Below, in pieces: positions 1-64,000 of a stretch of DNA of 64,000 bases. This stretch comes from Ramazzottius varieornatus (taxonomy: Eukaryota; Animalia; Tardigrada). The stretch is from positions 899,481 through 963,480 of the forward strand of contig BDGG01000002.1 in the NCBI GenBank assembly GCA_001949185.1. The letters run 5' to 3'. The notes under the pieces were generated by a model. The model saw only the letters and a list, made by a program, of their open reading frames with translations, did no database searches and was not told the DNA's origin. Each line of letters opens with the position of its first letter. The first letter of the stretch is position 1. A program made the position numbers and the translations under genes.

Positions 1-824
1 AACGTAGGGAATGGGGAGAACTAGCCATTATAGCGTAGCTTCGCAGATATCTAACATACAAAGGAGCATGAAAACTAACAGGTAAGCCAAACATCAATAG
101 TTACTGAAGTCTAGGAAGTCAAGTGGCTACTTCTATACTAGTGTCAGTGGCAACGTCGCACGAACATTATCAAATCAGAGCTAGGCGAAGCCTATAGACA
201 ATGTGAGCGATAGCCTAAACTGAGCAAACTAACCCTGAAGGTAGACCACGTCGTTACAATGTTCTCTTTTTCGATAGGCTAAAAAATCGGTTGGCACACA
301 TTTTTCTGCATTGGCATCTTTCCTAAAAACGTTCCTGGATTAGACCATCAGGAAAGTTACGCCAGACTCGCAAAGCTTCGATCTGAGAAAGTATCACAAG
401 GGGGAAACGGCTCAAAGCGAGCTTTCCGGTTCGGTAAGCTAGGCCGGTTGCTGCCCCGTTTCTTGTCCACTTAGAGCTATCATGTGGAGGCGTAATCGTT
501 AATTTCTGAATGTCGAGTAATTTGGAGGTGAACGTGGTTCATTGTGTTGTGTCTAAGTGTTTCATGAATGTCCACTTGAGTGTCGCGTGCCAGTGTCAAA
601 TCGCTCATTGATATTCACTTTGTCCTCTCACTCCAGTACATCACGACAGCGTGTTGAAAGTCTGCAGATTTTGAATTAAACCTCCACCCACTAGGCCTAT
701 TCGATTGTTCCGAACGCGCACCGGCCAGCAACTACAAGGCATCCCAAATCTTTGTTTATATCGCGAAGCAAGCGACGAAATATCGAAGGCTAGAAAAGAA
801 CTGTGTGGAGGTCTCGTTCGCCAG

Positions 825-995
825 CAGTCCTGCGGAGCTATTTAGCTCGTTTAGCTCATTTCGCCTTTCTTCTACGAGGTTTTTTCAAAAAGCTCATACA
901 GGTTCGTGCGCTGCACAACCCTGTTTTGCGTTTTCGTAGAAAAAAGGCAGATTTAGCTCGCGAGCTAAAACGAGCTAAATAGCTCCGCAGCTCTG
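825..995. mobile_element. hAT-type MITE (171 bp)
   Basis: CAG...CTG termini; inverted arms cagtcctgcggagctatttagctcg / cgagctaaatagctccgcagctctg; exact 8-bp TSD TTCGCCAG at 817-824 and 996-1003. Confidence 0.85.
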
Positions 996-1440
996 TTCGC
1001 CAGTTTGTTTTAACAGCCGAATATGGATACGGTACAACGAGCAATATTTCTTGTAGAGGCTCGAAGAGAAAGAAGAATGGTGGGTAAGAGCCGTGAATTT
1101 TGACATGCGATGTGAGCGGATATGGGCTGGTATGCGCCTGTAGCGCCATCTACAGAAGGACTAGAATCTGTCTCGTTCCGCTACTTCCCTTTTCGTCACG
1201 CGTTCGATGCCTTTGGCGTAACTTAAAATTATTCTCGGTCCACGCCGTGAAAAAGAAGCTTTTACGGGTCAAGAAATCAGGCGAGCGTAACTGCATGAGA
1301 GCATTATAGATTAACAAGAGTTTTCACATCAAGTAGGGAATTCTAAAGTGGAGCAGCTGAGTGCAATTCTGCGATGGACAGAAGGCTAACTCGAGAAGGA
1401 ACATGAATCCATACGATAAAAGAAGCTAGGCATAACTTCA

Positions 1441-3846
1441 CAAGGGATTAACGCCAGTCTGTCCACTCTGATCCTCAAACCAATATGATAGCATGATAGA
1501 GCAGAGTTTGCTCCACAAACTGAGATAAACTAAATCGGCGAAATAAAATCCTGGAAGACGCCACAGGAAGCGGAAGTGACGTCAAATTCAGGGCGGATCA
1601 CCAGTGTGACAGCAAATCAACTGATTTGATTGCCTGATGGTTGATTTAATATTGATTGAACCAGTTGCGCTTGTACTCTACGCTAAGCCAAGCGTAATCA
1701 GTTTTGCTGTGCCTGTTGCTTCATTGCTCTTACATTCATCGTTCCGTTACCGCGTGATTTCCACTGTCGCCCGAAATGAATTCCGTTAATCCGATGAATG
1801 TGATGAAGCTTCTGGAGGAGGACTACAAGCAGCTCTTCCAACTGGATGGACAACCGAGCGAGGCTGATAAGCAGTTAAAAGAACTCGTCAAAGGTATTGT
1901 ACTGTTGCCGTTCACTATGGCTGACATTGATATGAGATATTCCACCTTTCTGTTTCTGTTTCAGAATTTATGGATGTTAAAATCAACCGATCAGGTAGTT
2001 CTTCGTTGGCACTTGAAGAAGACCTGCAATATGAACTGCAAACAGACATGCAGACGTTCGACGAGTTCGAGAAGTTGGTTGCTAACCAGCTGGCTGAACC
2101 CGACGAAAATCCTAGCCAAGAAGATAAAGTCGAGCCTCTCTCCAGTGGAACGGAACCATCGTCCAACGAATTCCATGTCCCGCGAATACCGAACCCAAAA
2201 CAGCCGCCACGTAACGCAGTCACTCTCGACTACAAGAAACGCTCCGTCGCTTTCTGGAGGAATGTCGCTACGAAGAAACGACGTAGCCTTTCGTGTGTCC
2301 AGACCAAGTTCAAGAAAGTCACAAGTATTCGACAACTCCAAGAATGGGAACGACATGTTGCTGAGGGCGGTTCCAGATATGATAAGCTGAAGGCGCTGCG
2401 TTTGGAGACTGGTAAGCAGTTCTTCCTGGCCAAGCAGAAGCCTCATATTGTGAAAGATATGGATATTCGACGTTGGGCTGTTACTGCGAACCGAACCATT
2501 GGCCTGGTAGGTTTCACGGCGTCTCCGGACTCGGTGGGAAAGTTGAAGAGGTAAACACATTGAAGTATTAAAATGAAATATGTATCATTGCTTACGCAGA
2601 TCACTTCAACCGAGAACTTCGCTCACGAGTTACTGCGCCACACTAACGGGGTCGATATTGTAGGTATTACGGCATCGTCCATCGGAAGATCACCAAGTTC
2701 GTGACCGACAAGTACATTCAAGAAGCTCCGCAAGTAAAGAAAACTGGAGAGGAGTGCGTCGCCCTTGTCAGATCGAGGATCTCAGATTACGGCTTGGACT
2801 GTATGTGGAACACGGATCAGCCTGGGTTCGATTACGAGATGAGACCAGTGCGCACACTGCATCTGGCCGGCGCAAACCATGCTCTTGCGATCTGTCAGTC
2901 GGAGAACTCCATGACGCATAGCTACACGGTTATGATGACTATTTCGCCCGGCACGCGCAAGTTTCTCCCACAACTTTGGATCACTCTCCAGAAGGGCAAA
3001 GGCGTTTTCGGTCCAATTGTGGCAAGGACAATGTTTAAAGCTGACAACCTGTATGTCACTGCTTCGGCTTCGGGTAAGATGACAAAGAAGCTCTACTTGG
3101 AATGGGGTGAAAAGATATTGTTTTCTCATGTGGAAGATCGCTGCATTCTGCTGGCCGATTCGTGGAGAACCTATTCTGACCAGGAAGCTGTTTTGGAATT
3201 CAAGCCTGAAGAACTGGAATACGAAATGATCACGATTCCTCCGAAAGTGACTGGTGATATCCAACCACTGGACAGACTCTTCGTCCGAATGTATAAAGAC
3301 TTCTTCCGGAAGATCTCCAGTTTCATCATTTTGCACAGCCTTCCACTTCAAGTTCATCATCGAGACGTAATCCTCAAGATGCATTCTTTGGTTTACCAAC
3401 AGTTTCAGTCTCCCCGGTTTGGAGACCTAGTGAACCAGGCCTGGCATTTGTGCGGCTATACTGACGAGTCCTTTGACTATGTAAATCCTACCGAATTCGC
3501 TTTCCCCAAGAAGTTGACTGGTCATTGTGACCATGAAAACTGCGACGACCGGCTTTTGCTTAAGTGCGGCTGGTGCAAAGCTCCTCTCTGCTTCCATCAC
3601 TTCTACGATCAGTATCACGTCTGTAAAATTTATCTTCCATGAGTTCTGTGAAATTTTAGACTGTGCTAGTATAGTTGGTCATGTCATGTCGATGTAAGAA
3701 TTTGACGTCACTTCCGCTTCCTGTGGCGTCTTCCAGGATTTTATTTCGCCGATTTAGTTTATCTCAGTTTGTGGAGCAAACTCTGCTCTATCATGCTATC
3801 ATATTGGTTTGAGGATCAGAGTGGACAGACTGGCGTTAATCCCTTG
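1441..3846 (+). mobile_element. Tc4/Tc5-like (pogo-related) DNA transposon, full-length copy 1
   Basis: 149-bp TIRs at 1441-1589 and 3698-3846, identical by eye, starting CAAGGG; 3-bp TSD TCA at 1438-1440 and 3847-3849; internal spliced transposase gene. Confidence 0.95.
1776..3642 (+). CDS. Tc5-like transposase, ~560 aa; exons 1776-1893, 1965-2550, 2664-3642
   Basis: Two GT-AG introns join three ORFs in frame (1683 nt). HTH-like region (FTASPD..GKLKR); catalytic motifs WNTD, LLAD, IQPLD with 37 residues between D2 and D3; C-terminal Cys/His domain (CDHENC..CGWC..CFHHF..HVC) like the Tc5 C-terminal domain. Confidence 0.9.
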
Positions 3847-5256
3847 TCAGCAGTAGATCAGACGTTTCCGCCGAGGCGTTAACATCTGGGAATTTGTAAT
3901 GATACTGTATGCAATAGTAGTGGTGGTGTCAGGGCGAAAGATATCGATCGCGTTAACTAACGATACGACGAGGGGTACCTCTTCATACAGTATCAGAAAC
4001 TGCAAGGGTGTCTTTTCTTTATCGTGGGCTCTATGACACGCTGCGGTAACCATTGAACAATCATTATCAGGTAGATGCAAGTCTTCAGAAGGTACATCGC
4101 GAGCAGGAACTCCACCGAAGCCCTAGTGTATTCCAAAAGACGGCATGATTGAAGAACCAGTTACCATCGGCATTGATATTTGGGTATCGGCGGCTCAATT
4201 TGCAGCCCGACGATGGCTACTAAAATTGTTAAAGAAGCAAATTTGAAGTTGTCGGACCCCCGGGGCAAAGTTAAATTTCTGATTCTAGAGTTCGACATTT
4301 TGAAAAAAAAGTTTATAACATCACACAGCGTAAAAATGCGCCCGCATCTGCTTAGACGCAAATCCCCCATGCGAGGTATCATTTCATATCTCAGCTACTG
4401 TATTAATCACACCCAGATTCTTCAAAAAAATCTTCTCACAAAGGCGAACATATTTGTATGAGATTCTGTCCGTGGCGAAGCTAACACTCGATGTCCGTCA
4501 AGAATTTGCTGTCAACAAAGGATCGTTCGAGGTCAAAAAAGGTGTGCCGCAAATTGGGTCGCCGACACCGGGTGTCAGACACCCATACGGTGTGCTGTTG
4601 ACGAGGCAGGTAGACCACAAACAGCGTTCTAGCATCACATGCAGAACAAAGCTGGGTGCTCAAGCGAACAGTATTTTTTGAATGGGACAGTAATGCCAGA
4701 GTGAATCCAGTTTAGTTATGAACCCACTTTGGTAATACTGGAACACCCTCACATGTCGCAAGCGCTGTGAGAACGCTGTCGGAGCGTTGATGTGTGGTCT
4801 CTTTAAAGTTACCGCCTACCCATATGCCCTCCAATTGCTTTACCTTCTTGCTTTCTTGGTCCTATTTCCGTCTTGCTGTTAGACACCTTGCCCATGTGAT
4901 GTGACCAGCAGACGTACGCAGCATGAAGGACCACAGAAAAGATCCAATAGGATATGCAATCCTTGCTCGTCATCTTGTTGATGCGACGGCCAGTAATCCA
5001 CCATTACTCGTGCACATGATGGTTAGAACATTTGGTGAACATCAGCCAGCATAAGACCATTAGAAGAAAGTTTGAGATAAGTTTGATTTTCCACGGCAAG
5101 GACGGAGGTTGTCCAGGCCGCGTACTGACTGCGGTATATATCTAGGCGTCAAGACACATCGTAGTAGCCCACCAAGCGCAACAGTAATCATCGCTAGGCC
5201 TAGAAAAATGGTTCCGTTTGAAGGGGTGAAGAAAAACCACTAGAACTCCGATTTGC

Positions 5257-5439
5257 AGTGGATTAGACCAAGTGCTGGTCGAACCAATTGGTTTATCGGT
5301 TTGGCCTCTTGGTCCATTTGACCTGTGGTCTAAATTTTACACTGTATTTCGACGAATGGTTTAGTTAACATGAAACATCTGGACCAAAGGTCGAAACCAA
5401 TTGACCAATTGGTTCAACCAAATCCTGGTGTAATCCACT
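5257..5439. mobile_element. Imperfect palindromic MITE-like element
   Basis: Arms agtggattagacca..gaaccaattggt versus accaattggttcaacc..tggtgtaatccact; no clear TSD. Confidence 0.6.
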
Positions 5440-6133
5440 CTATCCCGATCAAACAAGCCGTGAGAGTTCCTCACTTGTGGTGGCAGTACTCCCGAACACT
5501 TGATCCACGAGGATAGTATCTGCACTGAGTCCTCCTGAAAATGCGCAAATGTAAAATAAACTGAACGTTGGCGCTTGACGCTTTTGCATTGAAACATCCA
5601 CGAGGTCAGCCCAACGGCTCCAGTAGCGAAGCCTCCAACTTAGCCAAGTTGTTGCATACTGTAGTTAGACGCCATTGATTTTTCGAACGAAACTACGATT
5701 TTGCTGTGCTCAACGCGGGCCCCGTTTATAAACCGATTGACGCCCACTTCCAATTTGGTTCAGTCCCAACCAAAAACATACCTGGGAAACGTCGGTGTGA
5801 TCCTACTACGACGCACCATCAACTCTTACACACATCTTGGTTATCCTCTGGGAATCCTATAAAGTCAGCCCTCTTACCCGGGGATCAGAAAAAGAAGGAC
5901 GGGCAGCAGGAAGGGAAGAGAAGGCGCAGTATTCCGAAGAATACCCAAGAACACCTGTTATGGATGAGCGCGCATTCAATACCAACAGCGGTGCCGCAGC
6001 GCAATAGACTTTGTGGAAAACATCAGGCCTGCCGCTGCGCAATAGCCAATGCGACAAACAGTTAGGTGCTCGTCATGTGACTAGCGGCTCGAATTGAGAT
6101 CGGTTAGTTTGGTTTCACCTACGTAGCGCATCG

Positions 6134-6328
6134 ATGAGTGCAGTATACGTACATGGCTAACTCATCAGTTGGTGCCGTGACGTCAGTCTCAACATTGCCG
6201 TTCCCCAGCTGTTTGTCACAATAGAATTTTCCATCGACAGGCCTGGAAAACAGTAGGGGAATGGCAACCATGGCCCTGACATCACGAGTCGAGCCGACAA
6301 GTTAGCCGTGTACCTACGCTGCACTCAT
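6134..6328. repeat. Degenerate long inverted repeat (old MITE)
   Basis: atgagtgcagtatacgtacatggctaac pairs imperfectly with gttagccgtgtacctacgctgcactcat; inner arms (gtgacgtcag/ctgacatcac, ttcccc/ggggaa) also pair. Confidence 0.5.
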
Positions 6329-9300
6329 AAAGCCGTTACGTAAAAAAAGTCGAATCTGACTGAATTCGCTGAATCAGGGATGAGTTGATCGTGACGTCAT
6401 CGGCCGTACATGGAGGGTAGTTTTTTTCTCTACAAAGTCTATTATGCAGCGGCACCGCTAAATACTAATCAAGTTAAATGTTGAGCCGTACGCTGGACGT
6501 ACGCCTCCATGTACCAAAGTTGTTTATTAATGAAGAACTTTTTAGAAGAACTGGTGGCCCATTAAGCACTGTAAGCTCGACTTTTGTCCAGCCAAAGTGG
6601 AGTACGTGATGAAGCTCTTATTCTACCACACACGACCTCGACCTTAGTCTCGCTCGACCAGACCATTTTGTTTGTGTTTCATCTGATTTGGTCCATCACA
6701 CCAAAATGTTACATGGAATAAATGGCGTTCACAAAAGCTTAGAATGTCAGGAGCGATAGAGCTAAGGCTCTTGACCTCACTGATACTATGCAAAGGTGTA
6801 TAAGTCTTCACCTGCCAGCAACAAAGACTTCAGCAACTGCCGGCTTTTGGCATGGAAGGTCGTTCACAGGCGAACAGCGCTGCCGTCCGTCTTCCTCACG
6901 CGTGGGCTTCCCACAATAGCGACAAAGGCTTTGGGGAATGCTGAACAGCAACACTAAACGGCCGTTACAGTAATTAACGTTGCTAGTACAACTTGAGTGA
7001 TCCGCATTCGGCCAAACATCTTCACCGAGACACAGTAGAAACCTGCTGTTGAACGGATGCTCATCAAAAGACCAGATTTTGCTTACGCGGAAACGATCGC
7101 AACATGGAGACGTGGTGCGAAGGTGCACACAACTGTTTTACGCGATTCTACGTTGCTACGCCGCAAACTAGGCGGATACCGATTTTAGCCACCGATGGTC
7201 TATTCGGCATCAAAGCGCAGGAAACACAATTAGTTTTGTCAAGTCCGGACAAGGGGGTATTTAGGGAGCGAAAATTCGGAATAAATCTCGTTGGTCTCGA
7301 ACGATAGCACGCGCAGACGATGGAACAACCAAATAGGCAACAATTCGAATCATGGACCCGATTGAAGAACTGCAGAATTAGAAAGCTTAGCATGCGATAA
7401 CTCGGATCGGCTGATAATGTTTGTACTGGTGGTATTGCCATTTGATCTGCTTTCGGGAGACCGTGTCGGCCGCCAGCACCAGAAGGTCCAACACGCAGGT
7501 TGCAGTCTACTCGCTCGGAATGTGTACAAACTTTTCCGATTTCAAACAGGAAAATCATCCAAAGTGAGCGATAGTGCTCGCCAAGTCTAGCACAGCTGAA
7601 TACCTGCAACTTGGTTACAGTACTTGATTATGTACATCGGTCAAAGCATTGTGTAAAGTCTGTGTTACGCAATTTTGGCCTGCGGTCTGGCGTGCTGGGC
7701 GGTGAGCGTTTAGCAGGCCTTAGAGCGAAATCGGAAACTTTTGTACACATTTCGAGCAACGGGACTGTCCAACATGATCAGGTCCCATGGACATTAAAAG
7801 CGATCGAGTGTCCGCATGCCCAAGTCTCGGTAGCATGCGCCAGCAACTCTCCATCCATAGAGATCAAATCATCTCAGAGACGCTATCGAACCTGGTTCTT
7901 CGACTTTTTGCAACAAGACTCCCTGTTGCGGCAAGAAAAGAACACGGGTTCTACAGTAGCATTGAGAGAACCGCAACCAACATCGCTCGAGATTTTGGGG
8001 GTTTTATTCTTTTATATACAGCCCGAGGCGGCCAAGTGACTAACTACCACCTACAAAATTGGCGCGTTCTCGATCGGGGTTTTGCTCGACTTTGGGACTA
8101 ATTTCCTTTGTTTTAGAATTCTTTTTGCAACCCCTAAAAAATAGATGATCAGAAATCTGCTCGATGATCAGAAATCTGCTCGAAGTCGAAATCAGTGTGA
8201 AACCAGGCATGGTGACAAGTGGAAACTGCAACCAACTTTCGTAGTTTACGGAGTCCATTTCCGAAATTTATTTCTCAGTTTTCAGTTGGCGGCCTGCGGT
8301 AACTTTATTGGAAATGAAAAGTACAAGGACCGGCCTATCTGAAAAATGGTCGAGAGCACAAATCGGCCGTTTAGGGCAAGAACAAAAATATTTACCGCGA
8401 AGAGGGGTTCCCCGGAAAATGGCCAAATTAAAGTTTTAATTCACTTGCCAAGTTGGTTTGGCTACTTCATGATGTTTTTCGGTTTTAAATAACAAAATTG
8501 GCAGTCTTACGTACGTTAAGATCAATTTTAGGCTTTATAACCGAATAAGGAATTTTATAGGTAAGGTTTCGGTCATGAAAAGGTATCTTCCCCACCAAAA
8601 GTCACGCCGATGAAGTTTCCCAGGCTATTTCTCAACCGATGTGAATCTGTCGTATCTCAGTGGAAACATCTCGAAAAGTTCTTTGGAAAGTGTGGAGGAG
8701 TGGACGATAATACGTAAACCGATTCTCTCGCAGCGCTTTGTTCAAGTGGTAGTCACTTGGCCGCTTCCGGCTGTAAGACTGAGCTGACAATTTTGTGAAA
8801 TCTTCGAGCACGAAGGTCCGAAACAATAACTTCATAGCATGCAGAATCTACGAGCAATTTATGCAGCTACACCCTGAGCGCGCCACTGCCACCACCTACT
8901 ATATCAAATTTCTCTCGACGCGATTCTTGTTTAACTTTGAAATAGATTTTCATCGATTCAAGATCCTGTTTGCTACTTTCTGAAAATTACTGGTCAAAAA
9001 ACTGTTTACAAAAAGTCGAAATCGAAATTAAACTATGAGAGGCGCGAAGTGAAAATTACAATAACTTTCGCAAAATTTTGGACTATTTTCGAAAACTATT
9101 TTTTCAGTTTTCTGCTGTCGTCCCACAGTTTCTGGAAGTAATTAGAAATGAAACTGACCTACAGGAAAGTGGGCGGAGAACACGAATCTGATGTTTTGGA
9201 AAAGATCTAGAAATTTTTCGACCAGAGGAAGGTTCCCGGCAAAGTGTAAAACTCTGGCGGTCCCAATTCTGTTGTCGTGTTAGTTTGGAACTTTCCTGCT

Positions 9301-10102
9301 TTTTCTTCATTTTTTCTGACCAGCAACGTGGATGTCAGTCTGTTTACATCGGTTTGAGGATGAAAAACTCCAACTTGGAGTTTTGAAGACTACATATGTA
9401 CATATGGATGTGTCATGCGTTACCGCAGGTCGCCATCACAAATTGTGAAGGTTGAAAATTTGAGCGCCATTTACAGTAGGATCGTCTGGTTCCTCCGGTA
9501 CACTGCTGCCACGTATGAGACAGCGATCTTCGATTCCGCCTGGGTCTCACTGTTCCCCATTAAGTATCCAACCGGAAACAGTTTTTGTGAAGGCTTCTCG
9601 CAGTGCCGGTCGCCTGTCTCATTGTCCCTCATTAAGATACAGTACCTCGCAGCCGTCTGACTACTGGTCAGACGTTCGAATCTACTCCAGATTCTGGTTC
9701 CTCGATGTTTGATACACCTGAATGCATCAGCAGTTTAAATTTGCCCTTGGCGTCCCTAAACTTCAAACTCGTTTCCTGAACAATTTGACGTTCGAGCGTT
9801 TGTATGAAAATAGAGCTGTCAATACCCATATAGTAAATCGGTAGCTCCCACCGTCGACGACCACCGTTGGACAGTAAGTGCATTCAGCCACGCTGCCATG
9901 TCGACGTCACTGAGAACTGCGCTAAACGGGCTAAGAGAGCCCGTCCCGAAGAAGAATACAGGAAGACGCAAATCAGGAAAGTGGTTTCACAGGTTTCATT
10001 ACTGTAATTGTATCATCAATACTTTCCTGCATACGTCTACTGCTTTTCCGATGAACAGCTTCTTAGAATTTTGTGTGCGATTCAGAGTATCTTGATTGCA
10101 GA

Positions 10103-11207
10103 ATGACGAACTCGTCCGAGTCCGACTATCTGCACCACGCTGTCCAGCTTCCGTTTATGGTTATGTGGGCGACGTTGACGGGATCACTGCTGGCCGTTGC
10201 TTCGATATGCAACGCCTGGAACCTGGTTTGTCTGGTATTCTTTGTGTATTCAGGACGATGCACTACAGCCCACGTTCTGTCGGGTGTCCTCTTCCTCAAC
10301 GACTTCTTCTCCTCCACCGTCTTCTATCCCGGCATCGTAATCAACATTCTGAGAGGTAACCAAGGATTGTGGCGGGAAAGATGGTTTTGCCAGTTGATCA
10401 GTTTCGGAGGAACTCTGTCAGCCGTGTGCTCCAGCATGTCCAACACGCAGATTGCCGTCTTCCGCGTCTACATGGCCTACATGCGACACTGTCCTGCATA
10501 CAAAATCCGGGCACAAAAGAAGCACGTTGCGGCAATCCTCGTAGCCTTCACTTACTTTCTGAGCGCCTTGGTTCCCAGTATATCCTACCTTCCAGCAGGT
10601 ACTCGAGAGATTGACCCTCCCTATGGCTTCTGCGGTCTGGAGCCCCATAGACAAGATGGAGCCATCAAGCTAGTCAAACTGATAAGCTGGGTCTTCGCTC
10701 CCACTACAGTTACTTCAATGTGTTACTGGATGGTTTACAGAATGCTTCGGGAAACAAAGCGGGGCAATCAGGATCGCATCAGTGCACGACTGCGACGTTT
10801 GTTTATTCGAATTCGCTGGATGGTCCTTTTAAAAATCTTAGCCCATTATCCTGTTGCTCTGTTTTACCTGTTACGGGCGGATGAAAGCCCTAGGCCAACT
10901 ATCAACTTGATCGTCCTCACCCTGCATTTCTGTTCACCATTGTTCAACGCGGTAATCCATAAACAGCAAGAACCTACTAACTTCCACTTGATCGTTTCTT
11001 TCCTTGAAGGTTTTGTACGGTTTCGCGGACCCTCTAATGATGCCCCCATACCGCGTGATCGACGACCACCTGGGATTTATCAAACCTTGGAAAAACTGTG
11101 TCTGCTGCTTCCCCTTCTCCCAATGGCTAACCAACGCCAGCACCGAGCGGTTACCGCTACCTCGGATTTGCCAACCAAGACTACCTGCTGTGGTGCTTGT
11201 CAGCTAG
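10103..11207 (+). CDS. Orphan class-A-like 7TM receptor A, ~348 aa; exons 10103-10951, 11010-11207
   Basis: Seven hydrophobic segments; TM3 Cys (WFCQ) and ECL2 Cys (FCGL); splicing restores TM7 FNAVLYGF; exon 1 is 849 nt with the same intron position as the paralog. Confidence 0.85.
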
Positions 11208-12057
11208 TTTCTCAAAACGCCTTTGATCGATACATATAAAGTATCGTTCAGTCTCAGGCTATGGTCCTGGGATATTTGGTTCGTGTTTAGGCTTTAAGCG
11301 GTAGCTTCCGCTTTCTGGCTTCCTACGTACTTGCCGTCTTCTGACGTACTGCAAGAAGCGAATTTCAAGTAACGGCTTGTGGAAGGGAAGTTAAATTACC
11401 GATGACGTCACCTCATCCGGCTACTGAAACATAAGATAACAACGGAGCCATCAGCGACGTCGAATCGTCGGTACTTGGCGCAACCCTCCGCTTTCCGATG
11501 ATACCAAGCGGAGCCAAGTCAACCAATTTCCGGCTGTGGAACGATCCTGTCCCCTTTTGTGCCAGTCTAATGTTTGGCCTACCTGCGGGCAAGGTTAGTC
11601 GCGCCCTATACAACAGTACTGTAATGCTTCATTAACTTCGCGGAAGGAACGTCACAGTTCGCCTAGAGTGTACCGATATGGTCAGCCATACAGCACACGC
11701 TGACTGTGACGTCACGTCGCGAAGTTTAGGAAGCATTACCGTAAACGCTGAACCAGCGCGTGGATAATTAGGCGGTAATCCCACATCCGACACTTTACAT
11801 TTAATATTGGATAAATGGACCAAGAACGCTCCCAGGCCATGTCAGATCGCCACGGCACATAAAAGTGCGTAGGCAATAATCCCAAGTAATCATCTTCTGG
11901 AAAGAGCCCATTAATGAGATCACCTGCGTCATCGAGATGCGATACCGTATACGTGTGTGGCGAACTTGAAAGATTCTTTCTGGACTCTAAGCTGCCTGCT
12001 CGCTCATACTGTACCTGCCTTTTTGGTGGTTGAATATATTGTTTTTGCATTTCTCAA

Positions 12058-13565
12058 ATGGCGAATACGTCTGAGGCTGATTTTCTCCACCATACGGTCG
12101 ACACGGCTTATATGACCGCATGGGCTTTGATAACCGGCATATTTTTAGCCATGGCCGCAATATGCCATGCTTGGAATCTGCTCTGTCTGGTGTTCTTTGC
12201 GTACTGTGGACACCCCACCACCGGTCACGTTCTTCTGGGGGTACTTTTCTTCAACGACCTCCTGTCGTCCACCATCTTCTACCCGGCCATCACCAGCAAC
12301 ATCGCCCAGGGTAACACTGGCTTATGGCATACCCGCTGGTTTTGTCAGCTAATGAGTTTTGGCGGGACCCTGACTGCCTTGTGCTCCAGCAGCTGCACTT
12401 GCCAGATCGCCATTTTCCGCGTCTTCATGGCTATCCACCGACATTGCCCCCCGTACAAGATTGAGAGTCAGAAAAAGCGCTTGGCACTGATTCTGGTGGC
12501 ATGCTCGTATCTGGTCAGCTTGTGTGTCCCTAGCCTGTCGTATATTCCGCCGGACAATCGGGAGATAGACCCTCCCTACGGCTTTTGCGGACTGGAACCC
12601 TACAAGCAGGAAAGAGCCATTCAGTTGATTAAACTGGTAATTTGGGTCTTTGTTCCAACTGTCATCACCTCGGCCTGCTACTGGCATATCCATGGGATAT
12701 TGAAGAAGATGTATGCGGGAAATCAGTTGCGCAGTATGGCTCGTTTGCGATGCCTGCTGATTCGGATTCGTTGGATGGTGGTCCTCAAGATAGTGGCGCA
12801 CTACCCGATCGCACTATTCTATTTGCTGCGCCACGATGAGAGTCCAAGACCGACCGCCAATCTGATCGTTCTCAGTATACACTTTCTTTCCACTGCGTTC
12901 AATTCGGTAAGTTGAATGTGATGAAGAACTACGGTTGACATGCGGCGTTTACATCCTTCAAAATTGATGGCAAAGACGAGGGAACCCAGACAGTAGTCGA
13001 CCTATTGGAAACAAAAAAGTGTCAATGCATAAGATGGCAGGTCGGCAGACGAAACATACAAGAATGCTTCTCAAGAGGCGCACTTTCCATTTTTCATGGT
13101 TTGAGCGTGCGCCACCTGCAAGAACGATTTGGACAACTTGTTTACCGCCCCCAAACTTAGTTCTATGCTTCAAAGTAAACTGTTTTATGGAATACCGCTT
13201 TAGGTGATACTCAGCGCTAAGCCTAAGAGAAGGTTGATCTGACAAATCGGCTCTCAATTTAGATTTTGTATGGTTTTACGGATCCGCTGATGGAACAACC
13301 CTACCGAAATATGGTCGAGCGTCTGATGGCAACATGCCTCGGGCGTATGTGCGACAGGTGGCTGCGCTTCTCGAGTTTGCTGCTTGCAGCCACATCTGAA
13401 CTGATACCCCTCCAAACCTTCAAGAGCATCCAGCCTACGGATTCCGACCCAAGTGAAAGTGAAATATCAGCCTGCCCGATAAATACACGCGACAACTCTT
13501 GCAACTCCGCTTTTACTTTGACAAAAGCCGAAGACGACGAAAGCCTTTCTAACAAGGGAGACTGA
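12058..13565 (+). CDS. Orphan class-A-like 7TM receptor B, tandem paralog, ~383 aa; exons 12058-12906, 13263-13565
   Basis: Co-linear with receptor A (REIDPPYGFCGLEP, IRIRWMV.LKI.AHYP); GTAAGT donor at 12907; exon 2 begins ILYGFTDPLM. Confidence 0.85.
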
Positions 13566-15453
13566 ATTGTGGATCAGATTCACAGTATAAGCTCTGAGCA
13601 AAAATAGGCAGACAAAGTGTTTTCCTTCCGGTTGATCGTACTGTTTAGAAGCTTCTCATGCTGCTGGTGGAATGCTGTTTGGTTAATCGAAAACCAGAGT
13701 TTGTCGTTCAGCTGTCTGCGATCGACAGGGTACTACCGTTTTCCGCCTTTGTTCATCTATCAGATCTTTCAGTATAACTTGCCGGTTTTTCCCATGCCCG
13801 ACTTGAAAATTTTGTTTCTCAAAGTGGACTACTTCTGTAGATAGTTCTGCAACGTTTGCATAAGAATGCAGCCCCGGTACTCTTCTTCCAAATCGGTTTC
13901 TGAATATCACTGTCACTGTGTAAAAACTGAAATGTTGCCGCCAAAACGTTACAAAATTACAAATACAACTTTACAGAACTTCACAGATTTCAATGAACAT
14001 TATGTTTCTTGTAGAATCCTGTGCTTCGAATAACCTACAGAATAGAACATCGCTATTATAAATCAAAAACCACGGGTTTTCAAACGAACTGCTGTAAACT
14101 TCGAAGCAATATTTGAGTGAGAAAATAAGGTGGAAGATGCGACCAGATTTTCCACCGGAAAACTGTCTCCCCGAAATCACGGAGACTCCACTCCCTATTC
14201 CGCTTTGTGTGTTCAAACCTTACATGTGGGTTGTCTACTGACGCCATCGTCGATAGCTTTCAAAGGGCCAAGAAGTAGAAAAAGGCTAAACCCTTTCTAC
14301 CTCACTAAAGTGGCGCAGTGCCCATGTTGGTTTTTTGGGTGGGGATTTTAAACTTTGTATTCTGAAAATTGACTAAATCGAACTCAACAATCTTTTGACT
14401 GGTGCTTTGAGTTACGGTTTTAGCGCTTTCGACACGTCAAATTATTTCTTGCGTCAGGCTTACGAACAGTAAGAAATTATATTTAGAAAGAATAACGATC
14501 GAAAACTTCTTCCGGATTCTTCTGCCTTAAGTTTCTCTCCTCACCGTCATCGTAAAGATATTGACTCTGTCTCGAAAAAGAAAGAGGTCTCACTGATAGT
14601 GGAAGACGGTATCAAGCAGCGAAGATCTCAACAGCAAAGTCAGAAAAAGAAATCCGAAACTCATTTGCCAAGAAACGATAAGTCATACTGAAGAACCTGA
14701 TAAGTATGATTTTTGCTGGGACAAGTTAAAGACGCTATCGAAGCCTAAACGTTGTCCAGAAGTGTCTGGTAGGCCGTATACGTAGACTGTCTGATTAAAT
14801 ATTGCGTATGTTTCACCTGCACGTCATGTGAGTTGTCCAACGTCCGAGGTCCAGATGCATGCGCCGGTATTGCATGGCTAAATATCAAGAAACTGAGAAA
14901 AATGCTGTAGTAGAAAGGAAACGGTTCCATGTTGTCTGGTGAGCAAAGAGTAATCTGGAGCGAAAGAGATACGTAGCTCTACTTTCACTTGAAGAAGCGA
15001 CGGTTCTCCGCGGCAAAATGAAACCGAGTTAGACGTCACGCTCCGTCGGAGGAAAGTAGAGCAAAAGATGAGCAAGCGGTGTCGAGGACCGGTAGATCGC
15101 TGTCAAAATAAAACGGCCAACGAACGCGGAACATCTTCAAATCTGCCGCCTTTCAATACAGTGACCATCAATTATGCCGACTAGATTACATAACTCACAG
15201 CGTCCATCTTGTGACAGCTGCAGCGGCCAGTAAACGTTTGATTAGAATATGACAGTCAGTTCGTTAGCGTTCTTCTTTGCCTTCACGATGTAGATTGTCT
15301 TTTTCCGGGTCTTGGCAGCGCTTAGGCGGCTTGACCCACTGCGCGTGCTGCAGCAAAACGCTGACGATTTATCATGCCTCATCATAAGACTAGGTAGCGC
15401 TTATTGTCATCATTTGTTCCCTATGGCCAAAATGCACTTCAAGATTCAGATGC

Positions 15454-15459
15454 TATAAG
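15454..15459 (+). promoter_or_regulatory. Possible TATA box of Gly-rich gene 1
   Basis: TATAAG about 120 bp upstream of ATG 15572; position only. Confidence 0.25.
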
Positions 15460-15571
15460 AGTCTGGCCGCGTTGCCGAGAAGAGTCGTCGTCGTTGCTTC
15501 CTTCTCACCTTCTCTTGGAACTTTCCTCTCTTCCGACCGGTGGTCTGCAGTTTGCCGTGCAAACCACCATC

Positions 15572-16237
15572 ATGAGGACCTTGTGGATATTATGCACAGC
15601 GATGGGTATCGCTCTCTCTTCAGGTATATGCAGCTGTCACATTTCTTTCAGAAATCCAATTCTTGAGTATGATATTCAAAAAAATTAACCGGAATGTTCT
15701 TCTCCAGTGTATGCTCAGAGCAGCTACGATAGCAGCACCAGCAGCTACAGCTCGGCCACCAGCAGCAGCTACAGCAGCAACTCCAACAGTTACAGCAATA
15801 ACAACGACAATAACAACAATGGATACAGCAACCCGACCGCCAACTCTGGTTACGGAGGATCTTCCGGCGGTGGCGGATACGGAAGTGGTGGTGGAGGGCA
15901 TGGTGTCGGCGGCGGCATCGGCGGCGGCATCGGCGGTGGCATCGGCGATCTTTTTAGCTTCCCCTTCGGTTACTCCAGCGGTTACGGATACGGTTACAGA
16001 AGGTACATCCCCGTCCCCTGGTGGATCTGGTATCCCAGCAGCTTCGGCTTCAACAGAGGCTTCGGATTCGGTGTCAACGGCGGCTTCGGGGGAGGCGGCC
16101 TCGGAGGCGGAGGATTCGGCGGTGGTGGACTTGGTGGTGGCGGATATGGAGGTGGCGGCTATGGAGGAGGTGGCTATGGAGGAGGTGGCTATGGAGGAGG
16201 TGGCTATGGAGGTGGCCCAGGAGGATACGGTGGTTAG
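15572..16237 (+). CDS. Secreted Ser/Asn- and Gly/Tyr-rich protein 1, ~193 aa; exons 15572-15623, 15708-16237
   Basis: Signal peptide MRTLWILCTAMGIALSSVYA-Q across a phase-1 intron; GGGGY repeats; core PFGYSSGYGYGYRRYIPVPWWIWYP shared with the gene at 34235. Confidence 0.85.
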
Positions 16238-17086
16238 TAGCGCCACAATAGACGTAATTATCTGCCCCGCAGGATGCTCAGGTATTTTCCAGTTTGACCA
16301 GACGGGCCTGTGTTTCTTCCAGGTGGCGGATATTAAGCTGGCCGAGTTTCTCTCTCAACATCTATGCAAGGTGTTGCTCGATGGCTGGTCCATTTTTCGA
16401 GTCTACACTTTGGTCTCTATTGTTCCTACTTTTCCGTCTCTTCTTCTGTTCTCTGCTACCTGTTATGCCATACATCGGTACAACTTCCCGACTCTTTCCA
16501 GATCGGCGTGTTTCATCCCAGCATTTTTATGCGTGCGTTCCCTTCCAGCCCAAGTGGTTTTATGAGCAAGAAGTCCAGTAAAACTCGAATTCAAAAAATT
16601 TCCACAGTAAAATGGATTTGTTTTTATCGATGGCGCAATTCCGACAAGGTTACTACAGCATACTACGCAGTTGCACTTTCCGACTACAGCATGCCGATCA
16701 GAGCAGTTCGCTGATCATGGCTCCTCGGATTCGGCTCTCCATCGCGGTCTTTGGGGTTTCGCCCGGAGCTGCAAAACCATACTCCTAAAGCCAACAGGAA
16801 GAAGACAAATACAGTCCTACCTGTGAGATGTGACAATTTGCTTCTTCTGCAACCGAACAGCGTTTCTGCACGAGACTGCTGGCCATGCACTGCGCAGCAT
16901 CATCAGCTGATCGACGTCCGGTTATGGCTTGACTTGATCAAGTAATCAAACGCGTGTCTGATCAGCTGATCGGTCTCATGCGAACAGCATAGCGAGCAGC
17001 CCCGTGGACACACGTACCGTCCGGAACTGGAATCGGGCGTTTGAACTGTCACATCTCACAGGAAGGACTGTAGATCAGTATACTGC

Positions 17087-17587
17087 CTAATGAGACCAAA
17101 TGGTACCTGCGCATTGATATTCGACCACCAATGGACGCCGAGTCTTGCAGGTGGGATCGTTGAATCCCAGGAGGACATCATCGCTGGCTTTGATGAGACA
17201 AGTCGACTTGTTCTTGCACAGACTGCGGATGGTGTTGCGAATGCTGCTGTTCGAGTTGCAGGGAGTGGCTTCTCCAATGCTATCGGAGGACGAGCTGTTG
17301 CTTTTGGGTGATTGATTTCTATACATAGCTTCCACAACGGCCACCACTTTTCCGGGTTGCGTACAGCGGATCGTCTGACTCTGGCCGTCCTTGATGGTTA
17401 CTTTGGTATTGGTCCCGCGGTTACTGCCTTTATCCAAGGGAACCCCAATGACGACGCAAGCCAGTGCAACCTACAGATCAAAATGTTCAGACAGCAGGCC
17501 GTACAGTTACCCCTCCGAAACCTATTTCACAGTCAGACGAACAAAAGTCCGACTTACCACCAAGAAAACAGTCAAAGTCGATGCCAT
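17087..17587 (-). CDS. Secreted SUEL/galactose-binding-lectin-like protein 1, ~137 aa; exons 17587-17558, 17470-17087
   Basis: Signal peptide MASTLTVFLVVALACVVIG; pattern C..G..V..V.EAMY..C..C.NKSTC.I.AS..GF.DPTC..LVVEYQC matches the SUEL fold. Confidence 0.8.
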
Positions 17588-19729
17588 GTTGCTTCAGCGG
17601 ACTGTCCACAAAGACTTCAGATAACGTTATGTTGAAATGAAGCGCGACAACTTGTGTCGGTTCGCGGATTTCTTCTTTCTGAAACAGGAAGTTTTTGTAT
17701 ACTTGACGGAGCTAGGAAGCCGGAGGCGGGTGATCCATCCACATTACCAGCTTACGCAATCGTGTGACCACAACACCGAACCGGTCTTTCTGCTATTTCC
17801 TATCTGGACCGGTTAACTTCACCACGCTCGTTCTCCAAGAAAATCCTGTTGCCTGCCCCCGCATTTAGACCTTTCCGTCTGCGATGCACAACCTGTTGTC
17901 ACTTGTCCTAGCTAGGACGATGACACTTCGCTAGAGTAACGGCGAATTGAGCAGTCCGTCCCTTTCAGCCTATGCATAGTCAATTACCCCTCGCAGCACG
18001 AAGCTGGCATGTTGACGAGCGTAGCCGAGACGCTAATCCATTCAGAGCGGAGACCATGATCCGGAAGAGTCTTGAGCTCCCACGGTGTTACTCCCAACAC
18101 TGCAGACGAAGTGACGAGTGACGAAAATATAAAGCATGCAGTTAATTAAACGCTTATCCGCCAGACGAACGACGACCCACCTTGCAACAAAGGTGTTTAG
18201 CGCGGTGGGCAACGTGGTCCCTCAATCACTAAGACAGCTGCACGATGCCAGAAGGAGAATTGGCTCGTCAAGCGAAAGTTCTAGTGGAGTTCTAACTCTG
18301 AAAGCGCCTTTCTATGTCCGATATGCTGATTTCCTCTTGTGACCAGCTGCATGATATGTTTTTATGCTTGAATAATGATCTCCGCTGCCTTCCGGTCATA
18401 GAGATACCGGTTCGTCGCGAAAACCATTGATGTCTGTGGAATGTCTGAAACATATCCAGCCTGGCGAAGCGTGACGTATTCAAAGGAAGAGTTGGGCAGC
18501 GTCATGTTTGGCCACAAAGGAATGAAGCTTTTTGGGCCGGATTTGGAGTGAAAAGTGGGACCTTTGACTGACGCACGTAAAGATTACGGACCAGGCCCTT
18601 TCGCTACGGCGGCACGGGCAGGTGATTCTTGTTCTTGCTTCAAGTAAAAGCCAACATCGAAGGCTGGACTGCTGTACGTACGTGCCGGATATTGGGCCGA
18701 AGAGCTGAAACTTTCCATATTTATTATAGCAGTCAGATCTCCACTTTACCGGAGCACGCACACCTTCAACAGTTCAAGCTAGTCGAAGGCTTCACCGAGA
18801 GAAAGTCGATAGCAGCTTTGAAGTGTCAGAGATCAGCTGACCAGCTGATGGCCACTGTCCATGACAATTTTCCACTGATGTGCTGCTAAACTTCGTGTTG
18901 CTGGAGAGTAAGACGCATGATCGAGTCCTTTATTGACTTCGTCCACGCGCAATAGGGGCTGATTTTAGCAATGACGGAAACCTTAATTACTGTGAATTTG
19001 GCTAAACTCCCAAATCAGTCAATCTACCACCCAAGTAGCTTCTGGTTCGAGACACAACAGTATCACACGTCGATTGATTCAGCGTTTGTCCTGTCTCGCG
19101 GTCCGAAAAAGCACCATTTTTAGGTTCGATACAATGATCTCCAGCTCACGAGTCATCGCCACGCCATTTTTATGGACTCGCGTCGCAGTTATTGCGCGTT
19201 TTGGCCCACCATGCTCAGATAGAAACGAGGTTTGGCAGCATTACGCTGCAAATTTCTACGGTTGAATTTTACCATGTTACATCATTTGTCCGATTTCTGT
19301 TTCTAACTTCCATTCAAATTGTTAATTTGCCGTCTTTTCCGCCTGGCCCCTAATTTTTACTGGCCCATAACATCTCCAACATCCGTATCCCCATTGCGAT
19401 ATAAAACAATGTCCCAACAATTGAACGCCGACGGGGCGTCAACTGGTTGTCTCAATCCATACAACCAGGGTACACAGCGGGCTCTGGTCACTGAGTTCCG
19501 GTTTTGCCGTGCAAACCGTGCCTGCGACAATAATTCCACATACACATTCAGGCAACTGAGCGAGCGAGTCGCAAAACGAGCTGGATGGTTCAATGTTCAG
19601 TCTCAGGATCTGGTGGGCCACTTTACTTGTCTGCATCCCCGATATCGGCTGACTTCTTACTGAAGGATAGTTCTGTCCGGCTAGCCGGGTTCACAGTATT
19701 CAAGGTGGACTTCCACTTCTCGGTTCTTC

Positions 19730-21275
19730 ACGCAAACTCCTCCCTAAACCTCACCTACTTCGGCAATATGAGCAATCATTGGCCTTCCTACTGGAGTCTC
19801 CGAACGATTTACACTGCCGTGAGCAAGGTCATCTTGTTGGTGCTTAACTCCTTTATCGTCCACCTCTTCTTCCGGCACCTCTCTGTTCGGACGTCGTTCA
19901 AAGTCTAGGTTGAGCACTCATGCGCCGCTGACTAAGCTGCAGAAGCTTTTCGGGTGACGCTTTTTCGTTCCATAGGGTCTGGAAACCAACAGTCTGGAAA
20001 CCAGAGGGTCAAAACTGTCCCAAAGTGGTGGAGTTTTCAAATCTTCGGACGGTCGTTTGACCCTCTCCGCCAAGAAATTCTTGCTTTGTCTCGAGAAAGA
20101 TGTTCAGTTTGTCCCAAATAAGCTGGAAAGTCCTGTACAGTCTACCGCAACCAGGTGTCAAATCAAACGGTCAAACTATCGATCGGGAACTGAGACAAAA
20201 TTGCATTGCGTTGGTGTGAAAAACCGCCACCAGCTCGTGATCTCATCAAGATTTGAACTCATCAAGATTTGAAATCCACAAATTTCGAAAACTAGGTGAT
20301 TGGTTAAACCTGATTCCGCCTTTCAGATCCGGTCAACCCCACAGTACCACAAGGGGCCCGGAGCACCTGGCGCCCCGAGTGTTGAACAATTTAAATTTGA
20401 TTCGTGGTGGTGACACGACACCAGTTCTAGGGAGCCTCAACTTTGCTTCGTGTTCCTCCCAATACCGTCGCGAAACGGACATTTGATAAGCAACCAAAAG
20501 CACTGTAATCGACGACTTACGTTAAGTTTACCTCAACGGACTTGAGCGCAGTGGACAACCTGACTGATGGCTCCTCAATCAACTAGAGCAAAAGCAAAAT
20601 GCTGAAGCGAAAAAGTGGCCGGGACGAAACTAACATGCAGTGCATTTTTAACTTTCGAAAGCGACTTCTTGCTTCCAGCACTGTACTGAAATACTTGAGG
20701 AATGTCACGCATCTCTACGTCGTGATACGCCGAACATACTGTATTCCCTCGATGGTTTCGCGAATCACGTGACGGTCGACGTAAGTATTACCCGGCGGGG
20801 ATGGAAAATGCCTGTGTCTTCAATCAACGTTTACTCGCCAATCAAGTTGCGTGATGGGCGACAATCAGACAATCAGTGATGTCAGTGCGGGTGTAGTTTA
20901 CTGGCGCAATGACGTACTATAATTTGCGAAACCATCGAGGGAATACAGTATGCGGGTATGCTACGCACACAGCACATGAACTTGTTGAGAAATGAGATGA
21001 AGTTCAAGAAGCATCAGGACTCGTTTTGGGGTCGTCTTCGAGGCCGGGGCGGAGGACAGTTTCTGACCATGTCCTTGCTGACTGTCAACGTTGCGGTCTC
21101 GATGTTGCCTATGCACATTTTCTTCCTGCTGCAAATGTTTGGCGCAGATCCACCCGGCATGTTTGCCATTGTTTCCATTCCTTTCTCGCTTTCCTACATC
21201 ATGGATCCGGTCATTTTCCTCTTGACACTAAAAACAATGCGTGATGCTTTCAACCAGTCTTTGAAGGTGTGTTGA
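19730..21275 (+). pseudogene. Fragmented orphan GPCR: N-terminus+TM1 at ~19730-19908, TM6-TM7 at 20958-21275
   Basis: 5' piece has NSS/NLT sequons and TM1 (ILLVLNSFIVHLFFRH..VRTSF) then a stop; 3' piece has TM6/TM7 ending MDPVIFLLT; middle TMs not found; a MITE lies directly upstream of the 3' piece. Confidence 0.55.
20739..20948. mobile_element. Tc1/mariner-type MITE with TA TSD
   Basis: TA|ctgtattccctcgatggtttcgc ... gcgaaaccatcgagggaatacag|TA. Confidence 0.85.
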
Positions 21276-22135
21276 CTGAGCAGCGAAGAACCCGGCAGGG
21301 TTTTTGCGCCATCTTGTTAAGGCACGAGGACAACGGAGTTGTCCATTCATATATCCCCCACAGTTCTCATCCTGCGTCTATCAGATTTTACTAACTCTCA
21401 ATCTATCTGATAGAAAAATACTGCTACCTTCTTCCCACAGTGCATATAAGCGCAGCGGACGCAAGAGAAAAAGTCGAAATGGCCGAGAAACACTCGCTGG
21501 GAAGAATGAATGACAGGCATGTCGAAAAATCTGTTCCTTTTAGACATTCCTGCGTGAATTTTCAGAGCAGACAACTTCGCTATCTTCACCTTGTAGCTAC
21601 AACAGAAGCGCATGGTGTGTCTTTTGGTCTGTGAACAATATACTGTACCGAAATGTTGTGTTGCTCTTAATACGGTATCATGTCCTTTTATCGCTGTCTC
21701 TCAAATCTGACGTGCATGTGCTTATCTTGAATTATTTCCATTCCTTGAATATTCTCAATGAAACTGTTTGCGGATGTACAGTAACAACGGGTGTGTAATA
21801 GATGCAGACGATACTGAAACTTGATGACTGGTTGCCAGTGCTTTGCGGATACTGATCGAGGTGCCGGTTCACGACAGAAAATCCGATGTCTGCGGAGTTT
21901 TGGCATATAAAGAGGTGTACAGTAGTTTTGTCACCTCCAAACCAGAAGTCGTACGGCGAGCTATGACATCATCCAATAAACCGTGACCCACTTCCGCTAC
22001 GTAACACTACAAGGCATTATGGAGAAGATTATTTGAGAAAGGAAGCAGAACTTTTCTTCGGGTTCGCGATACTGTCTTGCCAACGCGACGAGGAGCTGCA
22101 GTACCAGGTGTGATTTGACGGAGCTCGAAAATCGG

Positions 22136-22797
22136 TTATCCGTGGAACCCGTCGTAAAAGATGTTGATGAAAGCCTTGTGTGGAACAGTGGTACCGACCG
22201 ACTTGGCTGTAAGAAAGAAGAAGCATGGTATGGCATTAACAATCAACCATCCATCTACAGTCTAATACTCGTTCACATGAACAGCGAACGGTAAAACAGT
22301 GCATCGAGGCAAAACGTCAACTCACATCGGGAAGCGCAGCTGTAGTCAACGATGAGAGATCTTCCGGCACAACTTGCCCTGTCAGCATTCCCGGATGGGG
22401 TGTCATTGGCATTGAGGTTGCAAGAGCCACTGCCGTCGCACTCAAGGCCCACGGTTGGAGTAATGTCTGTCTCCGGGCAGGTGGCGCTTTTCTGGTTGGC
22501 TCCACTTGCAGTATACCGAGCACGCTGTATTTTTAGCTTGCTTCCCAAAATTTCACAGGACAGCGTTTTGGCTTCACCAGCACGTATCTCCAAAGTGGTG
22601 GAGGGATTTAGCTGAGACACGGTGGCGCGGTCGGCCGCAACGCCGATGGAGCTGGTGGTGAGGATGGTCTCGGTGGTGCTAGTTTTCGGTCTTGCTGTTC
22701 GCTGGCCATCGCTGGAAGAAATGAGTGCGAAAACTAACAGAGTATATAGACCAGAAAACCGACGAGATGGAGTACTAGTGAGCGAATCCGGATGCAT
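22136..22797 (-). CDS. Secreted SUEL-lectin-like protein 2, ~180 aa; exons 22797-22326, 22206-22136
   Basis: Hydrophobic leader and Thr/Ser stalk, then LSC..LKIQRARY..C..C.G.GSC..C..LIVDYSC; GTGAGT donor and polypyrimidine acceptor are in frame. Confidence 0.75.
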
Positions 22798-23267
22798 TTT
22801 TATGCGAATTATTCACACTGAGGTTGTGTGACAAAATTGGGTCATGCGACCAGAAACTTTGCCAATCATACTGAATCCGAACAAAAAACTTCTGTTCTGG
22901 CTTTTGGCAGTTGCTTTTTCCGCATTCCTGGGTACTAGAGTTTGCCACAGGGCAAATAACATGAGTTGTCTGTTTCACTGCAAAAAAGCCGAATTTTCGC
23001 TTACCGTTGCTACAGCTGTGGTTACTGTAAATCAGGCTTCGGTGTGGCAAACAGCAGAAAATTTCGGAGCGAAAATGTTGCGCAACTTCTGTCATACTGC
23101 ATTCCACGAGGCATAGGCTAGAAGCCCGCTGGGTCTACGACAGAAGCTAAAGAATACGAACAGTATAATATCTCGAGAAAGTCTGGATAAAAGCTAGTAT
23201 CGAAGAGTCACTGGTTCTTCGATAGACAATTGTGTTATAGTGTGTTGTGTTTTTGGGTTTGTTCTTC

Positions 23268-23741
23268 CACACCGAAACTACTCTTTTTTGGTGCGAAAGC
23301 CACACCACTTTTTTCTGTGTGGTGTGAATCGGATACTACTCCTTTGGTGCATCACACTACACCAAACCGAAAAAGCGAAATGTGCGTGTGGTAACCACTA
23401 GGAGGCAAAATCTAGCGTGACAAAGATGTACAAGTGGAAACGGAATGCCGTTAATGTACGCGCCGAAGCAAAACCCGATTTCAGCATGCATAATTCTACT
23501 GGTCCTGCAGGCTGTCCATGCATGTTTGGCTGATAGAGCGCACCATGATTTGCCCTGGCCCATGATCATTCTGTGATGTGGCGCCAAACGTTTTTCGGTT
23601 TTGTGTGATGAATACATCACACCACGTAGTGTGCTCGGACACCGGTATCGAAAATTCGGTGTGAAACGGACACCAATTTTTTCGGTTTGGTGTTTTCCGC
23701 ACCCCGAAACCATAAACTGTCGATTTTTTGGTGTGGTGTGG
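23268..23741. repeat. Foldback-like element built from CACACC/GGTGTG motifs
   Basis: Many cacacc(g/a)aa and ttttggtgtg motifs in both orientations; ends ccacaccgaaa / ttttggtgtgg; no TSD resolved. Confidence 0.45.
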
Positions 23742-24405
23742 TATGTCTGTGGACAAGGACAACCCTCGTGGCATAACTGACCTTTGCACGAATGTCAGAA
23801 GTAATCACTGTTTCAGCTATGTAAGGGACGCTACAGATGATCGCATTAAATCACACTCGCTAACAAGACTTATATTAATTATTAATTATATTAAGGTTTT
23901 TTATTAGTTATATCATTACATTATTAATTATGTTAAGGTTTTTGAACAATGTGTTGTCATTGAAGAGCTTGAACAGGGAGGATCCAGTTTGAATGAGAAT
24001 AGGAACACGAGAATGAGAAGAAACCTCTCCAGATACCAGAACCATGCCAGCCTGATACACCTGCGCTGGCCGGGCTCGGAACCATCCATCGGCCATGGAG
24101 ATATCCACCAGGCCTCTACGTTAAAAAATGCTGAACAGACCTGGGGGATACTAAGTGCTCGGTGTGTTTCTCGGTGTAACATTTGCGTATAGAAGGCTCG
24201 GCGAAGCTAAAATAAGCTATTTTAGCGTTCTTAGCCGCAGCTAAATTATTTTTAGCCGCTGCTAAAGCAGCTAAAATGCTACGGCTGAAATGTATTGTGC
24301 GTTCGACTGACTCATTGATGTTAAGTTGGCTAAGAATGTTTTAGCCGTTTGAGCCGCGGCTAGATGATCTTTTAGCCGCGGCCAAGAACGGCTTATTTTA
24401 GCTTA

Positions 24406-26522
24406 CGAGGGGATTATGCCTGTCCCCACCTCTTTTTGGTCAAACTGTCCTGGCGGAACGAGAGAGGAGACTCTTCTAGGATCTGAGCCAGTGAGCTAAA
24501 TCCCGCGTCGATCCTGAAACAAACTGCAGGGACTCGGGAGTGACGTCAAAAGTAGGGCGGTATATAAGCAGAGTAATGAACAATCAAGACTTGATTGTTC
24601 GATGGTTGATTCGGTTGTTGATTGAGCCTGTGCTTCCTGCTCATCAAGTTTTCTGTTGTTTTTCAAACTTCTCTCATTTGCTCATTCATTCCTGCGCTTC
24701 TCTGAAATGGAATCCATCAACTTGCTGAATTTTATCAAGCTGCTGGAATGGGACTACAAACTGCACTACCTTATCGACGACTTTCCAAGCGAAGCTGACA
24801 GGCAGTTCAAGGACATAGTTAAAGGTAATCTTGCTGTGCACTAGAGCTCAAAAACAAAAAAGATACTAATTTGATTCGTAATCTTTCCTAGATTTCATCG
24901 ACTCGAAGATCACCCAAAGTGTTACTCCTGTGTACGCCGTTGAAGAAGACCTCCAGTATGATCTGCAGATCCGCGTCGAGTCATTTGAAGATTACGAAGC
25001 ATCTGTTGTCCAGTGCAACCTGCTGAATGGCCGGAGTGAAGCTGACTTCGACGTTACGGAACCTAATAGACTGCTTGAGCCTGTTTCCAGCGGAACTGAA
25101 CCTTCTTCCCATGAGCTATACATCCCACGACTTCCTAACCCAAGCTTCCAGTGGATCAGTTAGTCAACCTGGAGTACAAGAAACGTGCGGTTACATACTG
25201 GAGAAACGCCGTGAAGAAGAAGCGTCTCACGTTGGTCACTGTTCAGAGAAGTTTTGGTAAAGTAACCAGCATACGGCAGCTGTACGACTAGGAGAAGCAG
25301 GTAGTGGAAAGCGGTTCCAGGCTGGACAAGTTGAAGGCTCTATGTTTGGATGTCGGTAAGCGGTTCTTCCTCGCTAAAAGGAAAAAGCAAGTGGTCAAGG
25401 ATTTGGACTTACGTCGATGGGCTCTCACTGCGAACGAAACGGTGAACTTGGCCGGTTTCACTGCTTCCCCAGACTGGATCGGAAAACTCAAACGGTACCA
25501 ACAGTTTTTGGTGCTTCGATTTCCTCCAAAACGAAATTAATATCTTCTAGATATTATGGGATCGTTGACCGGAAAATAAAAAAGTTCGTCACCAAGAAAT
25601 CCATACAAGAAGCGCTTCACGTCAAGGAAAGTGCTGAAGCCTGCGTTGCGCTTGTCAGATCAAGGATCGCAGAGTACGTATCAGACTGTCTGTGGAATGC
25701 GGATCAGTCAGGCTTTGAATATGAGATGAGATCAGAAAGAACTTTGGAAACTGCTGGAGTAAAACACGTGGAAGCGATCACCCAGTCGAGAAATTCCATG
25801 ACACATAGCTACAGTGTGATAATGGCGGTCTCCCCGGGCAGGCGTAAGTTTCTTCCTGTTCTTTCCCTAACGCTAAAGGAAGAGGGAGTGTTTGGTCCAA
25901 TCGTGTCGAGAACGATGTTCAAGGCTGATAACTTGTATGTCACCGCTTCGACATCCGGGAAGATGACCAAGAAGCTCTACTTAGAGTGGTCAGAAAAAGT
26001 TCTTTTCCCTCATATGGAAGAGCGGTGCATTTTCTTGGCCGACTCGTGGAAGACCTTCACCGATCAAGATTCTTTGATTGAACTGAAACCTGAAGAGCCG
26101 GAGTACGAAAAGCTGACCATCCGTCCAAAAGTTACCGGTCAAATTCAACCGCTGGATGTGTTATGCTTTAGGATGTACAAAGGCTGCTTCAAGAAGATAT
26201 CCGATTGCCCGTCTTTGCAAGGCCCGTCTTTGTTTCCATCACTTTTATGACGCTCATTATTTCTGTACTATCTATTTGCCGTAACAAGTTTGTTTACTGA
26301 TGGGTTTCAGGGTTTGTTTGTTAGGTCTAATGTGGACCTACAAGAGATCACGTTTCTACGTTACTGGCATAAATTTCTGACGTCACTTCCGAGTCCCTGT
26401 AGTTTGTTCCAGGATAGACGCGGGATTTAGCTCACTGGCTCAGATCCTAGAAGAGACTCTCCTCTCTCGTTCCGCCAGGACAGTTTGACCAAAAAGAGGT
26501 GGGGACAGGCATAATCCCCTCG
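24406..26522 (+). mobile_element. Tc4/Tc5-like DNA transposon copy 2 (decayed, distinct subfamily)
   Basis: ~143-bp TIRs (24406-24548, 26378-26522) with a few mismatches, starting CGAGGGG; TSD TTA in a CTTAG target. Confidence 0.92.
24707..26284 (+). pseudogene. Tc5-like transposase pseudogene
   Basis: Homologous to 1776-3642 with the same two intron positions; WNADQSG, FLADSW and IQPLD retained; in-frame stop (~25289), frameshifts near 25160-25250 and a large deletion before the CKARLCFHHFYD terminus. Confidence 0.9.
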
Positions 26523-27252
26523 TTAGCCGAGCCTTCTATACATTTGCCTACTTGAACAGCGCTCAATTCTCACTCTTTTTTTACAAATGGAGAACTCGCG
26601 ATCGGGTTCCTGGATACTCCGGACTTCAGCAGATCGAGAAATTCACATCGTTTGTCCAAGAAGCACATCAGTTGTCAATTTTCTGGTAATTATAGGGAGC
26701 TCGATCTTTCGCCTGATATACCAATAATGAATTAGCAGGGACGGTCCGAACGGAAGCTACTGTCTTGCTGGCTTGGTTCCGGCGGACCTTTCTTGATTAC
26801 CGAGGACCTTGCATGCGCGCGGATGCCTGGGTATCGATCACAACCAACAATCACTGTGGGTGTACCATATCTCCCCTGGCGCACTTTCCATTTTCGCTCT
26901 ATTAACCAGGTCTTTGCGCAGCTGGATCACATAAGCTAAATAAAACGAACTCAATACGCATTATCTTGTAGGTGGTGAACCTCGGCACAGAGAAGCACGG
27001 TGGCGGACAGACATCCACTTCTCCGTTACGGCTCTGGTCAAACTTGAATTCAAGACTAGTCTGCGGTGCTTGAAATGTAGCTTGATCTGTAGCGATATTT
27101 TTCAAGTACACGGAAGTGTATTAACCTTTGTACAGTGCTCGGCTGCTGTCTTTGTGCCGCGATATAACGGAAAAAACCGCAACGTCAGCCTCGGTAGTCT
27201 CTTCCATAGAGAAGTTGCACTTTGCGCAGATGGTTTGAACAAACGAGAACTA

Positions 27253-27397
27253 CTGTAAATATTCGCTGCGTCCGCGCAGTACTTCATCGTACAAGTGAAG
27301 TACAGCGCCGGTCCGGTTTCACGGATTGCGCAACCCCCTACGGGGATACATCGTCACATACGTGTACGTACTGCGCGGACGCAGCGAATATTTACAG
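27253..27397. mobile_element. Tc1/mariner-type MITE with TA TSD (145 bp)
   Basis: Perfect 30-bp TIR ctgtaaatattcgctgcgtccgcgcagtac flanked by TA on both sides. Confidence 0.88.
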
Positions 27398-28170
27398 TAA
27401 TTAATTTTGAAAATCGAAGTCTATAAAAGCATTCGCTAGAAACTTTGAGGGGTTGCACAACGCGGGCGAGTTTGAGAAAAACGATGTGACAAACGACCGC
27501 TGCTGGTCATGGTGATTTGTTCGGCAGTAATTAGCTCACCAAATTAAAAAAGAGCCGGATCAAATGCAAATCTAACTGATTGTCCGGAGTGGAGGCCCTG
27601 TGTTGCCCGGGCACCGATTACGCTTCCCAGTGCTTCGGACCAGCTGACGGCAATTCTTTCATGTTTAAAATCTACGTGTGATTTTCTTCGTGGTTCACGA
27701 ACGAAGCCGCTCTTCGTTTCATGAATTGCGAGGCGAATTACAAATCTTGAATGTTTAAACTTTTCTAAATGCAATCGTTTTGTCCAAACTATCGTTTGTT
27801 CAACCATCTGTGCAATGTGCAACTTCTCTCATTTCACACACTCTGCACGACTCAGCTCACTCAAGTGATGTGTACATTTGAGTGGTGTGATGCTTAAGAG
27901 TACCCCAGGCTTTCATTGCGACATCCGCACTGATGCCATTTTGTTAATTATTGAGGAAAGCGGTGGAAGATTTTTGCTAATCCGTATCTGGAGCGTATAC
28001 GTAGAACATGTTTTAACCTTTCATGTGATTCTGCCAGATTGCCGATTCGCCGCCGTGTGCTACCAGCCAGCGCCGAAACCCACCGCGAAACGATTGACAT
28101 CTGAATCTTCTGGTTTATCTTTGAAAGTTATTACATCTGCTTCTTGAGCCGTTGAACCTTTTTTTTGTCT

Positions 28171-30653
28171 ATGGCGAACCCTGAAGCTTGTCGTATTTGT
28201 GAAGCGAAGGCGACCGGGTTGCACTACGGCGTTATCACGTGCGAAGGATGCAAGGTGAGTCTATCTACAATTATTAGACAAAATTATTATCTCAAATTGT
28301 GTTTCTGTTTCCTGAAACATGAAAGTGCTTGAATGACAGAGATTGTGGTCTTATGGGTGGTTCGGGAAAAGAGTACAGTGCGCACTGTCCAGATGGATCA
28401 TTATAAAAGCAAGGACAAACTTGCGTCAGGCTGTCACGGTAGAGTGAGTTAAGCAACAGCGATGTCAGTCCATCATAATAACACATTGTACTACAGGTCT
28501 TCTTCAAACGCTATCTGAATAAACATTCCCGGTACAAATGCTACTTCGGAGGATGCTGCGTTACGAATGTACAGACCCGGCACCGGTGTAAGGCATGCCG
28601 GTTCCAAAAATGTCTGCAAGAAGGGATGAGTCTTGAAGGTACATAATCGGGTCCTTAAGATGGAAGAGGTCTTCATGTCCATATATCTGTTAAAGCTATT
28701 GATAAATCAATAAGTCTGTTACAGCTATCCGCCTAGGGCGCACTCCGAAGAGGATGTCTAAGGATGCCACATCTCCAATGAGACCATCACCACCTGATAC
28801 CACTAACATACTAGCCTCCCAATGCACCTTACATCATTCTCCTACGACAACTAAACCAGAGAGACGAGGTTCGTCCCATGCCCAAGCCAAAGGTATCTCC
28901 CAACATCTCTTGGATCGGCCACTCGAGATATTAATTTTCACAGACTTGTGATATCTCAATGGAGAAAGATTGGTTGCCCAAGGGGTATAAATAAAGCCTG
29001 AAAACAACAGATCGTAACAGACACTATTTTTAGGTTCAAACAGCCTCCAAACTTTTCGCCAGTCCGCGTTTCATGTCCATCCCTCGCTCCAGTCGGAAGC
29101 TCACCAGGTGAATGACAATTTCTTCCCGGTAACAGAATTTCCTGCAGCGAACTCGGGCAGCATTTGCACAAGCGGTAGCGATCTCTCCTACGGTGCCCCG
29201 TGTTCCGAGGTTGCCTTCCTGCCCACTACCCCACCATGTTCCTTACCGCAAAAAATCAAGGCAGATGTGGGACAGCCTATCGTTGTTCACGAGAGCTGGT
29301 CTGGATTCTTGCAAAATTTAGCTGCGCACTACCTGGAAAACCCGGTACCGCCATCTGCTGGGATCGGACAGTTGGATAATGGCCATCACCTTGCGAGTGT
29401 TGTGCCTGCCCGGCCTTCAGCTGTGCACCGTTATTGGGGTCTGCTCAAAGCAAAGAACAGCGTGTTAGAAGATAGCCTGAATGCCGTCCATCAAGTGGGT
29501 GTCGACGTCTTTTTAGAGCATTACATCCGATATGAAAACTTTGTGAAAGAAACGTATGAAATGGGAAATGTTCCGGTAAGCCTGAAAAGTTCATCCAGCC
29601 CGCACTTCGTGGCCAGAAGAAATGTCTCTGATTCTTTTACAGTATCAACCTCAAACCTCATTGGAGCAAATGCTGGGATACGTACAGGACATGGTTTCCT
29701 ACTTCGGAGAGAAGGTAGCTCGCTTTGCATTAGGTCTTGCGGGCTTCGCGGAGATGAACGCAGGAGACCAATCGTACCTCATCAAAGACCGATGGCTAGT
29801 CTCATTTCTGGTACGTCAGTTGGGTTTTCATTTCCATTTCGAATGTAAGTTTTTTGCGTGCTGGATGTATGTATTAATAGATTATGAACTCAAAGTGTTA
29901 TCGGGACAAGGAAATTTACCATCCGATCGGTCCGCACGACTTACACTACTGTCGCTATTGGATGGATGTAGCGGCATCAAATAGGTCCGAAAAGTTCCTG
30001 GAATTCCTCTTTCACGTCACATCAGCGATCAACAGTCTGGAGCTGACGATGACGGAGCGCTTTGTCTTGTTGGCAGTGGGATTGCTAAAGACAGGTGAAA
30101 CCGCGGTCGATCCCACTCTAGGTCGACAGAAAATAATCAATCAATCCACCCACCAACCATTTCCTTTGTCATACTGATGTTTTCTCTAGACGCGTCAGAT
30201 ATACTGGCGAATCGTCCTTATATCGATTTCCTTTCCGCTCATTATTTGGAAACTCTGCTGAGGTCGCTACAAAGCTCCAACGCTCAACGACCTAACGTGG
30301 CTGAAAAACTGCGCCAGGTTGGTTTACAGACCGATTATCTAGCAAGGCGTGCGAAAGCGCCTCGATCAAAATCCGGGAAAGGGTTAATGGTTGATTTTAC
30401 GATCTTTGCTGAACCTTTATGACGGACGAAGTTCGTGTCATTTTTAAAAACTGCAACTGGAAACGAACTTCCGAAAGAACTTTGGACCGAAATTGAATCT
30501 GCTTTGCAGCTTGTATCACAGTTTGCAGTGATCAACGAGGTAAACAGAAAGATTATCATGACAGCGGACTTGAAGCATGCGCCGCTGCGTGGACCGGTGG
30601 ACCCCAAAGACGTCGACCGACTGTTGACCATCCCGCAATCTGACGATAGATAG
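28171..30653 (+). CDS. Nuclear hormone receptor (NR1-like DBD, divergent LBD); approx. exons 28171-28254, 28497-28638, 28725-28892, 29136-29575, 29643-29810, 29881-30094, 30190-30317, 30510-30653
   Basis: C4 zinc fingers CRICEAKATGLHYGVITCEGCK|VFFKR..CYFGGCC..RCKACRFQKC..GMS; AIRLGRTPK extension; LBD signature FALGLAGF..DQSYLIK. Confidence 0.9.
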
Positions 30654-30810
30654 GATATCATCTCCAACCTTGCGATTCCGCTTTTCCTTTTACCACTTTA
30701 TAAGGGCCAGTATTTTTCTGCACGATGCCTTTCTTCAGATCCGCCATTTCTTCTGCTGAGAAAATAATTTATTCGTCAGATAGGTCAGATAGATCAGATT
30801 CGTCAGATAG

Positions 30811-30857
30811 GTATTTGTGATCGATCTGTGCTGAACGCACAGATCGATCACAAATAC
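30811..30857. repeat. Perfect hairpin, 21-bp stem and 5-nt loop
   Basis: gtatttgtgatcgatctgtgc-tgaac-gcacagatcgatcacaaatac, ~160 bp after the nuclear receptor stop. Confidence 0.9.
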
Positions 30858-33800
30858 TTTATTTATTCAGAGCAGTGTTTTGCAAGCTCAAAAGGTACAG
30901 TAAAATACACCACACCCGGAAGAATCTCGACACTTTGGCGTTAATTACGTCCATCATTTGAACCCAAAAAACAGTCAACCAAATTAAGAGAACTAAAAAG
31001 AGAACAGAAATAGATACTTTACAGGAAGAGTAATCACAAGATACCTGGGTGAACTACTGAAATGAGTATTCGAAGTGTCAAAAGGAGACTGATAAGAAAC
31101 TGAAGACGAGTCATTGCACACTTCGTCGGCACTGTGTGCAGCTTGACACTCTTTCCTGGCCACCGGTGCCGCCGCCTGGCACAGGACCGTTGCACCGTCA
31201 TGGCAGTCACTCTCGTGTTCCACAAAAAAGAGCGTTAAAGTTCGAATCTTTCCGTTCGAATAAGCATCCCATCTGTGGTCCGAAGCAAACATTCCTGAAT
31301 CCAGCTTCCCAGTGTCTCGACTGTTCAGGTCATTGTTCAACCGTCCTCCTCACGATTGGCCTCAAAATTCTGCTCATGTTGAAAACAGTTGATATAAAGT
31401 TTATTTCAGCTTGATCAACTCAGAATGAACGTGAGTGAAAATGAAGCCTAGTTTTGTGCTATCTCGGAAAGGGAACCGGAAATGGGAAATCCGCAAGTTT
31501 CGCGGGGTAGGATTGTAGGCAGTCTTTGCCTCCTCACTGGGCTCAAACTCCTGACGTACTTTCTGGGTCGTCTGGCTTTCCCGATATCCTCGACGCAGAC
31601 AGGTATCAAGAAGCTCGTGCTACCTATGCACAAACGGCATCTCGCGATGGAAACGGGAATCAGGTTAATGATAACAATTTCTCAGCTGTGGCAGGTGTAC
31701 AAAGAATCATCCGTTTTCGTTCTTATGATAAGCCACTCTAGGGCTGTTTATGTGCCAAGTGAAGTTTAGTGATCGGTTCTCCAGATCAACAGAATCAACC
31801 AAGTTTCCGAGCCTGTCGTAAGGAGGACTAATGACGAATGGTGTTACCCGACGAGACATTTCCCACAATCACTCGTATCGATGGATTTGACGATGGCATG
31901 TACCAGAATAAGTTCTCGAACGAGGCAAGGCGTGAAATTGGTCACCGAACCAGCTGCAGATAACAGATAAGCTTGTCAGTTCTGCCTCCCGCCAATCTGA
32001 CCCATCTCGGTCAGCGTCAGCTGTGGCGTGGGACTCCGATGCCCCATCTGCGGGAGTGTCGAGTACCGGCCGACTGGGAGCGCGGGCTAGCTAAACTTGT
32101 CGGTGAGAACGTGAGGAATGTGATACTCTAAGCCGCTTCATCTATAGTATCAGCTGTTACGAATGTAAAGGGATGCATTGGTTCTGAAATTAGCAGTTAT
32201 CCCTATAAACTTTCTCAATTCCATATTGAGTGGACGTGGGCACGTGCGTCTTCAGGAAGGTCCAGTAAGAGGAGCGGGGCCTTACTTGGCTCACAGGTCT
32301 ACTTTACCGAGTCAAGTTCCGCAGGGGGCGCTGCCGGTGGCAGAATTGGCCTAAAATCAGTGAGGCAACTCGGAGAAAGTGGGTCAAGTTGTAGCCATTC
32401 CGCATTCGCAATGATATTCGGGCCTTGATTAGATGATTGTCAAAACATGCTGCACCAACGCACAGCGCACTGGCGGTAGCGCTTCACATCGCCATATCTC
32501 ATTGAAGTGTGGATGAATTTCGCTAATTCCACTTTCAAAACGTATCCGAATAACTCATTGGCAAAGCCAAGGATAGAAGGAAAAAGCTGTCTGCCACGGA
32601 CGGCATGCCCCAAACAGCCGTCCTCAGTTTGGCAACCGTACTTCCGGTGACGTCATGCGCCACCGGAAGACGGAAACCGGCTGGCAGTTAAACCAGCGTA
32701 AGTCCTTTCTTTCACATGTCTTTTCCTGCATTCGGCTCTTATAAGTAAAAACTAGTTCCAAGCTACATTTCGATACCTGTATGGTCTCAATCCGACCATT
32801 GAGAGCTAAGATATGAGCAGGAGAACATCTTCATGATACGCTGACGTCTTCCCGTGGTCTATCCATGGTTATTAGGCGAACAGAAACGGAAGGATAGCTG
32901 TCAGAAATCAGAATCCGCCGAAGAGTATCCCGCAAAGATCAGTACTGTGAAAGACAAGGTAAAGAGATGCGAAGGGAAGTCATCGCTGGTCCAGACAATT
33001 TGTTTGAAAGCAGAGCGTTTTCGCTTGGACGTGGGTAAGGTTTCAGCCGTTCCGATTTTGAACGGAAACGGACGTTTTACGTCATCATCAAACTTGAGCA
33101 CATCTGCAGCAACGTGTGATTTGTGCTCGGTAAGCACATATGTGGTTTACTTACCCGCTTGCTGTGCCGTCTGTAGAAAGCCTGCTCCCTACTGTATTAT
33201 CGGACGGAATTCCCGAACGACTTCCTCTCGAAAATTTCTTGTGTCATGATTTTTCCATTATTCTCAATTTTAACTGAACAAGAATGAAGCTAGGTGTTCA
33301 AAAATATTTGCGAATTAATTTGGGATTCAGATGGTGGAAGGTTAGTGACGAGTCGTCCGTGGTAAAAGTTGTCACCGGTTAGGCAAACGGGTAAGTAGGG
33401 CCTCGCTCTCGTACATTCCTTCCGTAAATCCCTTCTCGTACCCGGAAGAAGCAGACAAGAAAGAAATTCCCCCTACGGCGAACCAGTATAATGACCTCCC
33501 AAAAAAAAGCAAGCCCGATTACAGTGTACATATCTCGAGTGCGACCCACGGCCCGAACCCGCGGACCTGGTCGGTCACATACTTCGCGCGGTATTTAGTG
33601 CAGAACTAGACGATCGCCATAAAGCTAAGCGCGTTACTCATGAGTTCAGCGAGTTGTAACGGCGGCTGTTGCGGCTACAGCGCGGAAGTGGTACTCGAGG
33701 TATCCTGACTATTACTTCGACCCACATTTCTTTTGCGGAACGAAGGTTAACGACAGGTGCATTCAGCGTTTATAGGGATGCTGGAGATCGTGCGTGGTAT

Positions 33801-34017
33801 CATTGACTCTGACTTCGGGTTCTTTAACGGTTCAACATAGCGAGAGGACTCATAAAACCCAACCATATTTCATGGTCCATCGACTGGCAGGTACCGGCTC
33901 CGTTGGCTCTGCTGCACAGTCAGCGTTTACCAAGCACGCACCTTGCTTCTTCATTGACCATTACTGCGTACCATAGCCAGGAAGTAGAAGAGCTTGTGGA
34001 TTACTCTATCCGTCTGT

Positions 34018-34023
34018 TATAAA
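34018..34023 (+). promoter_or_regulatory. Possible TATA box of Gly-rich gene 2
   Basis: TATAAA about 215 bp upstream of ATG 34235; position only. Confidence 0.25.
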
Positions 34024-34234
34024 GTCATGAAGCCACCACGCATTTTGCCAGATCTATAGTTGTCACCAAGAACAAGTTAACTCTGCGGAAGCGGAGTTTC
34101 TTTATCTTTTGAGTCTGCTTCTCTGTACAATATTCTGGAAATATTCGTCAGAGAAATCATCTGCAGGCAGCAAAGGTTTCCATCAGCAGGATTATCTCCG
34201 TTGCCGTCGACGGGTGACTCCGTCCCTTTCAAAA

Positions 34235-35125
34235 ATGATCCTCAGACTCTCGCCTCTCCTTTGTTGTATTTTCCTTCCCTTCCTCCAAGTTGCCTGTAAG
34301 GGTCCCTCGATTTTCTTACCCTTACGTCGTCTGTCTTCAATCGCCTCAAGTATCTTCCGCTTTAGTTTCAGCGCCATCCTCCAGTTCAGACAGCGGATAC
34401 GCAGCCGCGCCCTCTTCCAGCTACTCTTCATCCGCCACCGGATCGGGGACAGGTACCAGCGCGGCGTATTTAGTGCCAGCTAGAAGTGCATACGACTCCG
34501 GTAGCAGCGGCTACGGGTCCACGGCTGGCGGATCGAGTGGGTATGGTTCGGGAAGTGGAGGGGGGAGCAGCAGTGGTGGGCTGGGCGGATTTGGCCTAGG
34601 CGGAAGTGACTCTTTCTCTCCATTTGGATACTCCAGCGGCTATGGCTACGGCTATCGACGATACATCCCCGTTCCTTGGTGGATCTGGTACCCCACCACC
34701 ATCTCCTACAACAAAGGATACGGCAGTTCAGGTCTGCCTTGCTCTGTCACTTAATTTTCAAGTAACCGATTGACTGAAATTCATTATTGATCGAAAACGT
34801 AAAACGAAACCCGAACGTAGCATGGTGTTAGTGATGATACAGTTCGATGGCCTTTTCAGGTGGTCTGCTGGGCGGTGGGATCGGCGGTCTGGGAGGTTTT
34901 GGCGGTGGTTTCGGCGGTGGCGGTTTCGGTGGCGGAGGGTTCGGTAACGGCGGATTCGGTGGAGGTAACGGTGGATACGGAGGCGGCGGTTACGGTGGTT
35001 ACGGTGGGCAGGGAGGATACGGAGGGCAAGGTGGATACGGAGGAGGTAATTACGGCGGCGGTGGTTATGGCGGTGGAAACTACGGAGCCGGAGGAAGTAT
35101 GGGTGGAGGATATGGGAGATATTGA
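34235..35125 (+). CDS. Secreted Ser- and Gly/Tyr-rich protein 2; exons 34235-34295, ~34366-34731, 34860-35125
   Basis: Signal peptide MILRLSPLLCCIFLPFLQVA; identical 25-aa core motif; GGYGG tail; the exon-2 acceptor is ambiguous (three in-frame AGs at 34350, 34365, 34371). Confidence 0.85.
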
Positions 35126-35885
35126 GACCTTGATATTTCGTTTACTTCTTCGGGCAGTTTTCCTTTGTTCTGTGAAACTTTCTAGCAATGCATACGTTTT
35201 ACTGTCTTCACCTCCGACTCTAATTATTTTGTTATCAATGCAATTTTCCATGTAACGTGGCTGGTCCACTGCTTACTCTAAATCATATTTTACCGATGGA
35301 AAATATGGATGTGTGGGTTAACAGCGCAAAAAAGGGAGACAGATGCTGAGGCAAAGAAAGAACATTAAGTTTTCTATGATAATACGATAAAACGTCGATC
35401 AGTATGTCATTCAGAGGCCCTGCCTTATCTCGCCCAGTTCTTTTCTGGATGGCCGAATTTTTCACCAGCACCCTTATAATATTCCATATGCGCCGTCAAA
35501 ATGATCTGTTCCCTAAAGCTGCGATGTCTTCGTACTTGTGGCCTAGGCAGTGTATCAATAACCATGGCTTGTCATGGAAGATAACGGTCAAGCTAATCAA
35601 GCGTGATGCGGAAGGCTGCACATATATCTCTTCGTCGCCTTTTTGATGGCGAGGAAAATGGTAGACTTTTTATTGACCTGATGTAGTGTCTCTCTCAGGC
35701 CGCGGAGACCCTTTGATTTTACGTGTGACTTTTACAGCGTTTCTCCCTTGAAGAGGCCGAAAAGATGGCTACTTTGGTTGTAAAAACAAACTTGCGGCAG
35801 TAAACCTGTAATCAGTGAACTGTTGTTTGCTGTTACGATGGATTCATCGCTCTACTGAAATTTGATGCATAATAAGGAACTGAGA

Positions 35886-38800
35886 ATGAGTCTTGATAGC
35901 ATGAGATCGTACGTTGCTGGCATTAGCCTGCGTCTGCATCACAACCATCGGACTACGCTGGTTATTGTTTTTATGGGACTGATGCTGGACAATTTACTGT
36001 TGACTGTTGTTGGTGAGTGCTGTTGATGGATACGACATCAGAGCTCTTTGATAATATGCCGCTTTAAGTTACAGTGCCGATACTGCCAGAATACCTGTAT
36101 GAGATTGAGCACACCTCAAGGAGCCTACAGTCCCTAGCTGCCGTTGCGTCCACCGTTAGTAACACGACGTCTTCGACTGAAAGCAGCGCTTCGGCTGCAC
36201 CGCATCGGACCTTCATCACCTTGGACCTGGTCAATGAAAACTCTCGAATCGGACTTTTGTTTTCCAGCAAAGCCTTCGTCCAGTTTTTTGTCAATCCCTG
36301 CGTTGCTATCGTGTCCAGAAGGTAAGTGGGACAGCGGGTAAAGACTTTAACGGTACGCTAGTATCTTACACGTCGATTGTGAATCGCGCACGGGGAGCTA
36401 AACTGCGCAATAGCGACATCTACCGTGTGCTTTATAGATATGGCTACACAATCCCGTTATTTTTTGGCCTATGTATCGTCCTGGTGTCCGCCCTTGGTAA
36501 GCGTGAGAATCTTTGTTGACCATGTAATTTTAGTCGCAAATAAATGTTTCCAGCCTTCGCTCTGGGTTCGACATACGGAGCGCTTCTCTTTGCGCGATGC
36601 ATCCAGGGTGTTGGGTCGTCCTCCTTAGTGATATCAGGTGAGATCATCCCGGTGCCTGCATTAACGTGCCACACTGATTCAATTTGACCGTTACACATAT
36701 TTTCATCTGCTGTTCGATTCCATCCATGGAGAAGCCAACCATATTTATTTTGCCAGGCATGGGTCTCATCTCCAGCCGCTACCCCGAAGAAGAGGAACGA
36801 AGCAAAAATATGGGTATCGCGCTAAGTGGCATTGCTGCGGGAGTTCTAGGTACATTTAAATACTATATGGGACGTGGACAAGGTCGTTTTTCCAAGTGAC
36901 GCGCAGTTGCGGCTAAATGCACTGGGAACTTGCGTCACTCACGAAAACAATCTAACTCGCAAAGGTCGTTTTTTGCAAGTGGCCTGCACTTTCGAATTCA
37001 GCCATCAACAACAAAAGCATGCGCTACTTCGAATGTATCGTGGCTCAGTCTAAACATTACGCTGATGTGGGTTGGGTACTGTCATAGTAGTTAATATGTA
37101 ATAGCATTCCGAATTTTCAGTTGGATATCCGTTCGGCAGCGTCCTGTATGACCTAGCGGGAAAAACCTTGCCTTTCGTCCTGATTGCCATTTTTGTAGCG
37201 CTGCTTGTAGGTGGGTGTCCCCAACTCGGTCTTCATCCCCCTTCTACCGAAATAACCTCGACTGTTCAATGCGTTTAGGTGTACAGTTTCTGAGTGTCCC
37301 GCCCCAAATCAGTGCAGTCAACGTTCAATATTCATCTTCTACCAAAGCCTTGCTGCAAGACCGGTACATCCTGGCGGTCATCACGGCAGTCTGCGTCTCG
37401 ACTAGCGCCATGGCCATTTTGGAACCATGTCTGCCCATCTGGCTGCTGGAGACCATGCAAGCGGAACAATGGCAGCTGGGAACGGCCTTCATACCAGATA
37501 GTGTCGGGTACTTCCTTGGCTCCAGCTTCTTCGGGGTCTTGGCCCTCAGAGTGGGTCGTTGGAAATGCTCGATGGCTGCCATGCTCGTTGTGGGCATGTC
37601 ATGCATTTGCGTAAGTAACTTCACACCACCATCTGCAGTAATTAAAAGAGAGCATTACGATGACCAATGTCACAATTTTGTCATCATAGATCCCTTTCGC
37701 CACGGCAATTTGGCACCTGATCATACCTCACTTCGGCCTGGGCCTGGGTATCGGTACGTTGTAATGATCTTCATGACCGAGCAAGGTCAGATTACAACAA
37801 TTTTACAACGCTTCTGGGTGAATAATGAGACTCAGATGTTTCTGATTTAGACCAGGTAAAATTTCTTTAGGTATTGTGGATGCATCTTTCATGCCGTTGT
37901 TGGCCCTGCTGGTCGACCTCCGTCACGAAGCCGTCTACGGCAGCGTCTTCGCGGTTGCTCAGCTGGCCGTGTGTCTAGCTTACTCAGCCGGTAAGTACAA
38001 AGATATTACTACGCTCATTTACTTGGAAGCAGATCACCGCGGAACTGTAAAAGCGTTTTCGAAAAATTCAGTGCCTAAAAAACTTTCAAGGACAACATCT
38101 TTCTCGAGCAAATGATTTTTACGAAGGTTTCAATAAACTGTTTCAGTCTGTCATTGAGAGCACAGTCTGCTGAATTTTCCATCGACAAACAAGAAATAGA
38201 TCTGTTTGATGATATGAAACCCGACTTCGAGATGACGTCATCGCGAAGACGTGACGTTATGTAACCACCTGCGCGCGTGCGGGGCAGTGCACTCGCGGAT
38301 TCATGGATTTTACTGTAGATAGGAACGGGGTATACGAACTCTTTCGCAGAGAACTGCATGACCTAAATAGTCTGGCAAGGCGATACCCTCGCATTTGATG
38401 ACAGATGAATCGAGAATGGGGCTTCCCGCTGACCACCTGACAGCGGTCGTGTGACCGCGGATTAAAGGGGATTCATCACGAAAGAAGAGCCACATTGGGG
38501 TGGAGTGGAGGGTCAATGTTCTGTCAGGGTTATGCACTGACGCCTCCTGTTTTGTATGTTCCTTTATCCTCGGACGATCGAGGAGGGCCTTGACCAGGAC
38601 CGTAGCGGCCTGTATTGGATGTATCGAGATTTCAGTGTGACGCCAGGGCTTAAGGGTCATCACAGTGCAAAACTGATCGCGATGCATGGCGTGGTTGATG
38701 CATCCAATACAGACCGTTTTGACCTTGCCTTGACTAAATTTTCGAGGCTCGATAAATCTTCTTCTTCTGTAATATGACCCCTGTATGTAGGTCCGCTGCT

Positions 38801-39875
38801 GGGCGGCATCGTCGCCAACTTGGCCGGCTTCCCCTTCCTGATGCGCAGCGTTGGCCTTCTCAACATCATCATCTGCCCAATTTGCCTCCTGTTACGCAAC
38901 ATCCCACCGCCAGCCGAACGCCAGGTGAGTTTTTCCTGCTCTCTAATTACTGGGGAATGTTTTGCAATGACGTCGGAAGGAAGGAAGGCAGAAAGGAAGG
39001 AAGCGAACCGGGGGTGGAAAAAATCCGGAAACGTGCTGGGGTGTCTTCCATCTACACTGTGATTGTTAGCTCACCTTCGAGCACAACCTTCTCAGCAAGC
39101 CTGCTGATTATTAGCGACGACAAACAAGTACCATGGACTACCGTATCCGGTTTTCCTTGAAGCTATCTCTGTCTTCGGTCTAGCCAAAGTGAAAACCTTA
39201 TTTGTCAATTTAGGGTTTTTCTACGAAATTCCAAACATAACCTCGAGCGGGTCGGTGCCTTGTAGTGAGAGCCCTATCTTTGTCAAAGCTTTCTGATTAA
39301 GAAATGTTACTTGTGAGTAAAATGACCTCGCAATGTCCAGCAGCTAAATCTTTTAAAACGATAGCCGAAACATTCGAAGATATTATCTCCCATTTTCTCT
39401 ACGGTATAGATATATGTTGCCATAATATGGTATGGAAAGTAGTTTGTTGTGTTTTTGTCAAAAAGGCAGCCAAGCGTGATCATGAAACTGTTTAGGCAAA
39501 AAAAATCAGCTACTCGTTATATCCTCTTTCGTTGAAACCAAAATAAAAAAAGTCGTTCGTGGTGGCTTCCTTGTTTTTCCAAAGCTCATCTGTGTCACCA
39601 AGGACACTGCACTTTTTCCTCTTTTAATGAAGTATCGATTGATCCTTCTTATCCATCGTTTCTTCTCTTCTTTTCCGCAGACTCTTCTTTCGCGATCCCC
39701 GCGCCCATCGCGGCAATTTGGCAGTTTCAACAGCTTGTACCAGACGCTACAGGCTTCGCGATCAGCCTCGTCTACCCATCTGTCGCGTCCCAGTTTGTCC
39801 GGCTCAGCCATGATGGAAGGGACCAGCTTTAACGGCAACAGCAAGAGTGCAGGTGGACGCTTTCCCGGCATTTGA
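35886..39875 (+). CDS. prt: SLC18 vesicular amine transporter, portabella type; about 11 exons (35886-36012, 36075-36321, 36438-36496, 36554-36637, 36757-36849, 37121-37210, 37279-37610, 37690-37753, 37871-37990, 38791-38924, 39681-39875)
   Basis: LMLDNLLLTVVVPILPEYL (TM1), GLLFSSKAFVQ, RYPEEEERSKNMGIAL, SAMAILEPCLPIWL, YGSVFAVAQ (Q where VMATs have D). Confidence 0.88.
36876..37000. repeat. Short palindromic repeat family (acaaggtcgtttt...), two adjacent degenerate copies in a transporter intron
   Basis: ggacaaggtcgttttttccaagtg and caaaggtcgttttttgcaagtgg; related copy at 54496-54579. Confidence 0.5.
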
Positions 39876-40479
39876 CCATCGCCTGAGCACTGCTCCGGAC
39901 ATATTGCCTGCCCACTTCTCCGAATACAGGCCGCATCGGCATGATTAGTAATTATAGCTACACGCGAATCCCACGTCTCCTTCCATCTCCCCACAGTCCA
40001 TAATAATCCAAAGCTGTCCTTGTGTTAGTTACGGTCACCGCAAACGCACCTGCAAGGCTTATGCGTATATATTCCGTTAATCAATTTCTCATTTCGTCCA
40101 AGTGTTGCTTAGATATTGACCATCCACATTTCCAAGTACAGAAAATCTCTCATATCGATCTGACGAGCGGAACCAGATGTTGAAAGGTCGCATTCAGCTG
40201 TTTCTCACATCTTTCGTCCTATCATTCTGTGCAAACCAGGCCAAACTTAGGTCTAACAAGCCTGCGTTTATTCTTAATTCCATCCCCGATCGTTGTTGAT
40301 TCGTTCAATAAAAGCCTTAACCTCCGCGGGCAAATCAGAAAACTAAACAAGGAAACCTTCTTTACATTCGGTCATATAGAAAAATAGATTGGCCGTACGC
40401 AACGTTGGTCGGGTCGAGAGGGAGCGAAGCTGTGCAAAGTGGCTTGATATTTACTCACATGATTGGAGTGGCTGACTGC

Positions 40480-43311
40480 TCAAATTGTATGGACAGCTCC
40501 CTTCTCCTGCTGCACTTGTAGCGTAACATAAGTGGGCACCAGCAGTTGATGGCCTTCCGTCCCACGTCCCCACTGATCGTTGCCCTGTTCAGGGCCACTA
40601 TTCTTGGCCGAACCGTTGAACGAAGCCGTCCGTACCGAGGTCACGGTGGTCAGCCCAACATTGGGCAGGTACGTTGACTCGGCCTCGACTGTAATGTTAG
40701 GATGTCTGCCTTGACCACGACCATCTTCGATCTCGTTCCCATCTGGACCGTAGTGGATGGTCGACTGGTACCGTAAGTGTCTGACACCGCTGGGACGGTG
40801 GTTCAAACAGGGTAGGACGGCTTTGAACTCTTTGCGAAAGTTCTCGTTCATCCAGGCATAGAGAATGGGATTGTAGCAGGTCGAGCTGACGGCCACCACG
40901 TGGGAAAGGAAGAAGACGAGGACAAAGTACTCCCAGCCGGTGATGGTTTGCGGGAAGTAATCGTTGAGGATGTTGACCAGGTTGAGCGGTAGCCAGCAAC
41001 AGCCAAAGATGATGACCATGGCCACCAGCATGCGGTTGGTCCGCTTCTTTCGCATGATGGCAGTGGGTTCGCGACCTCGTTGACTGCTGGCCAACCCTGG
41101 AAATATCAATCAAGTTTATGACCAATGCATTACCCTTAAACCAGCTTGATATAATCAAGGCCTAACAGTGGCAAAATTTGATTACCTGCTGTACCGTATA
41201 GAAGGCTCGGGTGAGCTTAAATTAAGCCATTTAGTCGTTCTTAGCCGCAGCCACAAAATATTTTTTAAAACGGCGAAGAATGTTTTAGCCGACTCAGCCT
41301 AACGCACAATACATTTCAGCTGCGGCTAAAACGGCCAAACGGCTTATTTCAGCTTATCCGAACCTTCTAAAGGTTGATTTTAAGTAACTTGATGGATGGA
41401 ATTCGAAGAAAAACTGACTTGCGTATCAGTCTTCTAATTCTGGTACTGCTGTTTCAATGTTTTTTGCAAAACATTCGCGGACATTCTTTCATCCTTTCTG
41501 TATCATAATACACTTCCGGTCAAGCTTTTATGCTTTTATTTTCCTGTGCAAAAGTTTTTCCTGTCTCTTTTATACGATGATGCATCTTTCATTAGTCGTT
41601 TTTGGTACAGTGTACAAGTTCTCCGAATACAGCGTCTGGTATCTTTATCGATGCAGCTCTCGGGTCCAGGAGGAAGTACGGAATACATGGAAATGATTGC
41701 CACCTCTGCAGATGTGCCGTGCGAAAAAATAGCTACATCGATGAAGGGTGTCACTTTTGACAGGTGGCAAGTACTCGCATATCGCGGTCTCTGCCTACTG
41801 TGCTGTTGGGTTTGCCTCATTACGTTAGCATATTGATACATTTTAGGGGTATGTTGTCTGGTCTCCTTTCCATCAAACAGCCCTGCCAATAAAAAGGGGG
41901 AAGAGCCCCTGTCAGCTGCACAAATGCTCAGGTGGCAATTTCCGAAATGTCTGTGGGCGAAAGGCGAGATATCAATATCGACAAGCCGACGTTATTGAAC
42001 GAACCAACACACCCCTACCCTTCGCCTCGTCGTGAAAAATATGGCATTCTCAAAATACTAATTTGATTATTCATATGGAATCCACGAGAAGAAATGAATT
42101 GTCGCCCTCGGGTCACATGTTCGTAACACTAAGAAAGAATCCCTTTTTCGAAAACTATCTCGGCAAACCATTTTCGACTCGAGAGCCTTCACAAATAAAC
42201 CGTCAACATTGAATTTGTACTTTGATGGATTTGCTAGCTTTTTCCTGAATTTGCAGAATATAAATTTTTAATCTTTAAATTTTGTAGATTTGTTTTTGAA
42301 AGAAAATGGATCCAGGATCTTTCGAAGAATGGCTTCGCTGACCGAAATCGATGAAAAACCTTTTCAGTAAAATAATTCGTCAGAAGCCGATATACAGTAG
42401 ATCCAGAACCGCGAAAACAAGGTGCAGCTCTGGGATTACTCGAATATTTTGCCCATACCTTTGGAGGCTTGCGTGCGCAGTTTGAGCCATACGCTGACAT
42501 AGCTGACGGTAATGACAATCAAGGGGATGGAATATTGGACTATTAGGACGACGGTCCCAAAGGTGCGCCGTGCATAACTGGGCCAGTCTTCTTCACAGCG
42601 CGGTCCTCGGCCATCGGGATGAGGAAACGAGTACTTCATGTAGATGGCATACGGCGTACATATCGTAATTGAAAGCAGCCAAATGGACGCGATAATTAAG
42701 GAGGCCGACTTGGTGGTTAATTTCGGCAGATATGGGAAGCAGATGACACAGAAGCGCTCGACAGCGATGGCCGTTAATGTCAAGGTGGAAATATAGACTG
42801 AAGCTGCCTGGATCAGCGGGAAGAGATGGCACATGAAGGAGCCGAAATACCAGCCTTCAAGGAAGGTGTACAGTGGAGTGAGGGGAACGGTCAAGGCACA
42901 AATGATGACGTCGTTGACGGCCAGTGAGGCGATGAAAAAGTTGGTGACGGTATGCATGGCTTTGTTGCGTGAGACAACGTAGATGACCAGGACGTTGCCG
43001 AAGATGCCACAAGTCATGATGATGACGTAAAGGCAACAGATGACCACTTGCACCCAGACGTTGTGGATGATGTTGTAGTCGTCGGAGGGCGCTGACCGGT
43101 TGGCGGACTGGTAGTAGTCCAGTAGGGCGCTGGAGTTGTGCAGGTCAATAGAGCCATTCATCATGAAGGAAGTCAGGTTGAAGCTCAGCGTGGAATGGCG
43201 CTGAAAGTCCTTCCAAACGCGTGCGTACTCGTCCTCCAGATCGGAAATATCAAAGTCCTCATCCTCCCAGTCGGAGAAAAATGAAGAGGCCGCCGACGCT
43301 GGCTGGCCCAT
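40480..43311 (-). CDS. sNPF-R: Short neuropeptide F / PrRP-type neuropeptide receptor, ~489 aa; exons 43311-42459, 41096-40480
   Basis: GNVLVIYVVSRNKAMHTVTNFFI, TLTAIAVERF, CEEDWP, RKKRTNRMLVAMV, CWLPLN, CYNPILYAWMNENFRKEFK; phase-1 intron is in frame. Confidence 0.88.
41196..41372. mobile_element. Second, degenerate copy of the GTATAGAAGG MITE (no Tc5 insert), in the receptor intron
   Basis: gtatagaaggctcgg..ttcttagccgcag..ggcttatttcagcttatccgaaccttct aligns to 24187-24405 plus 26526-26541. Confidence 0.8.
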
Positions 43312-45044
43312 TATCGCCTCCGCTTAGCTTGTTTTCGCCACCACCAAGACGATCGAACGTACAGAGTGGCGTACTTGTGCCCGAACGTTACCAGTGTACT
43401 GGTGCTACCCACAGCGCTAACCGATGCATCGGATGGTACGCAGGAGCTCCTACTATCGATTGACTGATAAGCTGGCGAGTCGTTACCTGTAACAAGAACA
43501 GGAAAAGGGTAAAGCAAGCCTAAACCTTGCACTTGTCATATTGTGATCGAGGACCCTGGTTCTTTTGTGTTAGTCAAGAGCGCGGGGAAGGAAAGAGGAA
43601 ATAAAGTTGGGGAAGACCGACAATTGACTTGATGGATTCAACGAGCGGCCTCTAAGTATCGAGCTGATAGTGTCTATCTTGCAGTTCGCACAGCGAACCC
43701 ACGCTGACAATGCGTGCCGATGTGGACACCATCTCATCACGAAACAGCTGTGGCCCCTCACGCCATGCAAGGTAATTTGACGGCTACAGACTTCGCCAGG
43801 CTCTGCACAAATCGTATCAACACCTAGCTGTGTAATCCCTCACAGCTTGCCCACTTAATCGATGGCCTATGTACATCGAACTCGGTCTATATCGAAGGAT
43901 CAGTGTCCGCACAATTTCAATTTCATCCAGTCTCAGGAAAAATGGATTATTCGTCAAGTCGAATATCTGTCCGACACGGAGAACGTCACCTTGAAAATTC
44001 GTCGAATGTTTCTGTAGCGGGTGGAAATTTCCCGACAGAATCTTTTCGGTGAATTCACCGGTTCAACGTGCATTAGGAAGATTATAGGCTTGTGTGGTTG
44101 GAGTGACATAGTGGGCCAACACAAGGGAATGGGGCCACGTGTCTGACACCAGCGGACCCACTTAACTCTAAATGCAACACTTAAACATGACACTTGAATT
44201 GTGTTTAGAGACAGCTGGCTGGATAGCCGTATGGACGAAGGCGGAAGACGGCGGGGAGAAGGAAGGAAGACCCCTGTCGACGAGCCGCTAATTGAGTCAG
44301 CACGACCAGATCGACTGTTTACACGCGCGCAACCCCCGCCTCAGCTTACCAGGCACTATTTCCCACAATCTTTTCCCACCAGTTTACATCTGGTCCGTTG
44401 TCTCACTTTCGGACTGTCTTACAGACCAGATCCAGCAGCTACATACCCGTCTTCCATAACGTCGTTCGATCTCGCCCAAGACAATAATCAAGTGCGGCCA
44501 GGACCCTACTCTTGCCTGTTTTTATACGCCTGTTTAAAAAAGACATTGCGAAAGGAGAGCGAGAAAAGACAGAGATAATTTCGCATGTACCATGTCGGAA
44601 CGTCACCACTCGAGCGTTCCCCAGGACACTTTAGTTTATGAGTGCTGGCACGATGTTCTTTTTTACTCATCATGGCCGGCTTCGTTCAGGATGAATAGTT
44701 TAAACAGCGGATGCTACACTTCAAGAAACTGATCTTCGGTCTTAACGCCCTGAGAGTGCCATCCCGCCATGGTCAACAAAGAAAGTGTTACTACAAACGG
44801 GCGAGGCAAGGCAGCCTGAAACAGTAACGGTCGACCAAATCTCGAGAAAGCGGGATTAAGCACGGGAAACTCCATTAACTTGGACGCACTTCCTGCCAAC
44901 GGGTCACGCGGCAAAAGTATCCAGGTTTCGTGGCCTGACGGTGCACAAGTCCTGGTGGCTCCACCTAGCCACAATGCGGCTGTATCTGTAATTACGATGA
45001 ATCAGTGTAATGGTTACTGATGAAGGCGCAGACGGGACACGGTG

Positions 45045-45625
45045 ATATGATGAGNNNNNNNNNNNNNNNNNNNNNNNNNNNNNNNNNNNNNNNNNNNNNN
45101 NNNNGAGCCGGGCGACTCAAAAATCCACCGTACTTTCACCGCGGGTGCATGCGCGGAGCAACTCCGTGCGCGGTGAAGTACTTTTTCCCGCGCATCCACC
45201 CGCGGACCATGACAAGAGTTTCACTGCGGGTGCACGCGCGGACAAACCAGTTTTTCCGCGCATGGATGTGCGGTTTAACTTAATTTATTCGCGGTTGGTT
45301 CCCCGGTGAAGTATTTTACCGCGCATCCATCCGCAGATGAAGTTGAGTCTCTCCGCGCATCCACGCGCGGACTTAGACCATTAGTCGCGCGTGCATGCGC
45401 GGATAAAGTCAGCTTGTCAGCGCATGTACCCGTGGATAAAGTCAATATATCCGCGCATCCATGCGCGGGAAAAGTGGTTTTACCGCGCCTACACCCGCGG
45501 TGAAACTCTTGTCGTAGTCCGCGGGTGGATGCGCAAGAAAAGTATTTCACCGCGCATGGAGTTCCTCCGCGAATGCACCCGCGGTGAAAGTACGGTGGAT
45601 TTTTGAGTCGCCCGGCTCATCATAT
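45045..45625. mobile_element. GC-rich foldback/MITE element spanning the assembly gap
   Basis: Long inverted arms gagccgggcgactcaaaaatccaccgtactttcaccgcggg; internal ccgcgcatccac-type subrepeats; atatgatgag / ctcatcatat ends flanked by GGTG on both sides. Confidence 0.85.
45055..45104. other. Assembly gap (50 N)
   Basis: Run of N. Confidence 1.
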
Positions 45626-48600
45626 GGTGACGTGTTTACATACAGCTGTTCTGGAAGCTCGACCACCTGTTTCTAGCGAATGCTTGAAGAAACTGTAACT
45701 ATGTTCCCCACCGACGGGTCAACGTTGACAGGAGTACTCTTCATGTGGCACCACATAACCTCAAGAACATCTGTAGTATTGCTGCCAAAATAAGTGCATT
45801 GCATCCAGTAATTTCCCATCCGTGTCGGATTACCCATAAGCAAACTAACTGGCGATGCAGATGGAACTACAATTGCAAGCATCTCCAAAACACTCGTCTA
45901 ACACACTGAGGGGAAATCAAACTATATGTTCGGGAAGTGGCATCAAAACCACTGTGGCATCGGCACTGCGAGAACATTCTGGTGAATGCTCATAAGACCC
46001 GGAGCGGCAATTCGTTAACGGAAACCAGTTGACGAGAACTGTCCAACCGATTCAGAACAAGAAAAATATTGAATAAACAACACCGCTCAAAAATAAAGCA
46101 GCCTACGAACTAGAAGCCAGGATAAAAGCCCTGATGCTGACTCCAGTCTCAACGGCACCATCCTCGCGTTCCCTACTCGACTCCACCTTAGGTTCTGCTG
46201 TCTACATCACTGAGGCTTTGCTGAAAGATTCCTTATTCTCCCCTGCGTAGGTACGCTCACCCACTTTTGAAGTTTCAAGACTTACGTGGGCAAACCGAAT
46301 TTTTCGCATTTCACATGATGCTAAACAAATATTGATGTGGTATTGCTTGTCCAAAAATTCCAGAAAATGTGTTTTCTTCGGCACTCTTGCCACATCACTC
46401 CAAGTTTGTTCATACGGCGCTAAGCCTGGCTCGCTGCCACTAGTTCTCGATCAAATCAAAGTTTTATCTTATCCTGGTTGGGCAGAGCCTCCGATCCATT
46501 ATACTGACCATAATCTAAGGTATAAGACCCATAAGAGGGAACACATTCAAGGGAAAGATCGCTCTCAGACTCGGCGCCGCGGCTCCTTGGCTAACCTTTC
46601 CAGGTAATCAGCGAAATAAGTCCATTAACTGGATACATCCGTCTGCCTCTCACGGGAAGGAAGATACAGGGATCCCATGACCGTAAATCCCTGGATCTTC
46701 CCCGCCCTAACCCTTCCTCAAGCGAGACCCTGGATTATACCCCAGTTGGCTACTAGCATGGCCTGACGACCCCCGGTTTCGCTTATCGAGGAAGGTAACG
46801 CTTGATAGGTACCGTTGGAGATCAGTCCTGGTTTGCAGCAGAAGATTTTGGCTTCGTTTTGGGATAATCCCAAATCAGAATGGGTTTGTGCAAAGCTCAG
46901 CTACATCCTCCTGGCTTTGGCTTATACCTGTGAAAACGTGTCGATGAGAGGTATGGCCTGGATCAAATGAAACCAGGTTGAACGCAAGGCAGGCCTCTGG
47001 CTCTCTTTCTTTAGGAGCTTCTAATGGCCACGCGTCATGTGTTTGGCGATAATCACGCCAGACAACGATTAGAGGAGAGCCAGTTTCTACCGTTGGCCAG
47101 CTCGATTAAAAGACTTCAGCCGCGGGCTTACGCATATCCTTTTGCTGTAGGTGCCCTCGGTCGGCTGTTCTATTGCTAACATAGGCGTCTCGAGCTCCTG
47201 CCTCATCAGCGTTCTCCATAAAGTGCAGTCATCTCATTTGCTTGAAGTCGGGTAAGTGCACTTGATACTGACGCACCACCCTGAATCATTGATTGACGAA
47301 GATGTCGAGGACGCCTATGCATAATTTACAGCACAAGGTATTTTTTCATGTGGTCTTGCTGCACATACGGCTTGTGTCGCGTGAAAACACTACACTTAGA
47401 AGGAAAGTTCGGGCCAGTAAAACGTTTTCCGAAGCAGCGGAACGGAAGTAGGTACGTACGTGCGTAATTCATTCCACAGTATTTTTCAACCATTTTCTAC
47501 CGTTGAACTTAAATTTTCCGCCTTCTTCGTCTGGCCCAAACTTTTTACTGGCCCAGACTTTCTTTTCGTGCGTGTACTACACTGCAAAGTTTGGTCACAC
47601 CTTGCCTGCCACAAATCTTACCTAGCCCATAGACCACCAAGAAACCCAAGTACACTGCAACAAAACCCCGTACTCGGCTCGGACAAATCCATAGGTGGAC
47701 ATACCTGTTTTTTTCAGAACCGCGCAGCATGACGAAAATTCTACAACCAGCTTGTCAATATTTCGCGTTCATCAAGCAATGTATCGGTTCTGGATAGTGC
47801 GCCAAGTACTCCGTCGTCCCATACGTGTTAGCGTACGTCACAGAGGGCTTAGACACGATGCTTTCTTCGTTTCTTCAGATACCATCTCGATAAGATATCC
47901 AAGGCCATTCGATGAGGGGATTTTCTGCGAGAAGGTGGTAGAAGAAATATGGTGTCATGTGGAGAGAATCTGCCCGATCTTCAGACAAGAGCCGCAGGCG
48001 CCGGTAAACTTGTGAAAATGTGGCTGCAAGCTCGCTGGAGTCATGTGGGACAAGTGTAGGAGGGGGATCCGAAGGGCTCAGGTATCGAATGGCGGAAGCT
48101 AAGTAGTTCGAGCTACCGATTTACGCTCATCTTGACAGCCGATATCATCCTTGGCTACCGCTAGTTATCACTGACGCAAAAGGCCGCAGCTTCACACTAT
48201 ATGTAAACGCTGTATTCCCGGTAATAGAGTCCATCATCCGGCGTCTAGGATAATCAAGGCTAAACTGTATTTTGTTGCTGTACAAAAGCTTACGTATATG
48301 CGATCCAGGATGATCTATTTGGTCCGAAGGTCATGTGTACGGACTGTAAATGAAGTCATTCAATACCACGCATTATAATCCCACGCGCCCTAATGATCGG
48401 AAAGTGATACAGTGTCGCGTTTGATCTACGTGCACATGTGACACGTTTGGATGTTTCAACTGGTGCGTTATAACGTGCTGGGACTACATATCAAACATTT
48501 AGACGGCTCCTGACAGGATAATGGCTCTTGATCGGCAGGAGGAAGAGTTGACTCGGCAAGTTTATTGCCGGCTCCTGACTTGACAGGATGGCAGTCCCTC

Positions 48601-51600
48601 TGGAGTGCGAGCCAGGCTGCAGCTGGGAATAAGTCGTTAAGGAACTCAAGCCAGCAGCTGCATAGTCTGAATCATCTGATACTTGCGCCTAATTACAGGT
48701 TGCGTAATCCCGAATCATCCGCTTCATTATATTTTTCATAAACAGCGAATCTTATCCCACACGGCGGCAAACTGCCTTCACAATGCCCACCGGTACAAAG
48801 ATCCCGCCGGTATCGTAAACGTATGTTCAAATTAGCAAGCCGAACAACCATCGCCATCGCCATCGCCAAGCGCAGCTGTTTCCGAGCAGACTGACATCCC
48901 TTTCCGGTCATCCGTGCAGCCTGGGTTGAACGCGACGTCAGCCGAGTGTTTCTTGCATACGCAAATGGAGGCGGAAACCATGCATATGAGTTTGTCTATC
49001 AACGGTAACAAAATTGCCCATTGAGCCAACAAAATGTCTCAATGGACACTAACTTAATATGGCTGATCTCACTCAGAAGCTTCCACTACTGAGCTGACAG
49101 GTGAATAAATAAACTGCAGCGCCTAGCGCCTGTGTTGCCATCTGTCCGAGTACCTGCTTTATCCTCGAACTGTGAACAGGTAGGGCCCCTCTGTCCGCAG
49201 GTTTCCCTGCACTTGTAAACAAAGTCTACTCGTTGTGTAAAAGCCCTGATCTGAATTCAGATTATAAAAACTTGGATGCAAGTGCAAGAACAGAAACGAC
49301 ATCCGAGAAGATCAAGACTTTTCGGATAGCTGATAGCGACCATCGGCGCTGTCCCACAGCTCACCAAAGGGGCTAAAAAGCGCTAGTAAGGTACTACCTC
49401 GCACGGGTCTCCAAAGGAACATGATGCTTTTAACTAAGAATTTGTGGTGGGAATTCGTCTCCGCGTCATGCCCAAGATACGGTGTCTGCACGAATATGTC
49501 GTCACATGTAGTGACCATGGAACACCGGACGTGAAAGACCGGACCTACCCGTGCAGTGACTACGTCTTTTGATATTATAGTAGCACTGTTGTGGGTTTTG
49601 CGGTCAAAGTCAAGTAGCGGATATGTGTACATTCTTGCTGTCTGTCGGAAGCGCCACTTGGCTAGAGCGTGTTGAGGAAGCGACTTCGGTGTGAACCACT
49701 GTTGCACATCATGTTTGCACAGTTAATGGCGGAAGCCGTAATGTGTTGACCACACCACCACATCACTTAGGTCGCGCTCCAACTGTCTACTTGCAGCGCA
49801 GATACTTACCGTGTATTATCCGCTAGACTGTACACGATTGCACGAGACGACACCAGGCAATCATTTTACAGAAAATATGCACATACTAAGCATTCTGAAT
49901 TCACTCAAAGCTTTCATTTGCAGAGACCACGAAAACCACGAAAGCCACGGCGTCACTCATCCAATTTCAATTCGGAATCCAATTGTACTTTTTTCTACGA
50001 AGTTGGCTCATAGGGCTGTGCAGGGAGGGTATCAACATACTCAAGAACTTCGAACAGAAAACACGCAGAAAAAAGGCGGAACAATATGGTTGTGACGGCC
50101 GTGCCCAGCACAGACCTGTTCGCGATTCCGATGAAAATATGGTGAAGAATGGGCGAAATGAGCTTAGTGAGAATATTCTGGTTCGGACCTATTTGGAATA
50201 TCGAATCGGAGACTTCCTGCTCGAAGATTGACAATGCGTGAGAAGCAATTAATTGCATCAATGACGTAAGGCAGCACCATATGTCCCGACCGATCAAATG
50301 GGTATGTAGCGCGGTCGTGTTACTTTCGTTCCATTCAAATGATCAAAGTAGGCTAGTCCGCCTCGAATCTCGATCAAGCTAGGCAGCTTATGAGAACGGA
50401 ACGGTGTGAGCATATGCTGTTAATTATTCTCAATGGGCATTGAGGAATGCTGACAGTGGCGGGAAGAGAGGAAAGGAAATGGAGCTGTTGCTTCTGTTCC
50501 GATCTGTTAATTTCTACCCTTAACTAGACAGGTCCAAGAGTATTGACAGAAGGACGGGTGTGGTCATCGTCCACTTTAGCCTTTCCCTTCAATGAAATAG
50601 TTTCGCCGGACGAGAATTTCCGGTCCTGTGATGAGACGCAGAATGTAGACAGACAGGGCAACATGGACCGAATATGAATGAATGAACGAATGAATGAGAG
50701 ACAGCGCAGTCGCATCATAAGTGTCCATTTCGGACTTTTACACACCCGCATAAATTTCAGAAATTCATTCAGTGATCAAATATGAATGAAATTTTTGGCC
50801 CAGTATGACGGCTTGCCAGAAATATGTGTTTGCCGACACATCATGTCATGGCATCAACTGGAAAGCAGAAGGTCTGACTGGGATGACCAGTTCCGCCACC
50901 ATGTGCAATTTTATGGCTCTATTATGTGTTGTAGCTAGCTGACCGGTTCTGCTTCATTCATCAGTCTGGAAAAACACGCTGGGTGCGGCCCTCGCTCACA
51001 TTCTGCCGCACCATAGAATCCATATCTCCCTCATCATGACCGATGATGGCGATGGTGATTACGATGATGCGCGACTGGTCAAACCTTGAAATCGAACTTG
51101 ACTCGATGTGTCATTCTCCATCCAAACATTCAACAGTCTTGCGCATGGAACGGTTCATCGGCACTTTAGTTTTCTTGCCGTTTCCTTGCCGCAAAGCTAT
51201 CCTGCAAAAAATATTCCAAGAAACACAAGGCAAAGTTGACAAAAAACGACTCTGAGAGGAAGGAAGGAATGAAGAATTCCCACAAACTCGGCGTTGTAAT
51301 ACTCGTACCGAGGTGTACGCCCAGTTTTTGGCGTTGGCAAAACGATAAAACCCAGAAGTTCATCATCCGATTCGTCATCATTGCCCCTCCGTTGACAGGA
51401 AAGCCGAGACCTCATTGAACCCGTGGAAAACTTGCGCTTGAAAAGCGTAGCGCAACAGACAGCGGACAATTTTAGAGTACATTAGAACAACGTTAGACTT
51501 GAATCAAGTCCGATTGGTTGATTTGGAAGTGGCAGTAACACGTGCTGTATCGATGGTCTTCCGGTGTATGGGTGCTGTTTGGCGTTAGGATACGAAGAAG

Positions 51601-52147
51601 GAAGTGAGAGGAGGCTTTTTATCAATGGGAAAGTCAATGAAGAATGAAGAATGACCGACCTACCATAAGGCGGATCCATTGCTATCCCTGGCCTACTCGA
51701 CTAGCCCTTCCCTCATTTCTGCTCGTTCCGCCTATGTACCCACCATGTACTGACTACTGATAACAACGAGCATGCGCTCACTTCAAACATTTCAATGCTG
51801 GCGTAAGCTAGCTAGCATGCCTACGAGAATATTATACTGCAGGTGAACTCTACACGTTATAGCAGCTGTTGATCGAGTCTCACATGATCATTGGAAAAAT
51901 ATTTGTGAGTAATAGCTTGGCCCGATTATGACTAGATAACGGTTGAACCGTTACTCAACGTGCTCCACTGTTGATAGTACGCTAGTTCTTCGAATGTTCC
52001 GTTGCATAGTTGGATTACGACATTGCTGCATATGCATGCTGGAATTCTGTGCTCATGTCTCATCACCGTCATCATATGATCGTTCCCCATGCTTCGTCCA
52101 GTTTGTATCTTGACGAAGGGATCGTCTCGAATGAAGATCGTCGGAAG

Positions 52148-55100
52148 ATGACATGTCGGAGTCCCAGTTCAGCTTCAGCCCGCTCGGTAGCTTCGTCCAA
52201 CAGCACATTTTCGTCCAACTCGACCCTTTCCTCCACCTCGAGCGGTAGTGCTGGCGCTGATTGGAATCTGTCCATCACCTCCAGGGAAATCTACAAAACG
52301 GGAAAGCTGACTTCGCTAACAGAGAAGAAAACTCACTTTTGGGTACGTGACACCTTTTTCCTTTTCTTCTCTAGTGGCGAGAAGAATACCAGGGTAAAGA
52401 TACCGTAGCAAAACGTTCTGAAGTATGTCGATGAAACAGTTGTCTGATGGAAAACTTTTTCATGGAAAAAAAGCCGGAAACTTTTTTATTTTAATTGTGC
52501 TCGGATAGCCATGGAATGTGGGCAGTTCTCGCTTGAGTATGAACCAACAGATGTGAGGCAAACTTTTTGGGGAAGAAATGTCCACCATATTTGAGAAACG
52601 ATTTTGTATGTAAAATACTTAATCTGCCTCGATCAAAAAGCCGCTGTGTTCGAGTAATGGTAGACACTGCACCACGCTTGGAGCGATTCGGCTATACCGA
52701 TACGAGCTCGCGATTTACAATATACCGTGAAAAGAGCCATGGTTTACAGTGTTGTTGTTTACATGTGTTGTTTTTTTCCAACGGCAACCCATACCGAAGG
52801 CTTGTCTGTGTATTTGCAGATGAATGAGCGTTATCAAGAGGAGACATTCTGGTGCGTCTTTTGCATCCACGACGAATGCTGGCCGTTTTTGGAGTTTTAT
52901 GACAGCCACCAGGCCAGTTTGACACACCAACCCCTGAAAGTGATCCCCCTGACGGCCTGCCAGCACATTAGCCCCAACATCAGCCTGGCTCCTCAGAACG
53001 GCCACACGTTCACCTTGACGCTACTCACGGAAGTCCATCAGTTCAGGGCCAAGGACAGCGCCGACATGCACGATTGGCTGGTCACGCTTCGCAACAAGCT
53101 ACACGACCTACAAGCCCTTGGGGTACGTCAACATGTCGAGCAAACATTGTCATGAGATCTAATGTCCTCACGCCTAATGGGTTTCCGGAAGCGTGTGGCT
53201 AGTTCCCAGCGGAGTCAAGTCTTTACATCTTTGAAATGATCCTGGCAATATGGGTGTTGTGCAGGCCAAAAATTCATACTTCTCGGTGTTCTTAGACAAT
53301 TCAACTTTGATAGGCCCGACAAACGAAAAGGCACAAAGCCGTCGGTGGAAGTGGCGCACTTCTGTAGCCAGTGAGACTGCAAACCCGCGCCACTGGGGAA
53401 AACACCCAAACTCGACCTGGTCGCTCGTCAAGTAGCGCACGCTTCCACGCGATAAAAACGAGAATCTGCGGCGCTTGTTTCTGACGATCTTGCGTGATTC
53501 GTTTGCCGGTGCTCTATGTGAAGTTGTGAACATTTTTAGCGCAGGAAAGCTAGCACAAACCAAATCTAGACAAAGGAAAAACTGGAAGAGGCTTTGCTAC
53601 GCATCAGTTACCTCATCTCACAACTGCAGGATCATTACGCATAAGGCTGTATGGTGTAACGGAGTCTTGACGTTTTTCGTTCGTTGCAGGACTTCTCCAA
53701 CGAGTACTCCCGGTGTCCTCTTTCCTCGAAATCTGACCGTCTGCTATCTCCTGACGGTTCTGCTCTTCTCGAAGTTCCTGTTGAGCCCACTGGATTAGTA
53801 GTGGAATTACCTCCTGCACGTTCCTTTTCCAAATCTCCGGTTCCTCCCAAGCCAGCCGCCAACCGCAAGGCATCTCCCACGTCCGGTTGTAAACGACCTT
53901 CGCCGCTCCCTGCACCTACCCATCTCTTGTTAGCGGCTTCCGCGATTGCTCCAATCTCACCCGGTTCCCTTCCGCTCAGTTCTCCACCCGCCTGTGAAGC
54001 GCCACCTCCGCCTTCCGACATGGCAGTCCCACCGCTTCCGCCCAAAGGACTCAAACCGAGCCGAGGACCCGCAGCTCCCTTACCTCAACCATCATCATCC
54101 ATCATCCAGGCCACCAAGCCCCCACGACCACCACGGCAGATTGACTTGTTGAAGCGCAATGAGCCGTGTGTTGGGGCGGGCGCAAGGACAAAAGAGGCAG
54201 GCGCTGACCTACAGCAGATGCAGCCCAGAGCCAAGGAGAAGTGTCAGCTGAAAGGAAGCACGGTCAAGCAGGAGCTTTTGATCTCTTTTGACGATGAGTC
54301 AGAACAAGAAGAGGGTGGGATGGACGTGTCCAGTTATGGTACACTCTTCCAAAGGAGAGACCAGCTGGTTCCTTCCACTCCTTCGGCCCTTCCCTCCAAC
54401 ATCAGAGTAAGTTTAAGAGTGGCCCACCTACTTTCAACGTTAAAGTGGCGCACGAACCCAGCCAATAACGTCGTAAATGTAAGCTACAATCACATGGACA
54501 AAAGGTCGTTTTTCCCAGCGGCGCACGCTTTTAGCTATTGAAGTGGCAAATGTGCCCCACTTTAGAAAACGACCTTGTCGAGTGTTTTGCTGAGGCTGAT
54601 TGAGATCCCGTAGAACCTAAACCTGGAGGATTCCGTTATTTACCCGTGTTTCAACTTTAGGAAACGAGATCCCAAGCTCCCTCGCCATCGCTTAGTGAGC
54701 GCAGCGTGACGTCGACGTCGTCGGAGCCCGGTATCAGTGGTACACGAGACCGACAACTCCCCACATTCCTATCCATTTCCACTCCGGCATCCTCCGCCGA
54801 GCGCTCCTTGACTTTGCGCCAGCAGCAAGTGGAGAAGCTGAAGCAAGAAATGCTCCAGCCGGAAGGAGTCAGAGTCCGCATCAAACGAACGGATTGCCTC
54901 GATGCGCTGGCGCTGGTCGACTGTTTCGGATGTGTTTGGTAAGAATGACTGGTTTCAACAGCCTTATCATCGTTGTAGTGTGACTGTTTGTTGATGAACG
55001 GCCAGATAAGGTGTTGATGGTAAATAGATGGCAGTTGGTGGCGCATTACCAATCAGGATGGGTGGGGTAAATAGGTGGGTCATGGTGATCAGCGCCAGAC

Positions 55101-55990
55101 GGACTGACCAACTGAGGCGTTATTAAAACGGGGCTACTCTTATGCACCATGAGACAGATACTGTATCACACGCGCCTCTTTAGTCCGGACGTGATGGGGA
55201 TTATCGCACCAGTGACTGCCGCACCTTCCACACCATATCATTTCCTCCTTAGAACATTAAACAACTCAGCGAGTCATTCAGCAAACACAGGCGAGAAAAA
55301 GTTCTGAGTAGAAAGATTTCACTTTTTCTCAGTTCAGAACTCAAGCGTAACGTGGTAGGTTTTTGGACAGACGTTTTGAGATGGGATTTTTCTTTTTGCA
55401 GGGTGGCGGGTTGGAAGCAAGACGAGCAGCCGCATTTCCACAGTCTGTTTCACCTCGGCGACCAGATTCATTCCGTCAATGGAATCTCCGTAGCCAAAGC
55501 GGCAGATGTGACACGCCTGTTGCGGGATATTTGTGACCGGCAACACGCTGTTCTTGGCATCCACAGAGTTCCTCGGGCGCAGGTCCTGGTGATTACCCGG
55601 CAATTCGATGGACAGGACCTGGGCCTCAGCCGAGAAGGCAAGAGCGCTGACATCCGGCAGGTCGTGTCCGACGGTTTGGCCGCTCAGCATGGCCTACCCA
55701 CCAAAGCGCTTTCTTGCGATGGCGGAACCCTGTGCAATTGGGTCCTGACTGAAATCAACCATCGACCACTGAACTGGTTCTTCAAAGACAACGAGGTAAG
55801 GAACCGTCACTATTCGAATCCATACACCGTTGTAGCGCCCTTGTATCGTCCTGGTACCTTGCAGATCGACGACCGCCTGCAAGCAGTGGGCAAAGAGATT
55901 TCCATCCTGGTGCAACCTTCAGATCTGGTCAATGCTATCAAAAAGCAGCTTCGCTTGTTACGTAACCACAAAGACTTTATCGTCCAATGA
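52148..55990 (+). CDS. PH-domain / proline-rich / PDZ-like adaptor protein, ~670 aa; exons 52148-52342, 52820-53122, 53690-54406, 54661-54938, 55402-55795, 55865-55990
   Basis: PH pattern (IYKTGKL..FLEFY..HQFRAKDSADMHDWLVTLR); PxxP-rich middle; PDZ-like LFHLGDQIHSVNG; all six exons join in frame (2013 nt). Confidence 0.82.
54496..54579. repeat. Short palindromic element of the acaaggtcgtttt family
   Basis: ggacaaaaggtcgttttt ... aaaacgaccttgtc inverted ends, in an intron. Confidence 0.6.
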
Positions 55991-56205
55991 GTGTTATTGT
56001 CTATCGATTTATCCTTTTCTTCAGCCAAAGTGGTCCTCCTTTCTGTGATGAGCTTTTACAATACTATAACTTATTGCCTGACATTACATTGCTTTGGATA
56101 ACTCTTCGGCTCTGACAGCCGAAATAAACATGGTGCAGAATGCTTTTAACTTAATTTTTTGTCATTGAATCACCTTGGAAACTGTGAATCCTGTCAGCCT
56201 TGGCG

Positions 56206-58757
56206 TCAGGACCACAAGGAGCATCTGGAGAGGGATCTCAAAGACTGTTGAACCACACCAAAGTCTTCAAGATTAGTGGTGGACCGAAGACATTCTAAAC
56301 AGGAACTGAGGATAAACAATCCATGCGATTTCAGAACGTCATCCTTCACGCCTCCGTCGTACCAGCAGTACACCTCATATTCCGTTCGACGATCCCACCT
56401 CAACTGTCTCGCATGTCCCGCCAGGAACAACGAGCCGAAAAGCCTAAACGATGTTCTGTAGCCGTCAGCAGTGCACCTCATTGTGTCGCAATGCGATCCC
56501 ATCTGCTGCATTTCCCCCATCGCTTCCAGATCTCTGATCAGATCTACACCAAAATGCGTATTTGTTCTTGAAAATTCCAGAGACCATCGAACTTTGGTTT
56601 CCACGTCTTTCGACACGAATATAACGAACTGCAGGCAAGGCAATGTGGGGAATGTAGAAGTCGTCGACAGTGGTGCCTGGCATTTGACAGCCAGAAAACC
56701 GATGATGTCCATCAAGCCCTTTTGTACAGTCTCGCGCCCGCGGTTCAGGGCAGCCACCGTGCTGGTCCATTTGATTGGGTCATGAGAGAAGTCCGCTTGA
56801 CGGAAGTGGAGAAGAACCTGCTGGCATATGGCTTTCGCTTCCATCAGTGATTGATTCACTTTGATTGATGCGCCATTACGATTAGAATGAAGCCGTCTCG
56901 AGGTAGCGCTCGGTGTCGTTGACCACAGGTCGTCCAAGATCCCTCGCTCGAAGTCCTCTAGAATTCTAGAGACTTTTGCGCCAAGTTTCCGCGGCAGCTG
57001 GAGAGGCAAGAAACATGGTTAAAATTCGAACTTTGATCTCGCCGTCAGCTTGAGAGGACACTTCGTTGGATACCTTTCGCAGTTCGTTGGATCCCGATAT
57101 CCTTTGCAACACATCACCTAGCCCAGTATACGTTTCTCTCAATGGACAGGCTTGTTTAACACCGCTCATTCGGACCGACTCCCTGTCCTCTTGGATCTGA
57201 TCCAGCAGTTGAAGTGCGTCGTACACGAACGGCACCAGCGCTGTGCTCGATGGCTGAGAGGATGGAATTCATCAAAATCTGTTCGCCACCGTGGAATCTT
57301 TACAGCGCAAGAATAGGTTTACCTTACTAAGGAACAGCAGACGAAAGTCGGCAGCCGGCTGGACCACGTAGACCTTGTGTGGTTTGATGCCGCCATCCTG
57401 ATGTCGAAGGAAAACGACCACATGCGCGATAGATGGCGTTGGAGACAGCGAAGGGAGCAGTGGTTCCATGTCCAGATCGGTTAGCAGAGAGATCGATGAC
57501 GAGTTATATTCATACCCCGCTAGGCTTCCGCTGGTCGATGTGGCCAGACTATCGGGACCGGTCTGAATATTCATGTTCTTGAGCGAAACGATAGGAAGAT
57601 AGCCAATCTCTATGATTTTATCCTCGATTCATACCTGGCTGCTGTGAGTGGAGCAGGTTCGACCGGAAGATTCAGACAGGATCTCGCAGCAATGTGCAAG
57701 GATGGAAAGTAGACGAATATCTTCGGGACAGATCAATGACGATACAGTTCTGTAAGAAAATACCCAAATTTAATTGCATCTTTCCTAATTCGTGTACATG
57801 AGCTCTCGTTAAGTTATGATATCTTGCCTAGTGTACACAATGACCGGTTTCCATCCGTTCGCCATGATTATTCTCTCCATGGTGTACTTCATGGCCGCGA
57901 GACCGCAGACCTTTTTGAGGAGTGCGGACAGCTGACGCGAGATGTCTTCTGGAATAAGCAGTTCTTGTTCGGCCTACAGAAACCCAAAGTCGGATTTTTT
58001 CTATCTTGTCTCGACCCAGATTGACCGAGATCGAAACTGTGCGTACTTCCAAGACGCAGCTCGGCTCCTCGAAACACCGTCTTGCCAGTTGGCGGAAACC
58101 TCTGCGCAAGAGTGCTGTCCAGTACTCATCGATGGTCTCGAAAGAACCACTGGTCATCACCCCGATGCATAAACGGAAGAATCGTTTGATTAAATTCATC
58201 AACCTTTGCATTCCGATCGAGCTGTGTTGGCAAAGAAGGATATACGTGACGTCAGCTACCTGTATACAATGAAAAGCGGTCTTCGCATCCTTGGTTGCAA
58301 ATCAGAAGGAACTTTAGGCACTCAGATTTTTCACCCACCTTTGCAATCGAGATTCTCATGGAAGACTCACCGCCCATCTCAGTCAAACCACCGTTACCCA
58401 CTTCCAACTTGATTACCATTTGCGACGCTAGTAAAGGTGAAAAGTAATGCAAGATATGGCTTGAGGCCGAGCCACTGTACTTCCCATCCTGAGATTGGAA
58501 AGCTCCTTCCGCGTCGCAGATTAGATTCCATAACTCGTCATCGCATTCATGAAACACAAGCTCCCGTAAATTCAAGAAGGCAAAAAGGCCCAGCATATTG
58601 TGAGACCATCTTGGCACCTGGAAAACCGCTCAGCACGCGTGAGAAGGTTTTAAAGCTCGCGTGAGAATCTTTGAAATTACTGCCAACGAACAGTATGGAC
58701 TAATTCCTCTCTTCCAACAATGTGTCGGGATGATTTCAACCAACTGATAGTGTAGTG
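56206..58757 (-). CDS. Uncharacterised multi-exon protein, 5' end unresolved; core exons 58259-58047, 57973-57828, 57749-57635, 57577-57328, 57240-57074, 56997-56206, plus upstream exons beginning 58757 and 58617
   Basis: Successive ORFs join in frame through short introns with canonical sites (one GC donor); no recognisable domain. Confidence 0.65.
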
Positions 58758-59043
58758 CTGAACGGAATGACCTCACTGATTCCGAGTAAATCGTGGGCGA
58801 AGGATAAGATTACAAAGGTATGCAAGCTCCGATGTGAGGGTAGTTCAGTTCGTTGGATTAGAATGCTGATAAGTATGAGCATTGCGCCACCGCTGTCGCG
58901 GTGCTAATCTGTCTTGATATGGCAATGTCATGGTCCGATACATGACCTACGGGGAATGTTTATCAACTTGACCATACTTTACGAGTTCAATGCTTTGATA
59001 ATTAGACCACGCAGATTTCGAAATTTGTTTGAAGCTCTTCGTG

Positions 59044-60587
59044 TCAATACATAAACATATTTTCGTTATGAGCTGGCACAATGTTTTTGACTGTGGCTCG
59101 TCGCATCGTCAGGTCTTTGACGGTCAGAAGGATGATGTTGGTGGCGTATAGTAGCAGTGCTACTAAACAGAGCCAGAAAGAGTAACCAAGCTCGGTCAGA
59201 CCGCAGGTGCTGAACTTGGGGATGGGATAAAGCAGTTCCGCCGGCAGGACATTGTACTGGAACGTCGAGTAGTATAATCCAATCCACATGAAAATGCACA
59301 ACAGCGAGCAAAAGACTACAAAAATAGACATGATTTAAGCATATTCTGAACCTAAAAATTGCCGGAAATACAAACATAAGAAGTGCCGGATGAGATAAGA
59401 CAAAGCTAACGAGAAGATTGGTAAACGAAACACGGGAAATCGTTATCACAGGGGGCGCATAATCTCATAGTAATTTGCCGGAAATATGCGCCACTTAAAA
59501 TGACGATATTGAACACTTTGTCAGCGGGCTCTCTTGTTGTCTTGTTGTTGCGCTCTGTTTCCAGCAGAATGTTATTCTTTTTCTTAGTTATTTTAATTTA
59601 TTTGATGAAGTTGATAGATGTGCATTTAGATCAGACTTACTTCCAATGCTATTCCACAGATAAATTCCCGCGATGCCGTTAATGACAGCGACCGGCGTGT
59701 ATGTTGTATTGAGCAAGCTGAAGATGGCGCTAACAATTCCGCAAACAATGGCGGCAGATACGAAGAAGACCGTGGCCGCCCACAACGAATAGTTGAACAT
59801 GTGAATATCCGACAGCACGGCATTTGGCTCTGTAACGAAAAGTCGCGTCACTTTTTTCCGTATACTCTATGATCTTGACGATTTCACTGCGGAGCTTGAC
59901 GAATGAACTACACCCCGATCCGTTTTGGATGGCGCACGTTCTGGTTGTTACCGGCCACAAGCGTGCGCCACTTGGGAACGAACTGGCCAATCCGTTTACA
60001 TCTCTCGTTTACCTTGGACGGATATTAGTCCGCACAGCTCCGTATAAGAAAGATCCCGATAAGTTCCCTCCCCGCTATCCGACACATTGTGAACCATGGA
60101 AGGCACGGACAGATGCAGTGAAGGGTTTTCCGGGTCCACGATCATGACATGAGCGCAATAAACATCGCAGACAGCTACGGACACAAAACATTCAAGTACA
60201 CTGAGAAACGAGCAAGAAAAAGACCTCTCGTCCCACTCGTCATTTCATTGTCATCGATCAGCACAATAAAGATGAGCAAACAACTTGAGGCTTACTTTGC
60301 AGCTCGGCTTGACGGTCTCCAAGGCCTCTGTTGTGCCGTACAAACCCATGGAACAAGCCAAAGTGAATGAGACCACCTGGACGATTGCGCAGGTAGACTT
60401 GCCTGGCGGCACGGGCTGTTTCGTTGTTCAGCGCTCCCCCGCGTTCTCCATCGGAGCTGAGATCTTTCAGCCGTGAAAAAATCCAATAATCAGTTCCCAC
60501 CGCAGCGGACAATAGCGCTACCGCTAAACAGCTGAGAACAAATGTCAGGAAAATGAAGAGACGGCGCTGCCGCTCGTTGTGATCCAT
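59044..60587 (-). CDS. CLRN: Clarin-family four-TM protein; exons 60587-60296, ~59829-59641, 59315-59044
   Basis: AAVGTDYW, IHFGLFHG...GLG.R, LLNT..TP..ING.AGIYLWN, LGYSFW motifs typical of clarins. Confidence 0.8.
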
Positions 60588-62257
60588 GATAAATTAACAA
60601 TGCTCCGTAATTGGTCGCTAATTGACACATTGCCTACAACTAAGTAAATAACACCACATCATAAGGCCCATTGTACTGTTGGACTGGTGCGGTCTATGTT
60701 CCTTTTCCAGAACGCCAGATCAAATACAAGGAACGAATTACTATCGGAACACATATCCGACGTCTTTCTCTTACCTGATGACGAGAATACTCCCAAATAT
60801 TATACTGTGGCAGTTCAAACGAGGTACGCAGATTTTCACATTGTGTATCGTAGATGTTGAATATTTTCAAGAGACAACTGGTACGATGGGCATTACGGTC
60901 TAACTGTTGACCAAAAATGCTGGTGATTATGCAGTGGACGGCAGTACAATCCAGTACAAGGTGAAGGAAGCACTTGTTGCATGGGCTAATATTTGATCGG
61001 TCACAATTGACGCGTAACATATCGTCGCTGATTATTCACGATAACGCACCATCCATCAATGGTAGATGTCCTCGGTAATGGACCAGGTAGCTAAAGTGGC
61101 TAAAAACTGTACATACAGTAGTGTCCTTTGCTTCGAGGTAGTTGTGTCCGACTACCCAATGCCTGCATGTCCGGTGCGCGAACCGTATGGCACTGGTATG
61201 ACTAGTGGACGTGCTTGTTTGATTGATTGATACACAAAGAATGAGAAAGGTGGGCGGGATCAACTTGTTGCGTCCGTTAAAACCGTTAACGTTTACATAT
61301 CGACGCACATCGTGACGAATGATTTAGGTTGGAGTTCGAGTAAGTACTGTTCATGCATTTGCCACGGTCTCTTTCCACACAACACCGGAAAGAGTTTGTT
61401 CACTCGGCAGGTCTCGCTGCGATGAGATTATCGAGTTTCTCCAGATCATATTTCACTTTTTACAATTGCATGCCTTCCAGTCAAGTACTGTATGCTCCAC
61501 ATATCAGCAGGTTCTCGGTCTTTGGTCGAACAGCTGGATCCAGCTGGAGTACCTATTGACTGCCCGGTTTTCAAACAAGTGAACGGCAAGCCAGAAAAAT
61601 GGCCGAGATCTTTCTCATCATTCTTCGCACCTAAAACAATGAAACAGGAAAGTTTACCAGAACTTCGTAGATTAGGCACGAGGTCTAGAGTTCCGGTCAT
61701 CAAATATACACTGTAGTGCTTCGAACTGCTGCGTCCTTCTGCGCCGTTAAGCAACCTACGCAGAAACACTCCTTAGCAATGAAAGTTGCGGTAAATGAGC
61801 ACTCCGCTACGGGTGTTCAATCCATTTTTAATTGAGTCGTATTAGCATTGGTACGCATTAGCGGGATAGGTATCTTACATACATAGTATGATCATGTTTC
61901 CACTCGACTGTAAACATCTGTGGTGCTCTAATTGAGACTGAGCTGACGATGACACGCGTACTTTCCGAGGACACCTTATTCACCAATTTGTCTGCATTTT
62001 CGCGAAGATGGGAAACATTTCGGAAGCTGCACTAATCCATAACGAAGGATCGCGATGGCAGTGCTCTGTGGCACACGTTCAACGTGATGGAAGCAATTGC
62101 CGTCTGCAGCGAGCTGACCGTTGTCGGGAACCTTGAGATCCGCGGCCGTGTTGATAGTAACCGCATATATAGATTGTTCGGAAATGATACCTCTTGTTGT
62201 TAATTAAGGAGAGTCTGGAGGGGACTTCGCAATGTGGTTTCCTTAATCTGGCTTTGA

Positions 62258-63523
62258 TTATACTTTCGGAAGAAAGTGATTTTCGAAAGCCAAGATGTCG
62301 GAAGCTAGGCTGAGTCTGCCAGGATTCTCTCGAACAAGTCGGGTCAGACTGGGAGTTTCACCGATGCACGCTGCCGAGGAATTGCTGGCAAGCAGTGCTG
62401 CACCAGCGTGTCGAAGTCCACCATACGATTGGCGGCCTTTGCGCTGTTGTAGATGTCCAGCAGCGTGGCATTCGGGGAATTCTACACAACAGTTTTACCT
62501 TGCAGTAAAAACTGTAAAATTAACCATATATCCTAAAACCTGGTGTACGAGGACAAATTTGTAAAGTTGGCAGGCTGGTGCCGAGTTGTAAAGTTTGCCA
62601 TCAAATATTATCAATAGGAGTAGTCTATCAAAAGGCCTACGCTCTGTAGGATCCGGCTAACTTTCAGCCGCGGCCTACACTGGCTAACTTTACAACTTTG
62701 CTCCCGTATATATCCTCGTCATGTCCATCGTCCATATTCCCGTGCGATGTACATGGGGACGTATGGCCGAGGGACACACCGGACGCAGTGGCGGAGGTGA
62801 CATAAACTAGCCATATCGAAAGAGAAAATATATAGGTAGTTACCGACAAGATGTTGGCGATGGTGATGAAGTCAGAAACGTAGTAAATCGGGTTTGCACC
62901 AATGACTCCGTTGGCGTTATTGACGAGAATACGTGTTTCGCTCTGGAGGAACGGTTGCAACAAGTCAATGACGGTATGACGGGACTTCTTGATGGCCAAT
63001 TCCACAGCGGCGAGGTCGATCTTCTGTTGAGGGCCAGTCAGCAGCAAGGGTTACGAAAGCAGGTTCTTTCAAACATGGATATAGAAAAAACACGGTTGGA
63101 GCTTACCTTGTTGACAAGGTCGGCGATAAAACCCGTGCTGACACCGATGACAAAGTCACCGTATGTTTTTTTTCCGGCTGGCGAGTCAGATTGTAGTCAA
63201 ACCAGCCTCCGGAAGCGCTCTCCATGGCTTCTAGCATGTCGATAATAATACCGCCATTCTTCCCATCAGCGTCAGCGGCAGTCAAGAAAGGGTCCGCATG
63301 AAAGAGAGCACAATAGCATTTCCGGTTGAACTCGATACGGTACAAAGTGACATATCAGCAGCGTAAAGATAAGACTCTTTATGATACATACCCCGATGCC
63401 TTCCACACGGTACTTCTTTGTGAGACAACCACCATGGCTGCTATCGATATGGCCGTAGCTAGCGCTGACCACAGCGACCACTCCCAGAATGGCAACCCAA
63501 CACAATGGTTGAAAAGGATCCAT
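62258..63523 (-). pseudogene. Secreted iGluR/IR-like ligand-binding-domain-only gene, disrupted; exons 63523-63392, 63297-63107, 63023-62844, 62481-~62258
   Basis: Signal peptide, then S1-like ADPFL..GGIIIDMLEAM..FDYNL..TYGD..GFIADLVNKKIDLA..R..IDLLQPFL..ILV, then S2-like NSPNATLLDIY..AACIGETP. Lesions: acceptor reads CAT instead of CAG (63298), frameshift in an A8 run (~63170), second frameshift ~62415. Confidence 0.65.
62546..62720. mobile_element. Degenerate MITE-like inverted repeat in an intron
   Basis: tacgaggacaaatttgtaaagttggc versus gctaactttacaactttg..tcctcgtc; repeated ttgtaaagtt motifs. Confidence 0.45.
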
Positions 63524-64000
63524 CTTTGAGAATAAAAGATGCTGGCTTTGCTAGACGATGAGAAAGTCAGACTGATGGCTTGAAGTCTGACGAAGCGCTC
63601 AACCGCCAGGTCCGACACGCCGAAACAGCGCAAAAGACATTTTCCGCGGATGACTGCTCCCCATAAAACCGGCGTTACCGCAGCAAACTGACTTTCTGAG
63701 GTGACCGACAGAAAGTCACATCATTGTTGATTATCAACGCGCAAGATACACTTCTTGATGCATTTTTTGGTAGCATGCGCAGCTGACAGCGTAATCAACA
63801 GAAATGGAAGGAACGGAAAAAGTGTTGGGTCAACAGTCGCTAGCGCGGCATTCTGGGCGCCGCTGGTAGGAAAAAAATTCATGGTTGAGCGAACGTAGTT
63901 CCGACAGATGCCGACTCGACTATGATGTTCCCGTTTAGCGATCTAGTTGTTCACTGCCCAATCCGAATCCTGGGGTACAAAACAGTCAACAGTTCCTTAT

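What the first reader, a model, noticed from the sequence alone, without database searches (positions are those of the whole stretch)
15962..16036. Invariant 25-aa motif PFGYSSGYGYGYRRYIPVPWWIWYP defines a secreted Gly/Tyr-rich protein family
Seen: two secreted low-complexity genes 18.6 kb apart (motifs at 15962-16036 and 34620-34694) have divergent flanks but this stretch is identical in protein; 13 of 25 codons differ and all differences are synonymous, which indicates strong purifying selection rather than recent duplication. Layout: signal peptide, Ser-rich region, motif, (GGGY)n tail. I do not recognise the motif as a named domain. Inference: either a self-assembly or Tyr-crosslinking module of a cuticle/eggshell protein, or an RR convertase site releasing a Trp/Pro+Gly-rich peptide reminiscent of indolicidin and nematode GGYG-rich NLP/CNC antimicrobial peptides. 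This is one of the best candidates for an undescribed system here.
Basis: partly seen in the sequence, partly recalled or inferred. Interest (0 to 1): 0.8.

Follow-up and report, generated by a model that had tools for sequence, protein, structure and literature searches.

The report
Tardigrade moult-pulsed protein with invariant core
Two spliced, expressed genes in what is likely a water-bear (tardigrade) genome encode predicted secreted glycine/tyrosine-rich proteins that share an almost unchanging 25-residue core, and because their named relative switches on sharply when new cuticle is made they are likely undescribed building blocks of the tardigrade cuticle.

Summary
Confirmed: the 25-residue core is identical in both genes, 13 of 25 codons differ, all silently. 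Both genes are spliced mRNAs. They head two subfamilies; 10 in-frame members keep 23 of 25 residues, with 0 amino-acid changes in 28 DNA pairs despite near-saturated silent sites. The only named relative is Hypsibius exemplaris BV898_00498; no Pfam, PDB or paper match. The family is partly hidden because public databases translate gene 1 and 14 other sequences in the wrong frame. BV898_00498 peaks in day-3 embryos and about 200-fold at juvenile day 4, when new cuticle forms before an egg-free moult, alongside a heme peroxidase. Best reading (0.7): a lineage-specific, low-complexity cuticle matrix protein, likely tyrosine-cross-linked, whose aromatic core is a binding or assembly site. Eggshell is disfavoured; release of an antimicrobial peptide at the Arg-Arg pair is weakly supported. 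New side finding: 7 of 8 3'UTRs carry CUGG-loop hairpins matching the optimal Smaug recognition element. Location and function of the protein are untested.

The parts
15487..16626 (+). Gene 1 (subfamily A) transcript; coding exons 15572-15623, 15708-16232, 16323-16336; 196 aa; a second donor at 16254 gives a slightly shorter C-terminus
   Evidence: Splice joints in contigs of 4 of 4 runs (first intron) and 3 of 4 (second), template-switch adaptor at 15487, poly(A) at 16626; translation; TATA-like TATAA at 15454
15572..15631 (+). Start of gene 1, predicted signal peptide (exon 1 plus first codons of exon 2)
   Evidence: Hydrophobic N-terminus, Kyte-Doolittle 11-residue mean 2.06; no later transmembrane-like stretch; no dedicated predictor was available
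15962..16036 (+). 25-residue core, copy 1
15944..16072 (+). Extended subfamily-A block (about 43 residues, 88-92% identical to L001-L005)
15711..16565 (+). Wrong-frame (+1) 284-aa ORF that public databases hold as the protein of gene 1 (P0006)
   Evidence: Exact match in NCBI/UniRef/nr; this frame is only 47-71% conserved and has a stop in L002
16380..16394 (+). 3'UTR hairpin with CUGGU loop (Smaug-recognition-element-like), gene 1
   Evidence: 5-bp stem, closing-pair probability 0.82 local, 0.39 whole UTR
34018..34023 (+). TATA-like box of gene 2
   Evidence: contigs begin about 30-60 bases downstream
34235..35125 (+). Gene 2 (subfamily B) coding exons 34235-34295, 34366-34731, 34860-35125; 230 aa; ortholog of H. 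exemplaris BV898_00498
   Evidence: Both introns joined in 4 of 4 runs; shared flanks and tree; VMAT gene next to both
34620..34694 (+). 25-residue core, copy 2
35257..35269 (+). 3'UTR hairpin with CUGGU loop (Smaug-recognition-element-like), gene 2
   Evidence: 4-bp stem, closing-pair probability 0.74 local, 0.62 whole UTR

Best explanation
These are two expressed paralogs of a likely tardigrade-restricted family of predicted secreted Gly/Tyr-rich proteins that are likely built into new cuticle at each moult, with the invariant aromatic core likely acting as a binding or assembly site and the tyrosine-spaced glycine tail likely cross-linked by a peroxidase. Shown: genes, splicing, expression, extreme purifying selection on the protein, two subfamilies, and a sharp pulse of the H. 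exemplaris ortholog's mRNA at embryo day 3 and juvenile days 3-5. Inferred: secretion by epidermis, claw glands or the buccal/pharyngeal epithelium; deposition in cuticle; an intact core that docks on a conserved partner (chitin, another cuticle protein or itself); dityrosine cross-linking by a co-pulsed heme peroxidase fed by Duox; and rapid shut-off (or stabilisation) of the mRNA through CUGG-loop hairpins read by a SAM-domain protein of the Smaug or ZCCHC14 type.
For: Selection on the protein in this frame: 0 non-synonymous changes in 28 of 28 pairs among 8 DNA sequences while all 22 degenerate codon columns vary; each of the 5 other frames has a stop in at least one of 6 subfamily-A sequences. 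Anatomy: hydrophobic N-terminus in 9 of 10 proteins (P0003 lacks one), 29-39% Gly, 10-12% Tyr, near-neutral. Timing: BV898_00498 TPM about 0 at embryo days 1-2, 136-167 at day 3, about 0 around hatching, 14-30 at juvenile day 3, 61-125 at day 4, 0-2 at day 6; 209-fold day-4 pulse against 1 of 14 consecutive unselected rows above 10-fold. New cuticle appears at 3 days after hatching and the first moult at 4-5 days without egg laying. Neighbour BV898_00499 (103-fold, rho 0.91) and heme peroxidase BV898_00063 (63-fold, rho 0.82 over 21 juvenile samples) share the pulse; Duox rises from 0.2 to 2.6 TPM over days 2-5. In R. varieornatus the gene that by order likely equals gene 1 (g5812) has mean 368, tau 0.92, maximum at juvenile day 4, the stage at which moulting-pathway genes are expressed there. 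Precedent: Duox-dependent dityrosine cross-links in nematode cuticle (abstract); waves of secreted low-complexity families in C. elegans pharyngeal cuticle.
Against: No protein-level or location evidence; a search of 3 supplementary files of one tardigrade glycoproteomics paper found nothing. The time course is of the ortholog, not of the window's genes. The table was pre-selected for day-3 embryo induction, so that peak is not independent; 2,430 of 11,988 juvenile-expressed genes peak at 3-4 days, so timing alone is common. Yoshida 2019 places the first H. exemplaris moult near day 7, against the 4-5 days observed by Yamakawa and Hejnol. The one chitin-synthase row (0.7-fold) and 3 of 4 heme-peroxidase rows show no pulse. 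BV898_00499 was never retrieved as a sequence, so its identity with gene 1 rests on position and co-expression; g5812 rests on gene order only, and no row in g5810-g5816 clearly fits gene 2. Complete invariance is unusual for a structural protein and fits a receptor or enzyme ligand as well.
Confidence: 0.7

Rival explanations
1. The protein is a precursor cut at the Arg-Arg pair to release a Trp/Pro-headed, Gly-rich antimicrobial peptide that guards the animal while it moults.
For: One dibasic pair, always in the core, in 9 of 9 chains examined; Gly/aromatic composition like nematode NLP/CNC peptides; furin-like protease 2 rises modestly on juvenile days 3-5; moult timing does not exclude a defence role.
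Against: Conservation is as strict in the 12 residues before the pair as in the 11 after; H. exemplaris has Arg-Lys, a poor convertase site, and no R-x-x-R occurs in 10 of 10 mature chains (convertase preferences recalled); the released piece would be 54-111 residues with net +1 or +2, whereas NLP/CNC are described as basic; YGGYG occurs once and YGGWG never in 10 proteins; the nlp-29 cluster is positively selected, the opposite of this core.
Confidence: 0.1
2. The core is a signalling or regulatory ligand (for a receptor, protease or cross-linking enzyme) displayed on a disordered carrier and released in step with the ecdysteroid pulse, rather than a bulk structural part.
For: Near-total invariance across two paralogs with saturated silent sites; expression follows the ecdysteroid peak at 2 days by 1-2 days; GPCR, nuclear-receptor-like and VMAT genes lie nearby.
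Against: Peak levels of 100-400 TPM and a Gly/Tyr repeat tail fit a matrix protein; the neighbouring VMAT and GPCR orthologs show no juvenile pulse in H. exemplaris (0.8- and 0.3-fold); no flanking cleavage or amidation pattern typical of neuropeptides (pattern recalled).
Confidence: 0.12
3. A maternal eggshell (chorion) protein.
For: Gly/Tyr-rich composition; expressed in adults at 16-31 TPM, which lay eggs while moulting.
Against: Peaks fall in day-3 embryos and before the first, egg-free moult; no chorion or vitelline Pfam family matches at E up to 10.
Confidence: 0.04

Closest known systems
Arthropod low-complexity, glycine-rich cuticular proteins with short Tyr motifs (GYR/YLP-like motifs, Drosophila GCR1, Tweedle flanks; Cornman 2010, PMC2932725)
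   Same: Signal peptide, glycine repeats, short conserved Tyr-centred motifs, link to cuticle; the core holds a Gly-Tyr-Arg followed by Tyr-Ile-Pro, a loose likeness to the GYR and YLP names.
   Different: No match to PF02756, PF02757, PF00379, PF03103 or any Pfam family at E up to 10; one long invariant block rather than short degenerate or repeated motifs; Trp-rich.
C. elegans pharyngeal-cuticle low-complexity families IDPA/B/C, APPG, NSPB, FIPR (Kamal 2022, PMC9629831)
   Same: Lineage-restricted, secreted, low-complexity, blocks of high positional identity, transcript waves at the moult.
   Different: Those families are reported only in nematodes; no sequence hit to them; location here untested.
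Nematode NLP-27 to -34 type and caenacin antimicrobial peptides (PMC6780910, PMC2453101)
   Same: Secreted, rich in Gly and aromatic residues.
   Different: Much longer, near-neutral, lacks the YGGYG/YGGWG signature, under purifying not positive selection.
Smaug recognition element (SRE; also read by ZCCHC14/TENT4) (PMC4053848, PMC9282228)
   Same: CNGG loop on a variable stem; 11 of 11 hairpins have CUGG, 10 of 11 a G before the loop, 10 of 11 a 5-base loop, the three features reported as best.
   Different: Found here in moult-pulsed, presumably epidermal zygotic mRNAs; the reader protein in tardigrades was not identified.

Membership tests
CPR / CPAP / Tweedle / CPF arthropod cuticular proteins | Family domain (R&R chitin-binding, ChtBD2, Tweedle, CPF) | tested here: not met
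   0 Pfam families for the long exons and for 10 of 10 core blocks at E up to 10
GYR/YLP-motif cuticular proteins | Match to PF02756 or PF02757 | tested here: not met
   Cornman's broader matrices are in figures that could not be seen
Glycine-rich cuticular proteins (functional class) | Signal peptide plus glycine-rich repeats | tested here: met
   Hydrophobic N-terminus in 9 of 10, 3-8 Gly-Gly-Tyr units in 9 of 10; hydropathy only, no SignalP
Glycine-rich cuticular proteins (functional class) | mRNA peak when cuticle is synthesised | tested here: met
   For the H. exemplaris ortholog only
Glycine-rich cuticular proteins (functional class) | Protein present in cuticle or exuviae | not testable with these tools
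   No proteomic hit in the one data set searched
Chorion / vitelline membrane proteins | Maternal (ovarian) expression, absent before reproduction | tested here: not met
   Peaks in embryos and before the egg-free first moult
NLP/CNC antimicrobial peptides | Basic peptide with YGGYG or YGGWG motifs | tested here: not met
   Net +1/+2 C-terminal piece; YGGYG 1, YGGWG 0 in 10 proteins
NLP/CNC antimicrobial peptides | Induction by infection or wounding; killing activity | not testable with these tools
   No infection data set was found or searched
Convertase-processed precursor | Conserved Lys/Arg-Arg or R-x-x-R site bounding a conserved peptide | tested here: inconclusive
   Arg-Arg in 9 of 10, Arg-Lys in H. 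exemplaris; no R-x-x-R; conservation spans the site
Smaug recognition element | CNGG(N0-3) loop on a stem | tested here: met
   7 of 8 UTRs, 11 hairpins, 0 antisense; folding weak (0.16 or less) for the 4 hairpins of L002 and L003
Smaug recognition element | Binding by a Smaug/SAMD4 or ZCCHC14 protein | not testable with these tools
   No genome held; no 'smaug' row in the embryo-day-3 table

The most novel reading that the evidence does not exclude
A tardigrade-specific cuticle-building module: an ultraconserved Tyr/Trp/Pro core that nucleates assembly of, or anchors, a peroxidase-cross-linked glycine elastomer, made in a one-to-two-day burst whose mRNA is timed by Smaug-type hairpins, which would tie SAM-domain mRNA control to the moulting clock, and which has stayed unseen because gene callers read it in the wrong frame.
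Probability: 0.2. Interest if true: 0.72.

Novelty: new variant of a known kind. Interest (0 to 1): 0.5.

Why it matters
The searches run here found no paper naming structural proteins of this type for tardigrade cuticle, and the family is largely invisible to protein searches: gene 1 and 14 database sequences are held in the wrong frame, so proteomics against the public annotation cannot detect them. A 25-43 residue block that tolerates almost no change inside an otherwise fast-changing disordered chain is a ready handle for testing how a low-complexity cuticle protein assembles and what it binds. The conserved CUGG hairpins give a direct, cheap test of post-transcriptional timing of a moult gene.

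Tried and rejected
Recent duplication or gene conversion: rejected (pS 0.69). Constraint from another reading frame: rejected (stops in each of the 5 other frames). No whole genome was held, so copy number beyond the window is unknown; a six-frame scan found no third member in the window. Pfam 0, PDB sequences 0 at E up to 10, Rfam 0 over 15400-35500, ESM Atlas no usable hit for the core and only scores up to 0.77 for the long exon. AlphaFold2 of the core block: mean pLDDT 53.5, pTM 0.17, no fold; Foldseek 0 matches, meaningless at that confidence. Three-copy complex prediction gave no verdict. P0005 (E 7.6e-4) is an unrelated repeat protein. 5 of 11 metagenome loci (L007-L011) and 7 of 7 prokaryote-genome loci (L012-L018) match only a short Trp-rich seed and were dropped as chance (L012-L018 judged from the match table only). 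3 of 4 runs of other organisms laid nothing on the core, which proves no absence. The run finder listed no holder on record as RNA; splicing, adaptor and poly(A) settle transcription. No ecdysone-response or FTZ-F1-type site in about 1 kb upstream of either gene by simple patterns (patterns recalled). Annotation of g5811-g5817 was sought in 24 of 27 supplementary files of PMC5531438 and only a TPM row for g5813 was found. Earlier findings of the scan: none near or by sequence.

Full report
Observation. Both stretches translate to the same 25 residues; 13 of 25 codons and 14 of 75 bases differ, none changing a residue. Synonymous sites make up 27% of the stretch, so 14 of 14 silent changes has P about 1e-8, and pS is 0.69. 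This is selection on protein, not a recent copy.

Genes. Contigs of 4 public runs (RNA by the tool's guess) join gene 1's first intron in 4 of 4 runs and its second in 3 of 4, and both introns of gene 2 in 4 of 4; a template-switch adaptor marks a 5' end at 15487 and a poly(A) tail a 3' end at 16626. The spliced products are 196 and 230 residues, 38-39% Gly, 14-16% Ser, 10-11% Tyr, with a hydrophobic N-terminus and no later membrane-like stretch (hydropathy only).

Relatives. Protein searches gave two: Hypsibius exemplaris BV898_00498 (P0004) and an unnamed ENA protein (P0003) (covering 84-2000 residues; over 1.84 billion representatives gave these plus one unrelated hit). A DNA scan of metagenome contigs gave 11 loci, 6 of them full members (L001-L006) and 5 chance seeds. 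One of 4 runs of other organisms held the core with subfamily-A flank. Among the 10 in-frame members 23 of 25 positions are invariant; the exceptions are Arg14 to Lys and Val18 to Ile, one sequence each. In 28 of 28 pairs among the 8 with DNA there is no non-synonymous change, while all 22 degenerate codon columns vary. A tree of the 47-residue block splits A (gene 1, L001-L005) from B (gene 2, L006, P0003, P0004) with support 95/96; no rows were left out, and the root is not known. The organisms behind L001-L006 and P0003 are unnamed, so 'tardigrade-restricted' rests on one named hit and on the lack of hits in other animals. The window is not H. exemplaris (gene 2 differs from P0004) and is likely Ramazzottius varieornatus: a VMAT gene flanks gene 2 here and BV898_00498 there, and the published R. 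varieornatus genes g5808-g5817 between the matching GPCR and VMAT orthologs fit the window's gene order. That GPCR was not verified in the window.

Why it was missed. The public protein for gene 1 is the +1 frame ORF 15711-16565 (1 of 8 ORFs looked up was in the collection). That frame is 47-71% conserved and broken in L002; each of the 5 alternative frames has a stop in at least one of 6 sequences. Searching with the wrong frame returned 14 further database proteins; 13 of 14 are compatible with the exact 25-mer and the 14th with the 17 of its last 18 residues that were scored, against 11-16 mismatches in 20 shuffles.

Timing. In supplementary file 1 of PMC6925440, BV898_00498 is near 0 TPM at embryo days 1-2, 136-167 at day 3, near 0 from day 5 to juvenile day 2, 14-30 at day 3, 61-125 at day 4, 5-15 at day 5, 0-2 at day 6, 16-31 in active adults. 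Yamakawa and Hejnol saw new cuticle at 3 days after hatching in 18 of 20 animals and the first moult at 4-5 days without egg laying, and treat this data set as days 1-7. Of 21 rows compared (2 targets, 2 neighbours, 3 picked by name, 14 consecutive unselected), the day-4 pulse is 209-fold for BV898_00498, 103-fold for its neighbour BV898_00499, 63-fold for heme peroxidase BV898_00063, and above 10-fold in 1 of the 14 unselected rows. Duox rises from 0.2 to 2.6 TPM over days 2-5. Against: the file was pre-selected for embryo day-3 induction; 2,430 of 11,988 genes peak at 3-4 days; the chitin-synthase row and 3 of 4 heme-peroxidase rows are flat; Yoshida 2019 puts the first moult near day 7; BV898_00499 was never seen as a sequence. 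In R. varieornatus g5812, gene 1 by order only, peaks at juvenile day 4 (tau 0.92), and no row clearly fits gene 2. Both H. exemplaris genes are lower in tuns, so they are not desiccation-induced.

Mechanism. The simplest fit is a secreted matrix protein laid into new cuticle (body wall, claws or buccal apparatus; not resolved). Shown: genes, selection, timing of the ortholog. Inferred: secretion, location, dityrosine cross-linking of tail tyrosines spaced mostly 3-10 residues apart (precedent), and a docking or self-assembly role for the core. Structure prediction gave no fold. The cleavage idea keeps a single dibasic pair in 9 of 9 chains examined (for L001-L006 from 45 residues before the core), but conservation spans the pair, H. 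exemplaris has Lys at the cut position, no R-x-x-R exists in 10 of 10 (convertase rules recalled), and the released piece would be near-neutral.

A second conserved part. A shared 3'UTR word proved to be a hairpin: 7 of 8 UTRs hold a CNGG loop on a stem of 4 or more pairs, 11 hairpins in all, 0 on the antisense strands; per-UTR chance 0.06-0.26; leaving out L003 and L004 as close kin of L002 and L001, 5 of 6, P 2e-4; the window's background predicts 3.2. All 11 loops start CUGG, 10 follow a G, 10 are five bases long, and stems differ while staying paired; these are the three features that best predicted Smaug binding in PMC4053848, and the same loop is bound by ZCCHC14/TENT4. Cautions: found after the fact; 2 other loop patterns of 64 also reach 7 of 8; the 4 hairpins in L002 and L003 fold poorly (0.16 or less); L006 has none; the end of gene 2's UTR was set by me at 35420; no tardigrade reader protein was identified.

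Comparison and novelty. No Pfam, PDB, Rfam or Atlas match. It works like arthropod glycine-rich cuticular proteins with short Tyr motifs and the C. elegans pharyngeal low-complexity families but belongs to neither by sequence. Not found in print in searches for the locus tags, accessions and motif, for tardigrade glycine-rich cuticle proteins or tardigrade Smaug; subscription journals and bioRxiv supplements (such as the moult clusters of Yamakawa and Hejnol) were out of reach and may list these genes. Papers seen: PMC6925440 passages and supplement rows; PMC9791283 supplement rows; bioRxiv 2024.06.14.599130 parts 1-3 of 6; PMC2932725 parts 1-2 of 5; PMC5531438 and PMC12167791 supplement searches only; PMC9629831, PMC4053848, PMC9282228, PMC6780910, PMC2453101, PMC6652013, PMC7056985 passages; PMC2196470 abstract.

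Verdict. A real, undescribed, likely tardigrade-specific family of moult-pulsed secreted proteins with an exceptionally constrained core and conserved SRE-like hairpins; a new variant of a known kind. Interest 0.5.

Noticed in passing
window 16322-17680 (-) and 21650-22900 (-): Two spliced genes for small predicted secreted proteins with Cys-rich, SUEL-lectin-like domains (the second hits PF02140 at E 0.0012, below cut-off; the first was not scanned). The first converges on gene 1 and their 3' ends overlap by about 300 bases. By gene order it may be g5813, which rises about 2.5-fold in tuns.
   Followed up: partly
window 28560-30700 (+): Spliced, low-expressed nuclear-receptor-like gene between the two paralogs (weak ligand-binding-domain hit, E 0.061; joints).
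   Followed up: partly
window 37269-37850 (+) and flanking exons: VMAT gene directly downstream of gene 2. Its likely R. varieornatus entry g5817 peaks at juvenile day 4 with tau 0.90, unlike the flat H. exemplaris ortholog; it may be a model fused with gene 2 or a real moult pulse of amine transport.
   Followed up: no
H. exemplaris BV898_00510 (PMC6925440 file 1): Another hypothetical protein near the locus with the same two pulses (about 3,500 TPM at embryo day 3, 54-fold at juvenile day 4); a further cuticle candidate.
   Followed up: no
window 1970-3642 and 25417-26250: Two Tc5/DDE transposase copies, split or degraded; reads from related copies lay on the second.
   Followed up: no
window 10103-11239, 12058-12915, 20958-21275, 40480-43311: Rhodopsin-type GPCR genes: two similar intron-poor paralogs upstream of gene 1, a fragment between the lectins (not scanned) and a neuropeptide-receptor-like gene.
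   Followed up: no
P0006-P0020: Gly-rich eukaryotic mRNAs are systematically translated in the +1 Ala/Val/Glu/Asp-rich frame by database gene callers; searching with wrong-frame profiles recovers hidden family members.
   Followed up: yes
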